Of a stretch of DNA of 64,000 nt, positions 1 through 64,000 are shown one piece after another. Both the position numbers and the translations under genes were made by a program. The notes beneath the pieces were generated by a model. That model saw only the letters and a list, made by a program, of their open reading frames with translations, ran no database searches and was not told where the DNA came from. Within the stretch, counting starts at the first letter, position 1. Each line of letters opens with the position of its first letter. The DNA comes from Candidatus Dojkabacteria bacterium (lineage in GTDB: Bacteria; Patescibacteriota; Dojkabacteria; B142; OLB20): NCBI GenBank assembly GCA_046753765.1, contig JBHHUN010000002.1, positions 1,570 to 65,569 of the forward strand. Direction: 5' to 3'.

Positions 1-281
1 GGAATAAAGGCAAGTAGCGAGAGACCCTGAAGGTTACGAACGTCGTCTTTTCTAACTTCCTGCAATGCTTCCAGTTGGATTTCGGAAAACTTATCGAGCT
101 TTGGTCTTAGGAATTCCAGACGGGGAGGAAGTTTGCGATCAGTAATTCGAGACTGTCTGTGGATGGAGTCAGCTACAAATAAATTCAGGACTATGATGAA
201 TAGTCCACATATCAAAAGAACAAACAGTGAATACCACAGCGTGAGTCTAAATTTGATTGTTTTTGCAAAAGTTATATTCAT
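1..281 (-). CDS. sensor histidine kinase, N-terminal fragment (partial, continues past left edge)
   Basis: Reverse-strand ATG at 281-279 opens a frame with no stop before the window edge: MNITFAKTIKFRLTLWYSLFVLLICGLFIIVLNLFVADSIHRQSRITDRKL... It has a basic N-terminus, one TM helix and then a linker, as in two-component sensor kinases. It is on the same strand as, and downstream of, an OmpR-type regulator. It is not in the ORF track because it runs off the edge. Confidence 0.4.
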   Translation of the reverse strand, partial: MNITFAKTIKFRLTLWYSLFVLLICGLFIIVLNLFVADSIHRQSRITDRKLPPRLEFLRPKLDKFSEIQLEALQEVRKDDVRNLQGLSLLAFI

Positions 282-369
282 GCGTTCTAATTCAAGCCTT
301 CCGGGACCAGCGTAGTGCCGGTCCCGAAATTATATCAGTGTCGAGCTAGTATGCAATACTGGCTTGGTA

Positions 370-840
370 CTATTCGCTAATCTGATCTCTTATCTGTTGC
401 AGCTGGTCAATTCTGTCACCTAACCGATCTTGCTGCTCCTGCATTCTGTCTATCATGGTATCCAGCTTCTCTGCGTCAAGTTCACCAGAGTCAATCTTTT
501 CCTGTAGATGCTCAGCAAACTGCTCTTGTGCAAACTCACGTAGATCGTCTTTGGTTTTGCCCTGTTCTTCTAGAAGATCTTCGATCGTTTTACCATCTTT
601 TCTTGCCTGCATTAGCTCCTCTTCGGTCATTCCGAAAAATTCACTTAAATGCTCTTTTGCTGCACCGGGGTGTTTTCGACCGAATTTTCTCATACCTGGC
701 CTAAAGTTACCTTCTTCTTGGACCCTATTCCCGAACTCTTTACCAACATCCGATGTTTGAGCACTTACTGTTCCGAGGATCAGAAGCAAAGGTGCTGAGA
801 CTACAAGTAAAATAAGGGAGTACTTTGATAATTTTTTCAT
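370..840 (-). CDS. secreted coiled-coil protein with LTxxQ-like repeats (Spy/CpxP-like periplasmic protein, tentative)
   Basis: ORF 370..891; the likely true start is the internal MKKLSKYSLILLVVSAPLLLILGTVSA signal peptide (ATG at 840). The mature part is charged and helical with repeated ...EEL/DDL...Q motifs. It lies between the response regulator and kinase genes. Confidence 0.5.
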   Translation of the reverse strand: MKKLSKYSLILLVVSAPLLLILGTVSAQTSDVGKEFGNRVQEEGNFRPGMRKFGRKHPGAAKEHLSEFFGMTEEELMQARKDGKTIEDLLEEQGKTKDDLREFAQEQFAEHLQEKIDSGELDAEKLDTMIDRMQEQQDRLGDRIDQLQQIRDQISE

Positions 841-1004
841 GATGAAATATTTTTTAACTAAATTTACAATAATTGATTTAAATATGTGCACATTGCACTG
901 AGTAGGTTTTCTAGATCATATAGGCAAATTAATAAATTAACTGCCTGCATATTAATCAATCGAAGGTGAAGTCAATGTGAAGAGGGAGAAATTTCGAGCG
1001 TTTG

Positions 1005-1670
1005 CTACAATACTAGTTGATAACCCTTGCCTCTAACGGTTTTTAAAATGTTTCTTTGTGGGTCAATTTTCTTCCTGATCGTCTTGATATGTGTCTTGAC
1101 TGTATCTGAGAACATATCTGCCTCTCTGTCCCAGGCGTGCTCAAGCAACTCCTCTGCCGAGACAATTTTTCCTTTACTACGGAGCAGGTATTCAAGAATT
1201 CCTGTCTCTTTGTTGGTCAAAGCAATACTCTCGCCCTTAGTACCAACAATCAGGTTTTCTGCAGGTTTAAGGGTCATACCCGAGAAGTTAAGGCTTTGAT
1301 CTTTGTTTGTGCTGTTTCTCTTAATGACAGCTTTAATCCTCGCAAGCAACTCATCGAACACGAATGGCTTTGTGATGTAATCGTCAGCACCTTTATCAAA
1401 TCCTTCTAATTTATCGTAGATTTGGCTTCGGGCGGTAAGCATTATTATTGGAGTGTTGTTATTCTCATCTCTGAGCTTGTTTGCCAGGTCAATGCCGTCT
1501 ATTTCGGGAAGATTGAGATCAAGAAGGATTAGATCGTAGCTGTTGATTTGGGCTGCCTTAAGGCCATCGGTGCCGGTTGCCTCAAAATCGACAGCGTATC
1601 CAACTCGCTCAAGTGACTTTTTGAGGGGGAGTGCAATATCTTCTTCATCTTCAATAATTAGTATTCTCAT
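1005..1670 (-). CDS. OmpR/PhoB-family two-component response regulator
   Basis: Receiver domain (DLILLDLNLPEIDG, phospho-acceptor Asp context; KPF motif) followed by a winged-helix output domain (...RGKGYQLV). Confidence 0.85.
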   Translation of the reverse strand: MRILIIEDEEDIALPLKKSLERVGYAVDFEATGTDGLKAAQINSYDLILLDLNLPEIDGIDLANKLRDENNNTPIIMLTARSQIYDKLEGFDKGADDYITKPFVFDELLARIKAVIKRNSTNKDQSLNFSGMTLKPAENLIVGTKGESIALTNKETGILEYLLRSKGKIVSAEELLEHAWDREADMFSDTVKTHIKTIRKKIDPQRNILKTVRGKGYQLVL

Positions 1671-1969
1671 AGTTTGCGTTAGCTTTGAATCATATTAAAC
1701 ACAGGTAAGTTAATACGTGACTACATCATACAATATTCAACCAGCTTGTAGATGCTCCCAAAGCTGAATGGTAGACATGCTGTTAAACTCTGCAATTGCT
1801 TGAATTGTGGGTCCAAAGTGTCTAATTAGACAACCAGCTGAGCATGATCTGTTCTTGAGATCTCAAAAAAAGTAGATGATCTACAGCTCCCAGTCCGACT
1901 GTTTCGCCGGCAATGGGGCTTAACGCAGATGATTGAGTTCCAAAGTCACCGGAAGAAACTCCTGCGTTC

Positions 1970-2899
1970 TTGGCTCTTTACGAGCTGACCTTTGGAATAA
2001 GCCTTCGGGATCGAATACTACAGGATGGAGGTGATACTGATATTCGAATCGGTGGAACCTCATATACTACCGCATGTAACTTAAGAACACACAACGGTTC
2101 GGTTCGACAGATCGACGCAATCGTACCGATAGGCGTGACTTCAGAAAGCGATGATGAAAGCTTTGATGCAGCGGTTAATAGAATATTTGATAAACTTACC
2201 CAAGCAACTGAAGGCGTAGTGTTGCGAGCAACGACTTATTCAGACACTCATACCCCTGTGAGTCTTAACCTTGTTAGTGGTGGTCATAGAAGCATGGTGA
2301 TGATAGAAGGTTGCAAAAATAGAGGCATAGTAATGCCTGAGATCCCTCCAAACAATGGACAAGCGCTTATTGTTGTAGATACGTATGAACTTGCGACCCC
2401 GGACTCTACCTATGCAGGTGCAGTTAAAATGCTAGCTGCCAGAGACCCAGATACATTTGTTACGATTGGTCTAGGATCTACTTTCGTCATTCCCTCAGCT
2501 CGCGAGAATCTCCAGGAAATCGCTGATGTTTCTCGCAACCTGTGTATGTCGGGCAATGCAGGAGAGGTAGAGTGTTTGTTAGAGACCTTCGGATTTGATG
2601 AAGTCGAGCAACTAATGCAGGCATTGGGTGTCAGGATTCTACTTAGGACTTATGGGAAAGAGGGCGCACAGATTCTCTATAACTTTGGTGAGGTCATAGT
2701 TGCTTCTACCTACGCGCTGCCCGAGGATGAGAAATATGACGGGAACACAACGAACGCCGGAGATATGTTCCTGGCCGCATGTCTTCATGCACTCTCAACC
2801 ATGGAGTATGAGTCAACTGAGCCAGAGAGCCAATTGACTGAAGTGTTGGCTTTCGCATCGAGGACGACTCAAAAACTCCTCGTTGAAAGGGGAACTTAA
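1970..2899 (+). CDS. PfkB-family carbohydrate/nucleoside kinase-like protein
   Basis: GG dipeptide motif near the N-terminus (IRIGGTSY) and a C-terminal NTTNAGDMF motif resembling the ribokinase DTxGAGD anion-hole motif. Confidence 0.5.
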   Translation: MALYELTFGISLRDRILQDGGDTDIRIGGTSYTTACNLRTHNGSVRQIDAIVPIGVTSESDDESFDAAVNRIFDKLTQATEGVVLRATTYSDTHTPVSLNLVSGGHRSMVMIEGCKNRGIVMPEIPPNNGQALIVVDTYELATPDSTYAGAVKMLAARDPDTFVTIGLGSTFVIPSARENLQEIADVSRNLCMSGNAGEVECLLETFGFDEVEQLMQALGVRILLRTYGKEGAQILYNFGEVIVASTYALPEDEKYDGNTTNAGDMFLAACLHALSTMEYESTEPESQLTEVLAFASRTTQKLLVERGT

Positions 2900-2961
2900 A
2901 CTGCTCAACCTCAACTGGCTAAATTCAAAAATGCTATAGTTAAGAAATTGTTAAGAACATA

Positions 2962-3642
2962 ATGGCACAATCAGACAATAAAGAGCATACTCATAGTCAA
3001 ATGAATATTATAAAAAGAAATCTCACGAAAATACTATTGGTTGTACTTGTCATAAATCTGGCGACCGTACTTCTGGTGACTCAGATCCCAGGTCAACAAA
3101 CTGGCGCTCAGGAAGTACCTGTACCGGATTTATACTGGCTGTACGGAGATTCCAATACTTCAGACAGACATAAGGTCGGGACCTATACATACAGTGAGAG
3201 ACTGAACGTAAACTCTAGAAATATGGGGATTGACGGTGAGACCAGCTCCACACTGAAAACGAGGGTTTCGAAGGAGTTTAAAGGTATTGTAGAGCCAGGA
3301 TTCAACAACATCTGTATGATCTTGATAGGAGTCAATGATTTTCGACATAACACTATCTCTAAGGCTGAAGTACTTGAGAATATAGATGCCACTGTGATGG
3401 AATTTGAGAGTAACAATTGTATAACCTATGTGTTGACTTATCCTGCTATATCTACAGATGAAATGGGACTCCGGATAGGAAAACTAAACGTTGGTATTCT
3501 GAGCCATGAGTCCTGGAATACAATAGATATCGCTTCTGAGTTTGAAGGCGGCCATCCGGAGTACTTCCAAACGCCCTTTCACTTGAATGCTTTTGGACAA
3601 AAGGTTGTCGCAGATAAGATCTCGCTTGAGCTAGGGCTCTGA
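2962..3642 (+). CDS. SGNH/GDSL-family hydrolase (lipase/esterase), membrane-anchored
   Basis: N-terminal TM segment, GDS(N) block I (WLYGDSNT) and GxND block III (ILIGVNDF). Confidence 0.65.
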   Translation: MAQSDNKEHTHSQMNIIKRNLTKILLVVLVINLATVLLVTQIPGQQTGAQEVPVPDLYWLYGDSNTSDRHKVGTYTYSERLNVNSRNMGIDGETSSTLKTRVSKEFKGIVEPGFNNICMILIGVNDFRHNTISKAEVLENIDATVMEFESNNCITYVLTYPAISTDEMGLRIGKLNVGILSHESWNTIDIASEFEGGHPEYFQTPFHLNAFGQKVVADKISLELGL

Positions 3643-3648
3643 ATCTAC

Positions 3649-4110
3649 TTATAGATTCAAAACTTGCGTTTGCTTCTCAGGCCAGAGTTCTGTATTGAAG
3701 AATTTTATTCTTTTCGGTGTAATCTTGTACACCTTGGATCTTCCGGCTTCAAGAAACTGCTTAGGGTTAGAGAGTCGTTCTCCCTTTTCGCCTGCTACCA
3801 ATTTGTTCCACATCTCAAACATCCACTTCAATTTAGAGATCGAGTTGATAGACTTCGAAGTGCCGTTCAGTTGTATCCCTTTTTGAGATTTGTGGATTGG
3901 TTGGCTTGAGTCAGCAATAGCTGCCGAGACCAGATCGTTGACTTCAAGCGCTTCACAGTGCTCTCGTGTTGGCTTGCTGAGAAAGTACAGATTAAGGTCT
4001 TTGTCGTGTACGTAGTATAGATTTGCGATCCAGGGGTAATCCCCGTACGTTGCAAAGGCCATGAGGCGCTGTGTACCAAGATAATCGTCAATGAGTTTCT
4101 TGAGATCCAT
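3649..4110 (-). CDS. pyridoxamine 5-prime-phosphate oxidase-like FMN-binding protein
   Basis: MAFATYGDYPWIANLYYVHDKDLNLYFLS matches the PNPOx-like split-barrel family pattern. Confidence 0.55.
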   Translation of the reverse strand: MDLKKLIDDYLGTQRLMAFATYGDYPWIANLYYVHDKDLNLYFLSKPTREHCEALEVNDLVSAAIADSSQPIHKSQKGIQLNGTSKSINSISKLKWMFEMWNKLVAGEKGERLSNPKQFLEAGRSKVYKITPKRIKFFNTELWPEKQTQVLNL

Positions 4111-4358
4111 AAGAATACAGTAAAAGATTATGAGTAATTATAGGTGATTGTTATGAAAATCCCCAGTTCCACCTCACATGATGCAGGGAAAATGGAAGTT
4201 ACTGGACCAAGGGGAGATGAGGGATGTTGAGTAGATACATTACTTAGTGATTTAGGCGTATAGGTCAACCTTGTAACCATGTGGATCCTCAACTACAGCG
4301 CATCTTTACCCCCCAAAAACATCCCAGGGAGCCCTTGCAACTTTGAAACCCGCAGATT

Positions 4359-4624
4359 CTATTTTTCTACTATACTGTTTACTTCGTCTGGACTGTCATA
4401 TTGAAGTGCAAATGGAGAGTGGTTACCAGGTCTTGGCTTGATTTCTATAATCTCTCTTACAACAGCCTTCGTATCAATCATTAGTTTTGCAGAACAATTA
4501 GAGGTATTGGGGGCGACACGGTCTTTTAAGTCACCATTCGCGTAAATTTAAATCCCAGGAGTGTGTAGAACTCTATCGTCTTTTTCATGTTACTGGTTGT
4601 AACTACTACTGCGTCTAATTTCAT
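4359..4624 (-). pseudogene. VOC (glyoxalase/bleomycin-resistance) family gene disrupted by a frameshift
   Basis: Reverse-strand ATG at 4624 gives MKLDAVVVTTSNMKKTIEFYTLLGFKFTRMVT*, a typical VOC N-terminus. The remainder continues in another frame (...LMIDTKAVVREIIEIKPRPGNHSPFALQYDSPDEVNSIVEK*) to a stop at 4359. Neither piece reaches 60 aa. Confidence 0.45.
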
Positions 4625-4633
4625 TGTTGATTC

Positions 4634-4710
4634 TGGAGCGGCAGACGAGATTCGAACTCGCGACCTTTTCCTTGGCAAGGAAACGTTCTAGCCAACTGAA
4701 CTACTGCCGC
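4634..4710 (-). tRNA. tRNA-Gly (GCC)
   Basis: Reverse complement GCGGCAGTAGTTCAGTTGGCTAGAACGTTTCCTTGCCAAGGAAAAGGTCGCGAGTTCGAATCTCGTCTGCCGCTCCA folds as a cloverleaf. The anticodon loop TTGCCAA gives anticodon GCC; CCA is encoded. Confidence 0.85.
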
Positions 4711-4833
4711 TTAATACTAAAGAAGTATACTGATTCTACAGTAGCAGATAAAGATTTTCAAACAACCCACTCGTGTGCAGTTCTATTTTGAAAGAGGAAC
4801 ATACTCAAAATCTATCATTATATTTGCATCATA

Positions 4834-5643
4834 TTAACCCGCTGGGAGATCCTTTCTGCGGAAGATGAAAATACCAAGAGAAGAAGTCACGATGATTATG
4901 ATAAAGAAAACTGCAACAGCAGTTTCGTCGTAAACACCTTCCTTCAACATTCTTACCGGATCGCCGTAGTAGTTAAATATCGAGAGGTATTTTAAATCGT
5001 TAATACTTTCTACTAGTTTTGCGAGTATATTGAGGAAATAGCTCCCTATTAAGAACCCAGCTGTAAACCAGGTCGCCTTGGAACGTATCAGTAGTACCGA
5101 ACTGAATAGTCCTGCGACAAAGGCAAGCGATGTTATAAATAACCAGAGGAACAAACTGAATCTTAACCAGGACTCATAGTCTATTGTCGTTTCAATAAAC
5201 TGAGCTGGTATCAAGATTCCGACAACTACAAATACTGTTGCCAGAAGTGATTTTATGATCAGGTTTAGGAATTGTGCTGAGACCAATTCGACTCTCTTAA
5301 CGGGATATGAAAGGTCAAGTGCCGTTATGCCCTTCTCTGCCCTTCCTGCTAGATCTGTTCCCCAGCTGATAACGAATGGTAGAAGCACAAATACCCAGGT
5401 AAATCCAAGATATTCAGTGGAGATAAAAACTGTAAAATCACTAAAATCTGTCGAGTTTATGTTGAATGCCTCCATTAAGGCTGGAGGGAAACTTTCAAGG
5501 TATCCTGAGAAGTCAACGGTCTTTATTGAGGGAAACGCAAAAACCAACATAGTTGCAAGAAGAAAAAGTGCAATGAATGCCCAGAGAAGTGACGTTCTTG
5601 AATCACTAAGTAATCTTCGAGTTATTAAAAGTGTTTTCTTCAC
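4834..5643 (-). CDS. ABC-2 type transporter permease
   Basis: Polytopic membrane protein of about 6 TM segments, immediately downstream of and co-oriented with an ABC ATPase. Confidence 0.6.
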   Translation of the reverse strand: MKKTLLITRRLLSDSRTSLLWAFIALFLLATMLVFAFPSIKTVDFSGYLESFPPALMEAFNINSTDFSDFTVFISTEYLGFTWVFVLLPFVISWGTDLAGRAEKGITALDLSYPVKRVELVSAQFLNLIIKSLLATVFVVVGILIPAQFIETTIDYESWLRFSLFLWLFITSLAFVAGLFSSVLLIRSKATWFTAGFLIGSYFLNILAKLVESINDLKYLSIFNYYGDPVRMLKEGVYDETAVAVFFIIIIVTSSLGIFIFRRKDLPAG

Positions 5644-5647
5644 AACG

Positions 5648-6550
5648 TTAATAGTAAGTTAAGAACAGTTTCTCCAGATCTGGTTCTTTTATGCGCAGAT
5701 CTATAAGTTTGTACTTTTTAAGCTCTGCAACTAGTTTATTGATGTCCCCCTTGTATGTAAATGTAGTCGAATGATCAGTCCTGTCGATGTCTGAGATGCC
5801 TTCTAGCTTTATTTTTTTCATATCGCTTGAGTTAGCCAATATCAGATCAATTTCATAAACATTTTTCTTTCGAAGCTCGCTGATCTTCTCGACAGAGATT
5901 AATTTCCCTTCCTTAATAATCCCAACCCTGTCACAGATTCTTTGTACTTCGGAAAGCACGTGCGAAGAGAAAAATATCGTGACACCTTTCTTTTTGAACT
6001 CGAGTACTACTTTATTAAATTCTAGTTGCAGCAAAGGATCTAGACCGATAGTGGGTTCGTCCATGATTAGTAGTCGTGGAGTGTGCATAAGTGCTTGGAT
6101 TATTGCGACCTTTTGCTTGTTACCCTTGGAGAGATTTTTTATCTTTCGAGTTGCATCAAGCTTAAATCTTTCAACCAGCCCGTCTCTGCTTTTCGACTTC
6201 TCCCCCTGGAGATAATCCATGTAGTCGAAATAAGTGCTAACCTTATAGTTTTCGATTAAAGCAGTGTCTCCCGGAACGTAACCTGTGTCAACGGTTATTT
6301 TTGTACGCTCTTTTGTGGGATCTTTGCCAAATATTCTTACCTCTCCGCTATCTGGATTTATGAAGTTTAGCAACATACGGATGGTTGTGGTTTTACCAGC
6401 TCCGTTTGGCCCCAAAAAACCATATATTTCTCCTCTTTCAATCTCCAGATCCAGCTCTGAAACTGCTTTGATTGCCCCTTTATTATATGTCTTGGTTAGC
6501 TTCGAAGTTGTGATGATTGACTTACCGGCCATGCCCCAAGATATTACCAA
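5648..6550 (-). CDS. ABC transporter ATP-binding protein
   Basis: Walker A GPNGAGKTT, ABC signature LSKGNKQKV and Walker B LLIMDEPTIGLD. Confidence 0.9.
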   Translation of the reverse strand: MVISWGMAGKSIITTSKLTKTYNKGAIKAVSELDLEIERGEIYGFLGPNGAGKTTTIRMLLNFINPDSGEVRIFGKDPTKERTKITVDTGYVPGDTALIENYKVSTYFDYMDYLQGEKSKSRDGLVERFKLDATRKIKNLSKGNKQKVAIIQALMHTPRLLIMDEPTIGLDPLLQLEFNKVVLEFKKKGVTIFFSSHVLSEVQRICDRVGIIKEGKLISVEKISELRKKNVYEIDLILANSSDMKKIKLEGISDIDRTDHSTTFTYKGDINKLVAELKKYKLIDLRIKEPDLEKLFLTYY

Positions 6551-6645
6551 GTTTATACAGAGATTATACGTACATTTGCTCTCTTTCGCTATACAAAAAC
6601 ACCTAATTACGCTAAGATGAATAGCTATTATTTATTGATGGCGCC

Positions 6646-7884
6646 ATGGCGCAGGATAAGGCGATATTAAGAAAACTGAAGAATCGTGAAATAAAGATTA
6701 GGGATCTTGAAAAGCACGTCAGTGATAAAGAAGCAGCTGACCTTCGCTTGCGATACTTTAGTGAAGTAACCGGATTAGATCTCAAAACTTTCTCAGGCTA
6801 TAAGTTTGAACCCAAGAAACTAAAGAACAAAAATATAGAGAACCTGACGGGATCGATTGAGATTCCCTTGGGGGTCTCTGGGCCTTTGTTAGTGAATGGC
6901 CAGTACGCCCAAGGAAAATTCTATATTCCCATGGCCACTACTGAGGGTACCCTTATTGCCAGTGTAGCAAGGGGATCAAAGATAATTAATATGTCGGGTG
7001 GAGCTACAGTATCTTTAACATATCCTGGAATGACACGAGCTCCACTTCTCCGGGTGAGCGGAATCAGGGCAGCGGAGCAAGTTGAGACTTGGGTAAAACA
7101 CAACTTTGATGCCCTAAAGGTTGAAGCTGCACAGACCAGTGCTTTTCTTGAATTGACAGACATAAGGAGCTACAAACTCGGTCGAAACCTGTGGCTCAGG
7201 ATGTCGTTTGATACATCTGAAGCCATGGGGATGAATATGGCAACAAAAGCAGCAAAAGTAGTCTCAGACCTTATCGTACAACAGAACAAAGGTGCCAGGC
7301 TACTTTCAATTTCGGGGAATCTGTGCAACGACAAGAAGCCAAGCATAATTAACATGCTCCTTGGCAGGGGCAGATCGGTACACGCTGAGGTAACAATGAA
7401 ACGGGAAGATGTGATAAAGGTACTCAAAACCACGCCTGAAGAGATGGTTGAAGTAAATCAGGCAAAGGTATGGCAGGGCGGAGTTATTTCGGGCTCTGCT
7501 TCATTCAATGCACACTTTGCAAATATCATTGCAGCTGTGTTTGCTGCAACCGGCCAGGATCTTGCTCACATAGTAAATTCAAGTCAAGGATACATGGTAA
7601 TGGAGCTGGAAGGTGATGACCTTTATGCTGCCCTCTCGCTACCCTCCCTCTTGGTTGGAAACATTGGTGGTGGTACTGGACTTCCTGATCAGGCTACAGC
7701 TCAGAAACTCATGCTTACCAACATAGACGATCCCAGGAAAGAATCTATTAACAATACGCATAAATTGGCAGAAATACTTGCTGTAGCAGTACTCGCGGGA
7801 GATATTAACTTGCACGCTGCTCTTGGCTCTCGAAATCTAGTCAAAGCCCATCAAAAATTAGGTAGAGGGAGGAAGCAAATATGA
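6646..7884 (+). CDS. hydroxymethylglutaryl-CoA reductase, class I (NADPH)
   Basis: EAMGMNM (DAMGMN-type motif), GNIGGGTG and the conserved catalytic-domain layout. Its stop overlaps the next gene start (ATGA). Confidence 0.85.
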   Translation: MAQDKAILRKLKNREIKIRDLEKHVSDKEAADLRLRYFSEVTGLDLKTFSGYKFEPKKLKNKNIENLTGSIEIPLGVSGPLLVNGQYAQGKFYIPMATTEGTLIASVARGSKIINMSGGATVSLTYPGMTRAPLLRVSGIRAAEQVETWVKHNFDALKVEAAQTSAFLELTDIRSYKLGRNLWLRMSFDTSEAMGMNMATKAAKVVSDLIVQQNKGARLLSISGNLCNDKKPSIINMLLGRGRSVHAEVTMKREDVIKVLKTTPEEMVEVNQAKVWQGGVISGSASFNAHFANIIAAVFAATGQDLAHIVNSSQGYMVMELEGDDLYAALSLPSLLVGNIGGGTGLPDQATAQKLMLTNIDDPRKESINNTHKLAEILAVAVLAGDINLHAALGSRNLVKAHQKLGRGRKQI

Positions 7885-8936
7885 AGATCTCACATAATGT
7901 CGGAGTTACAGGTTACGGCGTGGCTATTCCAAGGGGCAGAATTAAAGTCTCCGACATCGCAGAAGTATGGAAGAAAGATGCTAAAAAGGTTGTGGGCTCA
8001 CTGGGAGTAATTGAGAAAAGCGTGCCGGCAATCGACCAGGATGCAGCGACCCTAGCAGTTGAAGCAGCAAAAGCAGCTGTTCGGTCTTCCTCTCCACAAT
8101 CTATTCACATAGGTGCCGTTTACACCGGATCAGAAAGCCATCCATATGCTGTTAAATCAACTTCTGCAATTGTAGGAGAAGCGCTTGGACTACCTAACAA
8201 CTACACCGCAGCAGATTTAGAGTTTGCGTGCAAGGCAGGCACTGCGGCCGTTCAGATCGTTACAGGAATGGTCTCTTCGGGCATGATTAAGTATGGATTG
8301 GCTATAGGTTCAGATACTGCTCAAAGTAGGCCCGGAGACGCTCTGGAGTATTCAGCCTCGGCCGGGAGCGCGGCGTTTTTAATAGGTGCTAACCCTAAAC
8401 AGATAATTGCGAAGATATTACACACATCTTCGTTCACCTCCGATACTCCCGATTTTTGGAGGCGTGAACACCAGACCTATCCAAGACATGGTGGGCGATT
8501 CACCGGTCGACCCGCATATTTTAAGCACGTTACCGGTTCAGTAAATAAGCTACTCAAAGAGACCAAAGCTAAAATCAAGGATTTTGATCATGTTGTGTTT
8601 CATATGCCAAACGGGCGTTTCCCTAAAACTGTAGCAAAGATGCTTAGAGTAACCGAGAAGCAACTTAAGCTGGGATTCACTGTCCCCTACCTTGGCAACA
8701 CATATTCTGCTTGCTCTTTGATTGGATTAGCTGCTGTTCTCGACAAGGCAAAACCAAAATCTAAGATCCTTCTTGCCTCTTACGGTTCAGGTTCTGGTAG
8801 CGATGCGTTCATTCTAGAGGTGACAGATAACATATCAGGATATAGGCCTGAAAATACCGTAGACAAGCTCATATCACACAAAAGCTACGTGCCATATACG
8901 ACTTACATTACAAATGTCAACAAACTACTACGCTAA
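7881..8936 (+). CDS. hydroxymethylglutaryl-CoA synthase, archaeal type
   Basis: Thiolase-fold initiation enzyme (about 350 aa) resembling archaeal HMGCS. It is operonic with a thiolase and a DUF35 protein. Confidence 0.75.
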   Translation: MKISHNVGVTGYGVAIPRGRIKVSDIAEVWKKDAKKVVGSLGVIEKSVPAIDQDAATLAVEAAKAAVRSSSPQSIHIGAVYTGSESHPYAVKSTSAIVGEALGLPNNYTAADLEFACKAGTAAVQIVTGMVSSGMIKYGLAIGSDTAQSRPGDALEYSASAGSAAFLIGANPKQIIAKILHTSSFTSDTPDFWRREHQTYPRHGGRFTGRPAYFKHVTGSVNKLLKETKAKIKDFDHVVFHMPNGRFPKTVAKMLRVTEKQLKLGFTVPYLGNTYSACSLIGLAAVLDKAKPKSKILLASYGSGSGSDAFILEVTDNISGYRPENTVDKLISHKSYVPYTTYITNVNKLLR

Positions 8937-10078
8937 TGAATAAGGTTCACATAATTGGAAGCAGTATGACGCAGTTTGGTGAGTTGTGGGATATGGATAT
9001 AGCCGATCTTGCCTACACAGCCGCCAGTGATGCACTTGCTGACTCTGGGATTGATGTTGCTGAAGTCGATGCGATTATAGTGGCAAATATGGAGGGAGGT
9101 AGTTTTTCAGGCCAGGACCACATTGGAGCACTACTTTCGGGTGATCTAGGACTAAACGTCCCCGCACTGAGAGTCGAGGCAGCGTGTGCCTCTGGATCTA
9201 TCGCAATTAATCAGGCTTTTCTGGGAATTCTTTCTGGTGAGTACACAACAGTACTTGTTGTTGGTGTAGAGAAGATGACAGATGTGAGCGGTGCAGGCAT
9301 CACAAAAGTGCTAGCGAGGGCGTCTGATGAAGACAAAGAGGCATTCTGGGGAGTAACTTTCCCTTCATTGTACGCGATGATGGCAAGAGAGTACATGCGC
9401 AGGTACAGGGTTACACGATCAGATCTGGCAGGAGTCTCTGTTAAAAATCATGTTAATGGACAGCTCAATGAGAAGGCACAGTTTCAAAAGGAGATCTCAG
9501 TTGAAGATGTTTTAAATGCACCTGATGTTGCTGAACCACTGGGGCTTCTGGATTGCTCTCCCGTCAGCGATGGTGCCGCTGCCATCTTACTCTCCTCTCG
9601 AAAAAGCCAGGTGGAGCTTGTGGCCTCGAAAGTAGCAACCGATAAGGTCGCTCTACACGATCGGGAATCTTTCACATCTATTAAAGCGTCTAAAATCGCT
9701 GCGGAATCTGCGTACAACGCTGCCGGAATTTCTTCAGACGACATTGATGTAGCTGAAGTGCACGACTGTTTCAGTATTGCAGAAATAATTGCATACGAAG
9801 ACCTTGGTTTTGCAAATCAAGGAGAAGGGGTAAAACAACTGGCAATGGGAAAATTCAATAGAGATGGAAAGTTGCCGATCAATACATCAGGAGGACTGAA
9901 AGCGTGTGGACATCCTGTTGGTGCCACCGGCGTAAAGCAGGCTCACGAAATTTATCAACAACTTGCGGGAAAAGCTGGAAGACGACAGTTGAAAACAAAA
10001 CTAAACCACGGCTTGACGCACAATGTAGGTGGCAGTGGCGGCACCAGCGTAGTAAATATTTTTAAGACAAACACCTAA
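8936..10078 (+). CDS. acetyl-CoA acetyltransferase (archaeal-type thiolase)
   Basis: Thiolase fold with an active-site Cys in VEAACASGSIAI and C-terminal catalytic residues (GHPVGATG). Confidence 0.8.
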   Translation: MNKVHIIGSSMTQFGELWDMDIADLAYTAASDALADSGIDVAEVDAIIVANMEGGSFSGQDHIGALLSGDLGLNVPALRVEAACASGSIAINQAFLGILSGEYTTVLVVGVEKMTDVSGAGITKVLARASDEDKEAFWGVTFPSLYAMMAREYMRRYRVTRSDLAGVSVKNHVNGQLNEKAQFQKEISVEDVLNAPDVAEPLGLLDCSPVSDGAAAILLSSRKSQVELVASKVATDKVALHDRESFTSIKASKIAAESAYNAAGISSDDIDVAEVHDCFSIAEIIAYEDLGFANQGEGVKQLAMGKFNRDGKLPINTSGGLKACGHPVGATGVKQAHEIYQQLAGKAGRRQLKTKLNHGLTHNVGGSGGTSVVNIFKTNT

Positions 10079-10380
10079 TGTACCGAGCAAGTCCTTCGAA
10101 AAGTTGGAGAAGATACAAAGCGAGATATCTAGGCAGCCAGGATGGTAAATTATTGACCTGGTCAGTTGTACATGCCGCTCCAGAGGGGTTCGAGCAATAC
10201 GTACCTTACGTAATAGCAATACTCGAATTAAAAGATGGCAGCAGAATAACTACTCAAATCGTTGACATAGGCTCAAAGGAGTTGAAAAGAGGTATGAAAT
10301 TCAAGCCAGCATTCAGAAAACTTTCTTCTGATGGCGATGCTGGAGTGATCCATTATGGTGTGAAATATACACCTAGTTGA
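10078..10380 (+). CDS. DUF35 OB-fold protein (thiolase/HMGCS complex scaffold subunit), lacking the Zn-ribbon
   Basis: 100 aa and start-stop overlapped with the thiolase. The OB-fold pattern (VPYVIAILELKDGSRITTQIVDIG...GMKFKPAF) matches DUF35 C-terminal domains. No cysteines are present. Confidence 0.6.
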   Translation: MYRASPSKSWRRYKARYLGSQDGKLLTWSVVHAAPEGFEQYVPYVIAILELKDGSRITTQIVDIGSKELKRGMKFKPAFRKLSSDGDAGVIHYGVKYTPS

Positions 10381-10523
10381 GCTGAGACGTTGTGCGCTTT
10401 GCTAGAGTTAAAGCGAGTCTCGAGAAACAATCATCCCGAATACGTGTAGCCCGCAAGTATAAAAAGTAGTTTGCCCATCACGACAAATAGTTTATAATCT
10501 AGGCAATTAGACGAATATATGTA

Positions 10524-10922
10524 ATGGCTGACTTCAGTGGAAAATCAGTATTGGTTGTTGAAGATGACGGCAGCCTCAGACGTGCTCTAAAACAGGCGCT
10601 TCAAGGCGAAGGCATCGAAGTAATCGAAGCCGTGGATGGAAATGGGGCAGTTAATATGGCGCTTAGCGTGCATCCAGACCTCATTCTCCTGGACCTGATT
10701 ATGCCGAATATGGATGGAGTTGCTGCTTTGCAACGAATCAGAGAGGATGTTTGGGGGTTAACTGCTAAAGTGATTGTTCTCACCAATCTAGATGAAGATG
10801 ACACAGTTATTAACGAAATGGTGAAACAGCAACCGACATATTATCTTGTAAAAGCCCAAAACTCGCTAAACGAAGTCATCGAAAAGATCAAAGTTGTTCT
10901 TTCCGGCCCCGAATCTTCATAA
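10524..10922 (+). CDS. stand-alone response-regulator receiver domain (CheY-like)
   Basis: VLVVEDDGSLRRAL...DLILLDLIMPNMDG with no output domain. Confidence 0.8.
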   Translation: MADFSGKSVLVVEDDGSLRRALKQALQGEGIEVIEAVDGNGAVNMALSVHPDLILLDLIMPNMDGVAALQRIREDVWGLTAKVIVLTNLDEDDTVINEMVKQQPTYYLVKAQNSLNEVIEKIKVVLSGPESS

Positions 10923-10940
10923 TGTTTTCGTAAGTTTGAT

Positions 10941-11114
10941 ATGGATACTGACCAGGAACTCAAAATGGTGGAAGAGGCAAAAGGTGATATTCACGTCTTT
11001 GATAGGCTGTATGAGTACTATCTTCCAAAGATTCATGCTTACTGCCGCAACCGAGTAAGCTCGGTTGAGGTCGCTGAAGATTTAACAAGTCGGTTTCTCA
11101 TTTATACAAACTGA
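10941..11114 (+). pseudogene. ECF sigma-70 factor remnant (region 2 only, truncated)
   Basis: 57-aa ORF MDTDQELKMVEEAKGDIHVFDRLYEYYLPKIHAYCRNRVSSVEVAEDLTSRFLIYTN* matches sigma region 2.1-2.2 and then stops. No region 4 follows. Downstream, 11106-11280 holds an unrelated frame fragment (...VRILGEGRAIINLDDGAVYL*). Confidence 0.4.
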
Positions 11115-11248
11115 TCAAACACTCACTTTCCCGACAGGTAATCAGGTAAGTGCCAAGCTTGCCGAAGACGGTTGGTTCAGTGCAGAAGATGGTGTAATGC
11201 TATCTGAAGGCTCAGCCGTGAGGATTCTTGGCGAAGGCCGTGCAATCA

Positions 11249-11740
11249 TCAATCTTGATGACGGGGCAGTGTATCTCTGACAGACTGTAAGTCTGTGCCT
11301 TGGTAGTTGGCTCTAATATGGATAAATAACTCTGTGAGCGCGTCTCCGGCTTGACTGGCTAGGGTTTTATTGCTTGGCACGGTTTGGGGGAGTCTAAATA
11401 GCGCGAATCTATTGCCTGATTCGGCAGCTGCGTGAAGTGCGTCTGGAATTACGTGAGAATCCGTTTCGGGGCTCACAGCTTGAACGAACGCTGTACACAC
11501 TTCACCAAGATTAGCGGCTAACGAATGATCACGGTCTACTACGCCAACTATCTCTTGATCCTTTCCTGGAAATATCGAGACACCAAAGACTCTCAAGTTA
11601 GTGTCTGCCGCATTTATGACTCTTTGTAACGGTTCTCCGATTAATAGCTCTCCTTGAATCAGCCTCAATGCGGGGGCCAAATCTCCGTACCTGCTCACAT
11701 CGATAGTTTCTGACATGACCAGATCATAAAGAGTGGTCAA
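11249..11740 (-). CDS. hypothetical protein
   Basis: 163-aa ORF with somewhat higher GC than its neighbours and no motif I can assign. Confidence 0.35.
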   Translation of the reverse strand: MTTLYDLVMSETIDVSRYGDLAPALRLIQGELLIGEPLQRVINAADTNLRVFGVSIFPGKDQEIVGVVDRDHSLAANLGEVCTAFVQAVSPETDSHVIPDALHAAAESGNRFALFRLPQTVPSNKTLASQAGDALTELFIHIRANYQGTDLQSVRDTLPRHQD

Positions 11741-11764
11741 TTATACGCCTGTAACCATGTAGAT

Positions 11765-14164
11765 TCAAGTTTGCACGGTACGACTGATCAATAAGCGATT
11801 TGTGATTGAAAACAAGACTAGGTACACCAGAGCCATCATGAGCACCATTGTCCACTGCCTCTCATCTAATACGTAGAGCCTGAATAGATCCCTAACTGGA
11901 GCGATTGCTATCCCGCCAAGATATAAAACAACGCCAATTAGAGCTATGAAAATATTTCTGTTAATTGAAAACATCTGGGGTATTGAAAAAGAGTTGTTGA
12001 TTACGCTGAGATAGTTCACCATCCCGCAAAGAATCAGAAACGAAAGGATAACGCCTCTGATAGCCGTTTGCGAATAGATATCGGTATACAGGTAGATGAA
12101 TATCAGACCGATCAGTCCGGCCAGTAGCCCCCCCGAGAAAATGAAGCGATAAAGGTTAGGCAAGAAATTGATTGCATCTGATCTTAACTTTGGTTTATCC
12201 AGAATTACCCATATCACTGGTAGAGAGCCATTTATAAACGCCAGATAAAACAATCCTAGCGGGTAAAATGGAAATAACAGACCGAGAAACAGTGTACCTA
12301 CAATCAATATTAGTGAGTAGACGTTCTTTACGACCAGAAGTTGTGTAGCTCGGAGCGTGTTTGCGAGAATAATCCTCCCCTGCTCAACCACGTCAGCCAA
12401 TTTAGCAATGTTGTCATCAATTAGAATGATGTCTGCGATCTTCTTGGTTACATTAGCCCCACTACCCATAGCGACACCAAGATTCGCCTGCTTTATGGCA
12501 AGCGCATCATTGACACCGTCACCGATCATTGCAACGTATCCATATACCTTCTGATAAGATTTTATAATTTCAACCTTCTGTTCTGGTGTAACGCGAGCAA
12601 AAACGTCATTACTTATAACCACCTCGTCAAAATCTGCCTGATTTTTGTTTTCAAGCTCTTTGCCAGAAGTATAATGACTGATTGAGGGGATATTTAGCTG
12701 ACTGATCAACGCTCTCAGTGTTTCAGGATGATCCCCGGAAATGATCACAGGTTTGATCTCCTGGTTGATGAAGCTATCGATGATGCTTTTTGCTCCTCTT
12801 CTTAGTTTATCCTCCAGACTTATGAATGCGAGCGTATCAAAGCCCTTCTTCTGCCTTTCAATATCTGAGTTTTCAGAAGTTTTCACTTTGCGGTAAAGGA
12901 TAACAAGATTCCTTCTTCCAAGCGAGGCATATTTTGTCTCCAGGCTGCTTAAGACCTCTCTGTTTTTCTCGCTAGTGTAACTCCCCAGACTGTCCAAAGA
13001 ACCCAGTAGCAGTTGATATCTTTGCTTTTTATAGACGATATCTAGCCCACTGAGCTTTCGCCTCGATGTAAAAGGGATCTGCTTTAGCACTTTCACATCT
13101 TTCCCTCTTGGTTTACCATTAAGTCCATCTCTAATAGCTAATATGGTCTTGTTTTGCTCCAGGGTGTTGTTACAAAATACTGAGGTCAGCTCTGAAGCCC
13201 TCTCCCCGTCAGCCAGATTGATGAAGTCCTCCATCTTGAGTTTGTTTTCGGTGATAGTACCCGTCTTGTCCATACAAAGCACCTTTATACTTGCCAACGT
13301 TTCGATTGTGTTTGCTTTCTGGACAATGATCTTTTTGCGTGCCATTCTTAGTGCCCCTAGAACAAAGGCAATGGTTACTGACAGCACAATCCCCTGCGGT
13401 ACCATTGAATTGATAACCGAAACGATAGCATTCACAATTTCCACTTCAGACGAGTTTGAGGTGATAGTATTGATGGTTAGCAACACGGCGATCACAGCTA
13501 TTGTAATGTAGGTAAGTGTCTTAAGGATTAGGTTGACCCTGGCCTGTAGTGGTGAAAGATATGATATATAGGATCTTGCTTCTGTTGTGATTTTGTTCAC
13601 AAAACTTTCGTTGCCAACAGAGTCAGCGCTGTAATATCCCTTTCCGGCAACGATAAATGATCCAGATAAAAGTCTGTCCCCCGGCTCTTTCTTTGCGTAC
13701 TCCGATTCGCCGCTTAGAATAGATTCGTCAACCGATAAAGCCTCTTCGTTAATAATGTCGCCATCGACATGCAGATACTTGCCACTTTCGAGCTTTATTA
13801 CATCGTCAACCACGATTTCTTCTGGCTTTATCTCTACGTCCTGTCCGTCTCTGACCACAGTGACCTTTTCAGGATTTAGAAAGTTGATCTGTTTAATTGA
13901 GTTTCGTGCTTTGATCTCCTGCACTATGGAGATAATCATATTAGTAATGATCACGAGAGAGACCAAAAATGCATCTTTTACCTGATCAAAAAGTATGAGG
14001 AACCCAATTGAGATAAAGATAATGGCGTTGGGCAGATCAATGAGGTTAGAAAACACAATGAGAACGATCGACTTTGACTGTGGATCCTCACCAACGTTGA
14101 CTCTTCCTTCTCTGCTTCGCTTTTCGACTTCGCTTTTGGTTAAACCAGTAATTTGCTCTGACAT
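11765..14164 (-). CDS. cation-transporting P-type ATPase (P2-type, Ca2+/Mg2+-like)
   Basis: Phosphorylation motif CMDKTGTITEN, hinge GDGVNDALAIKQANLGVAMG and about 8-10 TM helices. Confidence 0.85.
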   Translation of the reverse strand: MSEQITGLTKSEVEKRSREGRVNVGEDPQSKSIVLIVFSNLIDLPNAIIFISIGFLILFDQVKDAFLVSLVIITNMIISIVQEIKARNSIKQINFLNPEKVTVVRDGQDVEIKPEEIVVDDVIKLESGKYLHVDGDIINEEALSVDESILSGESEYAKKEPGDRLLSGSFIVAGKGYYSADSVGNESFVNKITTEARSYISYLSPLQARVNLILKTLTYITIAVIAVLLTINTITSNSSEVEIVNAIVSVINSMVPQGIVLSVTIAFVLGALRMARKKIIVQKANTIETLASIKVLCMDKTGTITENKLKMEDFINLADGERASELTSVFCNNTLEQNKTILAIRDGLNGKPRGKDVKVLKQIPFTSRRKLSGLDIVYKKQRYQLLLGSLDSLGSYTSEKNREVLSSLETKYASLGRRNLVILYRKVKTSENSDIERQKKGFDTLAFISLEDKLRRGAKSIIDSFINQEIKPVIISGDHPETLRALISQLNIPSISHYTSGKELENKNQADFDEVVISNDVFARVTPEQKVEIIKSYQKVYGYVAMIGDGVNDALAIKQANLGVAMGSGANVTKKIADIILIDDNIAKLADVVEQGRIILANTLRATQLLVVKNVYSLILIVGTLFLGLLFPFYPLGLFYLAFINGSLPVIWVILDKPKLRSDAINFLPNLYRFIFSGGLLAGLIGLIFIYLYTDIYSQTAIRGVILSFLILCGMVNYLSVINNSFSIPQMFSINRNIFIALIGVVLYLGGIAIAPVRDLFRLYVLDERQWTMVLMMALVYLVLFSITNRLLISRTVQT

Positions 14165-14390
14165 AAAAAGGTATTGACCGTAATGGATATTGTACCTGAT
14201 TAATCAGGTAACTCAAATCCCCATCTGTCGCGAGAGAGCCTGCGTTTATTGTAGGTGATAAGCAGTAGACCAAAAAGGCTGAGTTTTATCGTCTTGGAGC
14301 TGTTTTCGACGTGTATGATCATGGTAATAGACAAGTATGGCATGCATATACCACATCTGTGGGAAGAACCGCATTGTGTTGCAGCACAAA

Positions 14391-15380
14391 TTAGAGCTTT
14401 TTCAGGAATTTGAAGTAAAACAGCAGAGTGGATACGGAAATCAAGGCTATCCCCCCGCCAACGAGTAAGTGCCCGGGTTGTATCTGCTCGAAGGAAAGCG
14501 TTTGTTGTGGTAGCGAAGCGACAGGTGTAGCCGTAGGAACCTCAGCAAGCACATTGGACTCGTTCAAGGATCCTGTAGCAAACTCTGCCTCGGTAATGTT
14601 TCCAGATGCAGTAATGAATTCAATGTTTGTATCCACCCTTACGGCAAAGCCTGTATTCGCGACAAAACAGGGGGATTGGTTATTGTTCGCACTTTGAATA
14701 GACGAGACTACACCAACTAGATTGTTTGTACCATCCTCAAAGATAGGGCTGCCGCTATCACCAAGGCATAGCCCGCCGTCTAAACCAGTGACCTTGAGTG
14801 TATTTTCGTTGATCTCGTTAATGCATATGCGAGCACTCTTGCGTGGTCTGTTTAAAGATAAGACAGCTGTGTCATCCTCTGTTCTGCCGTATGCTACAAC
14901 GCGATACCGACAAGTTGTATCAACTTCTCCTCTGACAGCAAATTGTGTAGAGTCAGGCGGACTGGCTTCGAGATTAAAAACAGCCAGGTCGTTGGTGCTT
15001 GTCTGTCCATTCCAGCCTGGAAGCTGTGTTGCATCTGAGACCTCTGCAAGATTAGAGGGGTTTGTTGTGAATTCACCTACACCTGCAAAATAACTGCTGC
15101 CGTTGTCTATGCAGTGAGCTGCAGTGACACCAGTTGTTGGAGCAATTAAGGCAAAGCCACAAAGGTTCCCCTGATTCTCTTCGTCGTAACTGACCATGAA
15201 ACCAGCAAAAGGGTAGCTGGCCTCTAGCTGTCCACCAAATAGAGCTGATGTGTCCTCTGGTGTTACATCTGTCTTTTGTTGCAGGCTTACATTGATGAGG
15301 ATAGCCGCGCCGACCCCAACACCAATAAGTCCAAGCACGAGAAGTGCAGTGAGCGGCGATTTTCTGATTTTATCTAACAT
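14391..15380 (-). CDS. secreted trypsin-like (S1) serine protease with C-terminal membrane anchor
   Basis: His motif TAAHC, Ser motif GDSGSP and an N-terminal signal/TM. The C-terminus reads LPQQT...hydrophobic stretch...KFLKKL. Confidence 0.7.
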   Translation of the reverse strand: MLDKIRKSPLTALLVLGLIGVGVGAAILINVSLQQKTDVTPEDTSALFGGQLEASYPFAGFMVSYDEENQGNLCGFALIAPTTGVTAAHCIDNGSSYFAGVGEFTTNPSNLAEVSDATQLPGWNGQTSTNDLAVFNLEASPPDSTQFAVRGEVDTTCRYRVVAYGRTEDDTAVLSLNRPRKSARICINEINENTLKVTGLDGGLCLGDSGSPIFEDGTNNLVGVVSSIQSANNNQSPCFVANTGFAVRVDTNIEFITASGNITEAEFATGSLNESNVLAEVPTATPVASLPQQTLSFEQIQPGHLLVGGGIALISVSTLLFYFKFLKKL

Positions 15381-15456
15381 GTAGATGTTATTTTCTTAAA
15401 AATACCATAGAGCTGTTTGTATTTGAAGTTAGGCCTATATTGCGAAGAGTGGGAGC

Positions 15457-15933
15457 TTATGGAAGAGGAATTTCAAGCGTTAATATAGCCTTCTTGAAGC
15501 CATGTCTCTCATAAAAACGTAGACCCTCAGAGTTCTTGACATGCTGCATTACGGTTATTCTTTTAGCGTCGAGTTTCTTTACATCATCTTTAAACCTCTC
15601 AATGAGTTTTGATCCGATACCTTTACTGCGGTGCTCAGGGAGAACGAACAAATTGATGATCTCTGCGGTTTTCTTGGGGATTCTCCACTCAACGTCATGA
15701 ACCTTACAAACCAAGTAACCAACAATACTGCCCTCGACACTAGCAAGAAGGACTACGCCATTATCGCTCACAATCTGCCTGGCAAAAAATTCTCTTCCAG
15801 GAGACCTTTCGCCCCAGGTGGGATCATATGAGTCATCTTTGTACTTTTTCGTCTCATATTCCGTAAGAGCTTTTGCAAACTGACTTACCTGCTTGAGGTC
15901 TGTTAATTCTGCTTCTCTTATGTGGATTTTCAT
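15457..15933 (-). CDS. GNAT-family N-acetyltransferase
   Basis: Acetyl-CoA-binding region HRSKGIGSKLI and C-terminal RFYERHGF. Confidence 0.7.
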   Translation of the reverse strand: MKIHIREAELTDLKQVSQFAKALTEYETKKYKDDSYDPTWGERSPGREFFARQIVSDNGVVLLASVEGSIVGYLVCKVHDVEWRIPKKTAEIINLFVLPEHRSKGIGSKLIERFKDDVKKLDAKRITVMQHVKNSEGLRFYERHGFKKAILTLEIPLP

Positions 15934-15951
15934 TATGGAAGAGTGCTTATC

Positions 15952-16028
15952 TGGTGGGCACCAAGGGACTCGAACCCCTAACCTATTCGGTGTAAACGAA
16001 TTGCTCTAACCAGTTGAGCTAGGTGCCC
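15952..16028 (-). tRNA. tRNA-Val (TAC)
   Basis: Reverse complement GGGCACCTAGCTCAACTGGTTAGAGCAATTCGTTTACACCGAATAGGTTAGGGGTTCGAGTCCCTTGGTGCCCACCA. The anticodon loop TTTACAC gives TAC; CCA is encoded. Confidence 0.85.
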
Positions 16029-16069
16029 AGAAGTTTTCAATTATACTATACCTCGCAAACTTGTAACTT

Positions 16070-16089
16070 TGGTGCCGAGGGCCGGATTT
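16070..16089 (-). repeat. 20-nt direct repeat copying the 3-prime end of tRNA-Phe (att-site-like remnant)
   Basis: TGGTGCCGAGGGCCGGATTT at 16070-16089 is identical to 16205-16224, which is the tRNA-Phe T-loop-to-CCA end. A TTTTCAATG motif flanks both copies. Confidence 0.6.
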
Positions 16090-16204
16090 TTCAATGCAGA
16101 CTTTGCTTTTACAAACGCAGTGAAGTAAAAGTAATAGTCAAATTAATCCCGACAAAGTCGGGAGAACCGGCTCACTCTTAGCGCCTGATATAACTAATTT
16201 TCAA

Positions 16205-16280
16205 TGGTGCCGAGGGCCGGATTTGAACCGGCGACACCGCGATTTTCAGTCGCGTGCTCTACCAACTGAGCTACCTCGGC
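16205..16280 (-). tRNA. tRNA-Phe (GAA)
   Basis: Reverse complement GCCGAGGTAGCTCAGTTGGTAGAGCACGCGACTGAAAATCGCGGTGTCGCCGGTTCAAATCCGGCCCTCGGCACCA. The anticodon loop CTGAAAA gives GAA. Confidence 0.85.
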
Positions 16281-16341
16281 CCGACACCGTGAACACTCTA
16301 AAACAGTATAGATTATATTGAAATTCAGGGATATTCACAAG

Positions 16342-17460
16342 TTACAGAAAGTAAATCCAGACCCCTAAAAGCATACTGGCGATAGCAAAAAGCCAAAAAC
16401 GCATGACTACTTTCTCTTCGCTCCAGCCAAGTAACTCAAAGTGATGGTGTAAGGGTGCCATTCTGAAAAATCTACGACCAAAGAACCTTCTATATATGCT
16501 CTGAATTACAACACTAGCAATTTCAATTACAAACGGTAACCCAAAGGCTAAAAGAAGAATTGGCTTGTCGAGTGCAAAAGCAGCCGTTGTGAGCAGTGAT
16601 CCAAGCGCGAAAGCCCCAACGTCTCCCATCTGTACCCTGGCAGGCGCAACATTAAAATACAGGTACATCACAAGCGAACCGATAACAGTCCCTGTTAGTA
16701 AGGCCATTGAAGTGTTTCCCTCTAGTGTAGCAATTACAAGAAACCCACCAAATGCAGGTAGTAATATTCCTGCCGAGAGTCCATCCATTCCATCAGTTAT
16801 GTTGACTGCATTTGTCATGGCAACAAGTGTAAACGTAGCAAAAGGAATTACTAAAAACGAAATATTGATTCCTCCAATAAATGGCAACCAGACAAATCCT
16901 GGATCGAGTACTACACCTGAAGTAAAAAACCAGTAACCCAACAATAACCCAAGTGCCGTTTGTACCAGGAGTCTCTCGTGAGCGAACAAACCTTTTCCGG
17001 GGTGTGACTCAAATACATGGACAAGTCTCGAGTAAAATGCCCATGGGTAGGTCAATACCAGTTTGAAGCGCATGAACTGGCTTTTGTGAACCGCTATAAG
17101 CTTTCGCACTCGACTAAGTGGCCTAAGCTTCCGCGCTTTGCCATAAATATTCAACACATCGTCAATTCCCCCAAGTAAGGCGGAAAGAACAAATATCACT
17201 ATAGGAATATCGGTGAAAGTGTCAAAGTTGGCAATCAGGTTCATAAAAGCTATAGGAAGAATAATCATGAGCCCCCCCATAATAGGAGTGCCAGCCTTCT
17301 CTTTTCGGCTCTCTATTAATGCTGAGAAATCAACATCGAAATGGCGAACAATATCAAACTTGTATAGGAGGGCAATCAGGGGAAAGGCGATCACCCCAGT
17401 AAGCAGTGTCGAAAAAATGATGTACGTAATCACCTGAAACGTGTCTATCCCATTAATCAT
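16342..17460 (-). CDS. mraY: phospho-N-acetylmuramoyl-pentapeptide transferase
   Basis: Polytopic membrane protein with the DD motif (LGGIDDVLNI) and the MraY-specific APLHHHFELLGW...VVMRFW motif. Confidence 0.8.
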   Translation of the reverse strand: MINGIDTFQVITYIIFSTLLTGVIAFPLIALLYKFDIVRHFDVDFSALIESRKEKAGTPIMGGLMIILPIAFMNLIANFDTFTDIPIVIFVLSALLGGIDDVLNIYGKARKLRPLSRVRKLIAVHKSQFMRFKLVLTYPWAFYSRLVHVFESHPGKGLFAHERLLVQTALGLLLGYWFFTSGVVLDPGFVWLPFIGGINISFLVIPFATFTLVAMTNAVNITDGMDGLSAGILLPAFGGFLVIATLEGNTSMALLTGTVIGSLVMYLYFNVAPARVQMGDVGAFALGSLLTTAAFALDKPILLLAFGLPFVIEIASVVIQSIYRRFFGRRFFRMAPLHHHFELLGWSEEKVVMRFWLFAIASMLLGVWIYFL

Positions 17461-17517
17461 AGTATTTCAACTCATTGCACCATTTTAATACTTTTGGTCG
17501 ATTAAACAAAGAGGGTT

Positions 17518-17742
17518 TTGTGTTATCATTTCCTAGCAATGATTAAGAAACTCATAACACCGATGCAAAAAGTCTTGCTAAGGCGTAGACTGTGTCCTGC
17601 GTGTACCAGACCACTAGACAAGGCGTTGTTAAGAGAAAGCCGTACCAATAGTACCAACCTGATTGAATGTAACTGTACGCGTCTTTTCATATACGATAAA
17701 GATGTAGATACGTTCAGACGTGCCCTGCAGCACGAAGTGTAG
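17518..17742 (+). CDS. small Cys-rich (zinc-ribbon-like) hypothetical protein
   Basis: CPAC...CNC cysteine pairs. The ORF is short and support is weak. Confidence 0.25.
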   Translation: MCYHFLAMIKKLITPMQKVLLRRRLCPACTRPLDKALLRESRTNSTNLIECNCTRLFIYDKDVDTFRRALQHEV

Positions 17743-17754
17743 CTTCCAGATCAG

Positions 17755-19287
17755 ATGAGAATCCAAATCAGAAATAAAAAACACCTAACTGAGCTTCCAA
17801 AGGCGCCAGGCTGTTATATATATCGCGACAAAAAGGGAAAAGTTCTATATATCGGTAAGGCTCGAATTCTGATTAATCGAGTTAGGAGTTATTTTCAAAA
17901 AAGCGCGCAACTTGAGCCGAAGATCGCTATGATGGTCGAGTTGATTCACTCGGTGGAGACAATAGTCACAGACTCCGAGCTTGAGGCTTTGATCCTTGAA
18001 ACAAACCTGATCAAGAAATACAAGCCCAAGTACAACTCAATGCTCAAAGACGATAAAAGTTATATCTGGTTGATGTTTGACAAAAGGGTTCCGTTCCCTA
18101 TTCCACAGATTGTAAGAGAAAAACGGGTCAAAAATGCAGACTACCTCGGACCATTCTCAAATACAATGCCAGTCAGGAGAATACTTCGCATGCTTAGAAA
18201 GATATTTCCCTACTGTACCGACAAAGAAAAGCTACGAAGGTCAAGTTCGTCCAAGTTTAAGAAGGAGCAACTGAAGCCATGTTTTCACTACTATCTCGAC
18301 CTTTGTGAAGGAATTTGTGTGCGAGAAGAATCAAAATCCGAGTATCGTAAAAAGCTGAGCCAGATAAAGCGATTTTTCAAAAACGAGAAAAATGAGATAT
18401 TAAAAGAAATGACATCAAAGATGCGGAAGACTTCTGCACTAAAAGATTACGAACAAGCTGCAAAACTTCGTGACAAGATATTAGACCTGGAATATATCAG
18501 CCAGAGGATCACGATTGATCAACGATACGATGAGGACCTGTTCAAAAAGGACAAGTCAGATCGCGCAGTTAAAGCCCTGGAAGAACTCATAGGCAAACTG
18601 GATAAACTATCTCTCGTGAATCAGCAGGGTTTTAAGATAGAGTGTTACGACATCTCAAACATACAGGGAAAGTACGCAGTCGGCTCGATGGTTGTGTTTG
18701 TTGATGGTAAGCCTTCAAAAAAGCTATACAGAAAGTTCAAGATTAAAACAAAAGATACACCAGATGACTTCTTGATGATGAAAGAGGTATTAAAGAGGAG
18801 ATTTTCAATTGACAACAAGAAGCGAGGTGACGAGAGTTTCAGACAGGAGCCAGATCTCATCATTATTGACGGTGGGAAAGGACAACTGAGTTCGGCATAC
18901 AAGGTATTGTCAGACCTGGACCTCGAGGTTGCTGTCATAGGTCTTGCAAAAAAGTTTGAGGAGGTCTTTATGATTGAGCCATCAAAAGATGATGAAGGAT
19001 GGGAATTTATCAAAAGAACCATGAGACGTGGATCGGAGTCGAAATTTTTGGTCCAACGAATAAGGGATGAATCTCATAGGTTTGCAATTAACTATCACAG
19101 AAATCTCCGGAGTACAGGCCAAACCAAGTCTGTACTGGATTCAATTCCCGGAGTTGGCAAACTCACAAGAAACAGATTACTTAAAGCGTTTGGAAGCGTA
19201 GAGGGCGTTCGCAAGGCAAAAGATGAGGAGCTGCAACAGGTGATTAAGAACAGGTCAACTCTCACGAAGCTTAGAAGGCTCCTATAA
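17755..19287 (+). CDS. uvrC: excinuclease ABC subunit C
   Basis: N-terminal GIY-YIG nuclease (GCYIYRDKKGKVLYIGKA...), a central UvrBC-interaction region and a C-terminal RNase H-like domain plus HhH (GVGKLTRNRLLKAFGSVEGV). It is shorter (510 aa) than typical UvrC. Confidence 0.85.
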   Translation: MRIQIRNKKHLTELPKAPGCYIYRDKKGKVLYIGKARILINRVRSYFQKSAQLEPKIAMMVELIHSVETIVTDSELEALILETNLIKKYKPKYNSMLKDDKSYIWLMFDKRVPFPIPQIVREKRVKNADYLGPFSNTMPVRRILRMLRKIFPYCTDKEKLRRSSSSKFKKEQLKPCFHYYLDLCEGICVREESKSEYRKKLSQIKRFFKNEKNEILKEMTSKMRKTSALKDYEQAAKLRDKILDLEYISQRITIDQRYDEDLFKKDKSDRAVKALEELIGKLDKLSLVNQQGFKIECYDISNIQGKYAVGSMVVFVDGKPSKKLYRKFKIKTKDTPDDFLMMKEVLKRRFSIDNKKRGDESFRQEPDLIIIDGGKGQLSSAYKVLSDLDLEVAVIGLAKKFEEVFMIEPSKDDEGWEFIKRTMRRGSESKFLVQRIRDESHRFAINYHRNLRSTGQTKSVLDSIPGVGKLTRNRLLKAFGSVEGVRKAKDEELQQVIKNRSTLTKLRRLL

Positions 19288-19303
19288 GGAGTAGTCTAGC
19301 AGG

Positions 19304-20350
19304 TTACCTGTTTGACAACATATATCTTGTACCTCTGCCCTTCCCCTCTACCTTGAGCAATTTCTTTTTCACAAGGGCGTTCAGGTCACGAAATGCAGTC
19401 ATTGTAGAGACGTCCATCATCTGAACGTAGTCTTCTCTTTTAACCGTCGGAATAGTTTGCAAGTAACGTAGTATCTTAAGCTGTCGTTTGTTTAAGTCAA
19501 GAAATGGCTGTTTGCTCGATCTGCTTTCACTTGGTTTATTTCGGTTGACTTCATCTTTTGTGTCTACCATGTCGTTTGCCAGATTACGTATGAACCTCTC
19601 AAGCCAAAGGGTCAGGTCATCATTGTGTTCAATTGCTTTTGACCAAGCCTCAAGATACTCATCTTCATAGATGTCAAAGTTTCTGGTTGATGGAAGAAAT
19701 GTTTTATCTAGATATCCATTTTTCTGAAGTAAGTAATCAGCTACTGAGATGACCGTGAGTTTATTAGCAACAATAAATGGCGAGACACGGATAAGCCTGT
19801 AAAGAAGTACCCCTACCCTAATCACATTGTGTACTTTTGCAATTGATGACTTATACCAGTCGAGCACCTGGAGCAGTTCGTCTTGGATAGCTATTGCTTC
19901 GATTCTGTTGTCCCTGAGATTTACCCAATTATCCAAAATGACATCAATGTCTTCCCCACCTGTTCGAAATTTTGACTCCCACGTCTCTTTCCAGTCAGAG
20001 AGGAGTATCTTGTTTAAATGGAGTAAAATGTTGATATCTATGTCGACGTAGGTGTCTGTGACGTTCGAACGAATGAATTCTATGCAGTTTCTGAAGTTAT
20101 TTAAAATGATACCCCTTGCGTCATCTGTCTTAACCTTTCGACCCTCAGCTGCTTTTTCAGCGTCTTTCAGTGTAAGCTCGACACCAATAATGTGTGCAAG
20201 GTGGAACATGTTTACAGCTTTGGATCTCAGCTGTAGATTTGTGGTTGCCTGAGTTGTTAGTTGCTGGCTCTCTATCTGACTTTTCTCAACCTCCAGCTTC
20301 ACCAGATTCATTACCATACGATTAGTGAGTGTGTATTTTGGTTCGTACAT
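19304..20350 (-). CDS. Fic/DOC-fold protein with degenerate catalytic motif and C-terminal winged-helix domain
   Basis: The region VLLYRLIRVSPFIVANKLTVISVADYLLQKNGY aligns to the Fic core (IHPFxDGNGRtaRll..L...Gy), but His, Asp, both Gly and Arg are replaced. The C-terminus ...KVEGKGRGTRYML is wHTH-like. Confidence 0.45.
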   Translation of the reverse strand: MYEPKYTLTNRMVMNLVKLEVEKSQIESQQLTTQATTNLQLRSKAVNMFHLAHIIGVELTLKDAEKAAEGRKVKTDDARGIILNNFRNCIEFIRSNVTDTYVDIDINILLHLNKILLSDWKETWESKFRTGGEDIDVILDNWVNLRDNRIEAIAIQDELLQVLDWYKSSIAKVHNVIRVGVLLYRLIRVSPFIVANKLTVISVADYLLQKNGYLDKTFLPSTRNFDIYEDEYLEAWSKAIEHNDDLTLWLERFIRNLANDMVDTKDEVNRNKPSESRSSKQPFLDLNKRQLKILRYLQTIPTVKREDYVQMMDVSTMTAFRDLNALVKKKLLKVEGKGRGTRYMLSNR

Positions 20351-20450
20351 GAAACATTTAGTCTGCTTTTATTAAAGATAACAAATGGGTGTCGTTAGCA
20401 TACCACAAAATGTTATGAGTAGTGAATGGTGGGAACAAAATCATTGTGGA

Positions 20451-21947
20451 CTAAGGATATATTTTCCGTTTCGCTGCATCGCGAAGTTGCCTGAGAAGCT
20501 CTTGATCCTCCTTTGTGCGTCGCCTTTTACGAAGTGCTCGACTGATTCCATACCCCATTCCAGCAGTAACTGCTGCTCCGCTACACAACGCCAGAAGAAG
20601 GAGTTCAATTTCATTGCCAGTTTCTGCCTTGTCTTTTTCTTCGACTTGATTGATTTCAACGGTGGGTAGCATTGTGGCTGGAATAGCGCTCACGGTAACA
20701 TGCTGTGTTGGCGTAGCAGTCATTGTAGGGTTTAGTGTGGCAGACACCGTTGGAAAACCGGTGTTGGTGGCAGTACTGGTGCTGGTTGAGGTTGGGGTTT
20801 CACTTGCAGTGCTCATAACTGTCGCTGTTCGTGTGGCAGTCTCGGTTGGTATCAATTGCGTGGCAGTTGGTGCAGGTACCATAAACAAGAGATCTGCGGA
20901 AGTGTAGCGTGGATTGACATCAGAGTTTTCTCCTTTTCTACCACCAACTAGGTGCATAGCAGAGATATTTCTACCAAAACGGGCGCTAAGCTGCCTGTCA
21001 ATTCGCTCTCCATCAGTGATTAAATAGTACAGAAGTTCCCAGTCTTCATAACCCCAGTGCATATATGGTTCTAACATCTGGTTGAGTCGACCTATTGCCC
21101 CCATTCCGGTTGTAAACTCACTGTAGCTTGCTCCGGCATCTGGAGTATCAACTAGGTATGTGTAACCGGATGAAACCGTACCATGCCATCCTTCGTGGAA
21201 AAGTTCTAACAGAGCGTGTTGAAGCACCTCAATATAATAGCGAAGTGTCCCGCTTTCGAATTGGTATACAAGCTGGTCAGGTGTACCTATTCCGTATTGT
21301 TGTAACTCACCAGTATTGAAACGAGGTAAAACAGTCTGGTTAAGAATACCGCCTTGGACGACTTCCTCTACAACTAATTGCGGGTAAATGCTGTCTGTAA
21401 AGACAATGTGATTGGAGTTGAGGATTGTTCTCCCACCTTCGTCGGTGCAAACCAATACAAACGGTGTTGTAGCGGTACTTCCATTTCTGTTGTGGACTGC
21501 CTCGTCGGCATCCTCACCACCAACACCAATGACAATGGAATTGATATATTCAGCTGTATCCCCTCGCATTTCTCCGCGTATCCAGTTGAGCGAATCCAGA
21601 AGTAAGTTATTCCATTCGTTTCCGGGTGTGAAAACGTCTGTTATGGGACTAATACCCAGTAGTGCTGCATCATAACCGTGTGCAGATGAACTAAACCTTC
21701 CAATATGGATAATCTGGTCCGGAAGGCTTTCTGGCTGAGTGGAAACACAAACTATCTGTGCCTCTTGGGTCTGTGTCGGCCCCTGTGCTTCCGCCTCCCC
21801 CAGAGGAGCCAGTAGCAACAACAGTGTTGTCATGGTAATCAAAGTGGTTGCACCCAGGGCGCGTCTCGTAGCAGCCATAAAGGCCTCTTTCTTAACGGTA
21901 TTTTTCGGTGGTGGGACCTCTCGAAAAGAGGTTGTTTCAATACCCAT
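20451..21947 (-). CDS. membrane-anchored surface protein with HExxH motif and Thr/Ser-rich linker (putative zinc metallopeptidase)
   Basis: Probable signal peptide from the internal Met (MAATRRALGATTLITMTTLLLLLAPLGEAEA). It has an HEGWH (HExxH) motif and a long T/S/A-rich low-complexity linker, then a C-terminal TM helix with an RKRRR stop-transfer and a cytoplasmic tail. GC is higher than in its surroundings. Confidence 0.4.
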   Translation of the reverse strand: MGIETTSFREVPPPKNTVKKEAFMAATRRALGATTLITMTTLLLLLAPLGEAEAQGPTQTQEAQIVCVSTQPESLPDQIIHIGRFSSSAHGYDAALLGISPITDVFTPGNEWNNLLLDSLNWIRGEMRGDTAEYINSIVIGVGGEDADEAVHNRNGSTATTPFVLVCTDEGGRTILNSNHIVFTDSIYPQLVVEEVVQGGILNQTVLPRFNTGELQQYGIGTPDQLVYQFESGTLRYYIEVLQHALLELFHEGWHGTVSSGYTYLVDTPDAGASYSEFTTGMGAIGRLNQMLEPYMHWGYEDWELLYYLITDGERIDRQLSARFGRNISAMHLVGGRKGENSDVNPRYTSADLLFMVPAPTATQLIPTETATRTATVMSTASETPTSTSTSTATNTGFPTVSATLNPTMTATPTQHVTVSAIPATMLPTVEINQVEEKDKAETGNEIELLLLALCSGAAVTAGMGYGISRALRKRRRTKEDQELLRQLRDAAKRKIYP

Positions 21948-22080
21948 AATATATACTTACTACATACTATATTATAGGGTATATGGTGATTTTTAACAAA
22001 GATTTGAATCCTTGAAAGGTATGCCTGTGGGGATAATTCGGAAAGTCCGAATTGCCGAATTATTGCACAGAAGTCCGATA

Positions 22081-22153
22081 AGCTGGAGGTGAGGATCGAA
22101 CTCACGACCTGTCCCTTACGAAGGGAATGCTCTGCCAGCTGAGCTACTCCAGC
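22081..22153 (-). tRNA. tRNA-Thr (CGT)
   Basis: Reverse complement GCTGGAGTAGCTCAGCTGGCAGAGCATTCCCTTCGTAAGGGACAGGTCGTGAGTTCGATCCTCACCTCCAGCT. The anticodon loop TCGTAAG gives CGT; CCA is not encoded. Confidence 0.8.
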
Positions 22154-22186
22154 GAAGAAATCGGGATGGCCTGGGGCAAAACAACA

Positions 22187-22372
22187 CTATTTCTCTTCTT
22201 CGATCATCTCCAGTAAATGATCACTTCCGTCTTTTCCTGTGACCTCATATTCGATTCCGCAAAATTCGCATTCAACCACATCGCCCTCTTTCAAGTCATC
22301 TGCCAGCTTCGTGTCGTTTTTACACTCCTGACAAGTTAGACTATGATTCTGTGTTTTCGTTTGCTCACCCAT
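22187..22372 (-). CDS. LysW-like zinc-ribbon mini-protein (amino-group-carrier-protein-like, non-canonical C-terminus)
   Basis: 61 aa. CQEC...N17...ECEFCGIEYEV mirrors LysW/ArgW (CPxC ... ECxxCGAELEV) with an acidic C-terminal tail, but it ends EEEK rather than EDWGE. Confidence 0.4.
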   Translation of the reverse strand: MGEQTKTQNHSLTCQECKNDTKLADDLKEGDVVECEFCGIEYEVTGKDGSDHLLEMIEEEK

Positions 22373-22401
22373 AAGTTATCAATTAATATGTAAAATCAAG
22401 C

Positions 22402-23340
22402 GTGCACCACGTTATAGTATGCAAGCTTATGAACAGTATATGGAATTATAACAAAATTGTAGATGTAGGTGAGCCATTTCGGCTAACACTTGGTGAAGGA
22501 TTCACACCGGTCACCCATATCGAAGTTGACGGGCTTGAGATCTGCCTGAAACTCGAAGACCGTAATCCTACGGGATCCTTCAAAGACAGAAGTCTGGCGT
22601 ACCAGCTATCCCATTATATAAGCCAAGGTAAGTGTAGCTTTGTAATTTCCTCGTCTGGGAATGCAGCGATCAGCGCCGTCGCATATGCAAATAAGGCTGA
22701 TGTAAAGTTGGACGTATTTGTTTCAACTAAAATTAACAAGGAGAAGTCAGGGATTCTTAAGGGTTTTGTCGACAAAAAGGTTGCGATCCACAAGGTCCAA
22801 CGACCTAAGTCTGAAGCAATTCAGTTTGCAAAAAAAAACGAAGCTGTGAACCTGCGTGGATCAACGGATGAGCACGCTGTAACCGGCTTCAAAACTATTG
22901 CTTATGATCTTTACGAGCAGTGTCCTGACTTAGACAGTGTATTTGTACCCTGTAGTAGCGGAACCGGATCAACGGGGATAAATAAGGGATTTGAAGAGCT
23001 GGATAAAGATGTGCAGCTTCATGTCTGCCAGACTACACGAATTCATCCCATAGCATCTGAAACAGATCAGGACTTCAAACCATCTAAGACCAGTCTGGCC
23101 GACGCAATCACTGACAGAGTAGCTAAACGCAAAAAAAGCCTACTGGAGTGTGTCGCTAAGTCGGGTGGTGCCGGTTGGGTGCTCAGCGACAGCGATCTCC
23201 ATAAGGCTCAATCTGCCATGGAAAAGGGTGGACTAGATGATATCTCGTATAACTCTCTTCTCTCTGTGGCAGGAATACTGAAAGCCAGAGAGTCAGGACA
23301 TGAGTTTGTAAAACCTGTAGCTGTTATTAGCGGAAGATGA
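22402..23340 (+). CDS. threonine synthase-like PLP-dependent (fold type II) enzyme
   Basis: LGEGFTPV...EDRNPTGSFKDRSLAYQLS carries the ThrC-type PLP-lysine motif (PTGSFKDR). It is short (about 300 aa; the start may be the internal MNSIWNY at 22429). Confidence 0.6.
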   Translation: MHHVIVCKLMNSIWNYNKIVDVGEPFRLTLGEGFTPVTHIEVDGLEICLKLEDRNPTGSFKDRSLAYQLSHYISQGKCSFVISSSGNAAISAVAYANKADVKLDVFVSTKINKEKSGILKGFVDKKVAIHKVQRPKSEAIQFAKKNEAVNLRGSTDEHAVTGFKTIAYDLYEQCPDLDSVFVPCSSGTGSTGINKGFEELDKDVQLHVCQTTRIHPIASETDQDFKPSKTSLADAITDRVAKRKKSLLECVAKSGGAGWVLSDSDLHKAQSAMEKGGLDDISYNSLLSVAGILKARESGHEFVKPVAVISGR

Positions 23341-23849
23341 TCTTAACAGTTTTTTATCTTGCCCTATTAGTTCTAATTTCGATCTATGGATTCTACTGGG
23401 TATACGGAGTCTTTAAGGGAGCGCCATATTATCCCAGTAATAAACATGCCATCGCACAGATGCTCGAGTTTGCTCAGCTAAAACCAGAGAGCAAAGTGGC
23501 TGAGCTTGGGTCAGGGGATGGTCGTCTTGCGATTAAGTTGGCAAAAGCCGGTTTCGAGGTAACCGCATATGAGATAAACCCCATTTTTACAATCATTACA
23601 AGGCTCATAGCAATGCTCAGGAGAGTGCCAAACTTAAAGATCAAACAGGAGGACTTCTTAAAAGCTGATCTGAGTAAGTATGACATCGTTGTAACTTACC
23701 TTTATCCGGGGATTATGCAAAAGCTTGAAAAAAAACTGTATAGTGAGTTGAAATCTGGGTCTTTGGTAATAACTAATACATTCAGTATGCAAAAGAAAAA
23801 ACCGCTAAAGAAGGGGGCGTCTAAGATTTTACTCTACAAAATTGACTGA
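23337..23849 (+). CDS. class I SAM-dependent methyltransferase with N-terminal TM helix
   Basis: Motif I VAELGSGDGRLAIKLAKAGFEVTAYEINP with an N-terminal hydrophobic segment. Its start overlaps the upstream stop. Confidence 0.6.
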   Translation: MILTVFYLALLVLISIYGFYWVYGVFKGAPYYPSNKHAIAQMLEFAQLKPESKVAELGSGDGRLAIKLAKAGFEVTAYEINPIFTIITRLIAMLRRVPNLKIKQEDFLKADLSKYDIVVTYLYPGIMQKLEKKLYSELKSGSLVITNTFSMQKKKPLKKGASKILLYKID

Positions 23850-25287
23850 CGATCAAACTGAAAAACTTATCGATAAAGTAAACCAACATCTAGGGGGTGA
23901 TGCTTACTTCTATCTGAGTAATGACCCCGAAAGGGGCTTAGGATTAGAGGGTCTGATTGATAACCTGCACCTGGTTCACATTGATCAAACGCAGCTGCTT
24001 CCCTACTTCAAAAGCAATGACATCAACTATTTTAGCCTTGAAGAGATACTTGGAACAGTGGGTTCGGTTTACAGAAGCTCAATCAAATTGATTAATCACG
24101 ACGAATTCAGGCGCTATTTCGCTGAACACAAAGGAAACGACAACTATTTCCAGACTTTCAAAATTTCACCTGCGTTTTCAAAAAGTGTGTCTAGTCTAGA
24201 GGGGGAACTCCTAAATACGTCTGCAGAGCTCAATAGAATGTTTGAAAACAAGCTAAGTCAGTATGAACAGATTAGAGACCTGGATATTAAAATGCCGAGA
24301 ACTGGCATTCTGAAGCTAGAAGATGCACTCTACCACGCACTGACAGGAACTTATGGATCTCCATTTATCGTTCAGTTTGACCGTGGACACACAGGAGGGG
24401 GCACCTTTTACATTGATTCGGAACCCAGGTTTGCTGAATTAAAAGAGCAGTTTCCAAAGCGTGAAGTCCGTGTCGCTGAATATATCTCAGGAAGACCGTA
24501 TACTCTGAACGCCTGTGTATCCAAAAAAGGAATATTTATGGGGGGGCTAAGCTTTCAAATCACGGGTGCTCCGGAGCTTACCTCTGACAGAGGGGCTACG
24601 GTTGGTAACGACTTTTCCTATAGAGACGGTATTACCCCTGAAGTACTCCTGAAAATTCAGCAGTTTGTGAAGTTAATCGGTGAAAAGATGCTCTCTTCTG
24701 GGTATCTTGGGTTGTTTGGGGTTGACCTGATTGTTCATAAAGATGATGTGAGGATAATAGAGATCAACGCCCGTCAACCAGCATCAATTCCTATGCATAC
24801 GAAAATTCAACTAGGACAAGGTCAGGTACCATTGGCACTCATCCATCTTCTTGAATTTATGGGGCTGGAGTATGATCTTGACGTAGAGGGATACAATGAG
24901 GTTGCATTTGCACCATCAGCGTACTCACAGATCTTCCTGAGAGCGAAGTCAGAATCCAGGCTTACTTCGCAGGTGAAGATGGGTATTTACAGGCTTCTTA
25001 GTGATAACAGCGCAATTGATCGTTTAAGTGGTGAGGTAGTAGAAGGTACGATATTTCTTGACGAAGACAGAGATAAACCGCTTATGTTTCAAAGTAATGG
25101 ATATACAGTTAGCGATCTTGACGAAAACCCCGGAATGTTGGTCATGGCACCAGTAAAGGGGCGAATAGTTAAAAAAGGAAGAGAGCTTGCTCGAATTCAG
25201 ATTGGACAGCAGGCAGTCGATAACAACGGTGAGCTTGCGCCGTGGATTCCAGAGGCGTTAAATGCAATTAACAATTACCAAATATAA
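23842..25287 (+). CDS. ATP-grasp family ligase with about 150-aa N-terminal pre-domain (substrate unknown)
   Basis: Central and C-terminal ATP-grasp signatures (PFIVQFDRGHTGGGTFYI; EYISGRPYTLN; GLFGVDLIVHKDDVRIIEINARQ). It overlaps the neighbouring genes at both ends. Confidence 0.65.
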   Translation: MTDDQTEKLIDKVNQHLGGDAYFYLSNDPERGLGLEGLIDNLHLVHIDQTQLLPYFKSNDINYFSLEEILGTVGSVYRSSIKLINHDEFRRYFAEHKGNDNYFQTFKISPAFSKSVSSLEGELLNTSAELNRMFENKLSQYEQIRDLDIKMPRTGILKLEDALYHALTGTYGSPFIVQFDRGHTGGGTFYIDSEPRFAELKEQFPKREVRVAEYISGRPYTLNACVSKKGIFMGGLSFQITGAPELTSDRGATVGNDFSYRDGITPEVLLKIQQFVKLIGEKMLSSGYLGLFGVDLIVHKDDVRIIEINARQPASIPMHTKIQLGQGQVPLALIHLLEFMGLEYDLDVEGYNEVAFAPSAYSQIFLRAKSESRLTSQVKMGIYRLLSDNSAIDRLSGEVVEGTIFLDEDRDKPLMFQSNGYTVSDLDENPGMLVMAPVKGRIVKKGRELARIQIGQQAVDNNGELAPWIPEALNAINNYQI

Positions 25288-26066
25288 TGAAACAGATTCT
25301 GAAGCTACCAAAAGCAGCCTACGATGTGATTGAAAACTACAAGTGCCTTAATATAGGTGGAAAAAAGATCCGCTCACCGTATTTTATGAATGTAAAGAAG
25401 CAACGCGGTGGACTAAGGGTGATGGTTGGCAAAGGATCCCCAGGCGAAATAGAGCGGGAGGTTCAGGTTATGGCGCAGCTGAAGGGTTTTGATTTAGCTG
25501 GTGCGGACGAGCAACAGATTCGAAAATTCATGCAAGACAGGGATATTGGCGTTGATTGCTCCGCTTTCACTGTACACGTGATAAGCAAGATACTCGAAGA
25601 GCAGGAGCATCACAATCCGGCGGCATACCTTAAGTTTAGGAATAATAGTCTTATCAGCAGAATAAGGAGGTATTTCAGGCCGGTTGAGAACATTAGTGCG
25701 GACCTGCTAACAAACGAAGACAATACCGAAAAAGTCATAGATCTCAACGATATCAAGCCTGGAGATTTTATAAGGCTTAAGGGTAAGCAGAGAAACTCTG
25801 ACCATATACTGATTATTTCAAAGGTAGTGCTTACAGATGATGTTATACAACAGTTTGAATACGTACATTCAACAAGAGAATATGGTGACGAGAATGGTAT
25901 CGTCACTGGAAGGGTTGAAGTTTCTCATCCTGACGGAGAGCTGAAAGATCAGAAGTGGGACGAAGAGAGGCAGTACAACAACTTGTTGAAGGATTATGAT
26001 GACAACGGAGTTAGAAGGCTTAGAAAGGTAACGATTGATTTTGACACTGAGAATGTGGCTGATTGA
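25287..26066 (+). CDS. NlpC/P60-like (papain-fold) cysteine hydrolase/amidase
   Basis: Candidate catalytic Cys in GVDCSAFTVHV and His in KPGDFIRLKGKQRNSDHILIISKV, which matches the PGDLvFF...HVGIYiG block of the C40 family. Confidence 0.45.
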   Translation: MKQILKLPKAAYDVIENYKCLNIGGKKIRSPYFMNVKKQRGGLRVMVGKGSPGEIEREVQVMAQLKGFDLAGADEQQIRKFMQDRDIGVDCSAFTVHVISKILEEQEHHNPAAYLKFRNNSLISRIRRYFRPVENISADLLTNEDNTEKVIDLNDIKPGDFIRLKGKQRNSDHILIISKVVLTDDVIQQFEYVHSTREYGDENGIVTGRVEVSHPDGELKDQKWDEERQYNNLLKDYDDNGVRRLRKVTIDFDTENVAD

Positions 26067-26179
26067 TTAGTAGCTCGCACGAGCGAAATAATTCCAGAGA
26101 TTGACCGATATAAGAGGCATTGTTTGTGTGAATTCTATATAATTGTGTTATAATAAGTCATATATCGTTAATATATACA

Positions 26180-27592
26180 ATGCCTAACCCAGATATACCT
26201 AATAATGGTGATACGAAGGATCTGTTACCTTCACCTTCAGCAAAAGTGTACACATTAGTTCATTCTCAGCAGGAAGCTTCTCCTATGGGAGCGGAGAATG
26301 CATCATTTCATGGCGGGATAGGACCATATACTGTCTCATGTGGTACAGATCGCGGGCGAAGGCGTTTTAATCAAGACGCATTTGAGTGGACCGAACTTAC
26401 TCTATCGACTCCAGGCACCGAAGCGCCGACATACGCACAAGTTCTATCACTTCTTGATGGTGCTGGAGGTCATTTTGGTGGTGAGCTTGCAGCAGCTATC
26501 GCTTCGTCTGTATTTCATGCAGAAACAATTAAAAATCCCAATGTGGAATCTGTAAGGGCCAATATGCTTGCTGCTCACAATGCAGTACGCAGTGTCAAAG
26601 ACGCTATACATGGGGCAGTAGTAAAAACAATAGAAGATACAATGCTTGGACTAAATGAAGAAGCAATAGCGCATCTATTTACAGTTGATCAAAGTAAGAC
26701 TGGATTTCATCCAAAACTGACCTCCGTATACAATATTGCAGCCGCGATGATAACTCAATCTCGCGATCTCAAGGTTAGGGAGCTTCCGGAGGACTCAGAT
26801 GACCACGCTCAAATTGTGCAGCGATTAACTAAGAACTATCCCAATCTTGTCGACAGAGGAAAACAGTATTTGAAGAATATCTATGAACAAGTCATACCCT
26901 ATATCTTTGAGCAGATAGAGTTGACACGAGCAGACTTCGAGGCTCAGCTCAAGGGCCCTCATCGAGAGATCATACTAGAACACATAGATAATTACCTGAC
27001 GCTTCAAACTGAAGCAAACGGGGTGTCAGAGGAAGAATACTTCGCTAGTCTCGTGAACCCATTAGAAGGCAACACATTAGATGGCATGTGCGCCGCAGGT
27101 GTAGCACTAATACAGATAGAAGATCATGTCTCCATACAGCATTCGGGTGATGTGCGGGCATACGTATTTCGAGCAAAAAAAGGCGAAGTTCACAGATGCA
27201 CCACTGATAACACAGCAGGTGCATACATCAGACAGTACCCATGTCCAGCAGTCGATCTTGTTGATGAAAAAGATAAGTACGATCCATATGATCCTGCCGC
27301 TGTCGAAGATGCTGCGAAAAAATACGATCACGTATTGATGGGGGCAGTGGGCTCTAACGATCCAGGGCTAAGAAGTGTTGATGTTGTCCTAGAACCTGGT
27401 GATAGACTGGTACTCAGCTGCGATGGTGCACATGAGTTCATCGATGAAGAGGAGCTCAAGCAGATACTGCAAAATGCCACCTCAGTTGAAAAGGCTCAGA
27501 GGCAACTCATTGAAGCGTCCCTCCGAAACGATACGACAGACAACACTACAGTCATTGTCACGCAATACTCCCCAGAACCGGAAGCTGTTTAG
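26180..27592 (+). CDS. PP2C-family Ser/Thr protein phosphatase (long form with insert)
   Basis: GTDRGRRRFNQDAF (TDxGxxRxxNED), LLDGAGGHFGGELAA (DGMGGH) and C-terminal GDRLVLSCDGAHEF. Confidence 0.7.
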   Translation: MPNPDIPNNGDTKDLLPSPSAKVYTLVHSQQEASPMGAENASFHGGIGPYTVSCGTDRGRRRFNQDAFEWTELTLSTPGTEAPTYAQVLSLLDGAGGHFGGELAAAIASSVFHAETIKNPNVESVRANMLAAHNAVRSVKDAIHGAVVKTIEDTMLGLNEEAIAHLFTVDQSKTGFHPKLTSVYNIAAAMITQSRDLKVRELPEDSDDHAQIVQRLTKNYPNLVDRGKQYLKNIYEQVIPYIFEQIELTRADFEAQLKGPHREIILEHIDNYLTLQTEANGVSEEEYFASLVNPLEGNTLDGMCAAGVALIQIEDHVSIQHSGDVRAYVFRAKKGEVHRCTTDNTAGAYIRQYPCPAVDLVDEKDKYDPYDPAAVEDAAKKYDHVLMGAVGSNDPGLRSVDVVLEPGDRLVLSCDGAHEFIDEEELKQILQNATSVEKAQRQLIEASLRNDTTDNTTVIVTQYSPEPEAV

Positions 27593-27622
27593 CACTTGAC
27601 GATTCTTTCTGCTAAGTGCTAT
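27589..27622 (+). promoter_or_regulatory. CIRCE-like inverted repeat (HrcA operator candidate) upstream of hrcA
   Basis: TTAGCACTT-N16-AAGTGCTAT lies 28 bp before the hrcA start. The half-sites match the CIRCE TTAGCACTC/GAGTGCTAA consensus but the spacer is longer than the canonical 9 nt. Confidence 0.4.
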
Positions 27623-27649
27623 AGTTGACCCATTCTCAGTTGAAGTGAA

Positions 27650-28372
27650 ATGACTCCACGACAATCCAGGCTGCTCAAGGCGATTATTGATGAGTTTATT
27701 CAAACAGCAGATGCTGTTGGCTCCGTCAATCTGGCTAATAAGTATAGACTCGGAGTGAGCCCAGCCACTATCAGAAATGAAATGGCCAACCTGGTGAAGA
27801 GCGGATATCTCCAAAAACCACATTCGTCTTCAGGGAGAGTACCGACAAATATGGGCTTCAAGTACTTCATTGATAAACTCCTCAGAGAACTTGATGACCT
27901 TGGGATAGAGAGCTCCAATAGGATTCGCGAGCAGTTATTTCAATCACGGTTTGATAAGGATAAATTGATATACAAGGCTGTTAACGCCCTCTCCAACGAA
28001 AGCAAAGCACTTGCTTTGGTGTTACTGGGTAACAGAGCTTATTACGCAGGTATCTCGCGATTACTTGATCAGCCGGATTTCAACTCAAGGGATGAGCTAA
28101 TCGAAATTCTTAAAATCATTGAAGACCAGGCCTTATTGCACAAGGTATTTGAAAAATATCGAGGCAAGAGGGCGATCAGGATTCTAGTTGGAGAAGACAC
28201 AGGCCACGGTTCTCTGGCCAACGTTGCACTCATATTCAGCCCTATAAAGCTTCACGGTGACAGGAGAGGTTATCTTGCTTTGGTGGGCCCAAACAGAATG
28301 AATTATGCACGTAACATTCCACTGATCGAGTTTATTTCAGCCAATCTAAACGAGGTTGTGAGCGGCTGGTAG
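27650..28372 (+). CDS. hrcA: heat-inducible transcription repressor HrcA
   Basis: N-terminal wHTH (LLKAIIDEFIQTADAVGS...ISPATIRNEMANL) and the hrcA-grpE-dnaK order. Confidence 0.85.
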   Translation: MTPRQSRLLKAIIDEFIQTADAVGSVNLANKYRLGVSPATIRNEMANLVKSGYLQKPHSSSGRVPTNMGFKYFIDKLLRELDDLGIESSNRIREQLFQSRFDKDKLIYKAVNALSNESKALALVLLGNRAYYAGISRLLDQPDFNSRDELIEILKIIEDQALLHKVFEKYRGKRAIRILVGEDTGHGSLANVALIFSPIKLHGDRRGYLALVGPNRMNYARNIPLIEFISANLNEVVSGW

Positions 28373-28395
28373 AAGTATTTCACAAGAGATAATAC

Positions 28396-28899
28396 ATGAA
28401 GGCTCCAGAAGAACTGGAAAATGAAAATTCAGAACGTGAAAGTGATACTGAGTCACTTGAGCAGCAACTTGAAACAGCAAAAAATGCACACCTTACGGTG
28501 TTGGCTGACTTTCAAAACTACAAGAGGCGCGTTCAAGAACAACAAAGTATCTTGAAAGTCGAAGCCACCGACGAATTGCTGATGAGGCTTACAGGTATAA
28601 TTGATGACTATTTGCGCTCGCAACAGGACAAAAAAAGTAAAACTGAGGCGAAGTTGAAGGGATTGCAACTGGTGTTTGAAAAACTTGAGGCAGTCCTTGA
28701 AGAAAGTGGATTAGAAAAGATCTCTGTCAAACCTGGTGACAAGTTTGAATCTGAAACAATGGAAGCTATCACAACTGCTCCAGTTTCGAAGAAGAAGCAA
28801 GAGAATACAGTGATCGAAGTAACGTCGGAAGGCTACCGCCACACGAGTACTGGACGTATTCTTAAAACTGCGAAGGTAATAACTGGAAAATTTAAATAA
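28396..28899 (+). CDS. grpE: nucleotide exchange factor GrpE
   Basis: Coiled-coil N-half and C-terminal beta domain (RHTSTGRILKTAKV); located between hrcA and dnaK. Confidence 0.85.
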   Translation: MKAPEELENENSERESDTESLEQQLETAKNAHLTVLADFQNYKRRVQEQQSILKVEATDELLMRLTGIIDDYLRSQQDKKSKTEAKLKGLQLVFEKLEAVLEESGLEKISVKPGDKFESETMEAITTAPVSKKKQENTVIEVTSEGYRHTSTGRILKTAKVITGKFK

Positions 28900-28923
28900 A
28901 TTTATATATTAAGTTTTTTAACA

Positions 28924-30876
28924 ATGTCAAAAATAATAGGAATTGACCTAGGTACAACTAACTCAGCGATGGCTGCAGCAACAGGCGGAAGCCCCGACCT
29001 TATTTCAAATAAAGAAGGAAATCGCACAACTCCATCAGTTATCTCAATTAGTAGCGACAACAAAGAGGAGTTGGTAGGAATAAGCGCCAAAAATCAGATG
29101 GTAACCAATCCTGAGCAGACCTTCTACTCCATTAAAAGACTTATTGGAAGACGCTGGGATGATCCAGAGATCAAACGCGACCAGGAATTACTACCGTTTG
29201 AGATTCGAAAGAGCTCAAAGGGCGGTGTAGAGATCAAGTTTGGAGATAAATGGCTCGCACCGGAGGCAATATCCGCAAAGATACTGGCAAAGCTTAAGGC
29301 TGATGCTGAGGCATTTCTGGGGGAGACAATAAAGGAAGCTGTTGTCACTGTTCCAGCATACTTCGACGACGCCCAGAGACAAGCAACGAAAAACGCGGGT
29401 AAGATTGCCGGATTGGACGTAAAGCGAATTATTAACGAGCCAACCGCAGCAGCACTAGCATATGGTCTTGATAAAGAAGGCGAGAAGACCATCGCGGTTT
29501 ACGACCTTGGTGGTGGAACGTTTGATATCTCAATTCTCGAGATTGGTGACGGCGTTTTCGAAGTGAAATCCACCAATGGAGATACTCATCTTGGTGGTGA
29601 TGATTTTGACCAGATGATTATTGACTGGTTAATCAGTGAATTTAAGAAAGATCAAGGTATTGATCTCAAAGAAGACCCCGCAGCTCTTCAGAGGCTTAAA
29701 GAGGCTGCTGAGAACGCAAAGATTACGCTCTCCTCTACCGAAAAGACCGAGATCAACCTTCCCTATGTAACCGCTGATGCCAAGGGGCCGAAACACATGC
29801 GTAAAGAGATGACCCGTGCTGACCTTGAAAAGCTTGTTGGAAAACTGGTAGATGACACATTTGAACCTGTAAGGAAAGCCCTCAAAGATGCAGATATTGA
29901 CATCAAAGAGATAGACGATGTTGTGCTGGTTGGTGGAATGACTCGAATGCCTATGGTGCTTTCTAAGGTTAAAGATTTCTTTGGACGGGAACCGCATCAG
30001 GGAGTAAATCCCGACGAAGTAGTCGCTGTCGGAGCTGCAATACAGGGTGCAATTCTTGCCGGTGATTCATCGGTGAGTGATATTACGCTGCTTGATGTGT
30101 CCCCGCTTACACTGGGACTAGAAACGCTTGGAGGGATCAGAACGCCACTCATAGAGCGAAACACTACAATCCCGACCGAAAAGACACAGGTGTTCTCTAC
30201 TGCTGCAGATAATCAACCGGGGGTAGAAATTCATGTACTGCAAGGCGAACGTGAAATGGCAAAAGACAATAAAACTCTTGGAAAGTTTATTCTTGATGGC
30301 ATTCCGCCTGCACCAAGAGGTGTCCCGCAAGTTGAAGTGACTTTCAAGATAGATGCAAACGGAATCCTCAATGTTTCTGCAAAGGACAAAGCGACAGACA
30401 AGGAGCAGTCAATTACAATTACCGCTTCAACCCAGCTAGACGACAGTGAGGTTGACACGCTTGTAAAAGAAGCTGCAGAAAAGGCCCAAGATGACAAAAG
30501 CGCTAAAGAATCAGCTGAAGCCAAGATTGAAGCTGAAAGTCTAGTGTTCCAGGTTGAAAAGTTTGTGGACGAGATGAAAGACAAACTAGAGAAAAAAGGC
30601 AAGGAGGAGCTCACCAAGCTTGCGGATGAGCTCAAGGAGATGAATAAAGAAGGTGTTGACGTTGAGAAACTTCAGGCAAAGACAAAAGAACTTACCCAAA
30701 AGCTTCAAGAGAAAGGTGCCGCAATGTACCAGCAAGCAGCGTCGGAAGTTGACAAGGAAGAAGCTGAAGGTGGCAAAGACAAAAGTAGCGAGAATGCAGA
30801 TAAGCAGGGAAGTGAGAAGGCGGTAGAGGGCGAGGTAGTCGACGAGAAAGACAGTAAAGATAAGGGAAAGAAGTAA
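28924..30876 (+). CDS. dnaK: molecular chaperone DnaK (Hsp70)
   Basis: [18 protein letters not shown] and the substrate-binding domain, with a long acidic/Lys-rich C-terminal tail. Confidence 0.95.
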
Positions 30877-30925
30877 CCTTACGCATGCAAATGCTCAAGG
30901 GCCCTGCAATTATGTGGGGCTTTTG

Positions 30926-31669
30926 TCACCAGAGTAACTTCAGGTGGTTGAATTTTTCAACATACTTGTCTTCGGCTTTATCACTCGCAAGAATCTCCTC
31001 CACAACGTCAGCTGAAAACTGACTTTCGTGTGAGGTAAGTGCTTTCCTCTTGTTTTCTAGAAGGTCAGTGTAGTCGATCTCTGTATTGACCCTGAAGTCC
31101 CCTGTGAAGAGCAACTCAAAAACGGAAAATGGCTCGATGTCGTCTTCGTAGTGTTCTGGAAAGAAAGAACGATCTCTTGAAAAAGGGTAGACCGCGTCAA
31201 GTACGCTGCTACCAACATTTCTATGGTCTCGATGGTTGACATAATGACCACCCATATCATCTAGGCTATAGTAGTATCCGTTGGGCTCATGGGTGCAGAC
31301 AATATCAGGCTTGTTCCTGCGGATGACCTTGGCAATATCTCCAATCAGTTTCATATCATTTTCTACCATACCATCAACATAGTGCAGACTTGAAAAGGAT
31401 TCTTTGCTTAAGCCAAGGGCGTTAAGTGAATTCGTCTGCTCTGTAGACCTCTTTTTGGCCAGAAGCTCCTCGCTAATTTCTTTATCTTTACTCCCTTTCG
31501 CTCCTAAAGTTACAGCCACAACAGCGACTTCCTTATCATCATCTGCCAATTTTGCAATTAACCCACCAAAAAAGACATCTACGTCATCAGGATGAGCAGT
31601 GACAAAGAGGATAGACTTTTTGTTTGCGAATATGTCGCAATAAGAATTCAACCTCTTAGTCATGATCAT
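30926..31669 (-). CDS. PIG-L/LmbE-family N-acetylglucosaminyl deacetylase
   Basis: AHPDDVDVFFGG (HPDDE motif) and later HxxH residues of the LmbE-like zinc deacetylase fold. Confidence 0.7.
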   Translation of the reverse strand: MIMTKRLNSYCDIFANKKSILFVTAHPDDVDVFFGGLIAKLADDDKEVAVVAVTLGAKGSKDKEISEELLAKKRSTEQTNSLNALGLSKESFSSLHYVDGMVENDMKLIGDIAKVIRRNKPDIVCTHEPNGYYYSLDDMGGHYVNHRDHRNVGSSVLDAVYPFSRDRSFFPEHYEDDIEPFSVFELLFTGDFRVNTEIDYTDLLENKRKALTSHESQFSADVVEEILASDKAEDKYVEKFNHLKLLW

Positions 31670-32039
31670 GGAACAGTTGAATTATGTTGCCTTCCGGATC
31701 TTTAGCAGTCACAACATCATAGTCGCCTGTTGGAGATACCTTAGGCTTGGAAATAAATTCCACTCCCTTTTTTGATAGCTCCTCGTGTGCCTTGTAAACA
31801 TCATCTACCTGGAAACCAATCATAATTCTAAATGGATCCTTGCTCTTACCTTTAACCCCAGAGTGATTCCCGATCCAAAACAACACCGATCCGTCACCGA
31901 CCTTTAAGGTTACACCGGTGTCGTCGGGCAAACTAATCTCTTCCTCTTGTGCAAGTCCAAACATCTCCATATACCAATCCGCTAGCTTTCTATAATCCTC
32001 AGTCCAGATCATAAAAGAATCGATCCGCGTGATTTTCAT
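31656..32039 (-). CDS. VOC-family (glyoxalase/PhnB-like) protein
   Basis: WIGNHSGVKGKSKDPFRIMIGFQVDDV. It is paralogous to the adjacent gene. Confidence 0.55.
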   Translation of the reverse strand: MKITRIDSFMIWTEDYRKLADWYMEMFGLAQEEEISLPDDTGVTLKVGDGSVLFWIGNHSGVKGKSKDPFRIMIGFQVDDVYKAHEELSKKGVEFISKPKVSPTGDYDVVTAKDPEGNIIQLFHDHD

Positions 32040-32057
32040 AAAATATTAGTTAAAAAA

Positions 32058-32465
32058 TTAGTTTCCCAATTTTCCCATAAATTGCCAGCTATTTCCATCA
32101 GGATCCAGGAAAGTGCAAACGTATACAGGATTATCCTCGCTTGAAAAAGGCGTTAATATGGGCTTTTGTAGAATTTTGACACCAGCCTTCTCTACTTTCT
32201 CAAACCATTTCTGGACATTATCCGTACGAAGGTTATGCATAATCCTTAAAGACTCTTTACTTTTCCCTTTGACCCCTGAGTGCTTACCGATCCAGACTAT
32301 AGGTGTTTTGCCGCTTACAAGTTCATAGCCATAATCGGCTTCCAAACCATCTTTTGCAGGGATATCAACCTTTTCATTCACCTCCAGCTCAAGCACGTCA
32401 GTATAAAATTTAACGAGTTCGTCCGGATCTTCTGACCAGATCAATGTATAGATTCCTTTGAACAT
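32058..32465 (-). CDS. VOC-family (glyoxalase/PhnB-like) protein, tandem paralog
   Basis: WIGKHSGVKGKSKESLRIMHNLRTDNV; same architecture as 31656..32039. Confidence 0.55.
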   Translation of the reverse strand: MFKGIYTLIWSEDPDELVKFYTDVLELEVNEKVDIPAKDGLEADYGYELVSGKTPIVWIGKHSGVKGKSKESLRIMHNLRTDNVQKWFEKVEKAGVKILQKPILTPFSSEDNPVYVCTFLDPDGNSWQFMGKLGN

Positions 32466-32491
32466 CTGATGTCTCTAATAAATAAAAACTA

Positions 32492-33694
32492 CTATGTGAA
32501 CTCCCTGTACAAGTTTCGGACAATTCCCGGTATCTCCTCAGCTCTTTTTGCCTGCTCTTCCCTGAAAGCCCTGCCTCGTTTTCTAAACTTCATCACCTCA
32601 TCGTAACTAAAGCCTTTAAGTAGTCTTTTAACAAGTTTTTTTCGGTTAGGTATCCACTCACCAAGCCCTTTTTCTTCAATAAATGCTCTATGAGGCAGCT
32701 CTTGACCAGGTCTCGTTTTATAAATTATGAACGGCCCACACTCTGACTCTAGAAGCTCGTTTAGTGTAGCTGGAGCTATTCCACCCAGAATGGGAAAGTC
32801 ACAGCTATACTGAAGCAGGGCGTAAACTTGAGGATCAATCCAGGGGACAGGAAAGATATTGCTCCAGTACCTGAATTTTTTATTCTTCTTGATCAGTTTC
32901 TCAAAAAATTTGTTATCACTCCCAGCGATTACAAAATACTGGTACTTATCTACTAGTGAAAGGTCTTCTTTTTGTTCCCTTGTAAGTTCTTTAAGCAATG
33001 GGTAAGTTTTCCTTGCGTATATTGCCCCTGCAGTTATCAGTACAGTAGTTTTGTTTGGATCAATATATGTGTAAGGAAAATAGTTTAACGTCTTCTTAAG
33101 CGCCTTCCTGGCCTCATTTTTGTCTTTGTACTGCGAAGCTACTTTTTTGAAGATTGGTTTTGGGTTGTATCCGGCCAACAGAACGTCTTCTTCACTATCG
33201 GCAATGTTTTTTATCGCACCTTGGCGTGTCCACTCTTCGAAGACCATTATCTTATCAGATCTGAACGGCTTAAACTTTGGATTCATTAATTTTGACGGTG
33301 GGCCGTAGTCGGGGATGCAGTTTACAATAACGGCTTTAGACTTTAGTAACTTTTTGGCTACAGCAAAGTGCATACTGAGTACAAAATGTGTCGAAAGAAC
33401 TATGTCAGGGTCTTCTTTTTTAAGTACCTTGTACACCTCCCGGAAAAAATTGATCGTGGCAATCAGAAAAAAATCTGAGATATAACGGGGCGAAAAGAAA
33501 TATAGAAACTCGTGCATAAACGGTACCAGGTTATGTATAACCGTGTCTGCCCTCTCCAGTGCCTCTCCAGGGTGATCGAATTTTACGGAATTAAACTCTT
33601 CAAGGTCACTAACCTGCCCATGCAAGAAGTCACGCAGTGCAATGTGCCCACCACCAACTTTTACGGCGCCTTGTAATACTTTAATCCTTTTCAT
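32492..33694 (-). CDS. GT28-family glycosyltransferase (MGDG synthase/UgtP-like)
   Basis: N-terminal VGGGHI (GxGH) motif and overall MGDG-synthase-like layout. Confidence 0.5.
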   Translation of the reverse strand: MKRIKVLQGAVKVGGGHIALRDFLHGQVSDLEEFNSVKFDHPGEALERADTVIHNLVPFMHEFLYFFSPRYISDFFLIATINFFREVYKVLKKEDPDIVLSTHFVLSMHFAVAKKLLKSKAVIVNCIPDYGPPSKLMNPKFKPFRSDKIMVFEEWTRQGAIKNIADSEEDVLLAGYNPKPIFKKVASQYKDKNEARKALKKTLNYFPYTYIDPNKTTVLITAGAIYARKTYPLLKELTREQKEDLSLVDKYQYFVIAGSDNKFFEKLIKKNKKFRYWSNIFPVPWIDPQVYALLQYSCDFPILGGIAPATLNELLESECGPFIIYKTRPGQELPHRAFIEEKGLGEWIPNRKKLVKRLLKGFSYDEVMKFRKRGRAFREEQAKRAEEIPGIVRNLYREFT

Positions 33695-35115
33695 TTACGG
33701 ATGCTCTCACCCAAAAGAGTTACCAGTTCATCTATCGGAACACGTTTCTGTTCCATCGTGTCACGGTCACGAACGGTTACCTGTTTGTCTTTCAGGCTGT
33801 CAAAGTCAACCGTTATGCAAAATGGTGTCCCTATCTCATCATGACGCCGATACATCTTACCTATGTTTCCTTTATTTTCGTATTCACTGTGAAAGTACTG
33901 ACTAAGCTCAACATAGATATCTTTTGCGAGATCGGCAAGTTTTTCATCTTTCTGAAGCGGAAAGATTGCAGCTTTTACAGGTGCTATCCTTGGGCTAAGC
34001 TTTAAAACAACCCTGCTCTTCCCGTTCTCAAGCTCCTCCTCATTGTAGGCATCTAATAGCAGGATCGTAACCAGCCTTGAGAGACCAAATGTCGGTTCGA
34101 CTACCTCGGGCATTACACGCTTGCCATCCGGATATTTGTAGCTCAGGTCCTGACCACTGTGTTTCGAGTGATTTTTCAGATCAAAGTCGGTTCGATATGC
34201 ACATGCAAACATCTCCTTGAATCCCCAGGGGAATTTGTACTCAAGGTCCTCGGTGTGATCTGAATAGTGGGAGAGCTCAAAGTCTTCCTGTGGTCTCCAG
34301 CGAAGCATCTCTGGTCGCAATCCAACCAACATGGCGTAGTCGAAAATCTCTTCTTTCCAGTAGTCAAATAAGTCCTTCCACTTGTGGTCTTTCGGGTCGA
34401 AAAAGTACTCAAACTCCATCAAATCAAACTCAAGAGTTCTGAATGTGAACTTACCCTTTGTGATCTCGTTTCTGAAGGCTTTCCCTGCCTGTCCAATCCC
34501 AAAGGGGAGTTTAGGATGCATTGAGTCAATAATGTTCTGGAAATTAATGAACAAACCTTGTGCAATTTCTCCGCGTAGATAGGCCTTGTTTTTGTCACCT
34601 TCAATGATTCCTATCCTTGTTTCAAATAGTTGGTTGAATTTTCTGGCTTCGCTAAAGTCATTCCCATCAGGTGATTTGATCCCGAACTCCTCAATTATCC
34701 TCTGAAGATCCTCGGCAGGGAGACCATCCACTTTAGTAAGCCTCTCTTTGTCTTCCGCACTGATATCGGCTTCTCCTGCAAAATCTTCAATGATATGATC
34801 AGCCCTATATCTCTTATGGTTTTTCATGTCCTCGACCATAATGTCACCAAAGGTCTCAACATGTCCACTTGCCTCCCATACTTTCGGATTAATAATCACG
34901 CTACTATCAATACCAAACATATCCTGTCTGCCAGAGATAAACTTCTCCCACCAGAGCTTTTTGAGGTTCTCCTTAAGCTCAACTCCGTAGGGACCGTAGT
35001 CGTACGTGTTAGCAATACCTCCGTAGATCTCAGACGACGGATAGATAAACCCACGTCGCTTTGCAAGTGCAGTGATTGTATCCAGTTCCACTTCCTGGCC
35101 CTTCTTCTTTTTCAT
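33691..35115 (-). CDS. glyQS: glycine--tRNA ligase, alpha2 (eukaryote/archaeal-like) type
   Basis: N-terminus LAKRRGFIYPSSEIYGGIANTYDYGPYGVELKENLKKLWW is the hallmark of dimeric GlyRS. The class II motifs and anticodon-binding C-terminus are present. Confidence 0.85.
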   Translation of the reverse strand: MKKKKGQEVELDTITALAKRRGFIYPSSEIYGGIANTYDYGPYGVELKENLKKLWWEKFISGRQDMFGIDSSVIINPKVWEASGHVETFGDIMVEDMKNHKRYRADHIIEDFAGEADISAEDKERLTKVDGLPAEDLQRIIEEFGIKSPDGNDFSEARKFNQLFETRIGIIEGDKNKAYLRGEIAQGLFINFQNIIDSMHPKLPFGIGQAGKAFRNEITKGKFTFRTLEFDLMEFEYFFDPKDHKWKDLFDYWKEEIFDYAMLVGLRPEMLRWRPQEDFELSHYSDHTEDLEYKFPWGFKEMFACAYRTDFDLKNHSKHSGQDLSYKYPDGKRVMPEVVEPTFGLSRLVTILLLDAYNEEELENGKSRVVLKLSPRIAPVKAAIFPLQKDEKLADLAKDIYVELSQYFHSEYENKGNIGKMYRRHDEIGTPFCITVDFDSLKDKQVTVRDRDTMEQKRVPIDELVTLLGESIRK

Positions 35116-35338
35116 GAGTATAAAACAACTGAATTATAGATAATAAAAAGTCCCCTAAACCAACTACTCCTAGTTGACTTAGGGGACTCTATATGAGCGG
35201 TTCCACCCCATTTCCCCTACCTAATGGTAGAGACATCTTTAATTGCTTTCAGATAAATTGCCATTCAATCCTGTCAGTTTTCACTATATCTCTGACTCAC
35301 TGTGCTCAGATAATACCATGATACTGAAATTCTGCAAA

Positions 35339-36124
35339 TCATTTCTGTCCGAGGAAGATTTTCTGCACCTCTTTTGGGTATGAACTCACGTCTTCTGGGA
35401 AGATCTGAACCATCTCTCGAAGCATGTTCTCTGCATTGACCACCAGTTTACTCTCTTCGAGCAGTTGTTTAATCCCAGCCTTCCCTTTTTTCGAGTACAC
35501 TCTCAAGTACTTCTCTTTGCGTTTCTGAATCTGCCCCCATTTAGCATCAACCTCAAACTTCGGATGTTGCCTAAGCCTTTCCAAAATAGCGTCGATTTCC
35601 TGCTCAACACTGAACTTGCTGTTATCTATTAGAAGATTATACTTACGCTTAATTAATTCAACGTCAAAAACGTCTACATCCCATAGCTTGATGTATTCCT
35701 GTTGGAGTGTCTCGTCTCGTCTTTCGAGGCTCTCCTCACCTTTACGTTTATCTGCCTTTGCTCTTTTATTACGCTGAGTCTTATTTGCTTTAAGAAATAT
35801 AGAGTAGACCTTGGGATGTTTACCTATGCGGAATGCACTCATATCAGATTCAACTATTATTCCCGAATAATTGGTTAAGATATGGTCAACGTATTTATCA
35901 AACGTTTTGCCAACAGTTGGCTGCAACATCCGCTCGTTTTCTATACTCATGGTCGGGCCGTGTTCGTGTAGGAGATCGTCCAAGTATCGCATTACGCGAC
36001 CAATGTAGTAATACTCTCGCTTAAGGATAAGGGCGAGCATGATTGTTAACGTAGATGTTCCAACGCCTACCCACCCAGATAAGGCTAAATTCACGAGATC
36101 ATCCTTTTTTTCTGCGGTTGCCAT
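35339..36124 (-). CDS. cytidylate-kinase-like family protein with lysine-less P-loop, Lys-rich C-terminal extension
   Basis: LALSGWVGVGTSTLT where GxxGxGKST is expected. Later blocks (VYSIFLKANKTQRNKR; YNLLIDNSKFSVEQ) match the Cytidylate_kin2-type family. Confidence 0.4.
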   Translation of the reverse strand: MATAEKKDDLVNLALSGWVGVGTSTLTIMLALILKREYYYIGRVMRYLDDLLHEHGPTMSIENERMLQPTVGKTFDKYVDHILTNYSGIIVESDMSAFRIGKHPKVYSIFLKANKTQRNKRAKADKRKGEESLERRDETLQQEYIKLWDVDVFDVELIKRKYNLLIDNSKFSVEQEIDAILERLRQHPKFEVDAKWGQIQKRKEKYLRVYSKKGKAGIKQLLEESKLVVNAENMLREMVQIFPEDVSSYPKEVQKIFLGQK

Positions 36125-36884
36125 GTTTTGTACGAACTTCTTCTAAAAACATCAAAGATTTAAGATCAGCCTCAAGAATACCTCTTATCCATGAATCCTG
36201 AATTGATTTTACCCTATTCTCGAGCTGTAGGTTAATCTTGATTGATTTAATCAACCCCAGACTCTTTGAGAGGAGCAACCTTTGCAGCTTTATTACAGTA
36301 TTTGAAACTGTAGTTTCAGGGTAATCAAGTGTATTGAAGTGCTCTGAGCAAAGGTACCCCGCCATCCCCTTGCTGGCTGCTATTCTTGCAACATCTTCTT
36401 TAAGTTGTTGCCCACAATGCAGACAACTTGTTAGATCAGGACCAAACCCCAGGTAGTCGAGAAGCTTTAATTCAAGCCCCAACATTAGTGCAGAGTTTTT
36501 GTAACCAGATTGAGACATTAAGGTCAGAAAGTTTTGGAGTGTTTTGTAAATCAGTTTGCTATCAAGATCCACAGAAAGAAACCTGTCCAGGAGTTCGAGA
36601 ATATAAAATATCTCAGAGATGGTTGGAAGATCCCTTTTAAGAACATCAAAATCGTCTACGAGCTCTGCCTCTGTAACGATATCCAGGTTCTTCCCTTTAT
36701 GGAAAGCAAAGTTTACAAGGTTCAAAAGGTCAATATTTCCGGCCTTTCTACTGAGCGGCTTGCGTGCACCCTTGGCTACAGCTTCAATCTTTCCATGGTT
36801 TTTACTAAAAACGATGACCAGCCTATCGGCCTCACCAAGGGGCCGAGTCTTTAGAATATAGCCAGTGTCGCGGTATGATCTCAA
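36099..36884 (-). CDS. recO: DNA repair protein RecO
   Basis: N-terminal OB-fold (GYILKTRPLGEADRLVIVFSKNHGKI) and a C-terminal zinc-binding CLHCG...C. Confidence 0.75.
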   Translation of the reverse strand: MRSYRDTGYILKTRPLGEADRLVIVFSKNHGKIEAVAKGARKPLSRKAGNIDLLNLVNFAFHKGKNLDIVTEAELVDDFDVLKRDLPTISEIFYILELLDRFLSVDLDSKLIYKTLQNFLTLMSQSGYKNSALMLGLELKLLDYLGFGPDLTSCLHCGQQLKEDVARIAASKGMAGYLCSEHFNTLDYPETTVSNTVIKLQRLLLSKSLGLIKSIKINLQLENRVKSIQDSWIRGILEADLKSLMFLEEVRTKHGNRRKKG

Positions 36885-37366
36885 TTTTTCGACTGATTCA
36901 ATTTATCTACTATCTTAGTGGTTGAGTAGCCCTCCAGCCTTGGTAGTAACAGCAGCTTTCCACCTGCTTTTTCTATATACTTGCGTTTGTTGTCAACACC
37001 GCTGTCGCCTTCTACAGCTACTAGCATGTCCGGTTCAACGTCAAGTACAAAGTCACGCAGCCCTTTCCAATCTGTCTCCCATGGGAGAATATAGTCGACA
37101 GCCCCAAGTTTGCCAAGCTCACTTACTCTGTCTTTCAAGATTTTAATTGGTCGATTAGATCCCTTTCGCTGCCGGACAATTTCGTCACCAAGGATAACTA
37201 CAACGAGCTTATACTCACTATCTAGTCTGGCTAATTTTTGACTGACATGGTTTAGCATCCAGGTATGACCATTGTGCAACAGGTCGAACACTCCAGTTAC
37301 TAAAGCAGTTTTGTGCTCAGAGAAGATCTGCCTTGATTGCTCAGCGTTTATAATTTTGTCAGTCAT
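36881..37366 (-). CDS. cytidylyltransferase-fold nucleotidyltransferase (RfaE domain II/TagD-like)
   Basis: VTGVFDLLHNGH (HxGH nucleotidyltransferase motif); 161 aa. Confidence 0.6.
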   Translation of the reverse strand: MTDKIINAEQSRQIFSEHKTALVTGVFDLLHNGHTWMLNHVSQKLARLDSEYKLVVVILGDEIVRQRKGSNRPIKILKDRVSELGKLGAVDYILPWETDWKGLRDFVLDVEPDMLVAVEGDSGVDNKRKYIEKAGGKLLLLPRLEGYSTTKIVDKLNQSKN

Positions 37367-38072
37367 TCCAGGTTACTAACGCGACTGGTGTTTGTTCAGT
37401 TGACTGTCCGAGAGGGTTATCGGCGAAGGCCCGCCGGAGTGTTTCAGTATCTTTCCCGCTCAAACCGTAGCTCGCAAGCACATTTTGTCCGATGTCATTA
37501 GCATCAATGATCACGACGGGTAGACTAATACTCTTGCTTATCTGCTTTGCCACTTTTCCAGGATCATCCGGAACAAGCACAGCCGACTGATTGTAAGGGG
37601 GAATTGTGTAGGGTGTTGGTCCGTCGATCCCTCTCGCCTTTGAACCTGCGACTCTGTAGAACATCCCCTTAATTCCGAGCGGCTTTGTGACCGCCGCTAC
37701 AAAAAAAGCCAGGACAATTCTTGGAACTCCAACATCTTTGAGTGCCAACTCCATTGTTTCTGGCATGCCGAGGCCTATTCCAGCCTTTGTTTTAGTAACA
37801 AAGCGTGCCAGAAATTTTGCGAGCTTTGAGGGTTTTATATCATCCATCAGGAAGGCCCTTCCTTGTGATGCCGCAACAGCTTTCTCTCCTACAACAACAA
37901 CTCTGTGTCCATCGTCAACCAGATCTTTCAGAGGATTCACAACAGAACTCACGACCTGCACCACATCGTCTCCATTGACAATCAGTTTGGTTCGTACCGG
38001 ATATCGCTTCACAACCTTTTCCCCTATTGATATCTCAAGCTTTTTGTTTGAATTCGGTGACGGGAGCTTCAT
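37359..38072 (-). CDS. F420-0:gamma-glutamyl ligase (CofE)-like domain protein
   Basis: Tentative family resemblance only. The start is probably the internal MKLPSPNS (38072), which avoids overlap with asnB. Confidence 0.35.
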   Translation of the reverse strand: MKLPSPNSNKKLEISIGEKVVKRYPVRTKLIVNGDDVVQVVSSVVNPLKDLVDDGHRVVVVGEKAVAASQGRAFLMDDIKPSKLAKFLARFVTKTKAGIGLGMPETMELALKDVGVPRIVLAFFVAAVTKPLGIKGMFYRVAGSKARGIDGPTPYTIPPYNQSAVLVPDDPGKVAKQISKSISLPVVIIDANDIGQNVLASYGLSGKDTETLRRAFADNPLGQSTEQTPVALVTWND

Positions 38073-38076
38073 GTGT

Positions 38077-39900
38077 TTACAAAGTGATGTTAAATTTTCG
38101 CATCCATAATTCTGTGTTGAGAATGCGCCAGAATACCATTGCATCTCCATTAATCTTACCACTCTTCCAGGCCTTGAACGCTTTGACTACAGTATCTTGT
38201 TGAAATAACCCTGAGGAGAACGCTTTGTCTGATCCCAGGAGCTCTTCAAATCTATTCGATTTTGATCTCATCCACCTGGCCTCGGGTGTTGTAAATCCAA
38301 TTTTTTTTCTTCTTGATCTAATTGATTCTGGCATAAGGCCCTTCATTGCATTCCGGTAAACAAAGCGATTCCAACCATGTTTTATCTTTTGATCAGCAGG
38401 AAGACCAAGGACATATTCTACAAACTTGTGATCAAGGAGGGGTACTCTGGTTTCAATCGAAAACGCCATCGCATTTCTGTCTTCGTACCTCAGAATATTT
38501 GGAACACTGTATGAGCTTACATCCTTCCAAAGCCTCATGTTCAGATTTGATTCTTGATTGTAGGTAAAATTTCTTTTTTCGAAAGCACCCTTTTCGAGAA
38601 ACTGCCCCATGCTCAGAGCATTATTCCTGCTAAGCTTCGCTTGAAGCACTCTTTTGAAGAATGGAAAATATAGATCCGCCCCTCGTAGTAGCTCGTAGAG
38701 TCCTCGAAGACCTCTTCCGGCAGGAAGTGCAGTTTTAAAGTACGATGCAAAGTAAGGTATGTAACCTGCAAAAAGCTCATCGCCACCCTGACCTGATAAT
38801 ATGACTTTTATGTACTTGTGAGCTTCTCGCATTACACTGTAACTTGCGTATGGTGCTGACGAAATAGTAGGCTCTTCCTGAGTATAGATCCAATCATTAA
38901 TCTCGCTCCAGAACCCTTCAACGGTCGGCTCAACAATGTGTTTCTCTGCGCCAGTATACTGGATAGCCTCGTCAATATATCTGCTTTCATCGATGGGGTC
39001 ACCTGGGTATACTGCCGAAAAAGTTAGAAGCCCTTTGGTGTGCAAATCCTGGCCATCATCACGGAGTTTCTTCGTCATCGAGAGAACGCCGGTGGAGTCC
39101 AAACCCCCGGAGAGGGACACGGCGATCGGAACATCAGAGATGAGGTGTAACTTCATCGTTTCTTCAAATATCTCTCTGAGTTCGTCAGCGTACACAGAAT
39201 CTTTTTTGGTGCTTTTAAACGACGTATTTACCTCTGGCTTCCAATAGCTTTCGAGTCGCTCAATCTTTCTATTAGAGTTTACTACCATGAGGTGACTTGG
39301 GGGGAGACGTAAGATGCCCGAAAAAAAGGTTTCAGGCCTGTGATCGTGAATGCGGAATCTCAGATATTCACTCAGTACTTCTCTATTTACTTTTGGCGAA
39401 ATATACCCAGTTTTCAAAAGAGCCTTTATCTCCGATGCAAAAAAGATCCCGTGGCTGTTGTTAAAGTAGTACAGGGGCTTTATTCCAAGCCTGTCTCTTG
39501 CAATAAATAGTCTATTGCGTTTGAGGTCATAGATAATAAAAGCAAACATACCCCTGAGTCTTTTTACAACATCAATACCCCACTCTTCGTACCCGTGCAC
39601 TACAGTCTCTGTATCACTGTGGTCAGTACTGAACTTGTGACCAAGCTGTTCGAGTTGTTTCCACAGCTTCTGGTAGTTGTATATTTCGCCGTTAAATACG
39701 ATAGCAACTGTCTTATCCTCATTCCAGATAGGTTGCCATCCGTCTTCTGGGTCGATAATAGCGAGCCTGCGCATCCCAATTGAGAACTTCTGGTCCGTAT
39801 GGATGCCTTCACCATCAGGTCCGCGATGAATTATCTCTCCGAGCTGTTTCTGGAGCAGTTTGTCGTCTTGTTTTGCCGCAAATCCTACTATTCCACACAT
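38077..39900 (-). CDS. asnB: asparagine synthase (glutamine-hydrolysing)
   Basis: The true start MCGIVGF (Ntn Cys2) is at 39900 and the PP-loop is SLSGGLDSTGV. The ORF track extends it 11 codons upstream. Confidence 0.8.
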   Translation of the reverse strand: MCGIVGFAAKQDDKLLQKQLGEIIHRGPDGEGIHTDQKFSIGMRRLAIIDPEDGWQPIWNEDKTVAIVFNGEIYNYQKLWKQLEQLGHKFSTDHSDTETVVHGYEEWGIDVVKRLRGMFAFIIYDLKRNRLFIARDRLGIKPLYYFNNSHGIFFASEIKALLKTGYISPKVNREVLSEYLRFRIHDHRPETFFSGILRLPPSHLMVVNSNRKIERLESYWKPEVNTSFKSTKKDSVYADELREIFEETMKLHLISDVPIAVSLSGGLDSTGVLSMTKKLRDDGQDLHTKGLLTFSAVYPGDPIDESRYIDEAIQYTGAEKHIVEPTVEGFWSEINDWIYTQEEPTISSAPYASYSVMREAHKYIKVILSGQGGDELFAGYIPYFASYFKTALPAGRGLRGLYELLRGADLYFPFFKRVLQAKLSRNNALSMGQFLEKGAFEKRNFTYNQESNLNMRLWKDVSSYSVPNILRYEDRNAMAFSIETRVPLLDHKFVEYVLGLPADQKIKHGWNRFVYRNAMKGLMPESIRSRRKKIGFTTPEARWMRSKSNRFEELLGSDKAFSSGLFQQDTVVKAFKAWKSGKINGDAMVFWRILNTELWMRKFNITL

Positions 39901-39937
39901 ACTGGTCATAATAGCATAAATGAAGCCCCGCACAATT

Positions 39938-40825
39938 CTAATTAAAAATCCGACAGTCTCTTTTAAAAACTAGAGGCGGTTTCATACCAAGACTCATATG
40001 AGGTCTTGTATTGTGATACTTGTAAAGAAATCTCTCTACCCTCATGTTACACGATTTCAGGTCATCCTGTTTATATCTCTTCCATCCCAAACACTCTTTT
40101 CTCAATGTTCTGTTAAAACTCTCAATAAATGACTGCTCATTCTTCTTGTATGGTCTCGCTATTCTATGTCGTTTGCAGTAGCTTGTAACGTTCTGTTTAA
40201 ACCGATCTTTGAACTCACTACCTCCATCTGTTTGTATCATCTCAGAATAGCTGTTAAATCTTCTAGGCATACTCCTTCGAAGAAATCTGTAACCATATTC
40301 TGCTGTAAGTCTTGGCGCTAGATACACATCTACTTCTCTGGTGAATATATCCACTCCAGTAAATGCGAATAATTCTCCAAAGTCCACTGCATCCATTTGT
40401 ACTACCTCTCTTGGCTTAGTAGCTTCTGGGACATGTCCTCTTGGTTGGTTCTTTTTCCATTTACTGCGTATTACGTACTTCTCATGTAAGGCAATGTAGA
40501 TTGTTGATACTGCAATCTTGTAACCATATCTTTCTCTGAGATAGTACTGAATCTTTTGCCCACAACATTCGTTTTCATTCTCTCTGATATCCCATATTCT
40601 TCTCTTGAGTACTGGGTCTAGTTGTCTCTTCCTCCTTTTACCTTTTTTAGCATTCATGTAGTTCTCAAGATACTTATTCAGTCCAATCTCTTCTATTCCT
40701 TTTATCCAGAGATGTACTGTTTCTCTGTGCTTACCTAAATGTTTTGCAATATGGGTTTTAGGCATCCCCCCTTCGTACAGCTCCCACGCTGTGATTATTC
40801 TTGTTGTGTTTTCCATAGTGTCCAT
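39938..40825 (-). CDS. DDE (rve/integrase-core) transposase with N-terminal HTH
   Basis: N-terminal HTH and the catalytic triad context VVQMDAVDF ... IQTDGGSEF ... ESFNRTLRKE. The C-terminal codons lie inside IRL. Confidence 0.8.
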   Translation of the reverse strand: MDTMENTTRIITAWELYEGGMPKTHIAKHLGKHRETVHLWIKGIEEIGLNKYLENYMNAKKGKRRKRQLDPVLKRRIWDIRENENECCGQKIQYYLRERYGYKIAVSTIYIALHEKYVIRSKWKKNQPRGHVPEATKPREVVQMDAVDFGELFAFTGVDIFTREVDVYLAPRLTAEYGYRFLRRSMPRRFNSYSEMIQTDGGSEFKDRFKQNVTSYCKRHRIARPYKKNEQSFIESFNRTLRKECLGWKRYKQDDLKSCNMRVERFLYKYHNTRPHMSLGMKPPLVFKRDCRIFN

Positions 40826-40853
40826 ATTTTACATGGACTGTCGGATTTTTAAT
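39941..40853 (-). mobile_element. IS element (IS481/IS3-superfamily DDE transposase) bounded by 18-bp perfect inverted repeats
   Basis: IRL ATTAAAAATCCGACAGTC at 39941-39958 and its reverse complement at 40836-40853. It encloses a single transposase ORF. Confidence 0.8.
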
Positions 40854-41037
40854 CGGACATTGCGAAGCCTTTACATTTGATATATATGTGCGCTATACTA
40901 GCGACATGAGAGATGAATACTATCATCACAACCAATCGCTTCCAGTCACTATTTGCGCCGATACAGGCGTTAAATGCGGTTTTGTCCTAAATATGGAGGC
41001 TGTTTGGTAATCTTCTCATTAATTTTGACCAGGTGAG

Positions 41038-41058
41038 CCTCCGAAGCGGAGGTTTTTT
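41038..41058 (+). terminator. Rho-independent terminator-like hairpin plus T-tract
   Basis: CCTCCG-AAG-CGGAGG followed by TTTTTT, in the gap between the IS and the MFS gene. Confidence 0.35.
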
Positions 41059-41172
41059 ATTTTCCTGGCGCACTTTCTCCAATACCCTTTCACTCCCTCT
41101 TCGGAAGTTTTCCTGGCTCAAACAGCCGGATCAGTTTGAGCTGGTTCTTAAACAATCAAAAAGGAGATAACA

Positions 41173-42336
41173 ATGGATTTCAAGAAATACAGCAGAAGAT
41201 ACATAGTACTCAAAGCCCTGCAGGGGAGCATGCTCGGATGGTCAAGTGCTACCTACGCGTTTTTTTTGTTGCAGCATGGGTACCAGTTGCATCATCTAAC
41301 GATGGTGAATATGGTTTTCATGTCCCTCGGCTCAGTGATTGACCCCTGGACCGGAAAGTTAGCTGACATGGTTGGGCAGAAGAAGGTGTTCCTGTTCGGG
41401 ATAGTTTTCTGGGGGCTGGGAACCTTCACCTATTTTCTAGCCAACAATCTGCCTGGTTTTATGCTGGCAGAATCAATTGCTGCACTTGCCTATGCACTCA
41501 ACTCACAGAGCTTAGAGTCGTGGCTGCAGAACCTGTTTCCCGAAAGGGCTCAGGAGCTACCGGTCGTCAGGGCGAGGGCTGGTTGGGCAAGCAAGATCGG
41601 GATTATTCCGGCTGCAATAGCGGGGAGTTTGATCGGATCGCAGTACGGCTTCGAATGGCCCTGGCTGATGGAGGCGATTTCGGCATTGGTCTTATTAGGG
41701 GTAGCAATCGTTATGCTGCGGAACCTTACTGAATCCTACAATCACAGTGAATCTGAGAAGGTCAGTGTGATAGAGGCGGTCAAAGTGACTGCACACAACA
41801 AAGCACTACGACTTTCGACACTGTTTGTGTTTGTGACGTTCTTCACTTTCCAGTCATTCAACATGTTCTGGAGTGAGATCTTTCGTCAAGCCAGTAGCGG
41901 AAGCTCTTGGTGGCAAGGATTTGTATGGATCGGAATCGCCATTGCGATTGCTATAGGTTCGTACGCGAGCGGAAAAGCCAAAGTAGTGAGTGGTCAACAC
42001 TTAGCGCTAATTGCCGGGAGTTCTGGATTGGCCATGCTGTTTGCCTCGGCTTTGAATTCAAACGTGTTGCTGCTAGTTTTGTTTTTCGTTCTCCACGAAA
42101 TTCCCCGTGGGGCCATTGAAAACGTGATGTTCACGTACTCAAATACCCACATCAAACCTCACAACAGATCCACGATGAACTCTGTGCGGTCTGGAGCCGG
42201 CAGGCTCGGGGGTGCATTTGGTCTAGCAGTCTTTGGAGCTCTCCTTTTCTTTGAGATAACCGATCCAATTGGGACCTGGGTCATTTCCTCGATAATACTT
42301 CTCGTTCTCGCTAGCTGGATGAAGCTGCGGGCGTGA
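41173..42336 (+). CDS. MFS-family transporter
   Basis: 12-TM architecture with MFS-like loop motifs (GKLADMVGQKK). Confidence 0.65.
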   Translation: MDFKKYSRRYIVLKALQGSMLGWSSATYAFFLLQHGYQLHHLTMVNMVFMSLGSVIDPWTGKLADMVGQKKVFLFGIVFWGLGTFTYFLANNLPGFMLAESIAALAYALNSQSLESWLQNLFPERAQELPVVRARAGWASKIGIIPAAIAGSLIGSQYGFEWPWLMEAISALVLLGVAIVMLRNLTESYNHSESEKVSVIEAVKVTAHNKALRLSTLFVFVTFFTFQSFNMFWSEIFRQASSGSSWWQGFVWIGIAIAIAIGSYASGKAKVVSGQHLALIAGSSGLAMLFASALNSNVLLLVLFFVLHEIPRGAIENVMFTYSNTHIKPHNRSTMNSVRSGAGRLGGAFGLAVFGALLFFEITDPIGTWVISSIILLVLASWMKLRA

Positions 42337-42407
42337 AGAACAATCCGGCACTCGCGGGTGCAGCTCAATCTACCGATTAGCTGCACCTGCTCTTCCTATC
42401 AAAGGTG

Positions 42408-44003
42408 CTATAACAGTACTAGAGTTCCTGTGACCACTTGTGCTCCTTCTACCTCGGGATCTTCATCTTCTTCCTCATCGTCTTTTTTGACATCTTCATC
42501 CTCGTTGATTCCATCGTTGTCGTCTACGTCGTCAGTTACGTCGTTATCGTCGTTTTTATCTTTGTCATCATTCATTCCATCCCCATCTTCGTCGTTGCTA
42601 ATTCTGTCATCACCAACGTTATCGTTGTCGATATTTTCGTCTTCGAGCAATAGTTTGGCCATTGAGACTAGTTGCTTTGCCTGCTCTGCCGTATCGTCAG
42701 CCAGGAATAGATTAGTGTCTACTAAGCCTTTAGCCTCCTCTATTTTTGACTTTGCTTGCGCGAGCAACGACTCGACCTCAGTAGTATCCCACCCTGCCTC
42801 AAGAAGTTTATCCTCAAGGTCCTTAATCTTTCCTTCAACGTCCGAAATAAAGTCTAACAGGTGTTCTCCATCTTCTGATGGAAGTTCTGCGTTTCGTTCG
42901 ATCGTCCTCTGCGCATCTTTAGCCATATCTTCTGCAACTTTCGCAGTAATCTTTGCATCTACGTAGCTTTCTGCGCTAAACAGGGTCTCTGCTACTGCAA
43001 TCTTATCCCTGGCAATAGCAATTATCTGTTCTACTTGTGCTCTCAATTCGGGCGTAAGGTCAGTGTCTGCAGCTAACATTGATTCCGCATCAGCAAGTTC
43101 GGACTTTGCTTCGTCGATCTCTTCTTGTGCTTCGATAATAACGTTCTCTTCGTCCAGCTCTCCCATCGACATGATGTCACGAGCGATACTCGAGAGGTTC
43201 CTAGATTGTTTTGCATACAGGTACGCCCTTTCAAGATCTCCACTTGAGTAATACGTATTTGCAGTATCAAGAGAGTCTTGTGCAAGACTTATAAAGTTTT
43301 CAATCTCGCTTATCGTAGGCGCATCAAGTATCAGTCTGTAGAGCTCTAGTTTAGCTCTAGTTCGTACCAAGTCCGACGCTGCCTTGTCTAGTAAGATCTG
43401 AGCCTTCGATTCAACGACAGGTTTCAGGTCTGGATCACTACTACCTCCAATATCAACAATCAGTAAGCCAATAATTTTATCCCCAATCTCAATCGTACCA
43501 GCTAATGATCCTTCGAGCTCCGCCCTTATCTCTGGATCGGGATTGTCAGCGAGTGCCGCAAGTCTGGCCTCCACATCGAAAGCCAGGTCAGCAAATTCGC
43601 TCACAAGGTCAAGAAGGCCCTGCTTGTTAGGGTCTTCGTCTGAGAGTAGGTTTATCAGTTCCTCTGCCTTTTGTAAATCGGCATGGAATTCCGCAAGAAG
43701 AGTTTGTATGGATTTGATATCGTCGTCCGAATCCTGAGCATACACTTTTCCAACTAGTGCAACCGAGGATGATGGATTAAGAATTGCTTCTAGCTCTGTA
43801 ATACGCTCGTCTGCGTGAGCAATATATAACTTCGCCTGAGCGGCCTTATCAGAATTCAGTGAAAACTGAAAATCCTCAAGTGACCTATCAAGGGAATACA
43901 GGGCGTCTCCAGGCTTTGATCCGTCAGCCATAAATAAAACCAAAACTAACAGCCCAATCAAGGCTATTACTATTACCGATCCTATTACTAATTTTTTACC
44001 CAT
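42408..44003 (-). CDS. membrane-anchored coiled-coil protein with acidic low-complexity C-terminus (DUF5667-like, tentative)
   Basis: N-terminal TM helix, a long helical/coiled-coil ectodomain and a D/E/N-rich tail. The plus-strand Ser-rich ORF 42358..42966 is its antisense shadow. Confidence 0.5.
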   Translation of the reverse strand: MGKKLVIGSVIVIALIGLLVLVLFMADGSKPGDALYSLDRSLEDFQFSLNSDKAAQAKLYIAHADERITELEAILNPSSSVALVGKVYAQDSDDDIKSIQTLLAEFHADLQKAEELINLLSDEDPNKQGLLDLVSEFADLAFDVEARLAALADNPDPEIRAELEGSLAGTIEIGDKIIGLLIVDIGGSSDPDLKPVVESKAQILLDKAASDLVRTRAKLELYRLILDAPTISEIENFISLAQDSLDTANTYYSSGDLERAYLYAKQSRNLSSIARDIMSMGELDEENVIIEAQEEIDEAKSELADAESMLAADTDLTPELRAQVEQIIAIARDKIAVAETLFSAESYVDAKITAKVAEDMAKDAQRTIERNAELPSEDGEHLLDFISDVEGKIKDLEDKLLEAGWDTTEVESLLAQAKSKIEEAKGLVDTNLFLADDTAEQAKQLVSMAKLLLEDENIDNDNVGDDRISNDEDGDGMNDDKDKNDDNDVTDDVDDNDGINEDEDVKKDDEEEDEDPEVEGAQVVTGTLVLL

Positions 44004-44085
44004 GAGGATAACTCGTATAAAATAATATACTAAAAGACTACAGAAAGTATCTTACGAATGCAAGGCAGACTGCTGATTCACTAGA

Positions 44086-47000
44086 CTAGCCACATTTACT
44101 GTAACCACAACCTCTGCATAAAATGCAGCCTTCTGCGTATTCAAGGTCGCCTGAACACTCGGGGCACTCTAACAGGTCGCCGTATGTATTTACCTTTGTG
44201 TACCCGTCAGCTTTCTCTTCCGGTGTAGGCGCAAGACTCGCTACTGCCTTCGACTCCACGATAATCTCTTCTTCAACCCTAACCTCTTCAGCACTTTGCT
44301 CAGGTACTACTTCCTCAATCTTCTCTTCAACCGCCAAAGTATCAATAAGTTCCTCGAGGCTTTCTCTGGATAGATCTTCACCTCCTCCAGTGCTCACGAC
44401 CTTTTCAGGTTCCTCTTCTTTATCAGCTTTCACGACTTTTTCATCGTCACCAAGTAGACTAATCTGGTTTTTCATTTCGTCAAGATGTCTTTTCATGATC
44501 TTAGCTACAGCATCCGGAACTGAGTAAACTATCATCCCTTTATTCATTGTTGGGGCAGATGTTCTTATACCCTGAAGTTGCTTAATCACCACTTCGGGCT
44601 TGATTCCTGACCGCAGAGACGTTGTCACAAGCCTGCCAATAGCTTCTGTATAGCCAGCCGTGAAGCTTCCGCTCTTACCAAGATTCAAAAACACTTCAAA
44701 CATACCCTTTTCGTCCTCATTGATAGTAATATAAAGATCTCCCTGTTCTGTCTTCACTTCATATGTAAAGCCCTTGATAACATCCCTCCTGCCTCTTGGT
44801 TCAAGCGCATTTCTAACTGCAACCTCGACTTGCCCATGAACTCTCTCGGTTTCGGTCTTTTGTTCTGCCTGAGGCTCAGTCTTTTCATCTTTCGTACCAA
44901 CCTGAAGTGCAGGGTCCTTAGATCCGTCTCTGAAGACAGTGATTCCTTTGCAGTCGAGCTCGTACGCTAGCTGGTACACTCTCGCAATATCCTGCCATGT
45001 AGCATTATTAGGGAGGTTTATTGTTTTTGAAACTGCACTGTCGACGTATTTCTGAAAAGCAGACTGAATTCGAACGTGATCTTCAGGGTCAATTTCATGC
45101 GTTGTACTGAATATCTCTAAAACATCATCGGGGATCTCAAATTCATCTTTGATCTCATGAAGGTGTGACCCTCCAGCCACAACCTCAATCAACTTCTTAG
45201 AATGGAAACCTCTAGCTTTTGCAACAGTTTCAAATAGATGATCTACCACCATCTGATCAGACCCTCCCATAGAGTTTTTTCTGCGATATCCCAAGGCAAA
45301 AACAGGCTCGATTCCAGGATTTGAGTTGGCCACAATCGAGATAGTTCCTGTTGGGGCGATTGTCGTGACCCTAGTGTTACGCATAAATTCTATACCATTT
45401 GCATACCAAGTAGACTTTTCGAATGCAGGAAAATTACCTTTTTCACGACCAAGTTCTTGTGAAGCTTTGTGAGCCTCGTTTTGTACCACCCCCATGACCT
45501 GTTCGGCCAGATTAATAGATTCGTCACTACCATACTTAATTCCCAATTTTATGAGTAGATCAGCAAACCCCATGACTCCAACACCTATATTGCGCGTTTT
45601 TTGTGTCATCTCCTCTATCTCCTTGATTGGATAGTTATTCATATCAATGATATTATCCAGAAACCTTACTGCAGTCACTGTAACCTCTCTAAGCCGGTCC
45701 CAATCTATAAGTTCTGTCTTTCTTTCGAGGTCCCAATTTCGAACTTTTTCATCTGCTGCGTAAGGGAACCCCTTAACCATCTTCGCTAGATTGATATGTC
45801 CCATATTGCATGTTTCGAAGGGGATGAGAGGTTGCTCACCACATGGATTTGTTGCATCCATGGTTCCAAGCTCTGGTGTGGTATTTGAACGCTCTGCACT
45901 GTCTACAAAGTATAACCCCGGATCACCACTCTTCCAGGCGTGCCTTGCTATCTTTTCAAACAACTCACGAGCTTTTAATGTCTTGTAGGTCTTTCCGTCA
46001 TTTGGGTCAATCAGGTTCCAATCTTCATCATTCTTTACAGCCTTCATAAATTCATCGTTGGCACCGACCGAGATGTTGTAGTGTGTTATTGAAACAAGAT
46101 CATCCTTACATTCAAGAAACTCCTCTATGTTGGGGTGGCTTGCGTTTAAAATGGCCATCGAACCAAGTCCCCTGCCCCCTCTACCGCGAATTGTATCTTG
46201 CGCACGGTTATACATGCGTAGATACTCAACAGGACCTGCAGCGTGTTCGCCAGTAGTTTTAACAATTGACATTGATGATCTAAGCTTGGAGAAGTTAAAA
46301 CCTGTGCCAACCCCTCTGCGCAAACACTGTATGTTCCAATTTAAGGTTTGAAAGATTGAGTCTATCGAATCCTCAACCGGTAAAACCAAGCACTTGGACA
46401 TAATAGTTTCCTCGCCCATTCCTGCCCATAGAAGCGTGCCACCACAGTAAAACTCTCCTGTGCTCATCAGATGATAGAATTCCTGTGCAACCTGTTCTCT
46501 TAGTTCTGGTCTTTCAGCCTGAGCGACTTTTGCAGCTATTCGAGTCCACAACTCGTCAGGAGTTTCAATAACGTTGCCGGATTTGTCTTTGGAGAGTGCA
46601 CGTTTTTCCAGTACCTGGAGAGCGTTAGGAGTGACTTCATGCTTTTCGGTGTTACATGAAGTCACAACGAATTTTGAAAAGACTTTTTGTAGTGCGAGAG
46701 TACGGTGGTGGTTCTTAGAGAATTCATCTTCAGTCGGAGCTACAATGTGCTCACCTATACTATCATGAACAAAAATAAATTTATAATCGTTCTGACTGGA
46801 TGTAACTAACTTCCCCGGAAGCTTGCTAAGAGCTGTCACAATCCTTTTAGTTTTAGGATTATAGATACACACCGCAGTAGTTAGGGTAGCAGGTAATCCG
46901 TTACTACCGGATACGCTCTTCACCGTTTTAAACAACTCCTGCGAGTAATCTCCAGATTTACCAAAATACTCAACGACAACTTGGGCTTTCGAGATTCCAA

Positions 47001-49092
47001 CTTCGCCTGTTAAGAAACCTGTCTCTTCAGCAATTGCAATCTTATTTAAACGGTTCGCCACCAGCTTCGCTTTCGAGATAGCTCCTTCTCTGAGTTTGCT
47101 TTCGGATAATTTCCAATCCTTATCTTCATTGGTGAAACTTTCAATCTCCTCTTTGACTGCTGTGAAGTCTGTTTGTTCATTTATAAAAGCACTTATCTCT
47201 TTGCTCTTCTTGGCGTCAGAGGTTGCAATCACTACCTCCATGCCCTGCACCTCTGACTGTTCGTCAAGAGTTTGCCCGGCCGCAACAGACTTTCTCTTTG
47301 AGTTTTCAATAACTTGATACTGCTTGCTTCCGTCACGGTAGATTGTTATTCCCTTACATCCTGTTTCCCAAGCTTGAATGTAAGCCTTTTTGACATCATC
47401 TTTCGTTGCTTCATGTGCCAAATTGATCGTTTTCGAAACAGCCGCATCGACATTTTCCTGTGCTGCAGCCTGCATTTTGACGTGCCACTCGGGAGCAATA
47501 TCATGGGTTGTAACAAAAAGCTTCTTAGCTTCTTCAGGAACCTCTTTTAAACCACACAGTGATCCTTTGTTGTCAGCTATCTTTTCCATTAATTCTTCAG
47601 TATAGAAGTCCTTGCTCTTTGCGTACTCCTCAAACTGTGGAGTCACATAGAGTAGAGACTTCCTTTCATTGGAGCTCTTTCCGTCATCCTGATAAAAAAC
47701 CGAATGCCGGTAAACAAGGGCAAATACAGGCTCGATTCCACTAGAACAATCAGCTATTAAGCTTAGCGTTCCTGTTGGGGCAATCGAAGTCACTGTAGCA
47801 TTACGTAGACTTTTTCCTAGTTTATCCCATTTGCTTCCCTTAAACTCAGGGAACAGTCCACGTTCTGTGCCAAGTCTCGCTGATTCTACAAGAGACTCTT
47901 CCTCAATAAATTTGACTATCTTTCTCGCCAAGTCAGTTCCTTCTTCAGAGTTATACGCGACTCCCAGTTTAAAAAGCATTGTCGCAAACCCCACTATCCC
48001 AAGTCCTAGCTTTCTAGTTTTCTCAACTTCAGCTTCAATTTTTCCCAGAGGGAAGTTTGAGAGGTCGATCATATTGTCTAGAAAGTGTGTTGCAAGATGC
48101 ACGGACTTACGAATCTGGTCCCAATCGATTTTATGTCCTGAACCAGTTTTAGTGAGATGGGTAGGCAGGACAATTGAGCCAAGATTACAGGACTCGTATG
48201 CCCTCAAGGGTTCTTCGCCACATGGATTGGTGGCTTCGATTATTCCAAGCTTTTTTGTTGGATTCGCTCTTTCTGACGTGTCGAGAAAAAATAAACCTGG
48301 GTCAGCACATTCCCAGGCTTTTTCGCAAATAAGATCGAACACAGCTCTGGCTCGGAGTTTTTTTACTAGCTTGCCGTTTCTGGGGTTGACAAGGTCGTAC
48401 TCTTTATCATCACGAAGCGCGTGCATAAAGTCATCTGTTATTCCTACTGAAGTATTAAAATTTCTGATAGATGAATCACGGCCCTTTAAATTAATAAATT
48501 CAATGATATCTGGGTGATTAACATTCAAGATCGCCATATTTCCACCACCACGCTTCTTTCCCTGAAGCACCTGGTCAAATGCCTGAGAGTAACTACGAAT
48601 GAAGTGAATTGGTCCTGCTGCGACATTTGGAGTACCGCCAACACTATCGCCTTTTGGCCTTATATGTGAAAAGTTAAAACCAGTGCCTCCGTTGTTTTTT
48701 TGAACGATCGCTGCCTCTTTCATAGTCTGAAAAATTGACTCAAGGTTATCTTCAATCGGCAGCACAAAGCACGAAGACAGTTGACCCGTTCCGTCGGTGT
48801 CGTTGCCTGCTTCGTATAGCACCCTTGCTCCCGGGAGAAACAAGTTACTGGATAGTAGGTCGTAGAATTCTCTGGCGGTTCGCAACACAGCACGTTTCTT
48901 CCTTGCTGGTGCACCCTTTACATACTTGGCGTCTTCACCAGCCATGCTGGCAGCGACCCTCCAGAACATCTCAAGTGGGCCTTCAACTAACTCACCTTTC
49001 TTATCCCTGAGGAAGGACCTTTTTTCCATAATCTTTAGTGAATTCTTCGATACAACTGGAGTGTTTAGATCATCCGGTGGACTTTTTGTCAT
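44086..49092 (-). CDS. nrdJ: tandem-fused class II (adenosylcobalamin-type) ribonucleotide reductase: two complete NrdJ catalytic units plus C-terminal Cys4 zinc-ribbon
   Basis: One uninterrupted 1668-aa frame. Both halves carry the full motif sets: [17 protein letters not shown] / [17 protein letters not shown]; [12 protein letters not shown] / [12 protein letters not shown]; [10 protein letters not shown] / [10 protein letters not shown]; ESCNLGS / ETCNMGH. A linker of about 230 aa has no assignable motif. The C-terminus is [27 protein letters not shown]. Confidence 0.85.
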
Positions 49093-49109
49093 TTTCAGTG
49101 ATGGTCGTT

Positions 49110-49571
49110 TTAAATATTACCTTTAAGGGATTTTAGAAATTTATCTGCTTTTTCAAACACAAGCATCTCCACTGGCAAAAAAGTGTCAGTATCAAAGTCA
49201 GCAAGTTTTTTCCAGACTATCTCGCTGATCTGCGCGGGGTCGCCAATCTTAATCTTTCCAAACCTGTACCTGCCAATAAAAAACTGCATCAAGCTTTCAA
49301 ACCCGCCTTTCCCAATAAATGCCTGATCAGTAAAAGGGATGGGGCCATCGGCAATTTCAACACCTGTTTGCGCAAACACAAGCTTTGCAACTTGATCCTC
49401 CATTACCTCCCACATCTGTCCGTCAACGTGTGTGAGCTCAGCAGATGGGAATGTGTACTTTCCAGTGTCAGCTTTACGGATCAACAAAAATTCACCACTG
49501 TCATTGATAACGAGTCCTCCGAGAGTTACCGCAAATAGATTGTTTTGGCTCATAATTAATATTCTAACCAA
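49110..49571 (-). CDS. Nudix-like small protein (degenerate Nudix box), within nrd operon
   Basis: [37 protein letters not shown] loosely fits Gx5Ex7REUxEExGU. Confidence 0.3.
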
Positions 49572-50005
49572 TTTAATTGATGCTCACTGCGTGCGTATTC
49601 TTTAAATAACTTGGCGGTAAGCGTTCTGTTTACTGTCGATGCCATGTACCCCTCAATAAAGCCCTGTGCCTCCGGTGCTGACACTTCGCTCAGCTCTGCA
49701 AAATTTGGGCTAAGTTTCTGCAACTCAATTTTTGTGTCAAGTTCACTGTGCTTTAGGATTAATTTGATGTACTTGAGGCTTTCGCCAAACGACTGGATCT
49801 CAGCTCGTTCTACCTCAATAATATGGTCATCTCCTACAAGACCAAACATACTGAACTGCCACTCTTTCGTATCTGTCCAGACCCTTATTACATCTTTGTT
49901 GTCTCCACTTCCAGTTCTGACCCTCACACCAAACTCGAGGTCGTTAATGACTTTGTGCAGAAATACACTTTTTGAAAGTTTGAAATCCTGTAAGGTCGCT
50001 CTCAT
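49556..50005 (-). CDS. hypothetical protein, within nrd operon
   Basis: 149-aa ORF overlapping its neighbours at both ends; no motif recognised. Confidence 0.35.
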   Translation of the reverse strand: MRATLQDFKLSKSVFLHKVINDLEFGVRVRTGSGDNKDVIRVWTDTKEWQFSMFGLVGDDHIIEVERAEIQSFGESLKYIKLILKHSELDTKIELQKLSPNFAELSEVSAPEAQGFIEGYMASTVNRTLTAKLFKEYARSEHQLNWLEY

Positions 50006-51849
50006 TTGGTCTGTTTGATATTTAATACCTGCTTATCTCTGCTTTTGTCCCGGTATATTGTGATACCTTTCAAGTTGAGATCTGCAGCCAGCTTAACTGC
50101 GTCGACAATGTCTTCTATATCAGCTTGTTCAGGGAGATTGATCGTTTTAGAAACGGCGTTATCAGTGTATTTTTGAAAGGCAGCTTGCATCCTAATGTGC
50201 CACTCAGGCTTAATATCAAAAGCAGTTACAAATACTTTCTTAACACGATCGGGTATCCTATTTATATCATGAATTGTTCCCTTCGTGGCAATTTCTTTCA
50301 TTAATTCCTGATCAAAGAGCCACTCATCCTTAAGTCTTTGCTCAAGATACTTGTTCACATAGAGCATCTCCTCATCACCTATTGTTTCCATATTTTTCCT
50401 AACATAGGCAAGTGCAAAGAAGGGTTCGATCCCTCCGTTGCAATCAGCCAACAAGCTGGTTGTCCCGTTTGGCGCAATTGTAGTTACAGTGGCATTTCTC
50501 ATCGTCTTATAACCAACCTCGTCCCACCGTGAACCACTAAAATTACCAAAACTACCACGGAGCTCACCGAGCCTTCTAGATGCTTCATGGCCCTTATCTT
50601 GAATAAAAGCCATAACCTTTTCGGCTAAATCAAGAGCCTCGTCACTGTTATAAGAAATGTCGAGCTCGTACAGTAAATCGGCCCAACCCATTACGCCGAT
50701 CCCAATCTTACGGTTTCCTTTTTTTACTATCTCTTCAATCTCTGGAAGAAGGTGGTTGGAAACAGTGATAGTGTTATCCAGAAAGTGTGTAGCGACCTTA
50801 ACAACTTCTTCTAATCTATCCCAATTTATCTTTTCTTCTGGTCGAATCTTCTCTTTCCGCTTTGCCTGAACGACAAACTTATTGAGAACAACGCTGCCAA
50901 GGTTGCAGGCTTCATATGGCAGAAGAGGTTGTTCCCCACACTGGTTGGTTGCCGTCATCCTGCCAACATTGAGTGTCGGATTAGAGCGATTGATCTCATC
51001 AATGAAGATAAATCCCGGCTCGCCACTCTGGTGGATACTGGTTGCTATATCGTACAGAACTTCTCTCGCCGAAAGCTCTTCGTATACGTTTCCGTTATGC
51101 TTGAGTTCGTATTTGGTACCCTCTCGGAGTGCCTTCGTGAACTCATCAGTGATAGCAATGGACATGTTGAAGTTTGTAAGCTGGGAATAATCTTGTTTGG
51201 CAGAAATGAAACGCATCATATCCGGGTGATCTATCCTTAGTATTCCCATGTGACCAGCATGACGCATAGCCCCCCTATTCATAATCACTTCAGAAGAGAA
51301 ATCATACAGTCGCATAAACGAGATAGGTCCACTGGCTTCTTTGCCAGTACTTTTCACCTTCTCTCCCTCAGGTCTTATCTCTGAGAAATCATATCCTATC
51401 CCTGCACCTCTACGGTGAAGTACGACTGTATTTGCAAGAGTACCGTAGATTGATTCGATGGAGTCGTGAATTGGCATTACGTAGCACGCCGCAACCAAGT
51501 CTTCTTTCCCCCGGTCAAGTAGAGACATCCCCGAGAGAAACTCTAATTTCGCTTGAATTTCATAAAATTTATCCTCAGTCGCCTCAAGCTGCTTTTTTGT
51601 GGGTTTCTTATATCCTTTCTTTTTATCACTTAGATCTGCATCACCACTGGCCATAAATTTGGAGATCCTCTTGAACATAGCTTCTGGAGACTCATCTGGA
51701 TCGCCGTTTTTATCTAACTTATAGTAGCGTTTCGAGGCAATAAACTTTGCATTACTAGATAGATTTGGTTGTGTTGAAAACCTTTTTTGCATCATCGAAT
51801 TATTATTGATTGTCTGATATTCTTCTAAGCTCTGCGATTGCTTGCTCAA
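50002..51849 (-). CDS. nrdJ: class II ribonucleotide reductase (NrdJ), 615 aa, no C-terminal Cys tail
   Basis: VAACYVMPIHDSIESIY, GAGIGYDFSEIRP, TATNQCGEQPL and EACNLGSVVL. The start may be the internal MMQKRF. Confidence 0.85.
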   Translation of the reverse strand: MSKQSQSLEEYQTINNNSMMQKRFSTQPNLSSNAKFIASKRYYKLDKNGDPDESPEAMFKRISKFMASGDADLSDKKKGYKKPTKKQLEATEDKFYEIQAKLEFLSGMSLLDRGKEDLVAACYVMPIHDSIESIYGTLANTVVLHRRGAGIGYDFSEIRPEGEKVKSTGKEASGPISFMRLYDFSSEVIMNRGAMRHAGHMGILRIDHPDMMRFISAKQDYSQLTNFNMSIAITDEFTKALREGTKYELKHNGNVYEELSAREVLYDIATSIHQSGEPGFIFIDEINRSNPTLNVGRMTATNQCGEQPLLPYEACNLGSVVLNKFVVQAKRKEKIRPEEKINWDRLEEVVKVATHFLDNTITVSNHLLPEIEEIVKKGNRKIGIGVMGWADLLYELDISYNSDEALDLAEKVMAFIQDKGHEASRRLGELRGSFGNFSGSRWDEVGYKTMRNATVTTIAPNGTTSLLADCNGGIEPFFALAYVRKNMETIGDEEMLYVNKYLEQRLKDEWLFDQELMKEIATKGTIHDINRIPDRVKKVFVTAFDIKPEWHIRMQAAFQKYTDNAVSKTINLPEQADIEDIVDAVKLAADLNLKGITIYRDKSRDKQVLNIKQTK

Positions 51850-52276
51850 AGTCTTCTATAGAGTCAAAGTCTCTATACACAGAAGCAAAAAGCAAGTAGC
51901 CAATCGTATCGAGCTTTTTTAGTCGGGTCAAAACCATCTTACCTATCTCATTCGATTTTACCTGGCTAGTTTTTCTATTTAGTAGCTTAAGCTCAATATC
52001 ATCGATCAACTCATCGATCTCACCCTCAGGAATCATCCTTTTTTTCACTGCTTTTGTAATGCCTTTTTTTAATTTCTCTCTGTCAAACTCCTCAATTTTT
52101 CCACTCCGTTTTTCAACATTCAGACTTATTGTCTCAACTCGCTCATACGTAGTAAACCGTTTAGCACAGCTCAGGCACTCTCTTCTCCTCCTTGCAACTC
52201 CTGTTTCATTGTTGTCTCTCTTATCTACTACTTTTGTCTCCTCACAGTGACAATATGGACAAAACATGGCTTTCAA
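51803..52276 (-). CDS. nrdR: transcriptional repressor NrdR
   Basis: N-terminal zinc ribbon CPYCHC...CLSC followed by an ATP-cone. Confidence 0.85.
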   Translation of the reverse strand: MKAMFCPYCHCEETKVVDKRDNNETGVARRRRECLSCAKRFTTYERVETISLNVEKRSGKIEEFDREKLKKGITKAVKKRMIPEGEIDELIDDIELKLLNRKTSQVKSNEIGKMVLTRLKKLDTIGYLLFASVYRDFDSIEDFEQAIAELRRISDNQ

Positions 52277-52314
52277 ATCTGATTAAGTAGTCTTGGGGCG
52301 TGAGCAACGCAGAG

Positions 52315-52359
52315 CACAATAAATTGTGTTGCAGATACAAGCTAACAACAACAGGTTGT
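52315..52359 (+). promoter_or_regulatory. tandem NrdR-box-like palindromes upstream of nrdR
   Basis: CACAATAAATTGTG (52315-52328) fits CAC-N8-GTG (aCACwAtATaTwGTGt). A second palindrome ACAACAGGTTGT (52348-52359) is centred 32 bp away. Confidence 0.45.
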
Positions 52360-52455
52360 GCTTGTCAAGAAGTCATGACTTCTTAACATCGAATTATGCT
52401 GCAGTCAATTCAAAACATTTGTTTTTAAGTTCTGGAAAAATTTCGGTATAAATTT

Positions 52456-53925
52456 TTGATATACTTGAAAAAACGTCAGATAAATCTAATGTCGCAAAAT
52501 TGGGTACATGTAATAGGCGTAGCAGGTGTCACTACCTCGGGCGTGGCAGTGATGTTTAATCGTTACGGGTGGAAGGTCACAGGTTCTGACAAAGGTTTTT
52601 TCCCTCCTGTCAGCGATTATCTTAAGGACAATGGGGTCGAGATACTTCCGGGTTTCAAACCAGACCGACTCACAGACGAGACAGGTCAGCACCCAGACGT
52701 TGTGGTGATACAGGGAACAAAGGGCAAAGAGAACCCCGAGTTGATCGAAGCTACGAAGCTGAAGCTTAACATCAAGACCTATCCGGAGATACTTGAACAC
52801 TATGTAATCAAAAAGGGACGCTCAATTGTTATTGCTGGAACCTATGGAAAAACAACAATAACTGCAGCCCTCGTTCAGATGTTTGCTGTCTCAAATAGAC
52901 CAATCAGTTATATGATTGGAGGAATCAGTATCAACACAGGATTCACAGTCGTCCCACTCCGGGAAGAATCGATGTACTCAGTGGTTGAAGGAGATGAGTT
53001 TATAACATCGCTTTCTGACAAGCGTTCGAAATTTTTCTATTATCACCCTGATTTTCTCATCCTAAACGCAGTCAGCTGGGAACACCCAGATGTATTTACT
53101 AATGAAGCGGAGTACATTAAGAACTTCAAGAAGCTGGTAAGATCCATTCCACCAAAGGGATTAGTAGTTGCAAACGCCAATGATAGAAATGCAGTAGATG
53201 TGGCTACTGAATCAAGGGCGAGGGTTATATACTACTCTATCAATCCAGATGAAGCACAAGCATCTCCACATTGGTACCTCAATCCTGCTTCACATTCACT
53301 GCCAACATTCGTCCGCAAGCCGGAGGATGAAGACGGTGTGGTAATCCCATACGAAAAGCAGATCATAGGTGAGTTTAACGAGGAAAACCTGCTGGCTGCT
53401 GCCGCTATGGCATCTGAGCTGGGTGTCGACTCAAAAAGTATTACCGAAGCAATAAAAGACTTCCGAGGCATACGACGACGTCTTGAGATCCGATATCAAA
53501 GTAATAAAATAATAGTAATTGATGACTTCGGCAGCTCACCCCCCAAAGCAAAAGGGGCGCTGGCAGCGCTTCGTAAAGATTTTCCAAGAGCTGAGATCAC
53601 AATCGTTTTTGAACCATCATCTGGAAACAGAGTTGCGACTGCACTAGCACTTTACGATGGCGTCTTCACACAGGCAGATAAACTCGTCTTTCCAAGATTC
53701 ACAAAACTTCCAAAAACATCAAAAGACAGATTTGATGGCGACGAGCTGGCTGTTTATCTTGCCAAATCAGGTGTTCAGGTCAGTTACATCGAGGATGATG
53801 CCAATCTTGTTAGACAACTCATAAAGATTGCAAAGAAAAAGACAAAAGTACTTAAGATCATCTGTTTTATGGGCAGCCATAGCTTTCGGGGTATGATAAA
53901 TCAGCTTATAGAGGAAATAAAGTGA
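52456..53925 (+). CDS. Mur ligase family protein (Mpl/MurC-like UDP-N-acetylmuramate ligase)
   Basis: N-terminal HVIGVAGVTTSGVAVMFNRYGWKVTGSDKGFFPPVS (Mpl-like FPP.S), then the central Mur ligase ATP-binding GTYGKTT and a C-terminal domain. Confidence 0.75.
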   Translation: MIYLKKRQINLMSQNWVHVIGVAGVTTSGVAVMFNRYGWKVTGSDKGFFPPVSDYLKDNGVEILPGFKPDRLTDETGQHPDVVVIQGTKGKENPELIEATKLKLNIKTYPEILEHYVIKKGRSIVIAGTYGKTTITAALVQMFAVSNRPISYMIGGISINTGFTVVPLREESMYSVVEGDEFITSLSDKRSKFFYYHPDFLILNAVSWEHPDVFTNEAEYIKNFKKLVRSIPPKGLVVANANDRNAVDVATESRARVIYYSINPDEAQASPHWYLNPASHSLPTFVRKPEDEDGVVIPYEKQIIGEFNEENLLAAAAMASELGVDSKSITEAIKDFRGIRRRLEIRYQSNKIIVIDDFGSSPPKAKGALAALRKDFPRAEITIVFEPSSGNRVATALALYDGVFTQADKLVFPRFTKLPKTSKDRFDGDELAVYLAKSGVQVSYIEDDANLVRQLIKIAKKKTKVLKIICFMGSHSFRGMINQLIEEIK

Positions 53926-54278
53926 AGAAAAAGCGAGAGCCAAAATCAGCCAAAGATATTTTGATGAACAATGATTTTATTGCCCGAATTGAGCATACGA
54001 ACAGATATGTATCAACGGAACATCAGGATTACGGTTTGCGCCTCGCAACAAACCTAAACGATTTAAATCACAGGGCTCTCTATATTAAACTAGCCAAGGA
54101 TGTCCCCAGGTCAAAGATTGAGAGTGCAGCATCATTTGCACTTGATTACCCAGACATGAAAGGTAAGAACAAAGGAAGACTCTTTATGTGGAAGCTATCA
54201 CAGATTGCTGAAATAAAATTACCGCGGAGAAAACTCAAACGTAAGCGATCTAACCAAAATCAGATTAATTTACTTTAA
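53922..54278 (+). CDS. hypothetical basic protein
   Basis: 118-aa ORF start-overlapped with the Mur ligase stop; no motif. Confidence 0.35.
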   Translation: MKKKREPKSAKDILMNNDFIARIEHTNRYVSTEHQDYGLRLATNLNDLNHRALYIKLAKDVPRSKIESAASFALDYPDMKGKNKGRLFMWKLSQIAEIKLPRRKLKRKRSNQNQINLL

Positions 54279-54309
54279 TTCAGGTAACACATCTCAATAT
54301 AATCAACTC

Positions 54310-54714
54310 ATGGATGACTGTATTTTTTGCAAAATTGCAAACGAAGAGCTCCCGGCATTCAAGATTTATGATGATGGGCAATTTGAGGCCTTTCTAGACA
54401 TCTTTCCATCACACAAGGGGCAGGCATTGGTTATTCCTAAGAAACACCATACGTCAAAGTTCTCACAAACGGATACCAAACAGTTAATAGATCTAGTTAA
54501 AGTAGCGCAAAAGGTCGCCAGACAGATAGAAGAAAACTTAAGTGGTGTTGACAGGGTACAGGTACTCATTGAGGGTTTTGATGTTGACCATTTGCATATA
54601 AAGTTGTTCCCGTCGTACGGCCCCGATGCGGTTAAAGATGCATTAAGCCACAGTGGAGATCAGGCAGAGGAAGACGAGCTTAAACAATTACACGACCAAC
54701 TCAACCGAACATGA
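54310..54714 (+). CDS. HIT-family nucleotide hydrolase
   Basis: DDCIFCKI ... VDHLHIKLFP (HxHxHxx histidine triad). Confidence 0.8.
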   Translation: MDDCIFCKIANEELPAFKIYDDGQFEAFLDIFPSHKGQALVIPKKHHTSKFSQTDTKQLIDLVKVAQKVARQIEENLSGVDRVQVLIEGFDVDHLHIKLFPSYGPDAVKDALSHSGDQAEEDELKQLHDQLNRT

Positions 54715-55628
54715 GCGTTGAAATCAGCATCATCATTACATCCTTCAAGGAGCCCAAGACAATAAAGAGGGCAGTATCAGCAATCCTCGAAAAAGGATAC
54801 TCAGGATTAGGCATCAATTTTGAGCTTATCACAGTTATTCCTGATCGGCCGACGGCAACTGCGGCTTTAAGCACAGTGAAGAAGTACCGTTTCAAGTCTC
54901 ATGTACACATTGAAGACCCTGGCAAAGGAAAGCCACATGCTCTTAATCTTGCTTTTAAGCGGGCTAGGGGCAGATATATCGTGTTGACTGATGGTGACGT
55001 CTACCTGGACAAAAACGCTGTCCCTGAATTAGTGAAATCACTACAGGACAAACAAATGGGAGGTGTTAGTGGAAGGCAGATCAGCATTGACAACAGAAAG
55101 ACCATGTTCGGCTTTTACAGTCACCTGTTCAATAAAGCCCTTGATCTCAATAGAATTCGGGCAGCAAACGATAATACGTTTTATCCAATGAGTGGATACA
55201 TTATGGCTGTTAAGCGTGAGTTGATCGACTTTGAACTTCCGGATGAGGTTCTTGTAGACGATGGTTACATATCGTATATGATCGCACTCAAGGGTTTTAA
55301 AATAGCTTATAACCCAGATGCAGTAGCTTACGTTAGCTATCCAAAAAACTTCAATGACTATTTTAAACAAAAAGTGAGATCAACCGGTGGTTATCTCCAA
55401 TTGAAGCAGTACGACATATTTAAGAATCAACATAACGACCGTGGTCCACGCGGGGACATAGGTATGTTCTTATTTCCACTGCAATTTGCAAAAACCGTAA
55501 AAGAGTATTACTGGGCGTTACTTCTTTATCCAATACGTATTTACTTGTGGTTTCAGATATTCGTATTAAATTACATCTCTCCACATAGATATAATACGAC
55601 TTGGAAAAGAGTTGAGAGCTCCAAGTAG
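54711..55628 (+). CDS. GT2-family glycosyltransferase
   Basis: ISIIITSFKEPKT..., DGD (DxD) and a GT-A fold layout. Confidence 0.7.
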   Translation: MSVEISIIITSFKEPKTIKRAVSAILEKGYSGLGINFELITVIPDRPTATAALSTVKKYRFKSHVHIEDPGKGKPHALNLAFKRARGRYIVLTDGDVYLDKNAVPELVKSLQDKQMGGVSGRQISIDNRKTMFGFYSHLFNKALDLNRIRAANDNTFYPMSGYIMAVKRELIDFELPDEVLVDDGYISYMIALKGFKIAYNPDAVAYVSYPKNFNDYFKQKVRSTGGYLQLKQYDIFKNQHNDRGPRGDIGMFLFPLQFAKTVKEYYWALLLYPIRIYLWFQIFVLNYISPHRYNTTWKRVESSK

Positions 55629-55635
55629 CAGCAGA

Positions 55636-56496
55636 CTAATCTCGGAGCGTAGAAAGGTACTCAGACATTGTCACGAAGTTGTAACCATCATCCTTAAGCC
55701 TGGTGATGAGCTTCTCAGTTTTGTTGTAATGGTTTTTGATTCCCAGATAGTGTCGCTTACGAGATACATAAGGGGCCTGTTTGATGTATGGCTGCTCATT
55801 ATCAAACTCCCATGGATGCATGTACATAAGAAAGTAGTCGCTCGATTTAAGGAAAGATCTGATCCAGTAGTGTTGAAGAGTCAACGGATAGAGTCGAAAG
55901 TACCCACCACCTCCGAAAGGAAACTTGAGAAACTTCAAGTACCTCTTTACGGGGATAGTCACCTCGTGTATTCCGTTATAGTGGAAGATGCCAGGGCTGG
56001 AGGTTGCCTCCATACCAACTGTTAGATGTCCGTACTGTGGATTCAATCTAAAATCGTGGAGGCTGGAATCGTACTCGTATCCGGCCTCTATTAGTTTTTC
56101 TATAGCATAATCATTAATTGAAAAGTAGGGAGCCCTAAATCCCTTTATCTTCCGCCCTGACAAATCCTCAAGACATTTCTTAGATTCGACTACGTTTTTC
56201 TCGATGAGGGCATCAGACTGCTCAAAGATCAGTTCGTGGTGATATGCATGCGACGCAATTTCGTGTTGTGCATTGCTTCCAACAATCTTCTTGATAACTT
56301 TCGGTTTTGACTGGGCAAGTTCTCCCAGTACAAAAAACGTGGCGGGAATATCATATTTCGCAAGGAGTTCGAGCGGCATGCTTATGTTATGTTCAACCCG
56401 ACTTTCTTCAAGCAGATTTACGGGTATGTACTTGGTCATAAATGTGGTATGGAACCACTCTTCAACGTCAAATGTGAGGATTATACTCTTGCTCAT
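55636..56496 (-). CDS. polysaccharide deacetylase (NodB-homology, DUF3473-like subfamily)
   Basis: ILTFDVEEWFH N-terminus and His-rich catalytic blocks (HAYHHE). Confidence 0.65.
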   Translation of the reverse strand: MSKSIILTFDVEEWFHTTFMTKYIPVNLLEESRVEHNISMPLELLAKYDIPATFFVLGELAQSKPKVIKKIVGSNAQHEIASHAYHHELIFEQSDALIEKNVVESKKCLEDLSGRKIKGFRAPYFSINDYAIEKLIEAGYEYDSSLHDFRLNPQYGHLTVGMEATSSPGIFHYNGIHEVTIPVKRYLKFLKFPFGGGGYFRLYPLTLQHYWIRSFLKSSDYFLMYMHPWEFDNEQPYIKQAPYVSRKRHYLGIKNHYNKTEKLITRLKDDGYNFVTMSEYLSTLRD

Positions 56497-57260
56497 GTCA
56501 ATCTATATCCCTTTTCTCTAAACTCCTTAACATCTTTTCGACCAGGGAATTTGAAGTATCCTGGCTTTAACTGGTGATTTTCAAAGACCTCTATGTCGCC
56601 GAGCGCATACCTTTTAATGACTCTATCCAGGGCGCCCGCAGCTTCTCGTTTTGTTTCGATAATTAAGTCTGTAAGTGAATACTCTGGTTTTATCTCAACC
56701 ATCTCTTCGAGAACAAGGTTACCTTTATCAATCTTTTTTGTCATTTCGTGAATTGAGACTGTTGAGTATTGCTCTCCATTCTTCATCTGCCAAAAGTTTG
56801 GAAACAAACCTCTGTATGTTGGCAGCTTCCCTGAGTGGATATTCAAACACGTAAGCTTAGGAAGGGCAAGTAGCTCATCCTTGAAAATCTGTGGGCAGGA
56901 AACGGAGACAACTAGATCAGGAGCTTCGGTTCGTATCTTCTCAAGAAAACCGGGGCTGTTTACATCATCTACGGCATCCACAGAATATCCCCGTCCCGCA
57001 AGTAGTACCGGTGCAGTCACCTCCCTGCCCATCTTCTCTTGCAGCTTGGTGAAGGCGTACTTACTGCCGAGCTTGATAAAGCCCTTGCTTCCATAAAATC
57101 TATGTGTCCTTTTAATAAGCTGCAGGAGAGAATCGCTCATCGGTGATGTAAAATATACCCCCGTTACGGAATAGTCCGCGTTATCGTGTACTTTGATAAA
57201 CTCCTCAAAAAACGCCTTAGTATAGAAAGGGTCGTTTTGGCTGATTATTGTTACTTTCAT
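56493..57260 (-). CDS. formyltransferase-family protein (sugar N-formyltransferase/Fmt-like)
   Basis: LNIHSGKLPTYRGLFPNFWQMKNGE matches the N10-formyl-THF-dependent formyltransferase core (N.H.S.LP..RG). Confidence 0.65.
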   Translation of the reverse strand: MKVTIISQNDPFYTKAFFEEFIKVHDNADYSVTGVYFTSPMSDSLLQLIKRTHRFYGSKGFIKLGSKYAFTKLQEKMGREVTAPVLLAGRGYSVDAVDDVNSPGFLEKIRTEAPDLVVSVSCPQIFKDELLALPKLTCLNIHSGKLPTYRGLFPNFWQMKNGEQYSTVSIHEMTKKIDKGNLVLEEMVEIKPEYSLTDLIIETKREAAGALDRVIKRYALGDIEVFENHQLKPGYFKFPGRKDVKEFREKGYRLT

Positions 57261-57494
57261 GCGTTTAATTTACCCAAGTGATTATACGAAATGCACTGGG
57301 GTAAAAGCAATCGAGAATGCATATATCGTTGACAAAGCCATAGAAATACCGTAAGATTCAGACATGGATCACACATACTTAAAGCACAAGCATACACTAT
57401 ATTCCTAGACGGGGGTCGCTTGCTCATGCTTTAATCTTGAACTCCCAAAAGGGAGTTTTTTTTATTACAATCGTTTAGCTCTTAAGAAAATTAA

Positions 57495-59795
57495 ATGTAT
57501 TGGGCAGATAAACTGGCAGAAGAGATCCCACAAGGGAGAAAGCACCGGGTCGACGACATGAAGACACCTTCCGGACACGCACATGCAGGGTCACTTCGAG
57601 CTATCGCAACACATGGTCTTGTATTCGAAGCGATGCAACAGGCCGGTCACGATGTTGACTTTACTTATGTCGTCAATGACATGGATCCGATGGATGGTCT
57701 TCCGGTGTATCTTTCGGAAGAGCAATACAGACAGCACATGGGCAAACCCCTATTTATGATTGATGCCCCCGACGGAAAGTCAGAGAGTTATGCAAAACAA
57801 TATGCCTCCGAGTATATTGAGGCCTTCAACAGACTACATTTCAAACCAAAAATTCACTGGTCATCTGAGCTTTACAAGTCTGGAAAAATAGATCCGTTCA
57901 TTCGTATGTCACTTGATAATGCAGAGGTGATCAGAAAAATCTACAAGAAAGTTGCCGGTCAACATAAACCCAAACAGTGGCATCCTTTTCAAGTTATATG
58001 CCCAGAGTGTGGGAAGATAGGGACCAATCTAGTGACGGACTGGGACGGTAATACTGTCGAGTACGAATGTAAAAGAGGTCTCGTGGAATGGGCCACAGGA
58101 TGCGGTGAGAAAGGCCGCATAAGCCCCTTTGGCGGAACAGGTAAACTGATGTGGAAGGTAGATTGGGCCGCGCACTGGGCTGCAATGGATATTACAGTTG
58201 AGGGAGCCGGTAAAGATCATTTTAGCGAGGGCGGATCAAGGTACGTCTCAGCGGCCATCATAAAAGAAGTCTTCAATATTGAACCACCATTCGGTTTTCT
58301 CCATGAATTTCTTCTCATCGGTGGAGCAAAAATGTCTTCATCTAAAGGAAACGCCACTACTGCAGCAGAGTTCTCCCAAATAATCCCTCCCGAACTTGGA
58401 AGATTTTTATTCGTGCGTACACCGTATCAACGCGCAATCAATTTCGATCCCAGCGTCAGTAACACCATTCCAGATCTCTTTGATGAGTACGACCGCAACG
58501 CCCTGGCCTACTTCGAATCTGGAACAGAAACCGACTTTGGCCGATATTTCGTGGCAGCTCATGTTAACAAACCACCTGATGAAGCTATATTTCTACCTCG
58601 TTTTAGACAGGTGGCCACCTTGCTGCAAATGCCATCAGTAGACTTAAAGGAATACTTCACCAAGGAAAAAGGTTCCCCACTAAATACCATCGAACTGGCA
58701 ATACTCGAAGAACGTATCCAGTATGCGCAGATCTGGCTAGATAAGTTTGCTGACGAAAGTGAGATATTTGAAGTAAAAAGCCAGATCCCCAGTGAAACCA
58801 AGAAACTCACAGGTGGACAAAGAGAGTTCCTCTCGGAGCTTGTCGATCTGCTTAAAAGGAAGAGTTTTAAGGATGGAGAAGCGCTGCAGCAGGCTATCTA
58901 TAAAATTGCGAAAGCTTCGAAAGCGCACAGCAAGGGCGGTTTCGAAGCAATCTATCTCTCATTGCTTGGCAAAACACACGGACCAAAAGCAGGATGGCTG
59001 CTCTTTGAACAGCTGAAGACTGAAAAAATGACCCTACTTGAACGACTGGCGGATATAGCTGAGGGGAAGTTGGCAGAAGTAGAATCTCGAGACCTGTTAC
59101 CGGTAATTACAATTTCTGATCGACTGAAAGTCTCAGACGAGGTTAGATCAAAATGGCCGTCGATCACAATTGGCTATGCGGAGATAGAAGGTGTACAAAT
59201 TGCTTCTAAAAACAAAGAGCTTGAGAAGCTAAAGGCTGAGAGGCTGTCTGGCCTGAAAGCTATTACCAGAGGACAGATCAACTCTTTTCCTGAAATAATG
59301 AGTTACAGAAAGCTATATAAAGAGACCGGTGTAGATTGGCACTCACGCAGACCAAGTCCAGAGGCGCTTCTACGCAGGCTCACCCAGGGAAAAGATCTTT
59401 ACAGCATTAACACATGTGTGGATGCCTATAACCTTATCGTCATGGAAAATCGCGTCAGTGTAGGCGCATTTAATTACGATACACTGCAGTTCCCAACTGA
59501 GCTCAGAATTGCCAGGGGCGACGAAGAGATCATGCTGTTAGGTGACACGGATTCAACCAAATTGAAGGAAGGAGAGCTCTGTTACTTCGATATGAAAGGC
59601 CCATATAATCTAGACTTCAACTTCAGGGACGCTGAACGTACAAAAGTAACCTTGGACACGACCAATCTCCTTATAAATGTCGAGGGGGTTTACGATATCT
59701 CCAGAGCACAGGTCGAAGAAACGCTCATTGCGACCGTTGAGATCATTAAAAAATTCTGCGGTGGCACTGTGAAGAAACTTGAGATTATTCGTTAG
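57495..59795 (+). CDS. class I lysine--tRNA ligase fused to a C-terminal B3/4-like domain
   Basis: HIGH-like PSGHAHAGSLR and KMSSSKGN (KMSKS) in a LysRS-I-like Rossmann core. The last 220 aa or so (INTCVDAYNLIVMENRVSVGAFNYDTLQFPTELRIARGDEEIMLLGDTD...) match the B3/4 fold of PheT. Confidence 0.75.
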   Translation: MYWADKLAEEIPQGRKHRVDDMKTPSGHAHAGSLRAIATHGLVFEAMQQAGHDVDFTYVVNDMDPMDGLPVYLSEEQYRQHMGKPLFMIDAPDGKSESYAKQYASEYIEAFNRLHFKPKIHWSSELYKSGKIDPFIRMSLDNAEVIRKIYKKVAGQHKPKQWHPFQVICPECGKIGTNLVTDWDGNTVEYECKRGLVEWATGCGEKGRISPFGGTGKLMWKVDWAAHWAAMDITVEGAGKDHFSEGGSRYVSAAIIKEVFNIEPPFGFLHEFLLIGGAKMSSSKGNATTAAEFSQIIPPELGRFLFVRTPYQRAINFDPSVSNTIPDLFDEYDRNALAYFESGTETDFGRYFVAAHVNKPPDEAIFLPRFRQVATLLQMPSVDLKEYFTKEKGSPLNTIELAILEERIQYAQIWLDKFADESEIFEVKSQIPSETKKLTGGQREFLSELVDLLKRKSFKDGEALQQAIYKIAKASKAHSKGGFEAIYLSLLGKTHGPKAGWLLFEQLKTEKMTLLERLADIAEGKLAEVESRDLLPVITISDRLKVSDEVRSKWPSITIGYAEIEGVQIASKNKELEKLKAERLSGLKAITRGQINSFPEIMSYRKLYKETGVDWHSRRPSPEALLRRLTQGKDLYSINTCVDAYNLIVMENRVSVGAFNYDTLQFPTELRIARGDEEIMLLGDTDSTKLKEGELCYFDMKGPYNLDFNFRDAERTKVTLDTTNLLINVEGVYDISRAQVEETLIATVEIIKKFCGGTVKKLEIIR

Positions 59796-59822
59796 AATGA
59801 GCACAGTGAAATAACCTGAATA

Positions 59823-60647
59823 ATGAGCGAAGTTACATTTAGAATCAACAGACTACAGGATTGCCTCCCTCAAGATGATGTGCTTGACCTGCCTTATGAG
59901 AGAAAGATGGTACAGGGCGGTTGGTTTCGAGGCCGGAAGAGGCATCACCATCCCGATGTATACGAAAGCATGCTCTATGTAAACAATACTTTTTACTACC
60001 TTGATTATGCAGATTTCACCAGGGTAGATATGTTATCGGCGCCCGTTTCTACTCTTCCCGAGGCACTGACAGCAAAACCACATTTACAGGTTGCATCGGG
60101 GCAAATTTACCATCTCGCCCCAGGGTCAAGAAAGCTTAAAGCACTAGTTACGGGTTATAGACGAAGTGGTGAGCCAAGCAGTGACGCTGCAAGCGTTCTT
60201 GGCATTCTAGAAGATGTTGCTTACAACACCTCAATGCTTAACATTAGCATTAGCTCTACTGGCGGTACAAGAGGCAGAGTGGCCCAATATGAGTTTGACC
60301 CCGCGGTAATCGAAAGACGAATGAAGGGGGCAGGCGTGATGTACCTCAAATCAGATCACGCACAGGAGATCTATAGAGCAACGAGTGGGTTTTTGCTGGT
60401 GGACGCAGTTTCTCCCCGAAACCTGCAACCTTCGCATTATACTAACGGTAATGTCATTGTTGTCCCTATCTTGCCAATGACTGGGTCTGAGATCCGAAAT
60501 ACTCTGGTAATCAATAGGAGACACTACAGGGGAGACGAAGAATCTCTAGGAAGCCTTTATGAGCTGTCACTAGAAAGACAACACTTGCTTCATAATCCAG
60601 AAGGAGAGATGCGGGCAGTTTTAGATTTGGCACCCTCTACTTCATAA
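59823..60647 (+). CDS. hypothetical protein
   Basis: 274-aa ORF, somewhat GC-rich, no recognisable motif. Confidence 0.35.
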   Translation: MSEVTFRINRLQDCLPQDDVLDLPYERKMVQGGWFRGRKRHHHPDVYESMLYVNNTFYYLDYADFTRVDMLSAPVSTLPEALTAKPHLQVASGQIYHLAPGSRKLKALVTGYRRSGEPSSDAASVLGILEDVAYNTSMLNISISSTGGTRGRVAQYEFDPAVIERRMKGAGVMYLKSDHAQEIYRATSGFLLVDAVSPRNLQPSHYTNGNVIVVPILPMTGSEIRNTLVINRRHYRGDEESLGSLYELSLERQHLLHNPEGEMRAVLDLAPSTS

Positions 60648-60948
60648 GCCTCCATCTGTCAGCATATACCACCAAACTTGCCTTTGCTTCTCCTTCATTT
60701 GAAAGATAAGCGTCTACATCTGGTCGGCCGTCCACCAAAAGAAGGTCACCTTTTTTGATTTTATCTGCCTTTGAGTGGCTTTTGTTGAAAACAAGCACAT
60801 TATAAAAAGTTGTGCGCTCGTCACGCTCTTTCCCCATGTACTGGTTTACAGCCAGAGAAAACTTTGCGTAGTTTTTACCCTCTTTGCTTTCGAGAACTTC
60901 GGCATCTTTTGTAGCCCGGCCGAGCAGGAATACCTGTTGCAGATTCAT
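60637..60948 (-). CDS. ssb: single-stranded DNA-binding protein (OB-fold only, no acidic tail)
   Basis: VFLLGRATKDAEV...FSLAVN...TTFYNVLVF...GDLLLVDGR follows the SSB OB-fold pattern. It is 103 aa and lacks the C-terminal DDDIPF-type tail. Confidence 0.6.
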   Translation of the reverse strand: MNLQQVFLLGRATKDAEVLESKEGKNYAKFSLAVNQYMGKERDERTTFYNVLVFNKSHSKADKIKKGDLLLVDGRPDVDAYLSNEGEAKASLVVYADRWRLMK

Positions 60949-61006
60949 ATATAAGTATATAAAAGATAATATGAATCCTTTTTAACTTAGGGAGGTTAAT
61001 TTTTTC

Positions 61007-61669
61007 TTAACTTTTCACCAGTAATTTCTTTAGCACACTTAAGTCACCTTGCCAATCCTTGCCGTCAAACCATTGTAACCCCGAGAACTGAAGCTTATAT
61101 TTATCTGACTCATTTTTGACGGAGCCAAGATATATGTACTCAAGTTTCATTTCTGCAGCAAACTCAATAGCTCCAATCATCATGCTCATCCCCAGATTTG
61201 CAGGATATAACTCGAACTCGTAGAATGGATAGGCGTAATGAATAATCGAGTTGTTTTGGTAGCAGATCGCATAACCTACAGTACTTTCCAGACTGTACTC
61301 GAGAAGCATGTTGAAGCTTGTCGAGTCGTCATCCTTTAAAATAGCCCTCAACTTCGAAGCACTAAATGTGCCTACTCCAAATTTCTTAGTATAGAATTCC
61401 TTTCCAAGTCTATGGATGTTCCAATCATATTCATCCTCAGTTAGAGGAAGACTATTTGATTTAACTTTAAGCTCGGGAAACTTCTGTGTTACGCGCCTGT
61501 TCTCGCTCGACAACTGAAAGCGGGAAAGCTCTACTCGAAGGGATCTGGTCTGGAACATATCACCCTTGCCTGTCCTGCCAAATACGTATCCCTGTGAGTA
61601 TTGCTCTGTTATCGTCTCCGGTTCATAACTGTCTAAAGTTGTTTTATCCCAGGTGAGATAGTCATGCAT
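61007..61669 (-). CDS. aminoacyl-tRNA--protein transferase-like (ATE/Bpt family, tentative)
   Basis: The C-terminal block LEYIYLGSVKNESDKYKLQFSGLQWFD resembles the YLGY...KxxYKxxF motif of Arg/Leu-tRNA protein transferases. Confidence 0.35.
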   Translation of the reverse strand: MHDYLTWDKTTLDSYEPETITEQYSQGYVFGRTGKGDMFQTRSLRVELSRFQLSSENRRVTQKFPELKVKSNSLPLTEDEYDWNIHRLGKEFYTKKFGVGTFSASKLRAILKDDDSTSFNMLLEYSLESTVGYAICYQNNSIIHYAYPFYEFELYPANLGMSMMIGAIEFAAEMKLEYIYLGSVKNESDKYKLQFSGLQWFDGKDWQGDLSVLKKLLVKS

Positions 61670-61672
61670 GCT

Positions 61673-64000
61673 TCATTTTACCTTATTTTGATTTTTTAAT
61701 TCAGTTAACTGCTTGAGCCTCTCAATCTCCTGAGCTAACAGTTGCATATACATTCCATATCCAATATTAGCAATATTACCATGTTGCTCTCTACCAAGTA
61801 GGTTCCCAGCGCCTCGAATTTCAAGGTCTCTGCTTGCCAGACTGAATCCAGATCCAAGCTCCTGAAGCTCCATCAGCGCCCTCAGTCTCTCTTTGTACTT
61901 CTGATGTTTTTTCTTTTTTTTGGCCAGCTTTGGATCAATACTCTCAAGCTGCTCATCGAAATATTTCTGATCAGGATCTTCACCCTCATAAAACATGTAT
62001 GCATAAGCTTGAATTTGCCCTCTTCCAACCCTACCCCGCAACTGGTAAAGCTGCCCGAGTCCAAAGTTTTGCGATTGCTCAATAATAATAGTATTTACAT
62101 TCGGCATATCAATACCGTTTTCAATAATGGTAGTGCAGATGAGTACATCGTACATCTTACTGTAAAAACTGGATATATTCTCTTCTAGTTGTTCCGGTGT
62201 CATCTGACCATGACCTACTACAAACCGTACTTTGGGGAGAAGCCTTTGCAGCTTCGCATATACTGAGTTGATTGTTCTCACCCTGTTATGAACATAGTAC
62301 ACCTGACCACCTCTCTTAAGCTCAGAGAGAATTGCATCGACAACTTTTTGTGGGTTGTGCTTGGCGACAACAGTTTCAACTGACTTCCTTCCCTCCGGTG
62401 GAGTTTGAATTATCGAGATGTCTTGAATTGTCGCCAGAGCCATACTTAGTGTTCTGGGGATCGGTGTTGCACTTAAAGATAAAACATGAACACCATACTG
62501 CAATTTCTTGAGTTTCTCTTTTTGTTTTACACCAAACTTCTGTTCCTCATCTACTATCAGAAGCCCCAACTTTCTAAACTCGATGTCGTTTGAAAGCAAC
62601 CTGTGGGTACCAACCACGATATCTATCTTATTCTCCTTGAGCTCAGCTATTGTTCTCTTGTTGTTCCTGCTACTGAACCTTGAAAGAGAGCCGATTATAT
62701 AAGGTGTGTCAGAAAATCTTTCAGTTAAAACCTTGAAATGCTGTGCAACCAGAACAGTAGTCGGTGAGAGAAATGCAACCTGATACCCTTGTTCGACTGC
62801 CTTAAAAGCAGCCCTCATAGCGATTTCTGTTTTACCAAAACCAACATCCCCAACAATAAGGCGATTCATTGGTCTATCACCTGCCATATCATTTATTACC
62901 TCTTTCTCGGTTCTGAGTTGATCATCAGTCTCTTGATATGGAAAATCCAACAAGAAATTCTCATACGTTTTAGATGATTCAGGATCAATCGCGGAGGCCT
63001 TAGCCAGCAAGCGTTTGGCATAGTGCTCAACAAGTTCCTTAGCGAGGACCGCAACTGACGCTTTAACTTTACGTTTTATTCTACCCCAGTCTGCCCGTCC
63101 CAATCGTGTAATTTTTGGATCATCATCATCTGGACCAATGTATTTTGTGACCTTGTCGATCTGACTGAGAGGCACCAGAAGTTCGTCTCCCTCGGCGTAA
63201 GCTACAAGTAAATAGTCCTCGTAGACTTTGATTCGTTTAAACTCATTGAAACCAAGGGGGATCTTCTGTTCAAACTCTTCCTGTTTAATACCTTTATAGA
63301 TTCCAATACCATAATCTTCGTGCACAACAGCGTTCCCAATTTCTATCTCCCCTTCAAGTTGTGCCAGTAGCTTCCTTGCATGCTTGGATGACAGGCCTTT
63401 CGTCTGTCTACTCAAGAAGACGGTTCCAAACAACTCGCGGTCTGTGAATACAGTGTATTTTAGAGATTTTGAGATAAAGCCTGCCTCAATATCTGCAAAG
63501 TGCTTCGAAACCAGTCCTTTGAGCTTTGGCGGGACGCTGCTTTTATGTTTTGTTAATAAATGAACTTCATACCCCTTATCTTGAAACCTGTTTATATCCC
63601 TCTCAAGAAGATCAAACCTTCCGAAATACAGCTGTGGATATGTAAAGTCAAATGTGACTGCCTGACTTGAGTCGTATGTATCCAAATTGTCACCACCGAA
63701 GATGACAGATAGCTTTAGTGGCGATTTATCGCTACTACCAAGCTGGATCTGGTCTAGTACGGCCTGTGAATTTAATTCTTCAAGGTCGCCAATTAGAACA
63801 CTTTTCACAATGCTCTGTGTTTTATTGTAAATCTCGTCGTACGTTTCTGCCTTTTCATAGCTGTCACCAAAGTAGATGACACGGATAGGATGTTCATAGC
63901 CCACGGGCCAAAATCTAACCTGGTCACCAATAACAGAATACTCACCAGTCTGGGAGATCTTCTCGACATTCTCGAAGTTATGGTTTTCAAGAAATGAGCT
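61673..64000 (-). CDS. mfd: transcription-repair coupling factor Mfd (partial, N-terminus beyond right edge)
   Basis: Helicase motifs (GDVGFGKTEIAMRAAF; DEEQKFG; LSATPIPRTL; QLRGRVGRG) and a TRG-like region. The reading frame continues upstream of the first Met to the window edge (...GDQVRFWPVGYEHPIR), matching the Mfd UvrB-homology region. Confidence 0.85.
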   Translation of the reverse strand, partial: SSFLENHNFENVEKISQTGEYSVIGDQVRFWPVGYEHPIRVIYFGDSYEKAETYDEIYNKTQSIVKSVLIGDLEELNSQAVLDQIQLGSSDKSPLKLSVIFGGDNLDTYDSSQAVTFDFTYPQLYFGRFDLLERDINRFQDKGYEVHLLTKHKSSVPPKLKGLVSKHFADIEAGFISKSLKYTVFTDRELFGTVFLSRQTKGLSSKHARKLLAQLEGEIEIGNAVVHEDYGIGIYKGIKQEEFEQKIPLGFNEFKRIKVYEDYLLVAYAEGDELLVPLSQIDKVTKYIGPDDDDPKITRLGRADWGRIKRKVKASVAVLAKELVEHYAKRLLAKASAIDPESSKTYENFLLDFPYQETDDQLRTEKEVINDMAGDRPMNRLIVGDVGFGKTEIAMRAAFKAVEQGYQVAFLSPTTVLVAQHFKVLTERFSDTPYIIGSLSRFSSRNNKRTIAELKENKIDIVVGTHRLLSNDIEFRKLGLLIVDEEQKFGVKQKEKLKKLQYGVHVLSLSATPIPRTLSMALATIQDISIIQTPPEGRKSVETVVAKHNPQKVVDAILSELKRGGQVYYVHNRVRTINSVYAKLQRLLPKVRFVVGHGQMTPEQLEENISSFYSKMYDVLICTTIIENGIDMPNVNTIIIEQSQNFGLGQLYQLRGRVGRGQIQAYAYMFYEGEDPDQKYFDEQLESIDPKLAKKKKKHQKYKERLRALMELQELGSGFSLASRDLEIRGAGNLLGREQHGNIANIGYGMYMQLLAQEIERLKQLTELKNQNKVK

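Follow-up and report, generated by a model that had tools for sequence, protein, structure and literature searches.

A conserved zinc-ribbon, PLP-enzyme, ATP-grasp and hydrolase gene set among the peptidoglycan genes of Patescibacteria: a possible LysW-like carrier cycle on a terminal lysine

The stretch of DNA analysed here (the window, 64,000 nucleotides) belongs to Candidatus Dojkabacteria, in agreement with the CPR-like host suspected in an earlier note on the same sequence. All open reading frames are present at the coordinates previously assigned to them; the features relevant to this work, with the evidence for each in brackets, are the following.

22187..22372, reverse strand: ZnR, a 61-aa zinc-ribbon protein of the LysW family (Pfam Zn_ribbon_LysW)
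22402..23340, forward strand: PLP, a fold-type II PLP enzyme of the threonine-synthase lineage (Pfam PALP, ThrC structures)
23337..23849, forward strand: MT, a 170-aa class I SAM methyltransferase with an N-terminal TM helix (Pfam RrnaAD, NCBIfam)
23842..25287, forward strand: AG, a 481-aa ATP-grasp ligase (Pfam ATP-grasp_3, AF2, Foldseek)
25287..26066, forward strand: HYD, a 259-aa predicted papain-like (NlpC/P60-CHAP-like) Cys hydrolase (motifs, weak NLPC_P60)
26180..27592, forward strand: PP2C (ORF list)
16342..17460, reverse strand, context: MraY (NCBIfam mraY, 172 bits)
52456..53925, forward strand, context: MurC-type Mur ligase (Pfam Mur_ligase N, M and C domains)
61007..61669, reverse strand, context: ATE_C-like gene (arginyltransferase/Fem-like aminoacyl-tRNA transferase; Pfam ATE_C, 28.2 bits)

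Direct reading of the junctions upheld the tight four-gene operon described before: PLP, MT, AG and HYD are translationally coupled, through overlaps of 4 nt (ATGA, PLP/MT), 8 nt (TTGACTGA, MT/AG) and 1 nt (TAATG, AG/HYD). ZnR and PLP are 29 nt apart if PLP starts at the GTG at 22402; alignment with orthologues points to the ATG at 22429 as the true start, which would widen the gap to 56 nt. The core of the gene set is formed by four genes, ZnR, PLP, AG and HYD. The methyltransferase, formerly counted as a member of the system, is dispensable, as it is missing from about half of the loci (found in 24 of 53 with full flanks, and absent from all Paceibacteria-type loci), and is an accessory, lineage-specific and optional member; its matches to an Erm-type rRNA methyltransferase (the best NCBIfam match, 43.6 bits), to the NCBIfam archaeal protein-lysine N-methyltransferase (41.8 bits) and to Pfam RrnaAD (34 bits) all lie below cut-off. 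PP2C, of which none of the 80 genome-scan loci holds a homologue, is not syntenic and, as had been supposed, unrelated to the operon.

A word-based protein search with AG returned 330 homologues, and scanning the species-representative genomes of GTDB gave 426 matching stretches. Synteny was counted over the 53 Patescibacteria loci with full flanks found through AG, at least 41 of which carry ZnR, PLP, AG and HYD together. An independent search based on ZnR led to eight distinct loci, seven of them with AG and HYD within 6 kb (HYD being recognised there from size and position only). The co-occurrence check proposed earlier thus reveals a conserved functional set in which ZnR is present at orthologous loci; its recurrence in dozens of independent loci places the arrangement far beyond chance, and it is kept across many classes of genome-reduced Patescibacteria.

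ZnR scores 36.8 bits against Pfam Zn_ribbon_LysW (GA 27), its cysteines C14, C17, C35 and C38 are invariant, and a profile of 26 orthologues finds solved LysW chains as its best matches (5k2m_E, 3e-6; 3wwl_A, 3.8e-6; 3vpb_E). A motif check of the orthologues found no EDWGE tail. By sequence, ZnR is a genuine LysW-family member with a non-LysW tail, as the earlier note had it. The acidity of the tail, also described there, is real (...MIEEEK in the window, where the protein has a pI of 4.3), but the invariant feature, missed at the time, is the C-terminal Lys. This residue closes 39/39 complete syntenic orthologues, 12/12 insertion-bearing variants and 120/120 of the best 120 among 897 profile-search homologues (stand-alone proteins of 51–87 aa), that is, 171/171 complete homologues examined, the window's own ZnR not counted. 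Since the residues before it vary (DEGK, EEEK, SEMMK, TVLEK), the terminal Lys is itself the feature under selection in ZnR, the counterpart of the terminal Glu of LysW. By analogy, we propose that ZnR may be a carrier protein.

In most lineages the set lies among cell-wall genes: murB, mraY, murC, murD, murE, murF, murA, murG, ftsW, FemX-like and ATE-like genes are found as neighbours, and at least one MraY, Mur or Fem/ATE-like gene lies in the flanks of 28/53 full-flank loci. The typical order is AG-HYD-MraY-ATE-MurC-ZnR|PLP. MraY occurs in 27 of these 53 loci, its median offset placing it just 3' of HYD, and in many other lineages it is the gene directly after HYD. The window's ATE-like gene belongs to a cluster whose members stand between MraY and MurC in 18 loci. 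The window's MurC-type ligase is 52% identical to the gene after HYD at L011, L015, L018 and L023; its orthologues score 240–266 bits against NCBIfam murC, and they lie directly 3' of HYD in sister Dojkabacteria and abut ZnR in Paceibacteria-type loci. This embedding was overlooked when a free-standing metabolite pathway was first favoured. Such a stand-alone secondary-metabolite or RiPP-like pathway, or a Pup-like tagging system with ZnR as the tag, is now very unlikely. ATP-grasp and papain-fold peptidase pairs are reportedly found in peptide-modification systems (Iyer et al. 2009), and a small protein with a conserved tail could serve as precursor or tag; on the other hand, the set is conserved in many classes inside mur/mraY clusters, lacks an exporter, an immunity gene or a variable core peptide, gives no PADLOC matches, and ends in a Lys that is not activatable like the C-terminal Gly or Glu of Pup/ubiquitin-type tags.

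The PLP enzyme matches Pfam PALP (128 bits) and, as its best NCBIfam model, ThrC, at 128.6 bits against a cut-off of 421; ThrC structures also head the matches of the family profile (2zsj, 2.4e-32). Its best matches by sequence and profile are ThrC and beta-replacement enzymes like it, such as cysteate synthase; the PLP Lys, the Asn loop and an S..A..K region near the C-terminus are common to them, although PLP scores far below all ThrC equivalog cut-offs. The catalytic residues are kept (the Lys of SFKDR and the SSGN loop), whereas the phosphate-binding NSxNPxR and the GNAGN loop of ThrC are replaced by LRGSxD and SSGT, respectively. By its sequence, PLP is a ThrC-derived enzyme in which the ThrC phosphate-binding motifs have been lost. 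A Ser precedes the GN of the Asn loop in this family, as in serine and aspartate racemases, and racemases are among the PDB matches of the profile (6lut, 2e-19; 5ybw, 2e-18).

AG scores 42.7 bits against Pfam ATP-grasp_3 and gives a confident AF2 model (pLDDT 93.5), whose top Foldseek matches in the PDB are PurK, PurT and biotin carboxylase (E 1e-17 to 1e-15, TM 0.53–0.59); Ddl, RimK and LysX are missing from the top 50. All 481 aa align to these structures, and AG is a biotin-carboxylase/PurK/PurT-like ATP-grasp enzyme rather than a housekeeping Ddl or CarB. Its catalytic residues, E307, N309, R311 and the Gly-rich loop, are conserved. The N-terminal region of about 150 aa was rightly seen as different from RimK, Ddl or GshB, but it is no unusual extra domain: these 125–150 aa form the ordinary pre-ATP-grasp domain of that branch. 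A non-orthologous replacement, in which AG would perform the Ddl function or make another stem-peptide bond and PLP would be a racemase giving the D-amino acid, is improbable in our judgement, even though AG lies beside murB/murC, the usual position of ddl, MurF-like ligases are present in the clusters, no Ddl-like sequence was found in the window or the 80 genome-scan loci (with a DdlB query), and PLP has the racemase-like features just described. The fold of AG and the lack of Ddl among its 50 best PDB matches speak against it, and it gives no role to ZnR or to HYD.

In HYD, C91 and H173 are invariant, P158-G159-D160 is conserved and position 194 is H, N, E or Q (H194 in the window), so the Cys...PGD...H arrangement reported earlier is real and conserved. 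Its reading as an NlpC/P60 amidase holds for the motif and is marginal for the family: the Pfam NLPC_P60 score is 18.2 bits, below the GA of 23, and the best Foldseek matches, a CHAP domain and the E. coli Gsp amidase, are weak, none reaching E<=1e-3. An N-terminal domain of about 85 aa is basic (pI 9.9 in the window). By these motifs HYD is a very divergent cytoplasmic hydrolase of the papain/NlpC-P60/CHAP-like type, its Cys-His-(His/Asn/Glu/Gln) triad intact. NlpC/P60 enzymes typically cleave gamma-D-Glu-Lys/DAP bonds, and Patescibacteria are epibionts with little amino-acid biosynthesis. Both facts favour a salvage or remodelling role, in which HYD would act as a YkfC-like gamma-D-Glu-diamino-acid endopeptidase on scavenged host muropeptides, AG would re-ligate the fragments, and the ZnR tail (-Glu-Lys-COOH) would mimic the end of the stem tripeptide. 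The -E-K or -G-K ends of ZnR and the adjacent Mur ligase, with nearly equal scores for Mpl (239 bits) and MurC (266 bits), are also consistent with it. We nevertheless consider this role quite improbable, given the marginal resemblance of HYD to NlpC/P60; moreover, a recycling transporter, an LD-carboxypeptidase and an epimerase are not conserved near the loci, and PLP is left without a role.

HYD, the functional partner of AG, adjoins it in 49/53 loci, and one fused protein combines both in 23 of 149 family representatives (about 15%) and also at L064 and L071; by these fusions, the tie between AG and HYD is closer than that of either to ZnR. PLP and ZnR are adjacent on opposite strands in 47/52 loci. 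At L087, ZnR-PLP is present with no AG-HYD within 10 kb, at L054, L059 and L071 AG occurs, alone or with HYD, but ZnR-PLP does not, and in Paceibacteria-type loci MraY, the ATE-like gene and MurC stand between the pairs. ZnR-PLP and AG-HYD are thus separable modules, and their co-localisation may mean that they serve one pathway, peptidoglycan, without acting on one substrate. Two independent soluble-enzyme modules in one pathway are a less likely but serious explanation: AG-HYD, as a bifunctional ligase/amidase or an amidotransferase-like pair, would act directly on a nucleotide-linked precursor such as UDP-MurNAc-peptide, where it could add, amidate or take off a branch or a terminal residue, while PLP would supply an unusual or D-amino acid with ZnR only as its structural or regulatory subunit. 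The genes that separate the pairs, the position of ZnR beside PLP and not AG, and the many loci in which murB and mraY immediately flank AG-HYD agree with it, as do the AG-NUDIX fusions at L078 and L083 and the NUDIX gene between AG and HYD at L081; the fusions hint that the substrate is linked to a nucleotide, as in UDP-MurNAc-peptide. Synthetase-glutaminase pairs (CarAB, MurT/GatD) are also typically fused or adjacent, like AG-HYD. However, amidotransferases are not known to have a papain-fold glutaminase subunit, the ZnR-PLP pair is inverted at L005, L017 and L027, which puts ZnR immediately 5' of AG and on its strand, and the strictly invariant C-terminal Lys on a variable LysW-family tail is left unexplained.

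The explanation that we put forward, tentatively and as plausible rather than probable, is a Patescibacteria-specific LysW-like carrier cycle on the terminal Lys, feeding peptidoglycan-precursor synthesis. All LysW proteins characterised so far carry their cargo on the C-terminal tail, with an ATP-grasp ligase for loading and a hydrolase for unloading (LysW/LysX/LysK, ArgW); the carrier role of ZnR is suggested by its LysW homology together with the ligase and hydrolase encoded alongside, and the AG-HYD fusion is the pattern of a pair making and breaking one amide bond, as in the Gsp synthetase/amidase. Around the observed families, catalytic residues, gene set, terminal Lys, fusions and mur/mraY context, we infer ZnR to be the substrate of AG and HYD, as well as the Lys atom used, the cargo and the order of steps. 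Acidic ZnR would dock onto its basic partner enzymes, presenting its flexible tail; median pI values are complementary for ZnR (4.1), PLP (8.9) and HYD (9.2), whereas AG is not basic (6.3; 5.2 in the window). AG would form an amide bond at the Lys via an acyl-phosphate intermediate, most likely acylating the epsilon-amine with an amino-acid carboxylate, or alternatively re-adding Lys to the preceding Glu or Gly. PLP might then modify the tethered group, by beta/gamma-replacement with the tail amine as nucleophile or by chemistry at the alpha, beta or gamma carbon of the tethered amino acid; fold-type II PLP enzymes normally need a free alpha-amino acid, which restricts the possible tethered chemistry. 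HYD would finally cut the amide, freeing the product and regenerating the carrier.

LysW/ArgW systems combine LysW with a LysX/ArgX ATP-grasp, LysZ/Y/J and LysK, and are known from Thermus, Sulfolobus and Thermococcus, with AmCP in Streptomyces. LysW/ArgW and ZnR are small acidic zinc ribbons of one Pfam family, with a flexible tail and an invariant last residue, and their genes accompany those of an ATP-grasp ligase and a hydrolase. In LysW the reactive group is the gamma-carboxylate of the EDWGE Glu, whereas in ZnR an amine, or Lys itself, would react; the kinase, reductase and aminotransferase of LysW systems are absent from the gene set, where the partner is a ThrC-like PLP enzyme, and the context is peptidoglycan instead of Lys/Arg biosynthesis. 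Against the carrier cycle, AG is biotin-carboxylase/PurK-like and not of the RimK/LysX type, and HYD is a papain-fold Cys enzyme and not a LysK-type M20 metallopeptidase, so that the analogy is one of function and not of homology. E. coli GspSA and trypanothione synthetase resemble AG-HYD in joining an amide synthetase and a CHAP/papain-fold Cys amidase, fused or adjacent, but GspSA has the reverse domain order (AG is N-terminal and HYD C-terminal here), the fold of AG comes closest to those of PurK, PurT and biotin carboxylase, and Gsp systems have neither carrier protein nor PLP enzyme.

Protein-bound amino-acid synthesis is known from CysO-CysM-Mec+ (M. tuberculosis) and HcyS-type systems. 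There, the carrier C-terminus enters a fold-type II PLP enzyme and attacks the aminoacrylate, and a hydrolase frees the amino acid, a likeness to the proposed cycle; nonetheless, their ThiS/ubiquitin-fold carrier with a Gly-Gly thiocarboxylate, E1-like adenylase and JAMM protease have no homologues here. In the tubulin tyrosine ligase/vasohibin cycle and RimK-S6, an acidic C-terminal tail (-EE) receives an amino acid from an ATP-grasp enzyme and loses it again to a papain/transglutaminase-like Cys peptidase. In scaffold-peptide (pearlin) systems, the C-terminus of a peptide is the site on which an amino acid is assembled before its release by cleavage, and the enzymes used are tRNA-dependent and LanB-like. 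All three show superfamily-level homology at closest and have no peptidoglycan link. The accessory ATP-dependent stem-peptide modifiers Aslfm (a D-aspartate ligase of the ATP-grasp type, with aspartate racemase), MurT/GatD and MurD2/MurL share the genomic and functional context inferred for AG-HYD-PLP-ZnR. They act at the Lys epsilon-NH2 or D-Glu with a racemase, epimerase or glutaminase partner; no sequence relationship to them was detected, and none has a carrier protein like the proposed ZnR.

The literature searches made found no publication describing this conserved gene set; the terminal Lys, the AG-HYD and NUDIX fusions and the mur/mraY setting are new findings. The embedding in mur/mraY clusters points to a role in the synthesis or tailoring of cell-wall building blocks, and the product of the proposed carrier cycle would be an amino-acid building block or branch for the neighbouring Mur ligases or Fem/ATE-like transferases.

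Six open reading frames make up the locus, and all those claimed by the earlier note, a reading of the sequence alone, were found in the window:

22187-22372, minus strand, LysW-family zinc-ribbon protein (ZnR), 61 aa
22402-23340, plus strand, ThrC-like PLP enzyme (PLP), 312 aa
23337-23849, plus strand, SAM methyltransferase (MT), 170 aa
23842-25287, plus strand, ATP-grasp ligase (AG), 481 aa
25287-26066, plus strand, papain/NlpC-P60/CHAP-like Cys hydrolase (HYD), 259 aa
26180-27592, plus strand, PP2C phosphatase (PP2C), 470 aa

Direct reading of the window gives the gene junctions ATGA, TTGACTGA and TAATG; the four plus-strand genes from PLP to HYD are thus translationally coupled. The divergent gap between ZnR and PLP measures 29 nt; the alignment of orthologues suggests that PLP begins at the ATG at 22429, which would widen it to 56 nt. 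No regulatory RNA or riboswitch was found in this gap, Rfam yielding tRNAs only, and its promoter- or terminator-like sites are no more than shuffled expectation. A Candidatus Dojkabacteria (WS6) MAG encodes proteins 100% identical to AG, to HYD and to ZnR, so the guess of a "CPR-like" genome was right. Directly downstream of ZnR lies a tRNA-Thr(CGT) gene (22081-22153, minus strand), often together with tRNA-Gly(CCC). Within the Dojkabacteria sub-lineage of the window it stands beside ZnR in most of the 38 scanned loci, L002-L036 among others, and in no scanned locus of another lineage; because it is syntenic within Dojkabacteria only, a functional link to the module was set aside, and the arrangement is probably lineage synteny. 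Its position beside a ThrC-like gene and near Fem/ATE-like aminoacyl-tRNA transferases is still curious; staphylococcal Fem-type transferases use dedicated tRNA-Gly species. On the upstream side, the module in 20 Dojkabacteria loci has a conserved neighbour, a Fic/SoFic-like protein whose C-terminal domain is a winged helix (19304-20350, minus strand, in the window; PADLOC SoFic 1.3e-12); elsewhere it is absent.

With the AG alignment as query and one genome per GTDB species scanned, AG relatives were found encoded in 426 stretches, of which 80 loci were kept (related loci carry L-numbers below). By gene content these appear to be Patescibacteria (Dojka-, Uhr-, Magasanik-, Colwell- and Nomurabacteria, and Paceibacteria). 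The record labels of several differ (e.g., "Gammaproteobacteria" or plain "bacterium"); L056, L061-L074 and others are titled "uncultured Gammaproteobacteria" or "Candidatus Saccharibacteria", and these public taxonomy labels look unreliable, since gene content and protein similarity are Paceibacteria/Dojkabacteria-like. Among the 53 loci flanked by 3 kb or more on each side, HYD is present in 49, a ZnR in 45 and PLP in 43, with all four of ZnR, PLP, AG and HYD in at least 41; the association seen in the window is thereby borne out for these four genes. The methyltransferase, which the earlier note had counted within the set, occurs in 24 of the 53 and was dropped as a core member, being missing from about half of the loci. 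In 47 of 52 loci, PLP and ZnR are direct neighbours encoded on opposite strands. An independent test starting from ZnR homologues recovered AG and a HYD-sized gene within 6 kb in seven of eight distinct loci, where HYD was called by size and position, with a faint NLPC_P60 match also in one locus. The phosphatase had been suspected to be unrelated to the operon, and indeed no homologue recurs in any of the 80 loci, so that it was rejected as a module member; it resembles Stp1/IreP at a sub-threshold 74.9 bits, spread over three stretches, and an alpha-helical segment of roughly 250 aa is apparently inserted between its N-terminal and C-terminal PP2C parts. Source databases name the module proteins "hypothetical", "ATP-grasp domain-containing", "C40 family peptidase", "LysW" or, wrongly, "sulfonate ABC transporter". 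An anti-phage defence system was also considered and discarded, PADLOC giving no match to the core proteins.

The most informative new observation on the module is the terminal lysine of ZnR. The four-Cys globular domain belongs to the LysW zinc-ribbon family (Pfam PF21344, 36.8 bits, GA 27), with C14, C17, C35 and C38 invariant, and the best PDB matches of a profile built from 26 orthologues are LysW chains (5k2m_E, 3e-6; 3wwl_A, 3.8e-6; 3vpb_E). The scores against the NCBIfam LysW models (40.2, cut-off 75, and 20.6, cut-off 53.2) both fall short because the tail differs: as had been read from the sequence, the EDWGE C-terminus is lacking, the tail being ...IEEEK, and every homologue examined ends in lysine. 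A profile search returned 897 proteins, of which the best 120 are stand-alone proteins of 51-87 aa, all with a terminal lysine (DEGK in 83, EEEK in 28, EEGK in 7, QEEK and EDEK in 1 each), and all 39 complete syntenic orthologues end likewise. Twelve Dojkabacteria loci encode a variant ZnR with a disordered N-terminus and an insertion of ~30 aa between the CxxC knuckles; these are also K-terminal on differing preceding residues (SDMIK, SEMMK, TVLEK, SEEEK). With the last residue constant on a varying background, the feature under selection is therefore the terminal lysine as such, mostly in acidic surroundings. In LysW the equivalent invariant residue is a terminal glutamate, on whose side chain the substrate is borne. 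An origin of ZnR as the detached N-terminal zinc ribbon of ThrC was rejected, since the PLP family aligns from residue ~5-9 of short ThrCs and misses nothing relative to them, and ZnR matches LysW.

The PLP enzyme, always found beside this LysW-family protein, contains a fold-type II PLP domain (Pfam PALP, 128 bits), with the Schiff-base lysine in an S-F-K-D-R context and both SFKDR and SSGN conserved. The closest structures to its profile are threonine synthases (2zsj, 2.4e-32; 6cgq; 2d1f), and its score against the best NCBIfam ThrC model is 128.6 bits for a cut-off of 421. In the alignments to 2zsj and 6cgq, the ThrC segment v-N-S-v-N-p-y-R-i-E-G-q-K-T is matched by L-R-G-S-x-D...G-y-K-T and the loop G-N-A-G-N by S-S-G-T; we take N-S-x-N-P-x-R and G-N-A-G-N to be the O-phosphohomoserine phosphate-binding motifs of ThrC structures. 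The sub-threshold score and the replaced motifs thus mark PLP, as judged from sequence, as ThrC-derived and not a threonine synthase. The accessory MT, a small class I SAM methyltransferase, has a single TM helix at its N-terminus; its two best NCBIfam matches, both below cut-off, are an Erm-type rRNA adenine methyltransferase (43.6 bits) and an archaeal protein-lysine methyltransferase (41.8 bits).

AG matches PF02655 (42.7 bits, GA 23.2), and its predicted model (pLDDT 93.5) places it in the biotin-carboxylase/PurK/PurT branch of the ATP-grasp superfamily, with a predicted three-domain fold. In Foldseek it superposes over its whole length on PurK, PurT and biotin-carboxylase domains (E 1e-17 to 1e-15, TM 0.53-0.59, identity 12-15%), and no Ddl, RimK/LysX or GshB chain is among its 50 best structural matches. 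The earlier note had described an N-terminal pre-domain in a layout unlike RimK/LysX, Ddl or GshB: the difference in layout stands, and the supposed extra domain is nothing unusual, since the full-length superposition identifies it as the ordinary N-domain of the branch. The residues E307, N309 and R311 of the E-x-N-x-R Mg/catalytic motif are invariant. The nearest named family, the itself uncharacterised PRK06524 "biotin carboxylase-like" (NF005096), is matched at 115.2 bits (cut-off 684) over residues 169-388 only. Membership in Ddl or another housekeeping ATP-grasp family was rejected on these structural matches and on the absence of any Dala_Dala_lig match, and a Ddl-like function of AG is a minor rival.

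The predicted HYD model (pLDDT 90.5) has no PDB structural match at E<=1e-3, its best weak matches being a CHAP domain, the E. coli glutathionylspermidine amidase, IdeS/Mac-1 and the NlpC/P60 dipeptidyl-peptidase VI. Its catalytic residues are those of NlpC/P60 (C40)/CHAP amidases, i.e., Cys, His and a polar third residue: Cys91 (in a D-C-S-G context) and His173 are invariant in the alignment, and at position 194 the sequences have H (18), N (6), E (3) or Q (2), all of which are third catalytic residues found in NlpC/P60 enzymes. Catalytic residues are accordingly intact in PLP, AG and HYD. A basic, conserved N-terminal domain of ~85 aa precedes the hydrolase (invariant P31, Y32, N35 and G48-K49-G50), and HYD is probably cytoplasmic, as no signal peptide is evident from its N-terminal sequence. 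In L020, L021, L024, L025, L028 and L033, a conserved ~102-aa multi-Cys protein (...SSRDHC.FC...) without NCBIfam match lies just downstream of HYD on the opposite strand, these loci belonging to one Dojkabacteria subgroup. The exhaustive profile search with HYD gave 785 cluster representatives, 276 of them at E<=1e-30; among the best 149, 23 are 615-772 aa long and all 23 carry an N-terminal AG domain (E 1e-59 to 1e-144), and in-frame fusions also occur at L064 and L071. Ligase and Cys-His amidase are thus often one polypeptide, and AG and HYD therefore work as a pair. The joining of an amide synthetase to a CHAP-type amidase has its classical precedent in the Gsp synthetase/amidase.

Outside the window's own sub-lineage, the module resides in peptidoglycan-precursor clusters, most commonly in the order murB(-) / AG HYD mraY ATE_C-like murC [NUDIX] / ZnR(-) PLP(+), with murA, murD, murE, murF, murG, ftsW, FemX-like or DUF1611/DgcN-like genes also nearby. 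Other lineages (L040, L041, L045, L051, L057 and L058) have the order ZnR(-) PLP AG HYD mraY, and in sister Dojkabacteria (L011, L015, L018, L023) murC and an ATE_C-like gene directly follow HYD. The corresponding genes of the window are:

16342-17460, mraY
52456-53925, murC, the same gene that follows HYD in sister Dojkabacteria
61007-61669, ATE-like gene

A 766-aa protein encoded between the last two of these genes (57495-59795, plus strand) joins a class I lysyl-tRNA synthetase domain to a B3/4 domain. The window also encodes HMG-CoA reductase, an HMG-CoA synthase-like gene and thiolase in a row (6646-10078, plus strand), an upper mevalonate pathway in a CPR bacterium of reduced genome, presumably serving the undecaprenyl-phosphate lipid carrier, and, beside an IS element transposase (rve integrase core), a glutamine-hydrolysing asparagine synthase of AsnB type (38077-40825, minus strand); AsnB homologues amidate peptidoglycan in some Gram-positives. 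Elsewhere in it, a 1668-aa ORF (44086-49092, minus strand) combines a ribonucleotide-reductase barrel in two stretches with Ham1p-like (ITPase), RNR all-alpha and TSCPD domains, an unusual composite architecture that may reflect insertion or fusion, and is followed by a second RNR gene of ordinary length (50002-51849, minus strand).

In L056, L062, L068, L079 and L085, a DUF1611/DgcN-like gene (212 bits, cut-off 480) lies between mraY and murC, where other loci have the ATE_C-like gene. DUF1611/DgcN is a D-glutamate N-acetyltransferase family, and the two genes may be different ways of carrying out a single peptidoglycan-related step. No Ddl-like gene was found by tblastn with a DdlB query in ~1.1 Mb of flanks, which is weak evidence of absence, as flanks instead of whole genomes were scanned; replacement of Ddl by the module, together with a racemase, is one of the less likely explanations. 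Two others, muropeptide salvage and a wall-unrelated metabolite or protein tag, are also less likely. No LysX-, LysZ-, LysY-, LysJ- or LysK-like genes were found in the conserved neighbourhood. A RimK/LysX-like ATP-grasp of 304 aa (L086, 12288-13202, minus strand; rimK_fam 46 bits, LysX_arch 23 bits) lies between murC and an ATE-like gene and is three genes away from ZnR, separated from it by NUDIX and murC; occurring in L086 alone, it was rejected as the partner of ZnR.

The reading that we tentatively prefer, at somewhat below even chances, is a LysW-like carrier cycle feeding Mur/Fem enzymes. AG would form an amide at the terminal lysine of ZnR, by acylating the epsilon-amine or by re-adding lysine; PLP would transform the tethered group or use the tail amine as nucleophile, for which the CysO-CysM and SbnA reactions are precedents; and HYD would free the product for Mur or Fem enzymes. 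The median pI values (ZnR 4.1, PLP 8.9, HYD 9.2) reveal a complementary charge that would fit docking, as weak evidence. The main rival, to which we give an appreciable but clearly minor chance, is that AG-HYD acts directly on UDP-MurNAc-peptide and ZnR serves the PLP enzyme only. It is favoured by the adjacency of AG-HYD to mraY/murB, by the separability of the ZnR-PLP and AG-HYD gene pairs, and by NUDIX domains fused to AG in L078 and L083. As a separate gene, NUDIX stands between AG and HYD in L081 and beside ZnR in L083, L086 and L090, the subtype being uninformative with generic MutT/NudE-level matches only.

A more daring alternative, which we regard as improbable, reverses the polarity of LysW: ZnR would be a scaffold, and the substrate would be its own genetically encoded C-terminal lysine. 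The peptide bond masks the alpha-amine of this lysine, and its epsilon-amine would attack an aminoacrylate or vinylglycine bound to the PLP cofactor of the ThrC-like enzyme, giving a diamino-dicarboxylic acid of lysinoalanine type; HYD would cut the product off and AG would re-lysinylate the scaffold. The freed amino acid could then act as a diaminopimelate surrogate for a DAP-type MurE; the MurE of these clusters keeps the EDPR motif and, in L045, passes the cut-off of the DAP-type equivalog. Most amino-acid biosynthesis is missing from Patescibacteria as a group, and this reading, if true, would mean that a new peptidoglycan cross-linking residue is made by a new carrier-templated route.

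Compared with known systems, the preferred carrier cycle shares its logic and carrier fold with LysW/LysX/LysK. Three defining features of LysW/ArgW fail, namely the EDWGE motif with the substrate-carrying gamma-carboxylate of its terminal glutamate, the RimK-type ligase LysX/ArgX (AG being biotin-carboxylase/PurK/PurT-like) and the LysZ/LysY/LysJ/LysK partners; the module is therefore not a member of the LysW pathway but a variant of carrier-type systems. It resembles the Gsp synthetase/amidase in joining synthetase and Cys-amidase in one polypeptide or operon, whereas AG has no GSP_synth homology (no Pfam match). No published description of the module was found in the literature searched on LysW, ATP-grasp, threonine synthase, Patescibacteria, peptidoglycan or PRK06524.

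Patescibacteria (CPR) account for a large share of bacterial diversity and, with tiny genomes and almost no amino-acid biosynthesis, nevertheless build peptidoglycan. As the four-gene set is kept across many of their classes and wired into mur/mraY clusters, it likely performs a non-textbook step in the synthesis of wall precursors. Should the carrier model prove true, LysW-type chemistry would extend from archaeal/Thermus lysine and arginine biosynthesis to bacterial cell-wall metabolism, with its polarity reversed (a terminal lysine amine instead of a terminal glutamate carboxylate) and with loading and unloading enzymes non-homologous to those of the LysW system. Its four small soluble proteins offer a testable handle on the chemical composition of the CPR cell wall, and the module is a possible lineage-specific target or marker.

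What the first reader, a model, noticed from the sequence alone, without database searches (positions are those of the whole stretch)
44086..52360. nrd locus with three complete class II RNR catalytic units, two fused head-to-tail in a 1668-aa polypeptide
Seen directly: one uninterrupted 5-kb frame (44086..49092) encodes two full NrdJ-type catalytic units, each with its own active-site motifs (LPxED...IF radical-site region, GTGFNFS, TNPCGE thiyl-Cys loop, E(S/T)CN(L/M)G). Only the second unit ends in a Cys4 zinc-ribbon tail. A third, stand-alone NrdJ (615 aa, no Cys tail) lies upstream. NrdR and NrdR-box-like palindromes sit ahead of the whole array. The three units are strongly diverged from one another, so they are old paralogs, not a recent duplication or assembly artefact. 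Class II RNRs are normally monomers or homodimers of a single chain, so a covalent tandem 'pseudo-dimer' in which both halves keep catalytic residues is unusual. It may be an intramolecular dimer with shared allosteric regulation or divided specificity. The tail-less NrdJ may depend on the fusion's tail or on a separate reductant. Two uncharacterised small ORFs (one Nudix-like) lie between them.
Basis: partly seen in the sequence, partly recalled or inferred. Interest (0 to 1): 0.72.

Follow-up and report, generated by a model that had tools for sequence, protein, structure and literature searches.

The report
Fused double B12 ribonucleotide reductase array
A candidate-phylum (Dojkabacteria) bacterium makes DNA building blocks with three diverged B12-type ribonucleotide reductase units, two of them fused into one 1668-residue chain around an ITPase-like domain. 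This layout is conserved across Patescibacteria, and I found no paper that describes it.

Summary
ORF 44086..49092 (-) is uninterrupted and encodes NrdJ unit A, a Ham1/ITPase-fold domain (the "linker"), NrdJ unit B, a TSCPD domain, an acidic linker and a six-Cys C-terminal domain. A tail-less NrdJ (S), two small ORFs (one a degenerate Nudix fold) and NrdR with paired NrdR boxes lie upstream in one tight operon.

It is not an assembly artefact. At least 116 protein clusters from Dojkabacteria, Kerfeldbacteria, Parcubacteria and other Patescibacteria carry the same A-B fusion. A matches A and B matches B across the family. In all 7 genomic contexts examined, S sits just upstream.

The five catalytic residues are invariant in A, B and S. 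Each paralog has its own conserved loop 2 and its own phosphate-loop motif. Only B carries the electron-shuttling Cys-rich domain.

AlphaFold2 folds each unit confidently (pLDDT 89) but does not fix their packing (pTM 0.56).

Best reading: an NrdR-controlled, three-paralog class II RNR with one shared reducing domain, an obligate 1:1 A/B pair, and an associated NTP-pyrophosphatase module (Ham1 insert or Nudix gene). I found no description in the literature. I rate it a new variant of a known kind.

The parts
52346..52361 (-). NrdR box 1 (weaker; GCACAACCTGTTGTTG, 4 mismatches to ACACWANATNTWGTGT)
   Evidence: It lies 32 bp from box 2. The same paired spacing occurs in L001 (32 bp) and L003 (33 bp).
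52314..52329 (-). NrdR box 2 (ACACAATTTATTGTGC, 2 mismatches)
   Evidence: It is the only site with 2 or fewer mismatches in the 64-kb window, and it lies just upstream of nrdR.
51803..52267 (-). nrdR (Zn-ribbon + ATP-cone repressor). The ORF opens at TTG 52276; the likely ATG is at 52267.
   Evidence: (TIGR00244 159.6 bits against cut-off 124.65).
50002..51795 (-). nrdJ-S: stand-alone class II RNR catalytic unit of 597 aa with no TSCPD or Cys-rich tail. The mechanical ORF extends to TTG 51849.
   Evidence: Catalytic C/N/C/E/C are invariant in 112 orthologues. The apical loop is S-G-M-S.
49556..50005 (-). orf149: conserved small protein of unknown function
   Evidence: No Pfam or NCBIfam hit. 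It is 45% identical to the gene in the same position in L085.
49110..49571 (-). orf153: Nudix-fold protein with a degenerate Nudix box (KLVFAQTGV; the EE pair is lost). The likely ATG is at 49553.
   Evidence: It is 49% identical to the L085 Nudix-like gene and 42% identical to the C-terminal half of the L001 double-NUDIX protein.
47287..49092 (-). NrdJ unit A (aa 1-602) of the fusion. Catalytic residues are C108, N289, C291, E293, C302. Apical loop is P-G-A-R; loop 2 is [11 protein letters not shown].
46669..47238 (-). Ham1/ITPase-fold domain (aa 619-808) inserted between the two RNR units
   Evidence: Pfam PF01725 scores 47.6 bits, E 2.4e-12. The insert profile hits PDB 1vp2 at E 3.6e-8. AF2 gives pLDDT 84.7 and pTM 0.81. 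The top 30 Foldseek PDB hits are all Ham1/ITPase/RdgB-family structures.
44893..46653 (-). NrdJ unit B (aa 814-1400). Catalytic residues are C901, N1082, C1084, E1086, C1095. Apical loop is C-G-G-T; loop 2 is [11 protein letters not shown].
44482..44763 (-). TSCPD (IscU-like) domain, aa 1444-1537
   Evidence: PF12637, 74.3 bits.
44089..44169 (-). Six-Cys zinc/redox array (CX2C-X9-CX2CX2C-X4-C) at the C-terminus, preceded by a 104-aa acidic linker that is 30% D/E
   Evidence: The motif is compared with the S. nassauensis CRD in PMC5704485. It is nearly invariant in alignment A1.

Best explanation
This is an NrdR-repressed operon: nrdR, nrdJ-S, orf149, a Nudix-like gene, then nrdJ-A-Ham1-nrdJ-B-TSCPD-CRD. 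It encodes a three-paralog adenosylcobalamin (class II) ribonucleotide reductase system typical of Patescibacteria.

Shown:
- All three units (S, A, B) keep the full radical and redox catalytic set, and they evolve at equal rates.
- Each unit has its own conserved specificity loop 2 and its own phosphate-binding apical loop.
- Only B carries the TSCPD plus six-Cys domain that re-reduces the active-site disulfide.
- The A-B fusion and the adjacent S gene are conserved in distant lineages.

Inferred:
- The fusion fixes A and B at 1:1 and tethers A to the only reducing domain.
- A and B most likely form a heteromeric (pseudo-dimeric or swapped) pair whose interface holds two non-equivalent specificity sites.
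- S is re-reduced in trans within a higher oligomer.
- The paralogs have divided substrate or phosphate preference among themselves.
- The Ham1 insert (a Nudix gene in most relatives) binds or hydrolyses non-canonical (d)NTPs next to where dNTPs are made.
For: - Architecture.
- Conservation of the fusion: 116 full-length homologues, with window A 45-75% identical to their N-terminal unit and about 41% to their C-terminal unit, and the reverse for B.
- S lies immediately upstream in all 7 contexts: the window, L001, L002, L003/L004, L085, L086 and L087. S orthologues sit on contigs of the same lengths as the tandems.
- The catalytic Cys/Asn/Cys/Glu/Cys are 100% conserved in 116 A, 116 B and 112 S sequences. 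The Arg matching T. maritima R171 is also invariant in all three sets. The Asp matching D141 is invariant in A and B and present in the window's S. From my knowledge of E. coli R1 (D232, R262), these are specificity-site residues.
- Loop 2 is conserved within each paralog but differs between them.
- Apical-loop motifs differ between units, read against the published PNSP/PAGR rule (PMC8365446).
- Within-group identity is 58-62% for all three paralogs.
- Each unit of the model superposes on T. maritima NrdJ at TM 0.82.
- The six-Cys CRD motif matches, and there is published trans electron transfer and published CRD-less/CRD-plus co-occurrence.
- Paired NrdR boxes 32-33 bp apart are conserved in three genomes.
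- Ham1 fold.
- A Nudix gene sits in the array in L001, L085 and L087, and a Ham1 insert replaces it in L002 and L086.
- An adenosyltransferase (CobA/BtuR) gene follows the tandem gene in L003.
Against: - AlphaFold2 gives no confident A:B packing. pTM is 0.56 and the linker pLDDT is below 50. No PAE or coordinates were available, so the heteromeric pair is inferred only.
- Three units is an odd number for a dimer-based enzyme, and the partner of S is unknown.
- B and S apical loops match neither published phosphate-specificity motif, so their substrates cannot be predicted.
- The Ham1 insert has lost the GFGYDP motif and, in the window, carries N->D and D->E changes in two other motifs. It scores far below the NCBIfam equivalog cut-off (38 against 145 bits), so catalysis is uncertain.
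- No expression or biochemical data exist for any member.
Confidence: 0.55

Rival explanations
1. Beads on a string. A and B do not pair with each other. Each forms a conventional homotypic dimer with the same unit of a second chain (A:A', B:B'), or each works independently. The fusion serves only co-expression and sharing of the single CRD.
For: - AF2 folds both units confidently but leaves their relative position undefined (pTM 0.56), and the 25-residue linker is predicted disordered.
- The linker tolerates replacement by a 190-aa domain.
- CRD-containing NrdJ enzymes are known to form tetramers and hexamers (PMC5704485).
Against: - The dimer-helix positions differ systematically between A and B and are conserved within each: T. 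maritima positions 153, 157, 189, 198 and 200. This is what specialised hetero-interfaces would look like, but it is not proof.
- A strict 1:1 fusion kept across deep lineages suggests the two act as a unit.
Confidence: 0.25
2. Three separate isozymes for different conditions or different substrate phosphorylation states (NDP against NTP), as proposed for genomes with several nrdJ genes. The fusion would be incidental.
For: - Schell et al. found that 69% of multi-nrdJ genomes combine predicted NDP and NTP reducers (PMC8365446).
- The three units carry three different apical-loop motifs. Unit A switches between PNSP and PG(S/G/A)R among clades.
Against: - All the genes sit in one tight operon with gaps of 0-17 bp between them, behind one NrdR-box promoter, so they are co-expressed.
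- Two of the three units lack any reducing tail, so they cannot be autonomous in the usual way.
Confidence: 0.1
3. One or two of the units are catalytically dead scaffolds or allosteric partners (pseudo-enzymes), like the inactive inner copies of tandem ATP-cones.
For: - B has a variable loop 1.
- B and S have non-canonical phosphate loops.
- A and S lack a reducing tail.
Against: - All five catalytic residues are 100% conserved in each of the three paralogs over more than 110 sequences each.
- Late-barrel motifs are equally conserved in both fused units. Q..Q...SKT.N...KG.T..R is invariant in A and in B.
- The three paralogs evolve at equal rates.
Confidence: 0.07
4. Assembly or annotation artefact (two genes joined by a frameshift or chimeric contig), or an intein-containing single nrdJ.
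For: The window comes from a metagenome-assembled genome, and reads could not be mapped here.
Against: - The same fusion is found in at least 116 clusters from NCBI, JGI, ENA and Logan assemblies.
- There are 17 independent full-length Ham1-containing versions including the window's own, plus one N-truncated gene call (P0241).
- There is no Hint, LAGLIDADG or HNH hit.
- The insert is a Ham1 fold, and two complete catalytic sets flank it.
Confidence: 0.02

Closest known systems
Thermotoga maritima NrdJ (dimeric class II RNR; PDB 1XJE, 3O0O)
   Same: It is the best sequence and fold match for each unit: phmmer E 1e-108 and Foldseek TM 0.82 at 37-38% identity. It has the same catalytic Cys134/Asn320/Cys322/Glu324/Cys333 set, and the native protein also carries a C-terminal CRD.
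   Different: The T. maritima enzyme is one chain that forms a homodimer. Here two diverged units are fused in one chain, a third is encoded separately, and there is a single CRD for three active sites.
Stackebrandtia nassauensis NrdJd with the Cys-rich domain (Loderer et al. 2017, PMC5704485)
   Same: It has the same six-Cys C-terminal array (CX2C-X9-CX2CX2C-X5-C against X4 here) after a folded domain. Trans electron transfer between subunits and CRD-dependent higher oligomers were shown experimentally.
   Different: It is a homo-oligomer in which every subunit has its own CRD.
Genomes with two NrdJd of which only one has a CRD (Frankia, some Alphaproteobacteria; PMC5704485)
   Same: A CRD-less NrdJ co-occurs with a CRD-bearing NrdJ, like S next to A-B here.
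   Different: Those are separate genes, and no covalent fusion of catalytic units is reported.
Pseudomonas aeruginosa split NrdJa+b
   Same: It shows that the catalytic body and the CRD are separable modules.
   Different: It goes the opposite way: a gene split rather than a fusion of two catalytic bodies.
Lactobacillus leichmannii monomeric RTPR (NrdJm)
   Same: It is a single-chain class II RNR that supplies the specificity-site interface from within one polypeptide. This rests on my own knowledge of PDB 1L1L.
   Different: It uses a non-catalytic insertion of about 130 aa that mimics the partner's helices. It has no second full catalytic unit and no CRD.
Ham1/ITPA/RdgB non-canonical purine NTP pyrophosphatases (e.g. 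TM0159, PDB 1VP2)
   Same: It shares the fold and partly kept motifs: (S/T)xNxxK, ADE(S/T)G and HHR/SHR.
   Different: The insert sits inside an RNR chain, has lost the GFGYDP motif and falls far below the equivalog score. In a profile search of 1.84 billion cluster representatives, this subfamily gave strong matches (E below 1e-30) only inside RNR fusions.

Membership tests
Class II (adenosylcobalamin) ribonucleotide reductase, NrdJ | RNR alpha/beta barrel with a finger-loop thiyl Cys in a TN(P/Q)CGE motif | tested here: met
   PF02867 scores E 1.2e-244 over 2 stretches for the fusion and 2e-117 for S. TIGR02504 scores 1233 and 574 bits against a cut-off of 400. The model superposes on 1XJE at TM 0.82. 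The motif is present in A, B and S.
Class II (adenosylcobalamin) ribonucleotide reductase, NrdJ | Redox Cys pair plus Asn and Glu in the active site | tested here: met
   The equivalents of T. maritima C134, N320, E324 and C333 are invariant in 116 A, 116 B and 112 S sequences.
Class II (adenosylcobalamin) ribonucleotide reductase, NrdJ | Radical generation by adenosylcobalamin, with no NrdB and no glycyl-radical domain | not testable with these tools
   The support is indirect only. The NrdJ equivalog models win over class I and III models. A CobA/BtuR adenosyltransferase gene lies next to the tandem gene in L003. No cobalamin riboswitch was found in the window.
Class II (adenosylcobalamin) ribonucleotide reductase, NrdJ | Dimer interface carrying the allosteric specificity site (dimeric subclass) | tested here: inconclusive
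   The specificity-site Arg is conserved in all units and the Asp in A, B and the window's S. Loop 2 is conserved within each unit. AF2 pTM of 0.56 gives no defined A:B packing.
Class II (adenosylcobalamin) ribonucleotide reductase, NrdJ | Apical phosphate loop PNSP (NDP) or PAGR-type (NTP), found in more than 97% of NrdJ (PMC8365446) | tested here: not met
   A is PGAR, which is PAGR-like. B is CGGT and S is SGMS, which match neither motif. This feature predicts substrate specificity; it does not decide family membership.
NrdJ Cys-rich C-terminal domain (CRD) | Folded domain of 150-220 aa ending in six conserved Cys | tested here: met
   The TSCPD domain scores 74 bits and is followed by CX2C-X9-CX2CX2C-X4-C. 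The Cys are nearly invariant in A1. The CRD is present only after unit B.
Ham1/ITPase (PF01725) | Ham1 fold | tested here: met
   Pfam scores 47.6 bits against a gathering score of 22.5. The insert profile hits PDB 1vp2 at E 3.6e-8. AF2 plus Foldseek gives a top 30 made up entirely of Ham1/ITPase/RdgB-family structures.
Ham1/ITPase (PF01725) | Full catalytic and substrate motifs, and an equivalog-level score | tested here: not met
   TIGR00042 scores 38 bits against a cut-off of 145. The GFGYDP motif is absent. The window has TSDAKK (N->D) and AEETG (D->E), and HHR is kept. It is therefore a Ham1-fold domain, not an established ITPase.
NrdR regulon | NrdR protein (Zn ribbon + ATP-cone) | tested here: met
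   TIGR00244 scores 159.6 bits against a cut-off of 124.65; PF22811 and PF03477 also hit.
NrdR regulon | Two 16-bp NrdR boxes about three helical turns apart in the promoter | tested here: met
   The window has boxes with 2 and 4 mismatches, 32 bp apart. The same arrangement occurs in L001 (3 + 3 mismatches, 32 bp) and L003 (1 + 3 mismatches, 33 bp). The consensus itself is recalled from my own knowledge.
Nudix hydrolase (orf153) | Nudix box GX5EX7REUXEEXGU | tested here: not met
   It is homologous to Nudix-domain proteins, but the box reads KLVFAQTGV with the EE pair lost. It gives no Pfam hit even at E up to 10.
Intein / homing endonuclease | Hint, LAGLIDADG or HNH domain interrupting the host protein | tested here: not met
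   No such Pfam or NCBIfam hit was found. The insert is a Ham1 fold, and complete RNR units flank it.

The most novel reading that the evidence does not exclude
The fusion is a natural single-chain hetero-dimeric class II RNR. In this reading the three paralogous active sites (S, A, B) have divided the substrates between them by base and/or phosphorylation state. Part of the classic effector-driven specificity switching is replaced by division of labour, and all three sites are fed by one trans-acting Cys-rich domain. The embedded Ham1 domain acts either as an on-site (d)ITP/XTP sanitiser or as a new nucleotide-sensing regulatory module, in an enzyme that has no ATP-cone.
Probability: 0.2. Interest if true: 0.85.

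Novelty: new variant of a known kind. Interest (0 to 1): 0.62.

Why it matters
Every characterised class II RNR is a monomer or a homo-oligomer of one chain type. A covalent pair of diverged, fully equipped catalytic units plus a third paralog, conserved in genome-reduced Patescibacteria, would be a new quaternary solution for an essential enzyme.

It offers a natural system for studying asymmetric allosteric cross-talk across the RNR dimer interface. It also offers a way to study trans re-reduction by the CRD, whose physiological reductant is still unknown.

It raises the question of why organisms with roughly 1-Mb genomes and limited nucleotide synthesis spend about 7 kb on three RNR units.

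The recurring link to NTP pyrophosphatases (Nudix gene or Ham1 insert) suggests that dNTP synthesis and pool sanitation are coupled.

On the practical side, these proteins are annotated generically as [quoted passage not shown]. That name hides the architecture and asserts an NDP specificity that the phosphate loops do not support.

Tried and rejected
- The genome-contig scan with the A+B alignment returned only single nrdJ genes from many phyla.
- A bootstrapped neighbour-joining tree in Biopython timed out. I replaced it with bootstrapped between-group identities.
- A single-sequence phmmer search of the insert against the PDB gave only spurious weak hits such as NtrC and spike proteins. A profile of 17 inserts was needed.
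- Promoter and terminator consensus scans found no more sites than in shuffled sequence and were not used.
- Model coordinates and PAE cannot be reached, so inter-unit contacts could not be read. Only pTM was available as a proxy.
- AFDB cannot be used for a consistency check, because bulk models stop at about 1280 aa (my own knowledge).
- I rejected the intein/homing endonuclease reading.
- I rejected a recent duplication, because the units are 40-47% identical and A and B are each orthologous across the family.
- I considered inter-unit covariation analysis but did not run it. About 116 sequences in three clades would be dominated by phylogeny.
- Five literature searches and full-text term searches in two RNR-family phylogeny/extension papers (Protein Sci 2022, PMC9669993, and its bioRxiv 2022 predecessor) found no description of tandem NrdJ or of an RNR-Ham1 fusion. 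Papers outside the searchable library may exist.

Full report
**What is in the sequence**

The minus strand between 44086 and 52276 carries five tightly packed ORFs. The largest, 44086..49092, is an uninterrupted 1668-codon frame. Pfam and NCBIfam resolve it into the following parts:
- a complete class II RNR unit, A, at about aa 19-602
- a Ham1-family domain at aa 619-808
- a second complete unit, B, at aa 814-1400
- a TSCPD domain at aa 1444-1537
- a 104-residue acidic stretch (30% D/E)
- a terminal six-cysteine array, CX2C-X9-CX2CX2C-X4-C

The NrdJ equivalog model TIGR02504 scores 1233 bits against a cut-off of 400.

Upstream lie four more features:
- orf153 (49110..49571)
- orf149 (49556..50005)
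- a tail-less NrdJ, S (50002..51849; probable ATG at 51795, giving the 597 aa of the identical NCBI protein P0121)
- NrdR (TIGR00244 at 160 bits against a cut-off of 125)

Gaps between the genes are 0-17 bp, so this is one operon. Base composition is even across the region. The flanking genes are a Mur ligase, a HIT protein, a GT2 glycosyltransferase and an asparagine synthase. They are ordinary chromosomal genes, and the upstream ones (Mur ligase, HIT protein, GT2 glycosyltransferase) recur next to the array in related genomes.

**Is it an artefact?**

No. The full-length protein is identical to a protein from a Candidatus Dojkabacteria MAG (P0001, a 91.8-kb contig). Nearly all of the best 120 database clusters are double-unit proteins of 1373-1638 aa; the few shorter ones are truncated gene calls. 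They come from NCBI, JGI, ENA and Logan assemblies and are named Dojkabacteria/WS6, Kerfeldbacteria, Parcubacteria and "Patescibacteria group".

I cut the window protein into pieces and ran BLAST against these hits:
- Every full-length hit has both units followed by TSCPD and the Cys tail.
- Window unit A is 45-75% identical to their N-terminal unit and only about 41% to their C-terminal unit. The reverse holds for B.

A and B are therefore orthologous groups, and the fusion is old. Seventeen full-length clusters, including the window's own protein, carry the Ham1 insert between A and B. The rest have a linker of about 25-45 residues.

**The third unit belongs to the system**

S has its own orthologous family: 112 sequences of 570-620 aa at 51-77% identity. 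Many lie on contigs of the same length as tandem-bearing contigs. I examined six further genomic contexts: Dojkabacteria L001 and L085, Ham1-clade L002 and L086, a "Patescibacteria group" MAG L003/L004, and Kerfeldbacteria L087. In every one, a 577-618-aa tail-less NrdJ sits directly upstream of the fusion.

Core-region identities are as follows:

| Comparison | Identity |
|---|---|
| A to B | 47.5% |
| A to S | 43.5% |
| B to S | 44.6% |
| each to T. maritima NrdJ | 40-43% |
| within each paralog | 58-62% |

The three are ancient paralogs evolving at the same rate.

**Are all units enzymes?**

I aligned 116 A, 116 B and 112 S sequences with the T. maritima NrdJ fragment recovered from the PDB search.

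- The equivalents of C134, N320, C322 (thiyl), E324 and C333 are invariant in all three sets.
- The Arg matching R171 is invariant in all three sets. The Asp matching D141 is invariant in A and B and present in the window's S. From my knowledge of E. coli R1 (D232, R262), these are specificity-site residues.
- Late-barrel motifs (Q..Q...SKT.N...KG.T..R) are invariant in both fused units.
- Loop 2, which links effector and substrate sites, is conserved within each paralog but differs between them: A has [12 protein letters not shown] has R(R/G)GG-RGLGSM, and S has (L/M)RG(A/S)VRHAGHM.
- Loop 1 is conserved in A and variable in B.

The apical phosphate loop predicts NDP (PNSP) or NTP (PAGR-type) specificity in more than 97% of NrdJ sequences (PMC8365446). 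Here it reads as follows:
- A: P-G-(S/G/A)-R in most fusions (PGAR in the window), but PNSP or PQSP in the other Ham1-bearing clade
- B: (C/S)-G-(G/Q)-(T/A)
- S: S-G-M-(S/P)

The "diphosphate reductase" annotation is therefore unsupported, and the units are probably functionally differentiated.

**Structure**

AlphaFold2 was run on residues 1-1189 of the Ham1-less orthologue P0003 (75-76% identical per unit, a 97-sequence alignment). It gave mean pLDDT 89.2 but pTM only 0.56, and the inter-unit linker (575-599) fell below pLDDT 50. Foldseek places each unit on T. maritima NrdJ at TM 0.82.

My reading of the pTM is an inference. One well-modelled half contributes about 0.46, so 0.56 implies inter-unit errors of roughly 20 Å. 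The model does not define how A and B pack. Coordinates and PAE were not available. The intramolecular pseudo-dimer remains a hypothesis. It is consistent with conserved differences between A and B at dimer-helix positions (T. maritima 153, 157, 189, 198, 200), but it is not shown.

**The linker**

The insert is not an intein.
- Pfam PF01725 scores 47.6 bits, E 2.4e-12.
- A profile of the 17 inserts hits the T. maritima Ham1 homologue 1VP2 at E 3.6e-8.
- The AlphaFold2 model has pLDDT 84.7 and pTM 0.81. Its top 30 PDB matches are all Ham1/ITPase/RdgB-family structures.
- Motifs (S/T)xNxxK, ADE(S/T)G and HHR are kept in most inserts. The window has TSDAKK, AEETG and HHR. GFGYDP is lost, and the NCBIfam equivalog score is far below its cut-off (38 against 145 bits).
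- In a profile search of 1.84 billion cluster representatives, strong matches (E below 1e-30) are found only inside RNR fusions. There are two 50%-identity clusters, and P0241 is an N-truncated tandem. Free-standing Ham1 proteins appear only at E 1e-11 or weaker.

This is a divergent Ham1-fold domain. Nucleotide binding is likely, but hydrolysis is uncertain.

**Reducing tail**

The tail matches the Cys-rich domain of Loderer et al. (PMC5704485). That domain is a folded region ending in six conserved Cys, four proposed as Zn ligands and two as the redox pair. All six are needed for turnover. Electrons can pass to another subunit's active site in tetramers or hexamers, and CRD-less NrdJd occurs only in genomes that also encode a CRD-bearing one. 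This gives a published basis for one CRD on B serving A (tethered to it) and S (in trans).

**Regulation and companions**

Two NrdR boxes lie upstream of nrdR, at 52314-52329 (2 mismatches) and 52346-52361 (4 mismatches), 32 bp apart. Equivalent pairs head the array in L001 (32 bp apart) and L003 (33 bp apart).

orf153 is a Nudix-fold protein. It is 49% identical to the L085 neighbour and 42% identical to the degenerate C-terminal half of the L001 double-NUDIX protein. Its Nudix box has lost the EE pair. L085 keeps EE, L001 has a canonical second domain, and L087 has a canonical Nudix protein. The other Ham1-clade arrays (L002, L086) have no Nudix gene. Instead they carry a dCTP-deaminase/dUTPase-like gene and a P-loop kinase-like gene. 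An NTP pyrophosphatase therefore travels with the array in every context except L003/L004, where S directly abuts the fusion with nothing between. The window combines a Ham1 insert with a dead Nudix protein. The sample is small.

orf149 is conserved (45% identity in L085), but its function is unknown.

**Verdict**

The most likely mechanism is an NrdR-controlled three-paralog class II RNR with the following features:
- an obligate 1:1 A/B pair
- one shared CRD
- sub-functionalised active sites
- a coupled NTP-pyrophosphatase module

I found no paper describing tandem NrdJ fusions or RNR-Ham1 fusions, although the proteins sit in public databases under generic names. I rate it a new variant of a known kind, with interest 0.62.

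Noticed in passing
window 49110-49571 (-); L001:7000-7878; L085:5482-5958; L087:5219-5686; L002/L086 arrays: An NTP pyrophosphatase accompanies the RNR array in different forms. L087 has a canonical Nudix gene. L085 keeps the EE pair. L001 has a double Nudix protein with one canonical half. L002 and L086 have the Ham1 insert and no Nudix gene. The window has the Ham1 insert plus a Nudix-fold protein whose EE pair is lost. This suggests functional replacement, but the sample is small.
   Followed up: partly
window 49556-50005 (-): orf149 is a conserved small protein (45% identical in L085) that always sits between nrdJ-S and the Nudix-like gene in close relatives. It has no family hit, and its function is unknown.
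   Followed up: partly
L003:12408-12944 and L004:8906-9442: A CobA/CobO/BtuR-type cob(I)alamin adenosyltransferase gene directly follows the tandem nrdJ in a distant Patescibacteria genome. This fits AdoCbl dependence and cofactor salvage.
   Followed up: no
L002:4904-5446 and 7275-7892; L086:2810-3352 and 5306-5923: In the other Ham1-bearing clade the array is preceded by a dCTP deaminase/dUTPase-like gene. It also contains a 205-aa P-loop protein with weak dNMP-kinase-like hits (E 0.004). No adjacent nrdR is seen.
   Followed up: no
window 52363-52388: A 13-nt inverted repeat with no spacer (TGTCAAGAAGTCA / TGACTTCTTAACA, 92% complementary) lies next to the weaker NrdR box, in the divergent intergenic region shared with the Mur-ligase gene. 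Its role is unknown.
   Followed up: no
window 57495-59795 (+): A 766-aa protein combines a class I lysyl-tRNA synthetase domain (PF01921, aa 2-345) with a C-terminal B3_4 domain (aa 605-734), which I recall as a PheRS beta-subunit domain. This is an unusual-looking combination.
   Followed up: no
window 39938-40825 (-): An integrase-core (rve/rve_3) protein with an HTH domain, probably an IS-element transposase, lies about 3 kb downstream of the nrd operon.
   Followed up: no
units A of P0063-P0085 versus P0001-P0062 and P0086-P0120: The apical phosphate loop of unit A is PNSP or PQSP (NDP type) in the other Ham1-bearing clade. It is PG(S/G/A)R (NTP-like) in the Ham1-less clades and in the window protein. 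The window's units are closest to the Ham1-less clade although it carries the insert.
   Followed up: partly
window 42408-44003 (-): A 531-aa DUF5667 protein lies directly downstream of the fusion gene. A terminator-like hairpin at 43969-43947 falls inside its 5' region rather than right after nrdJ.
   Followed up: no
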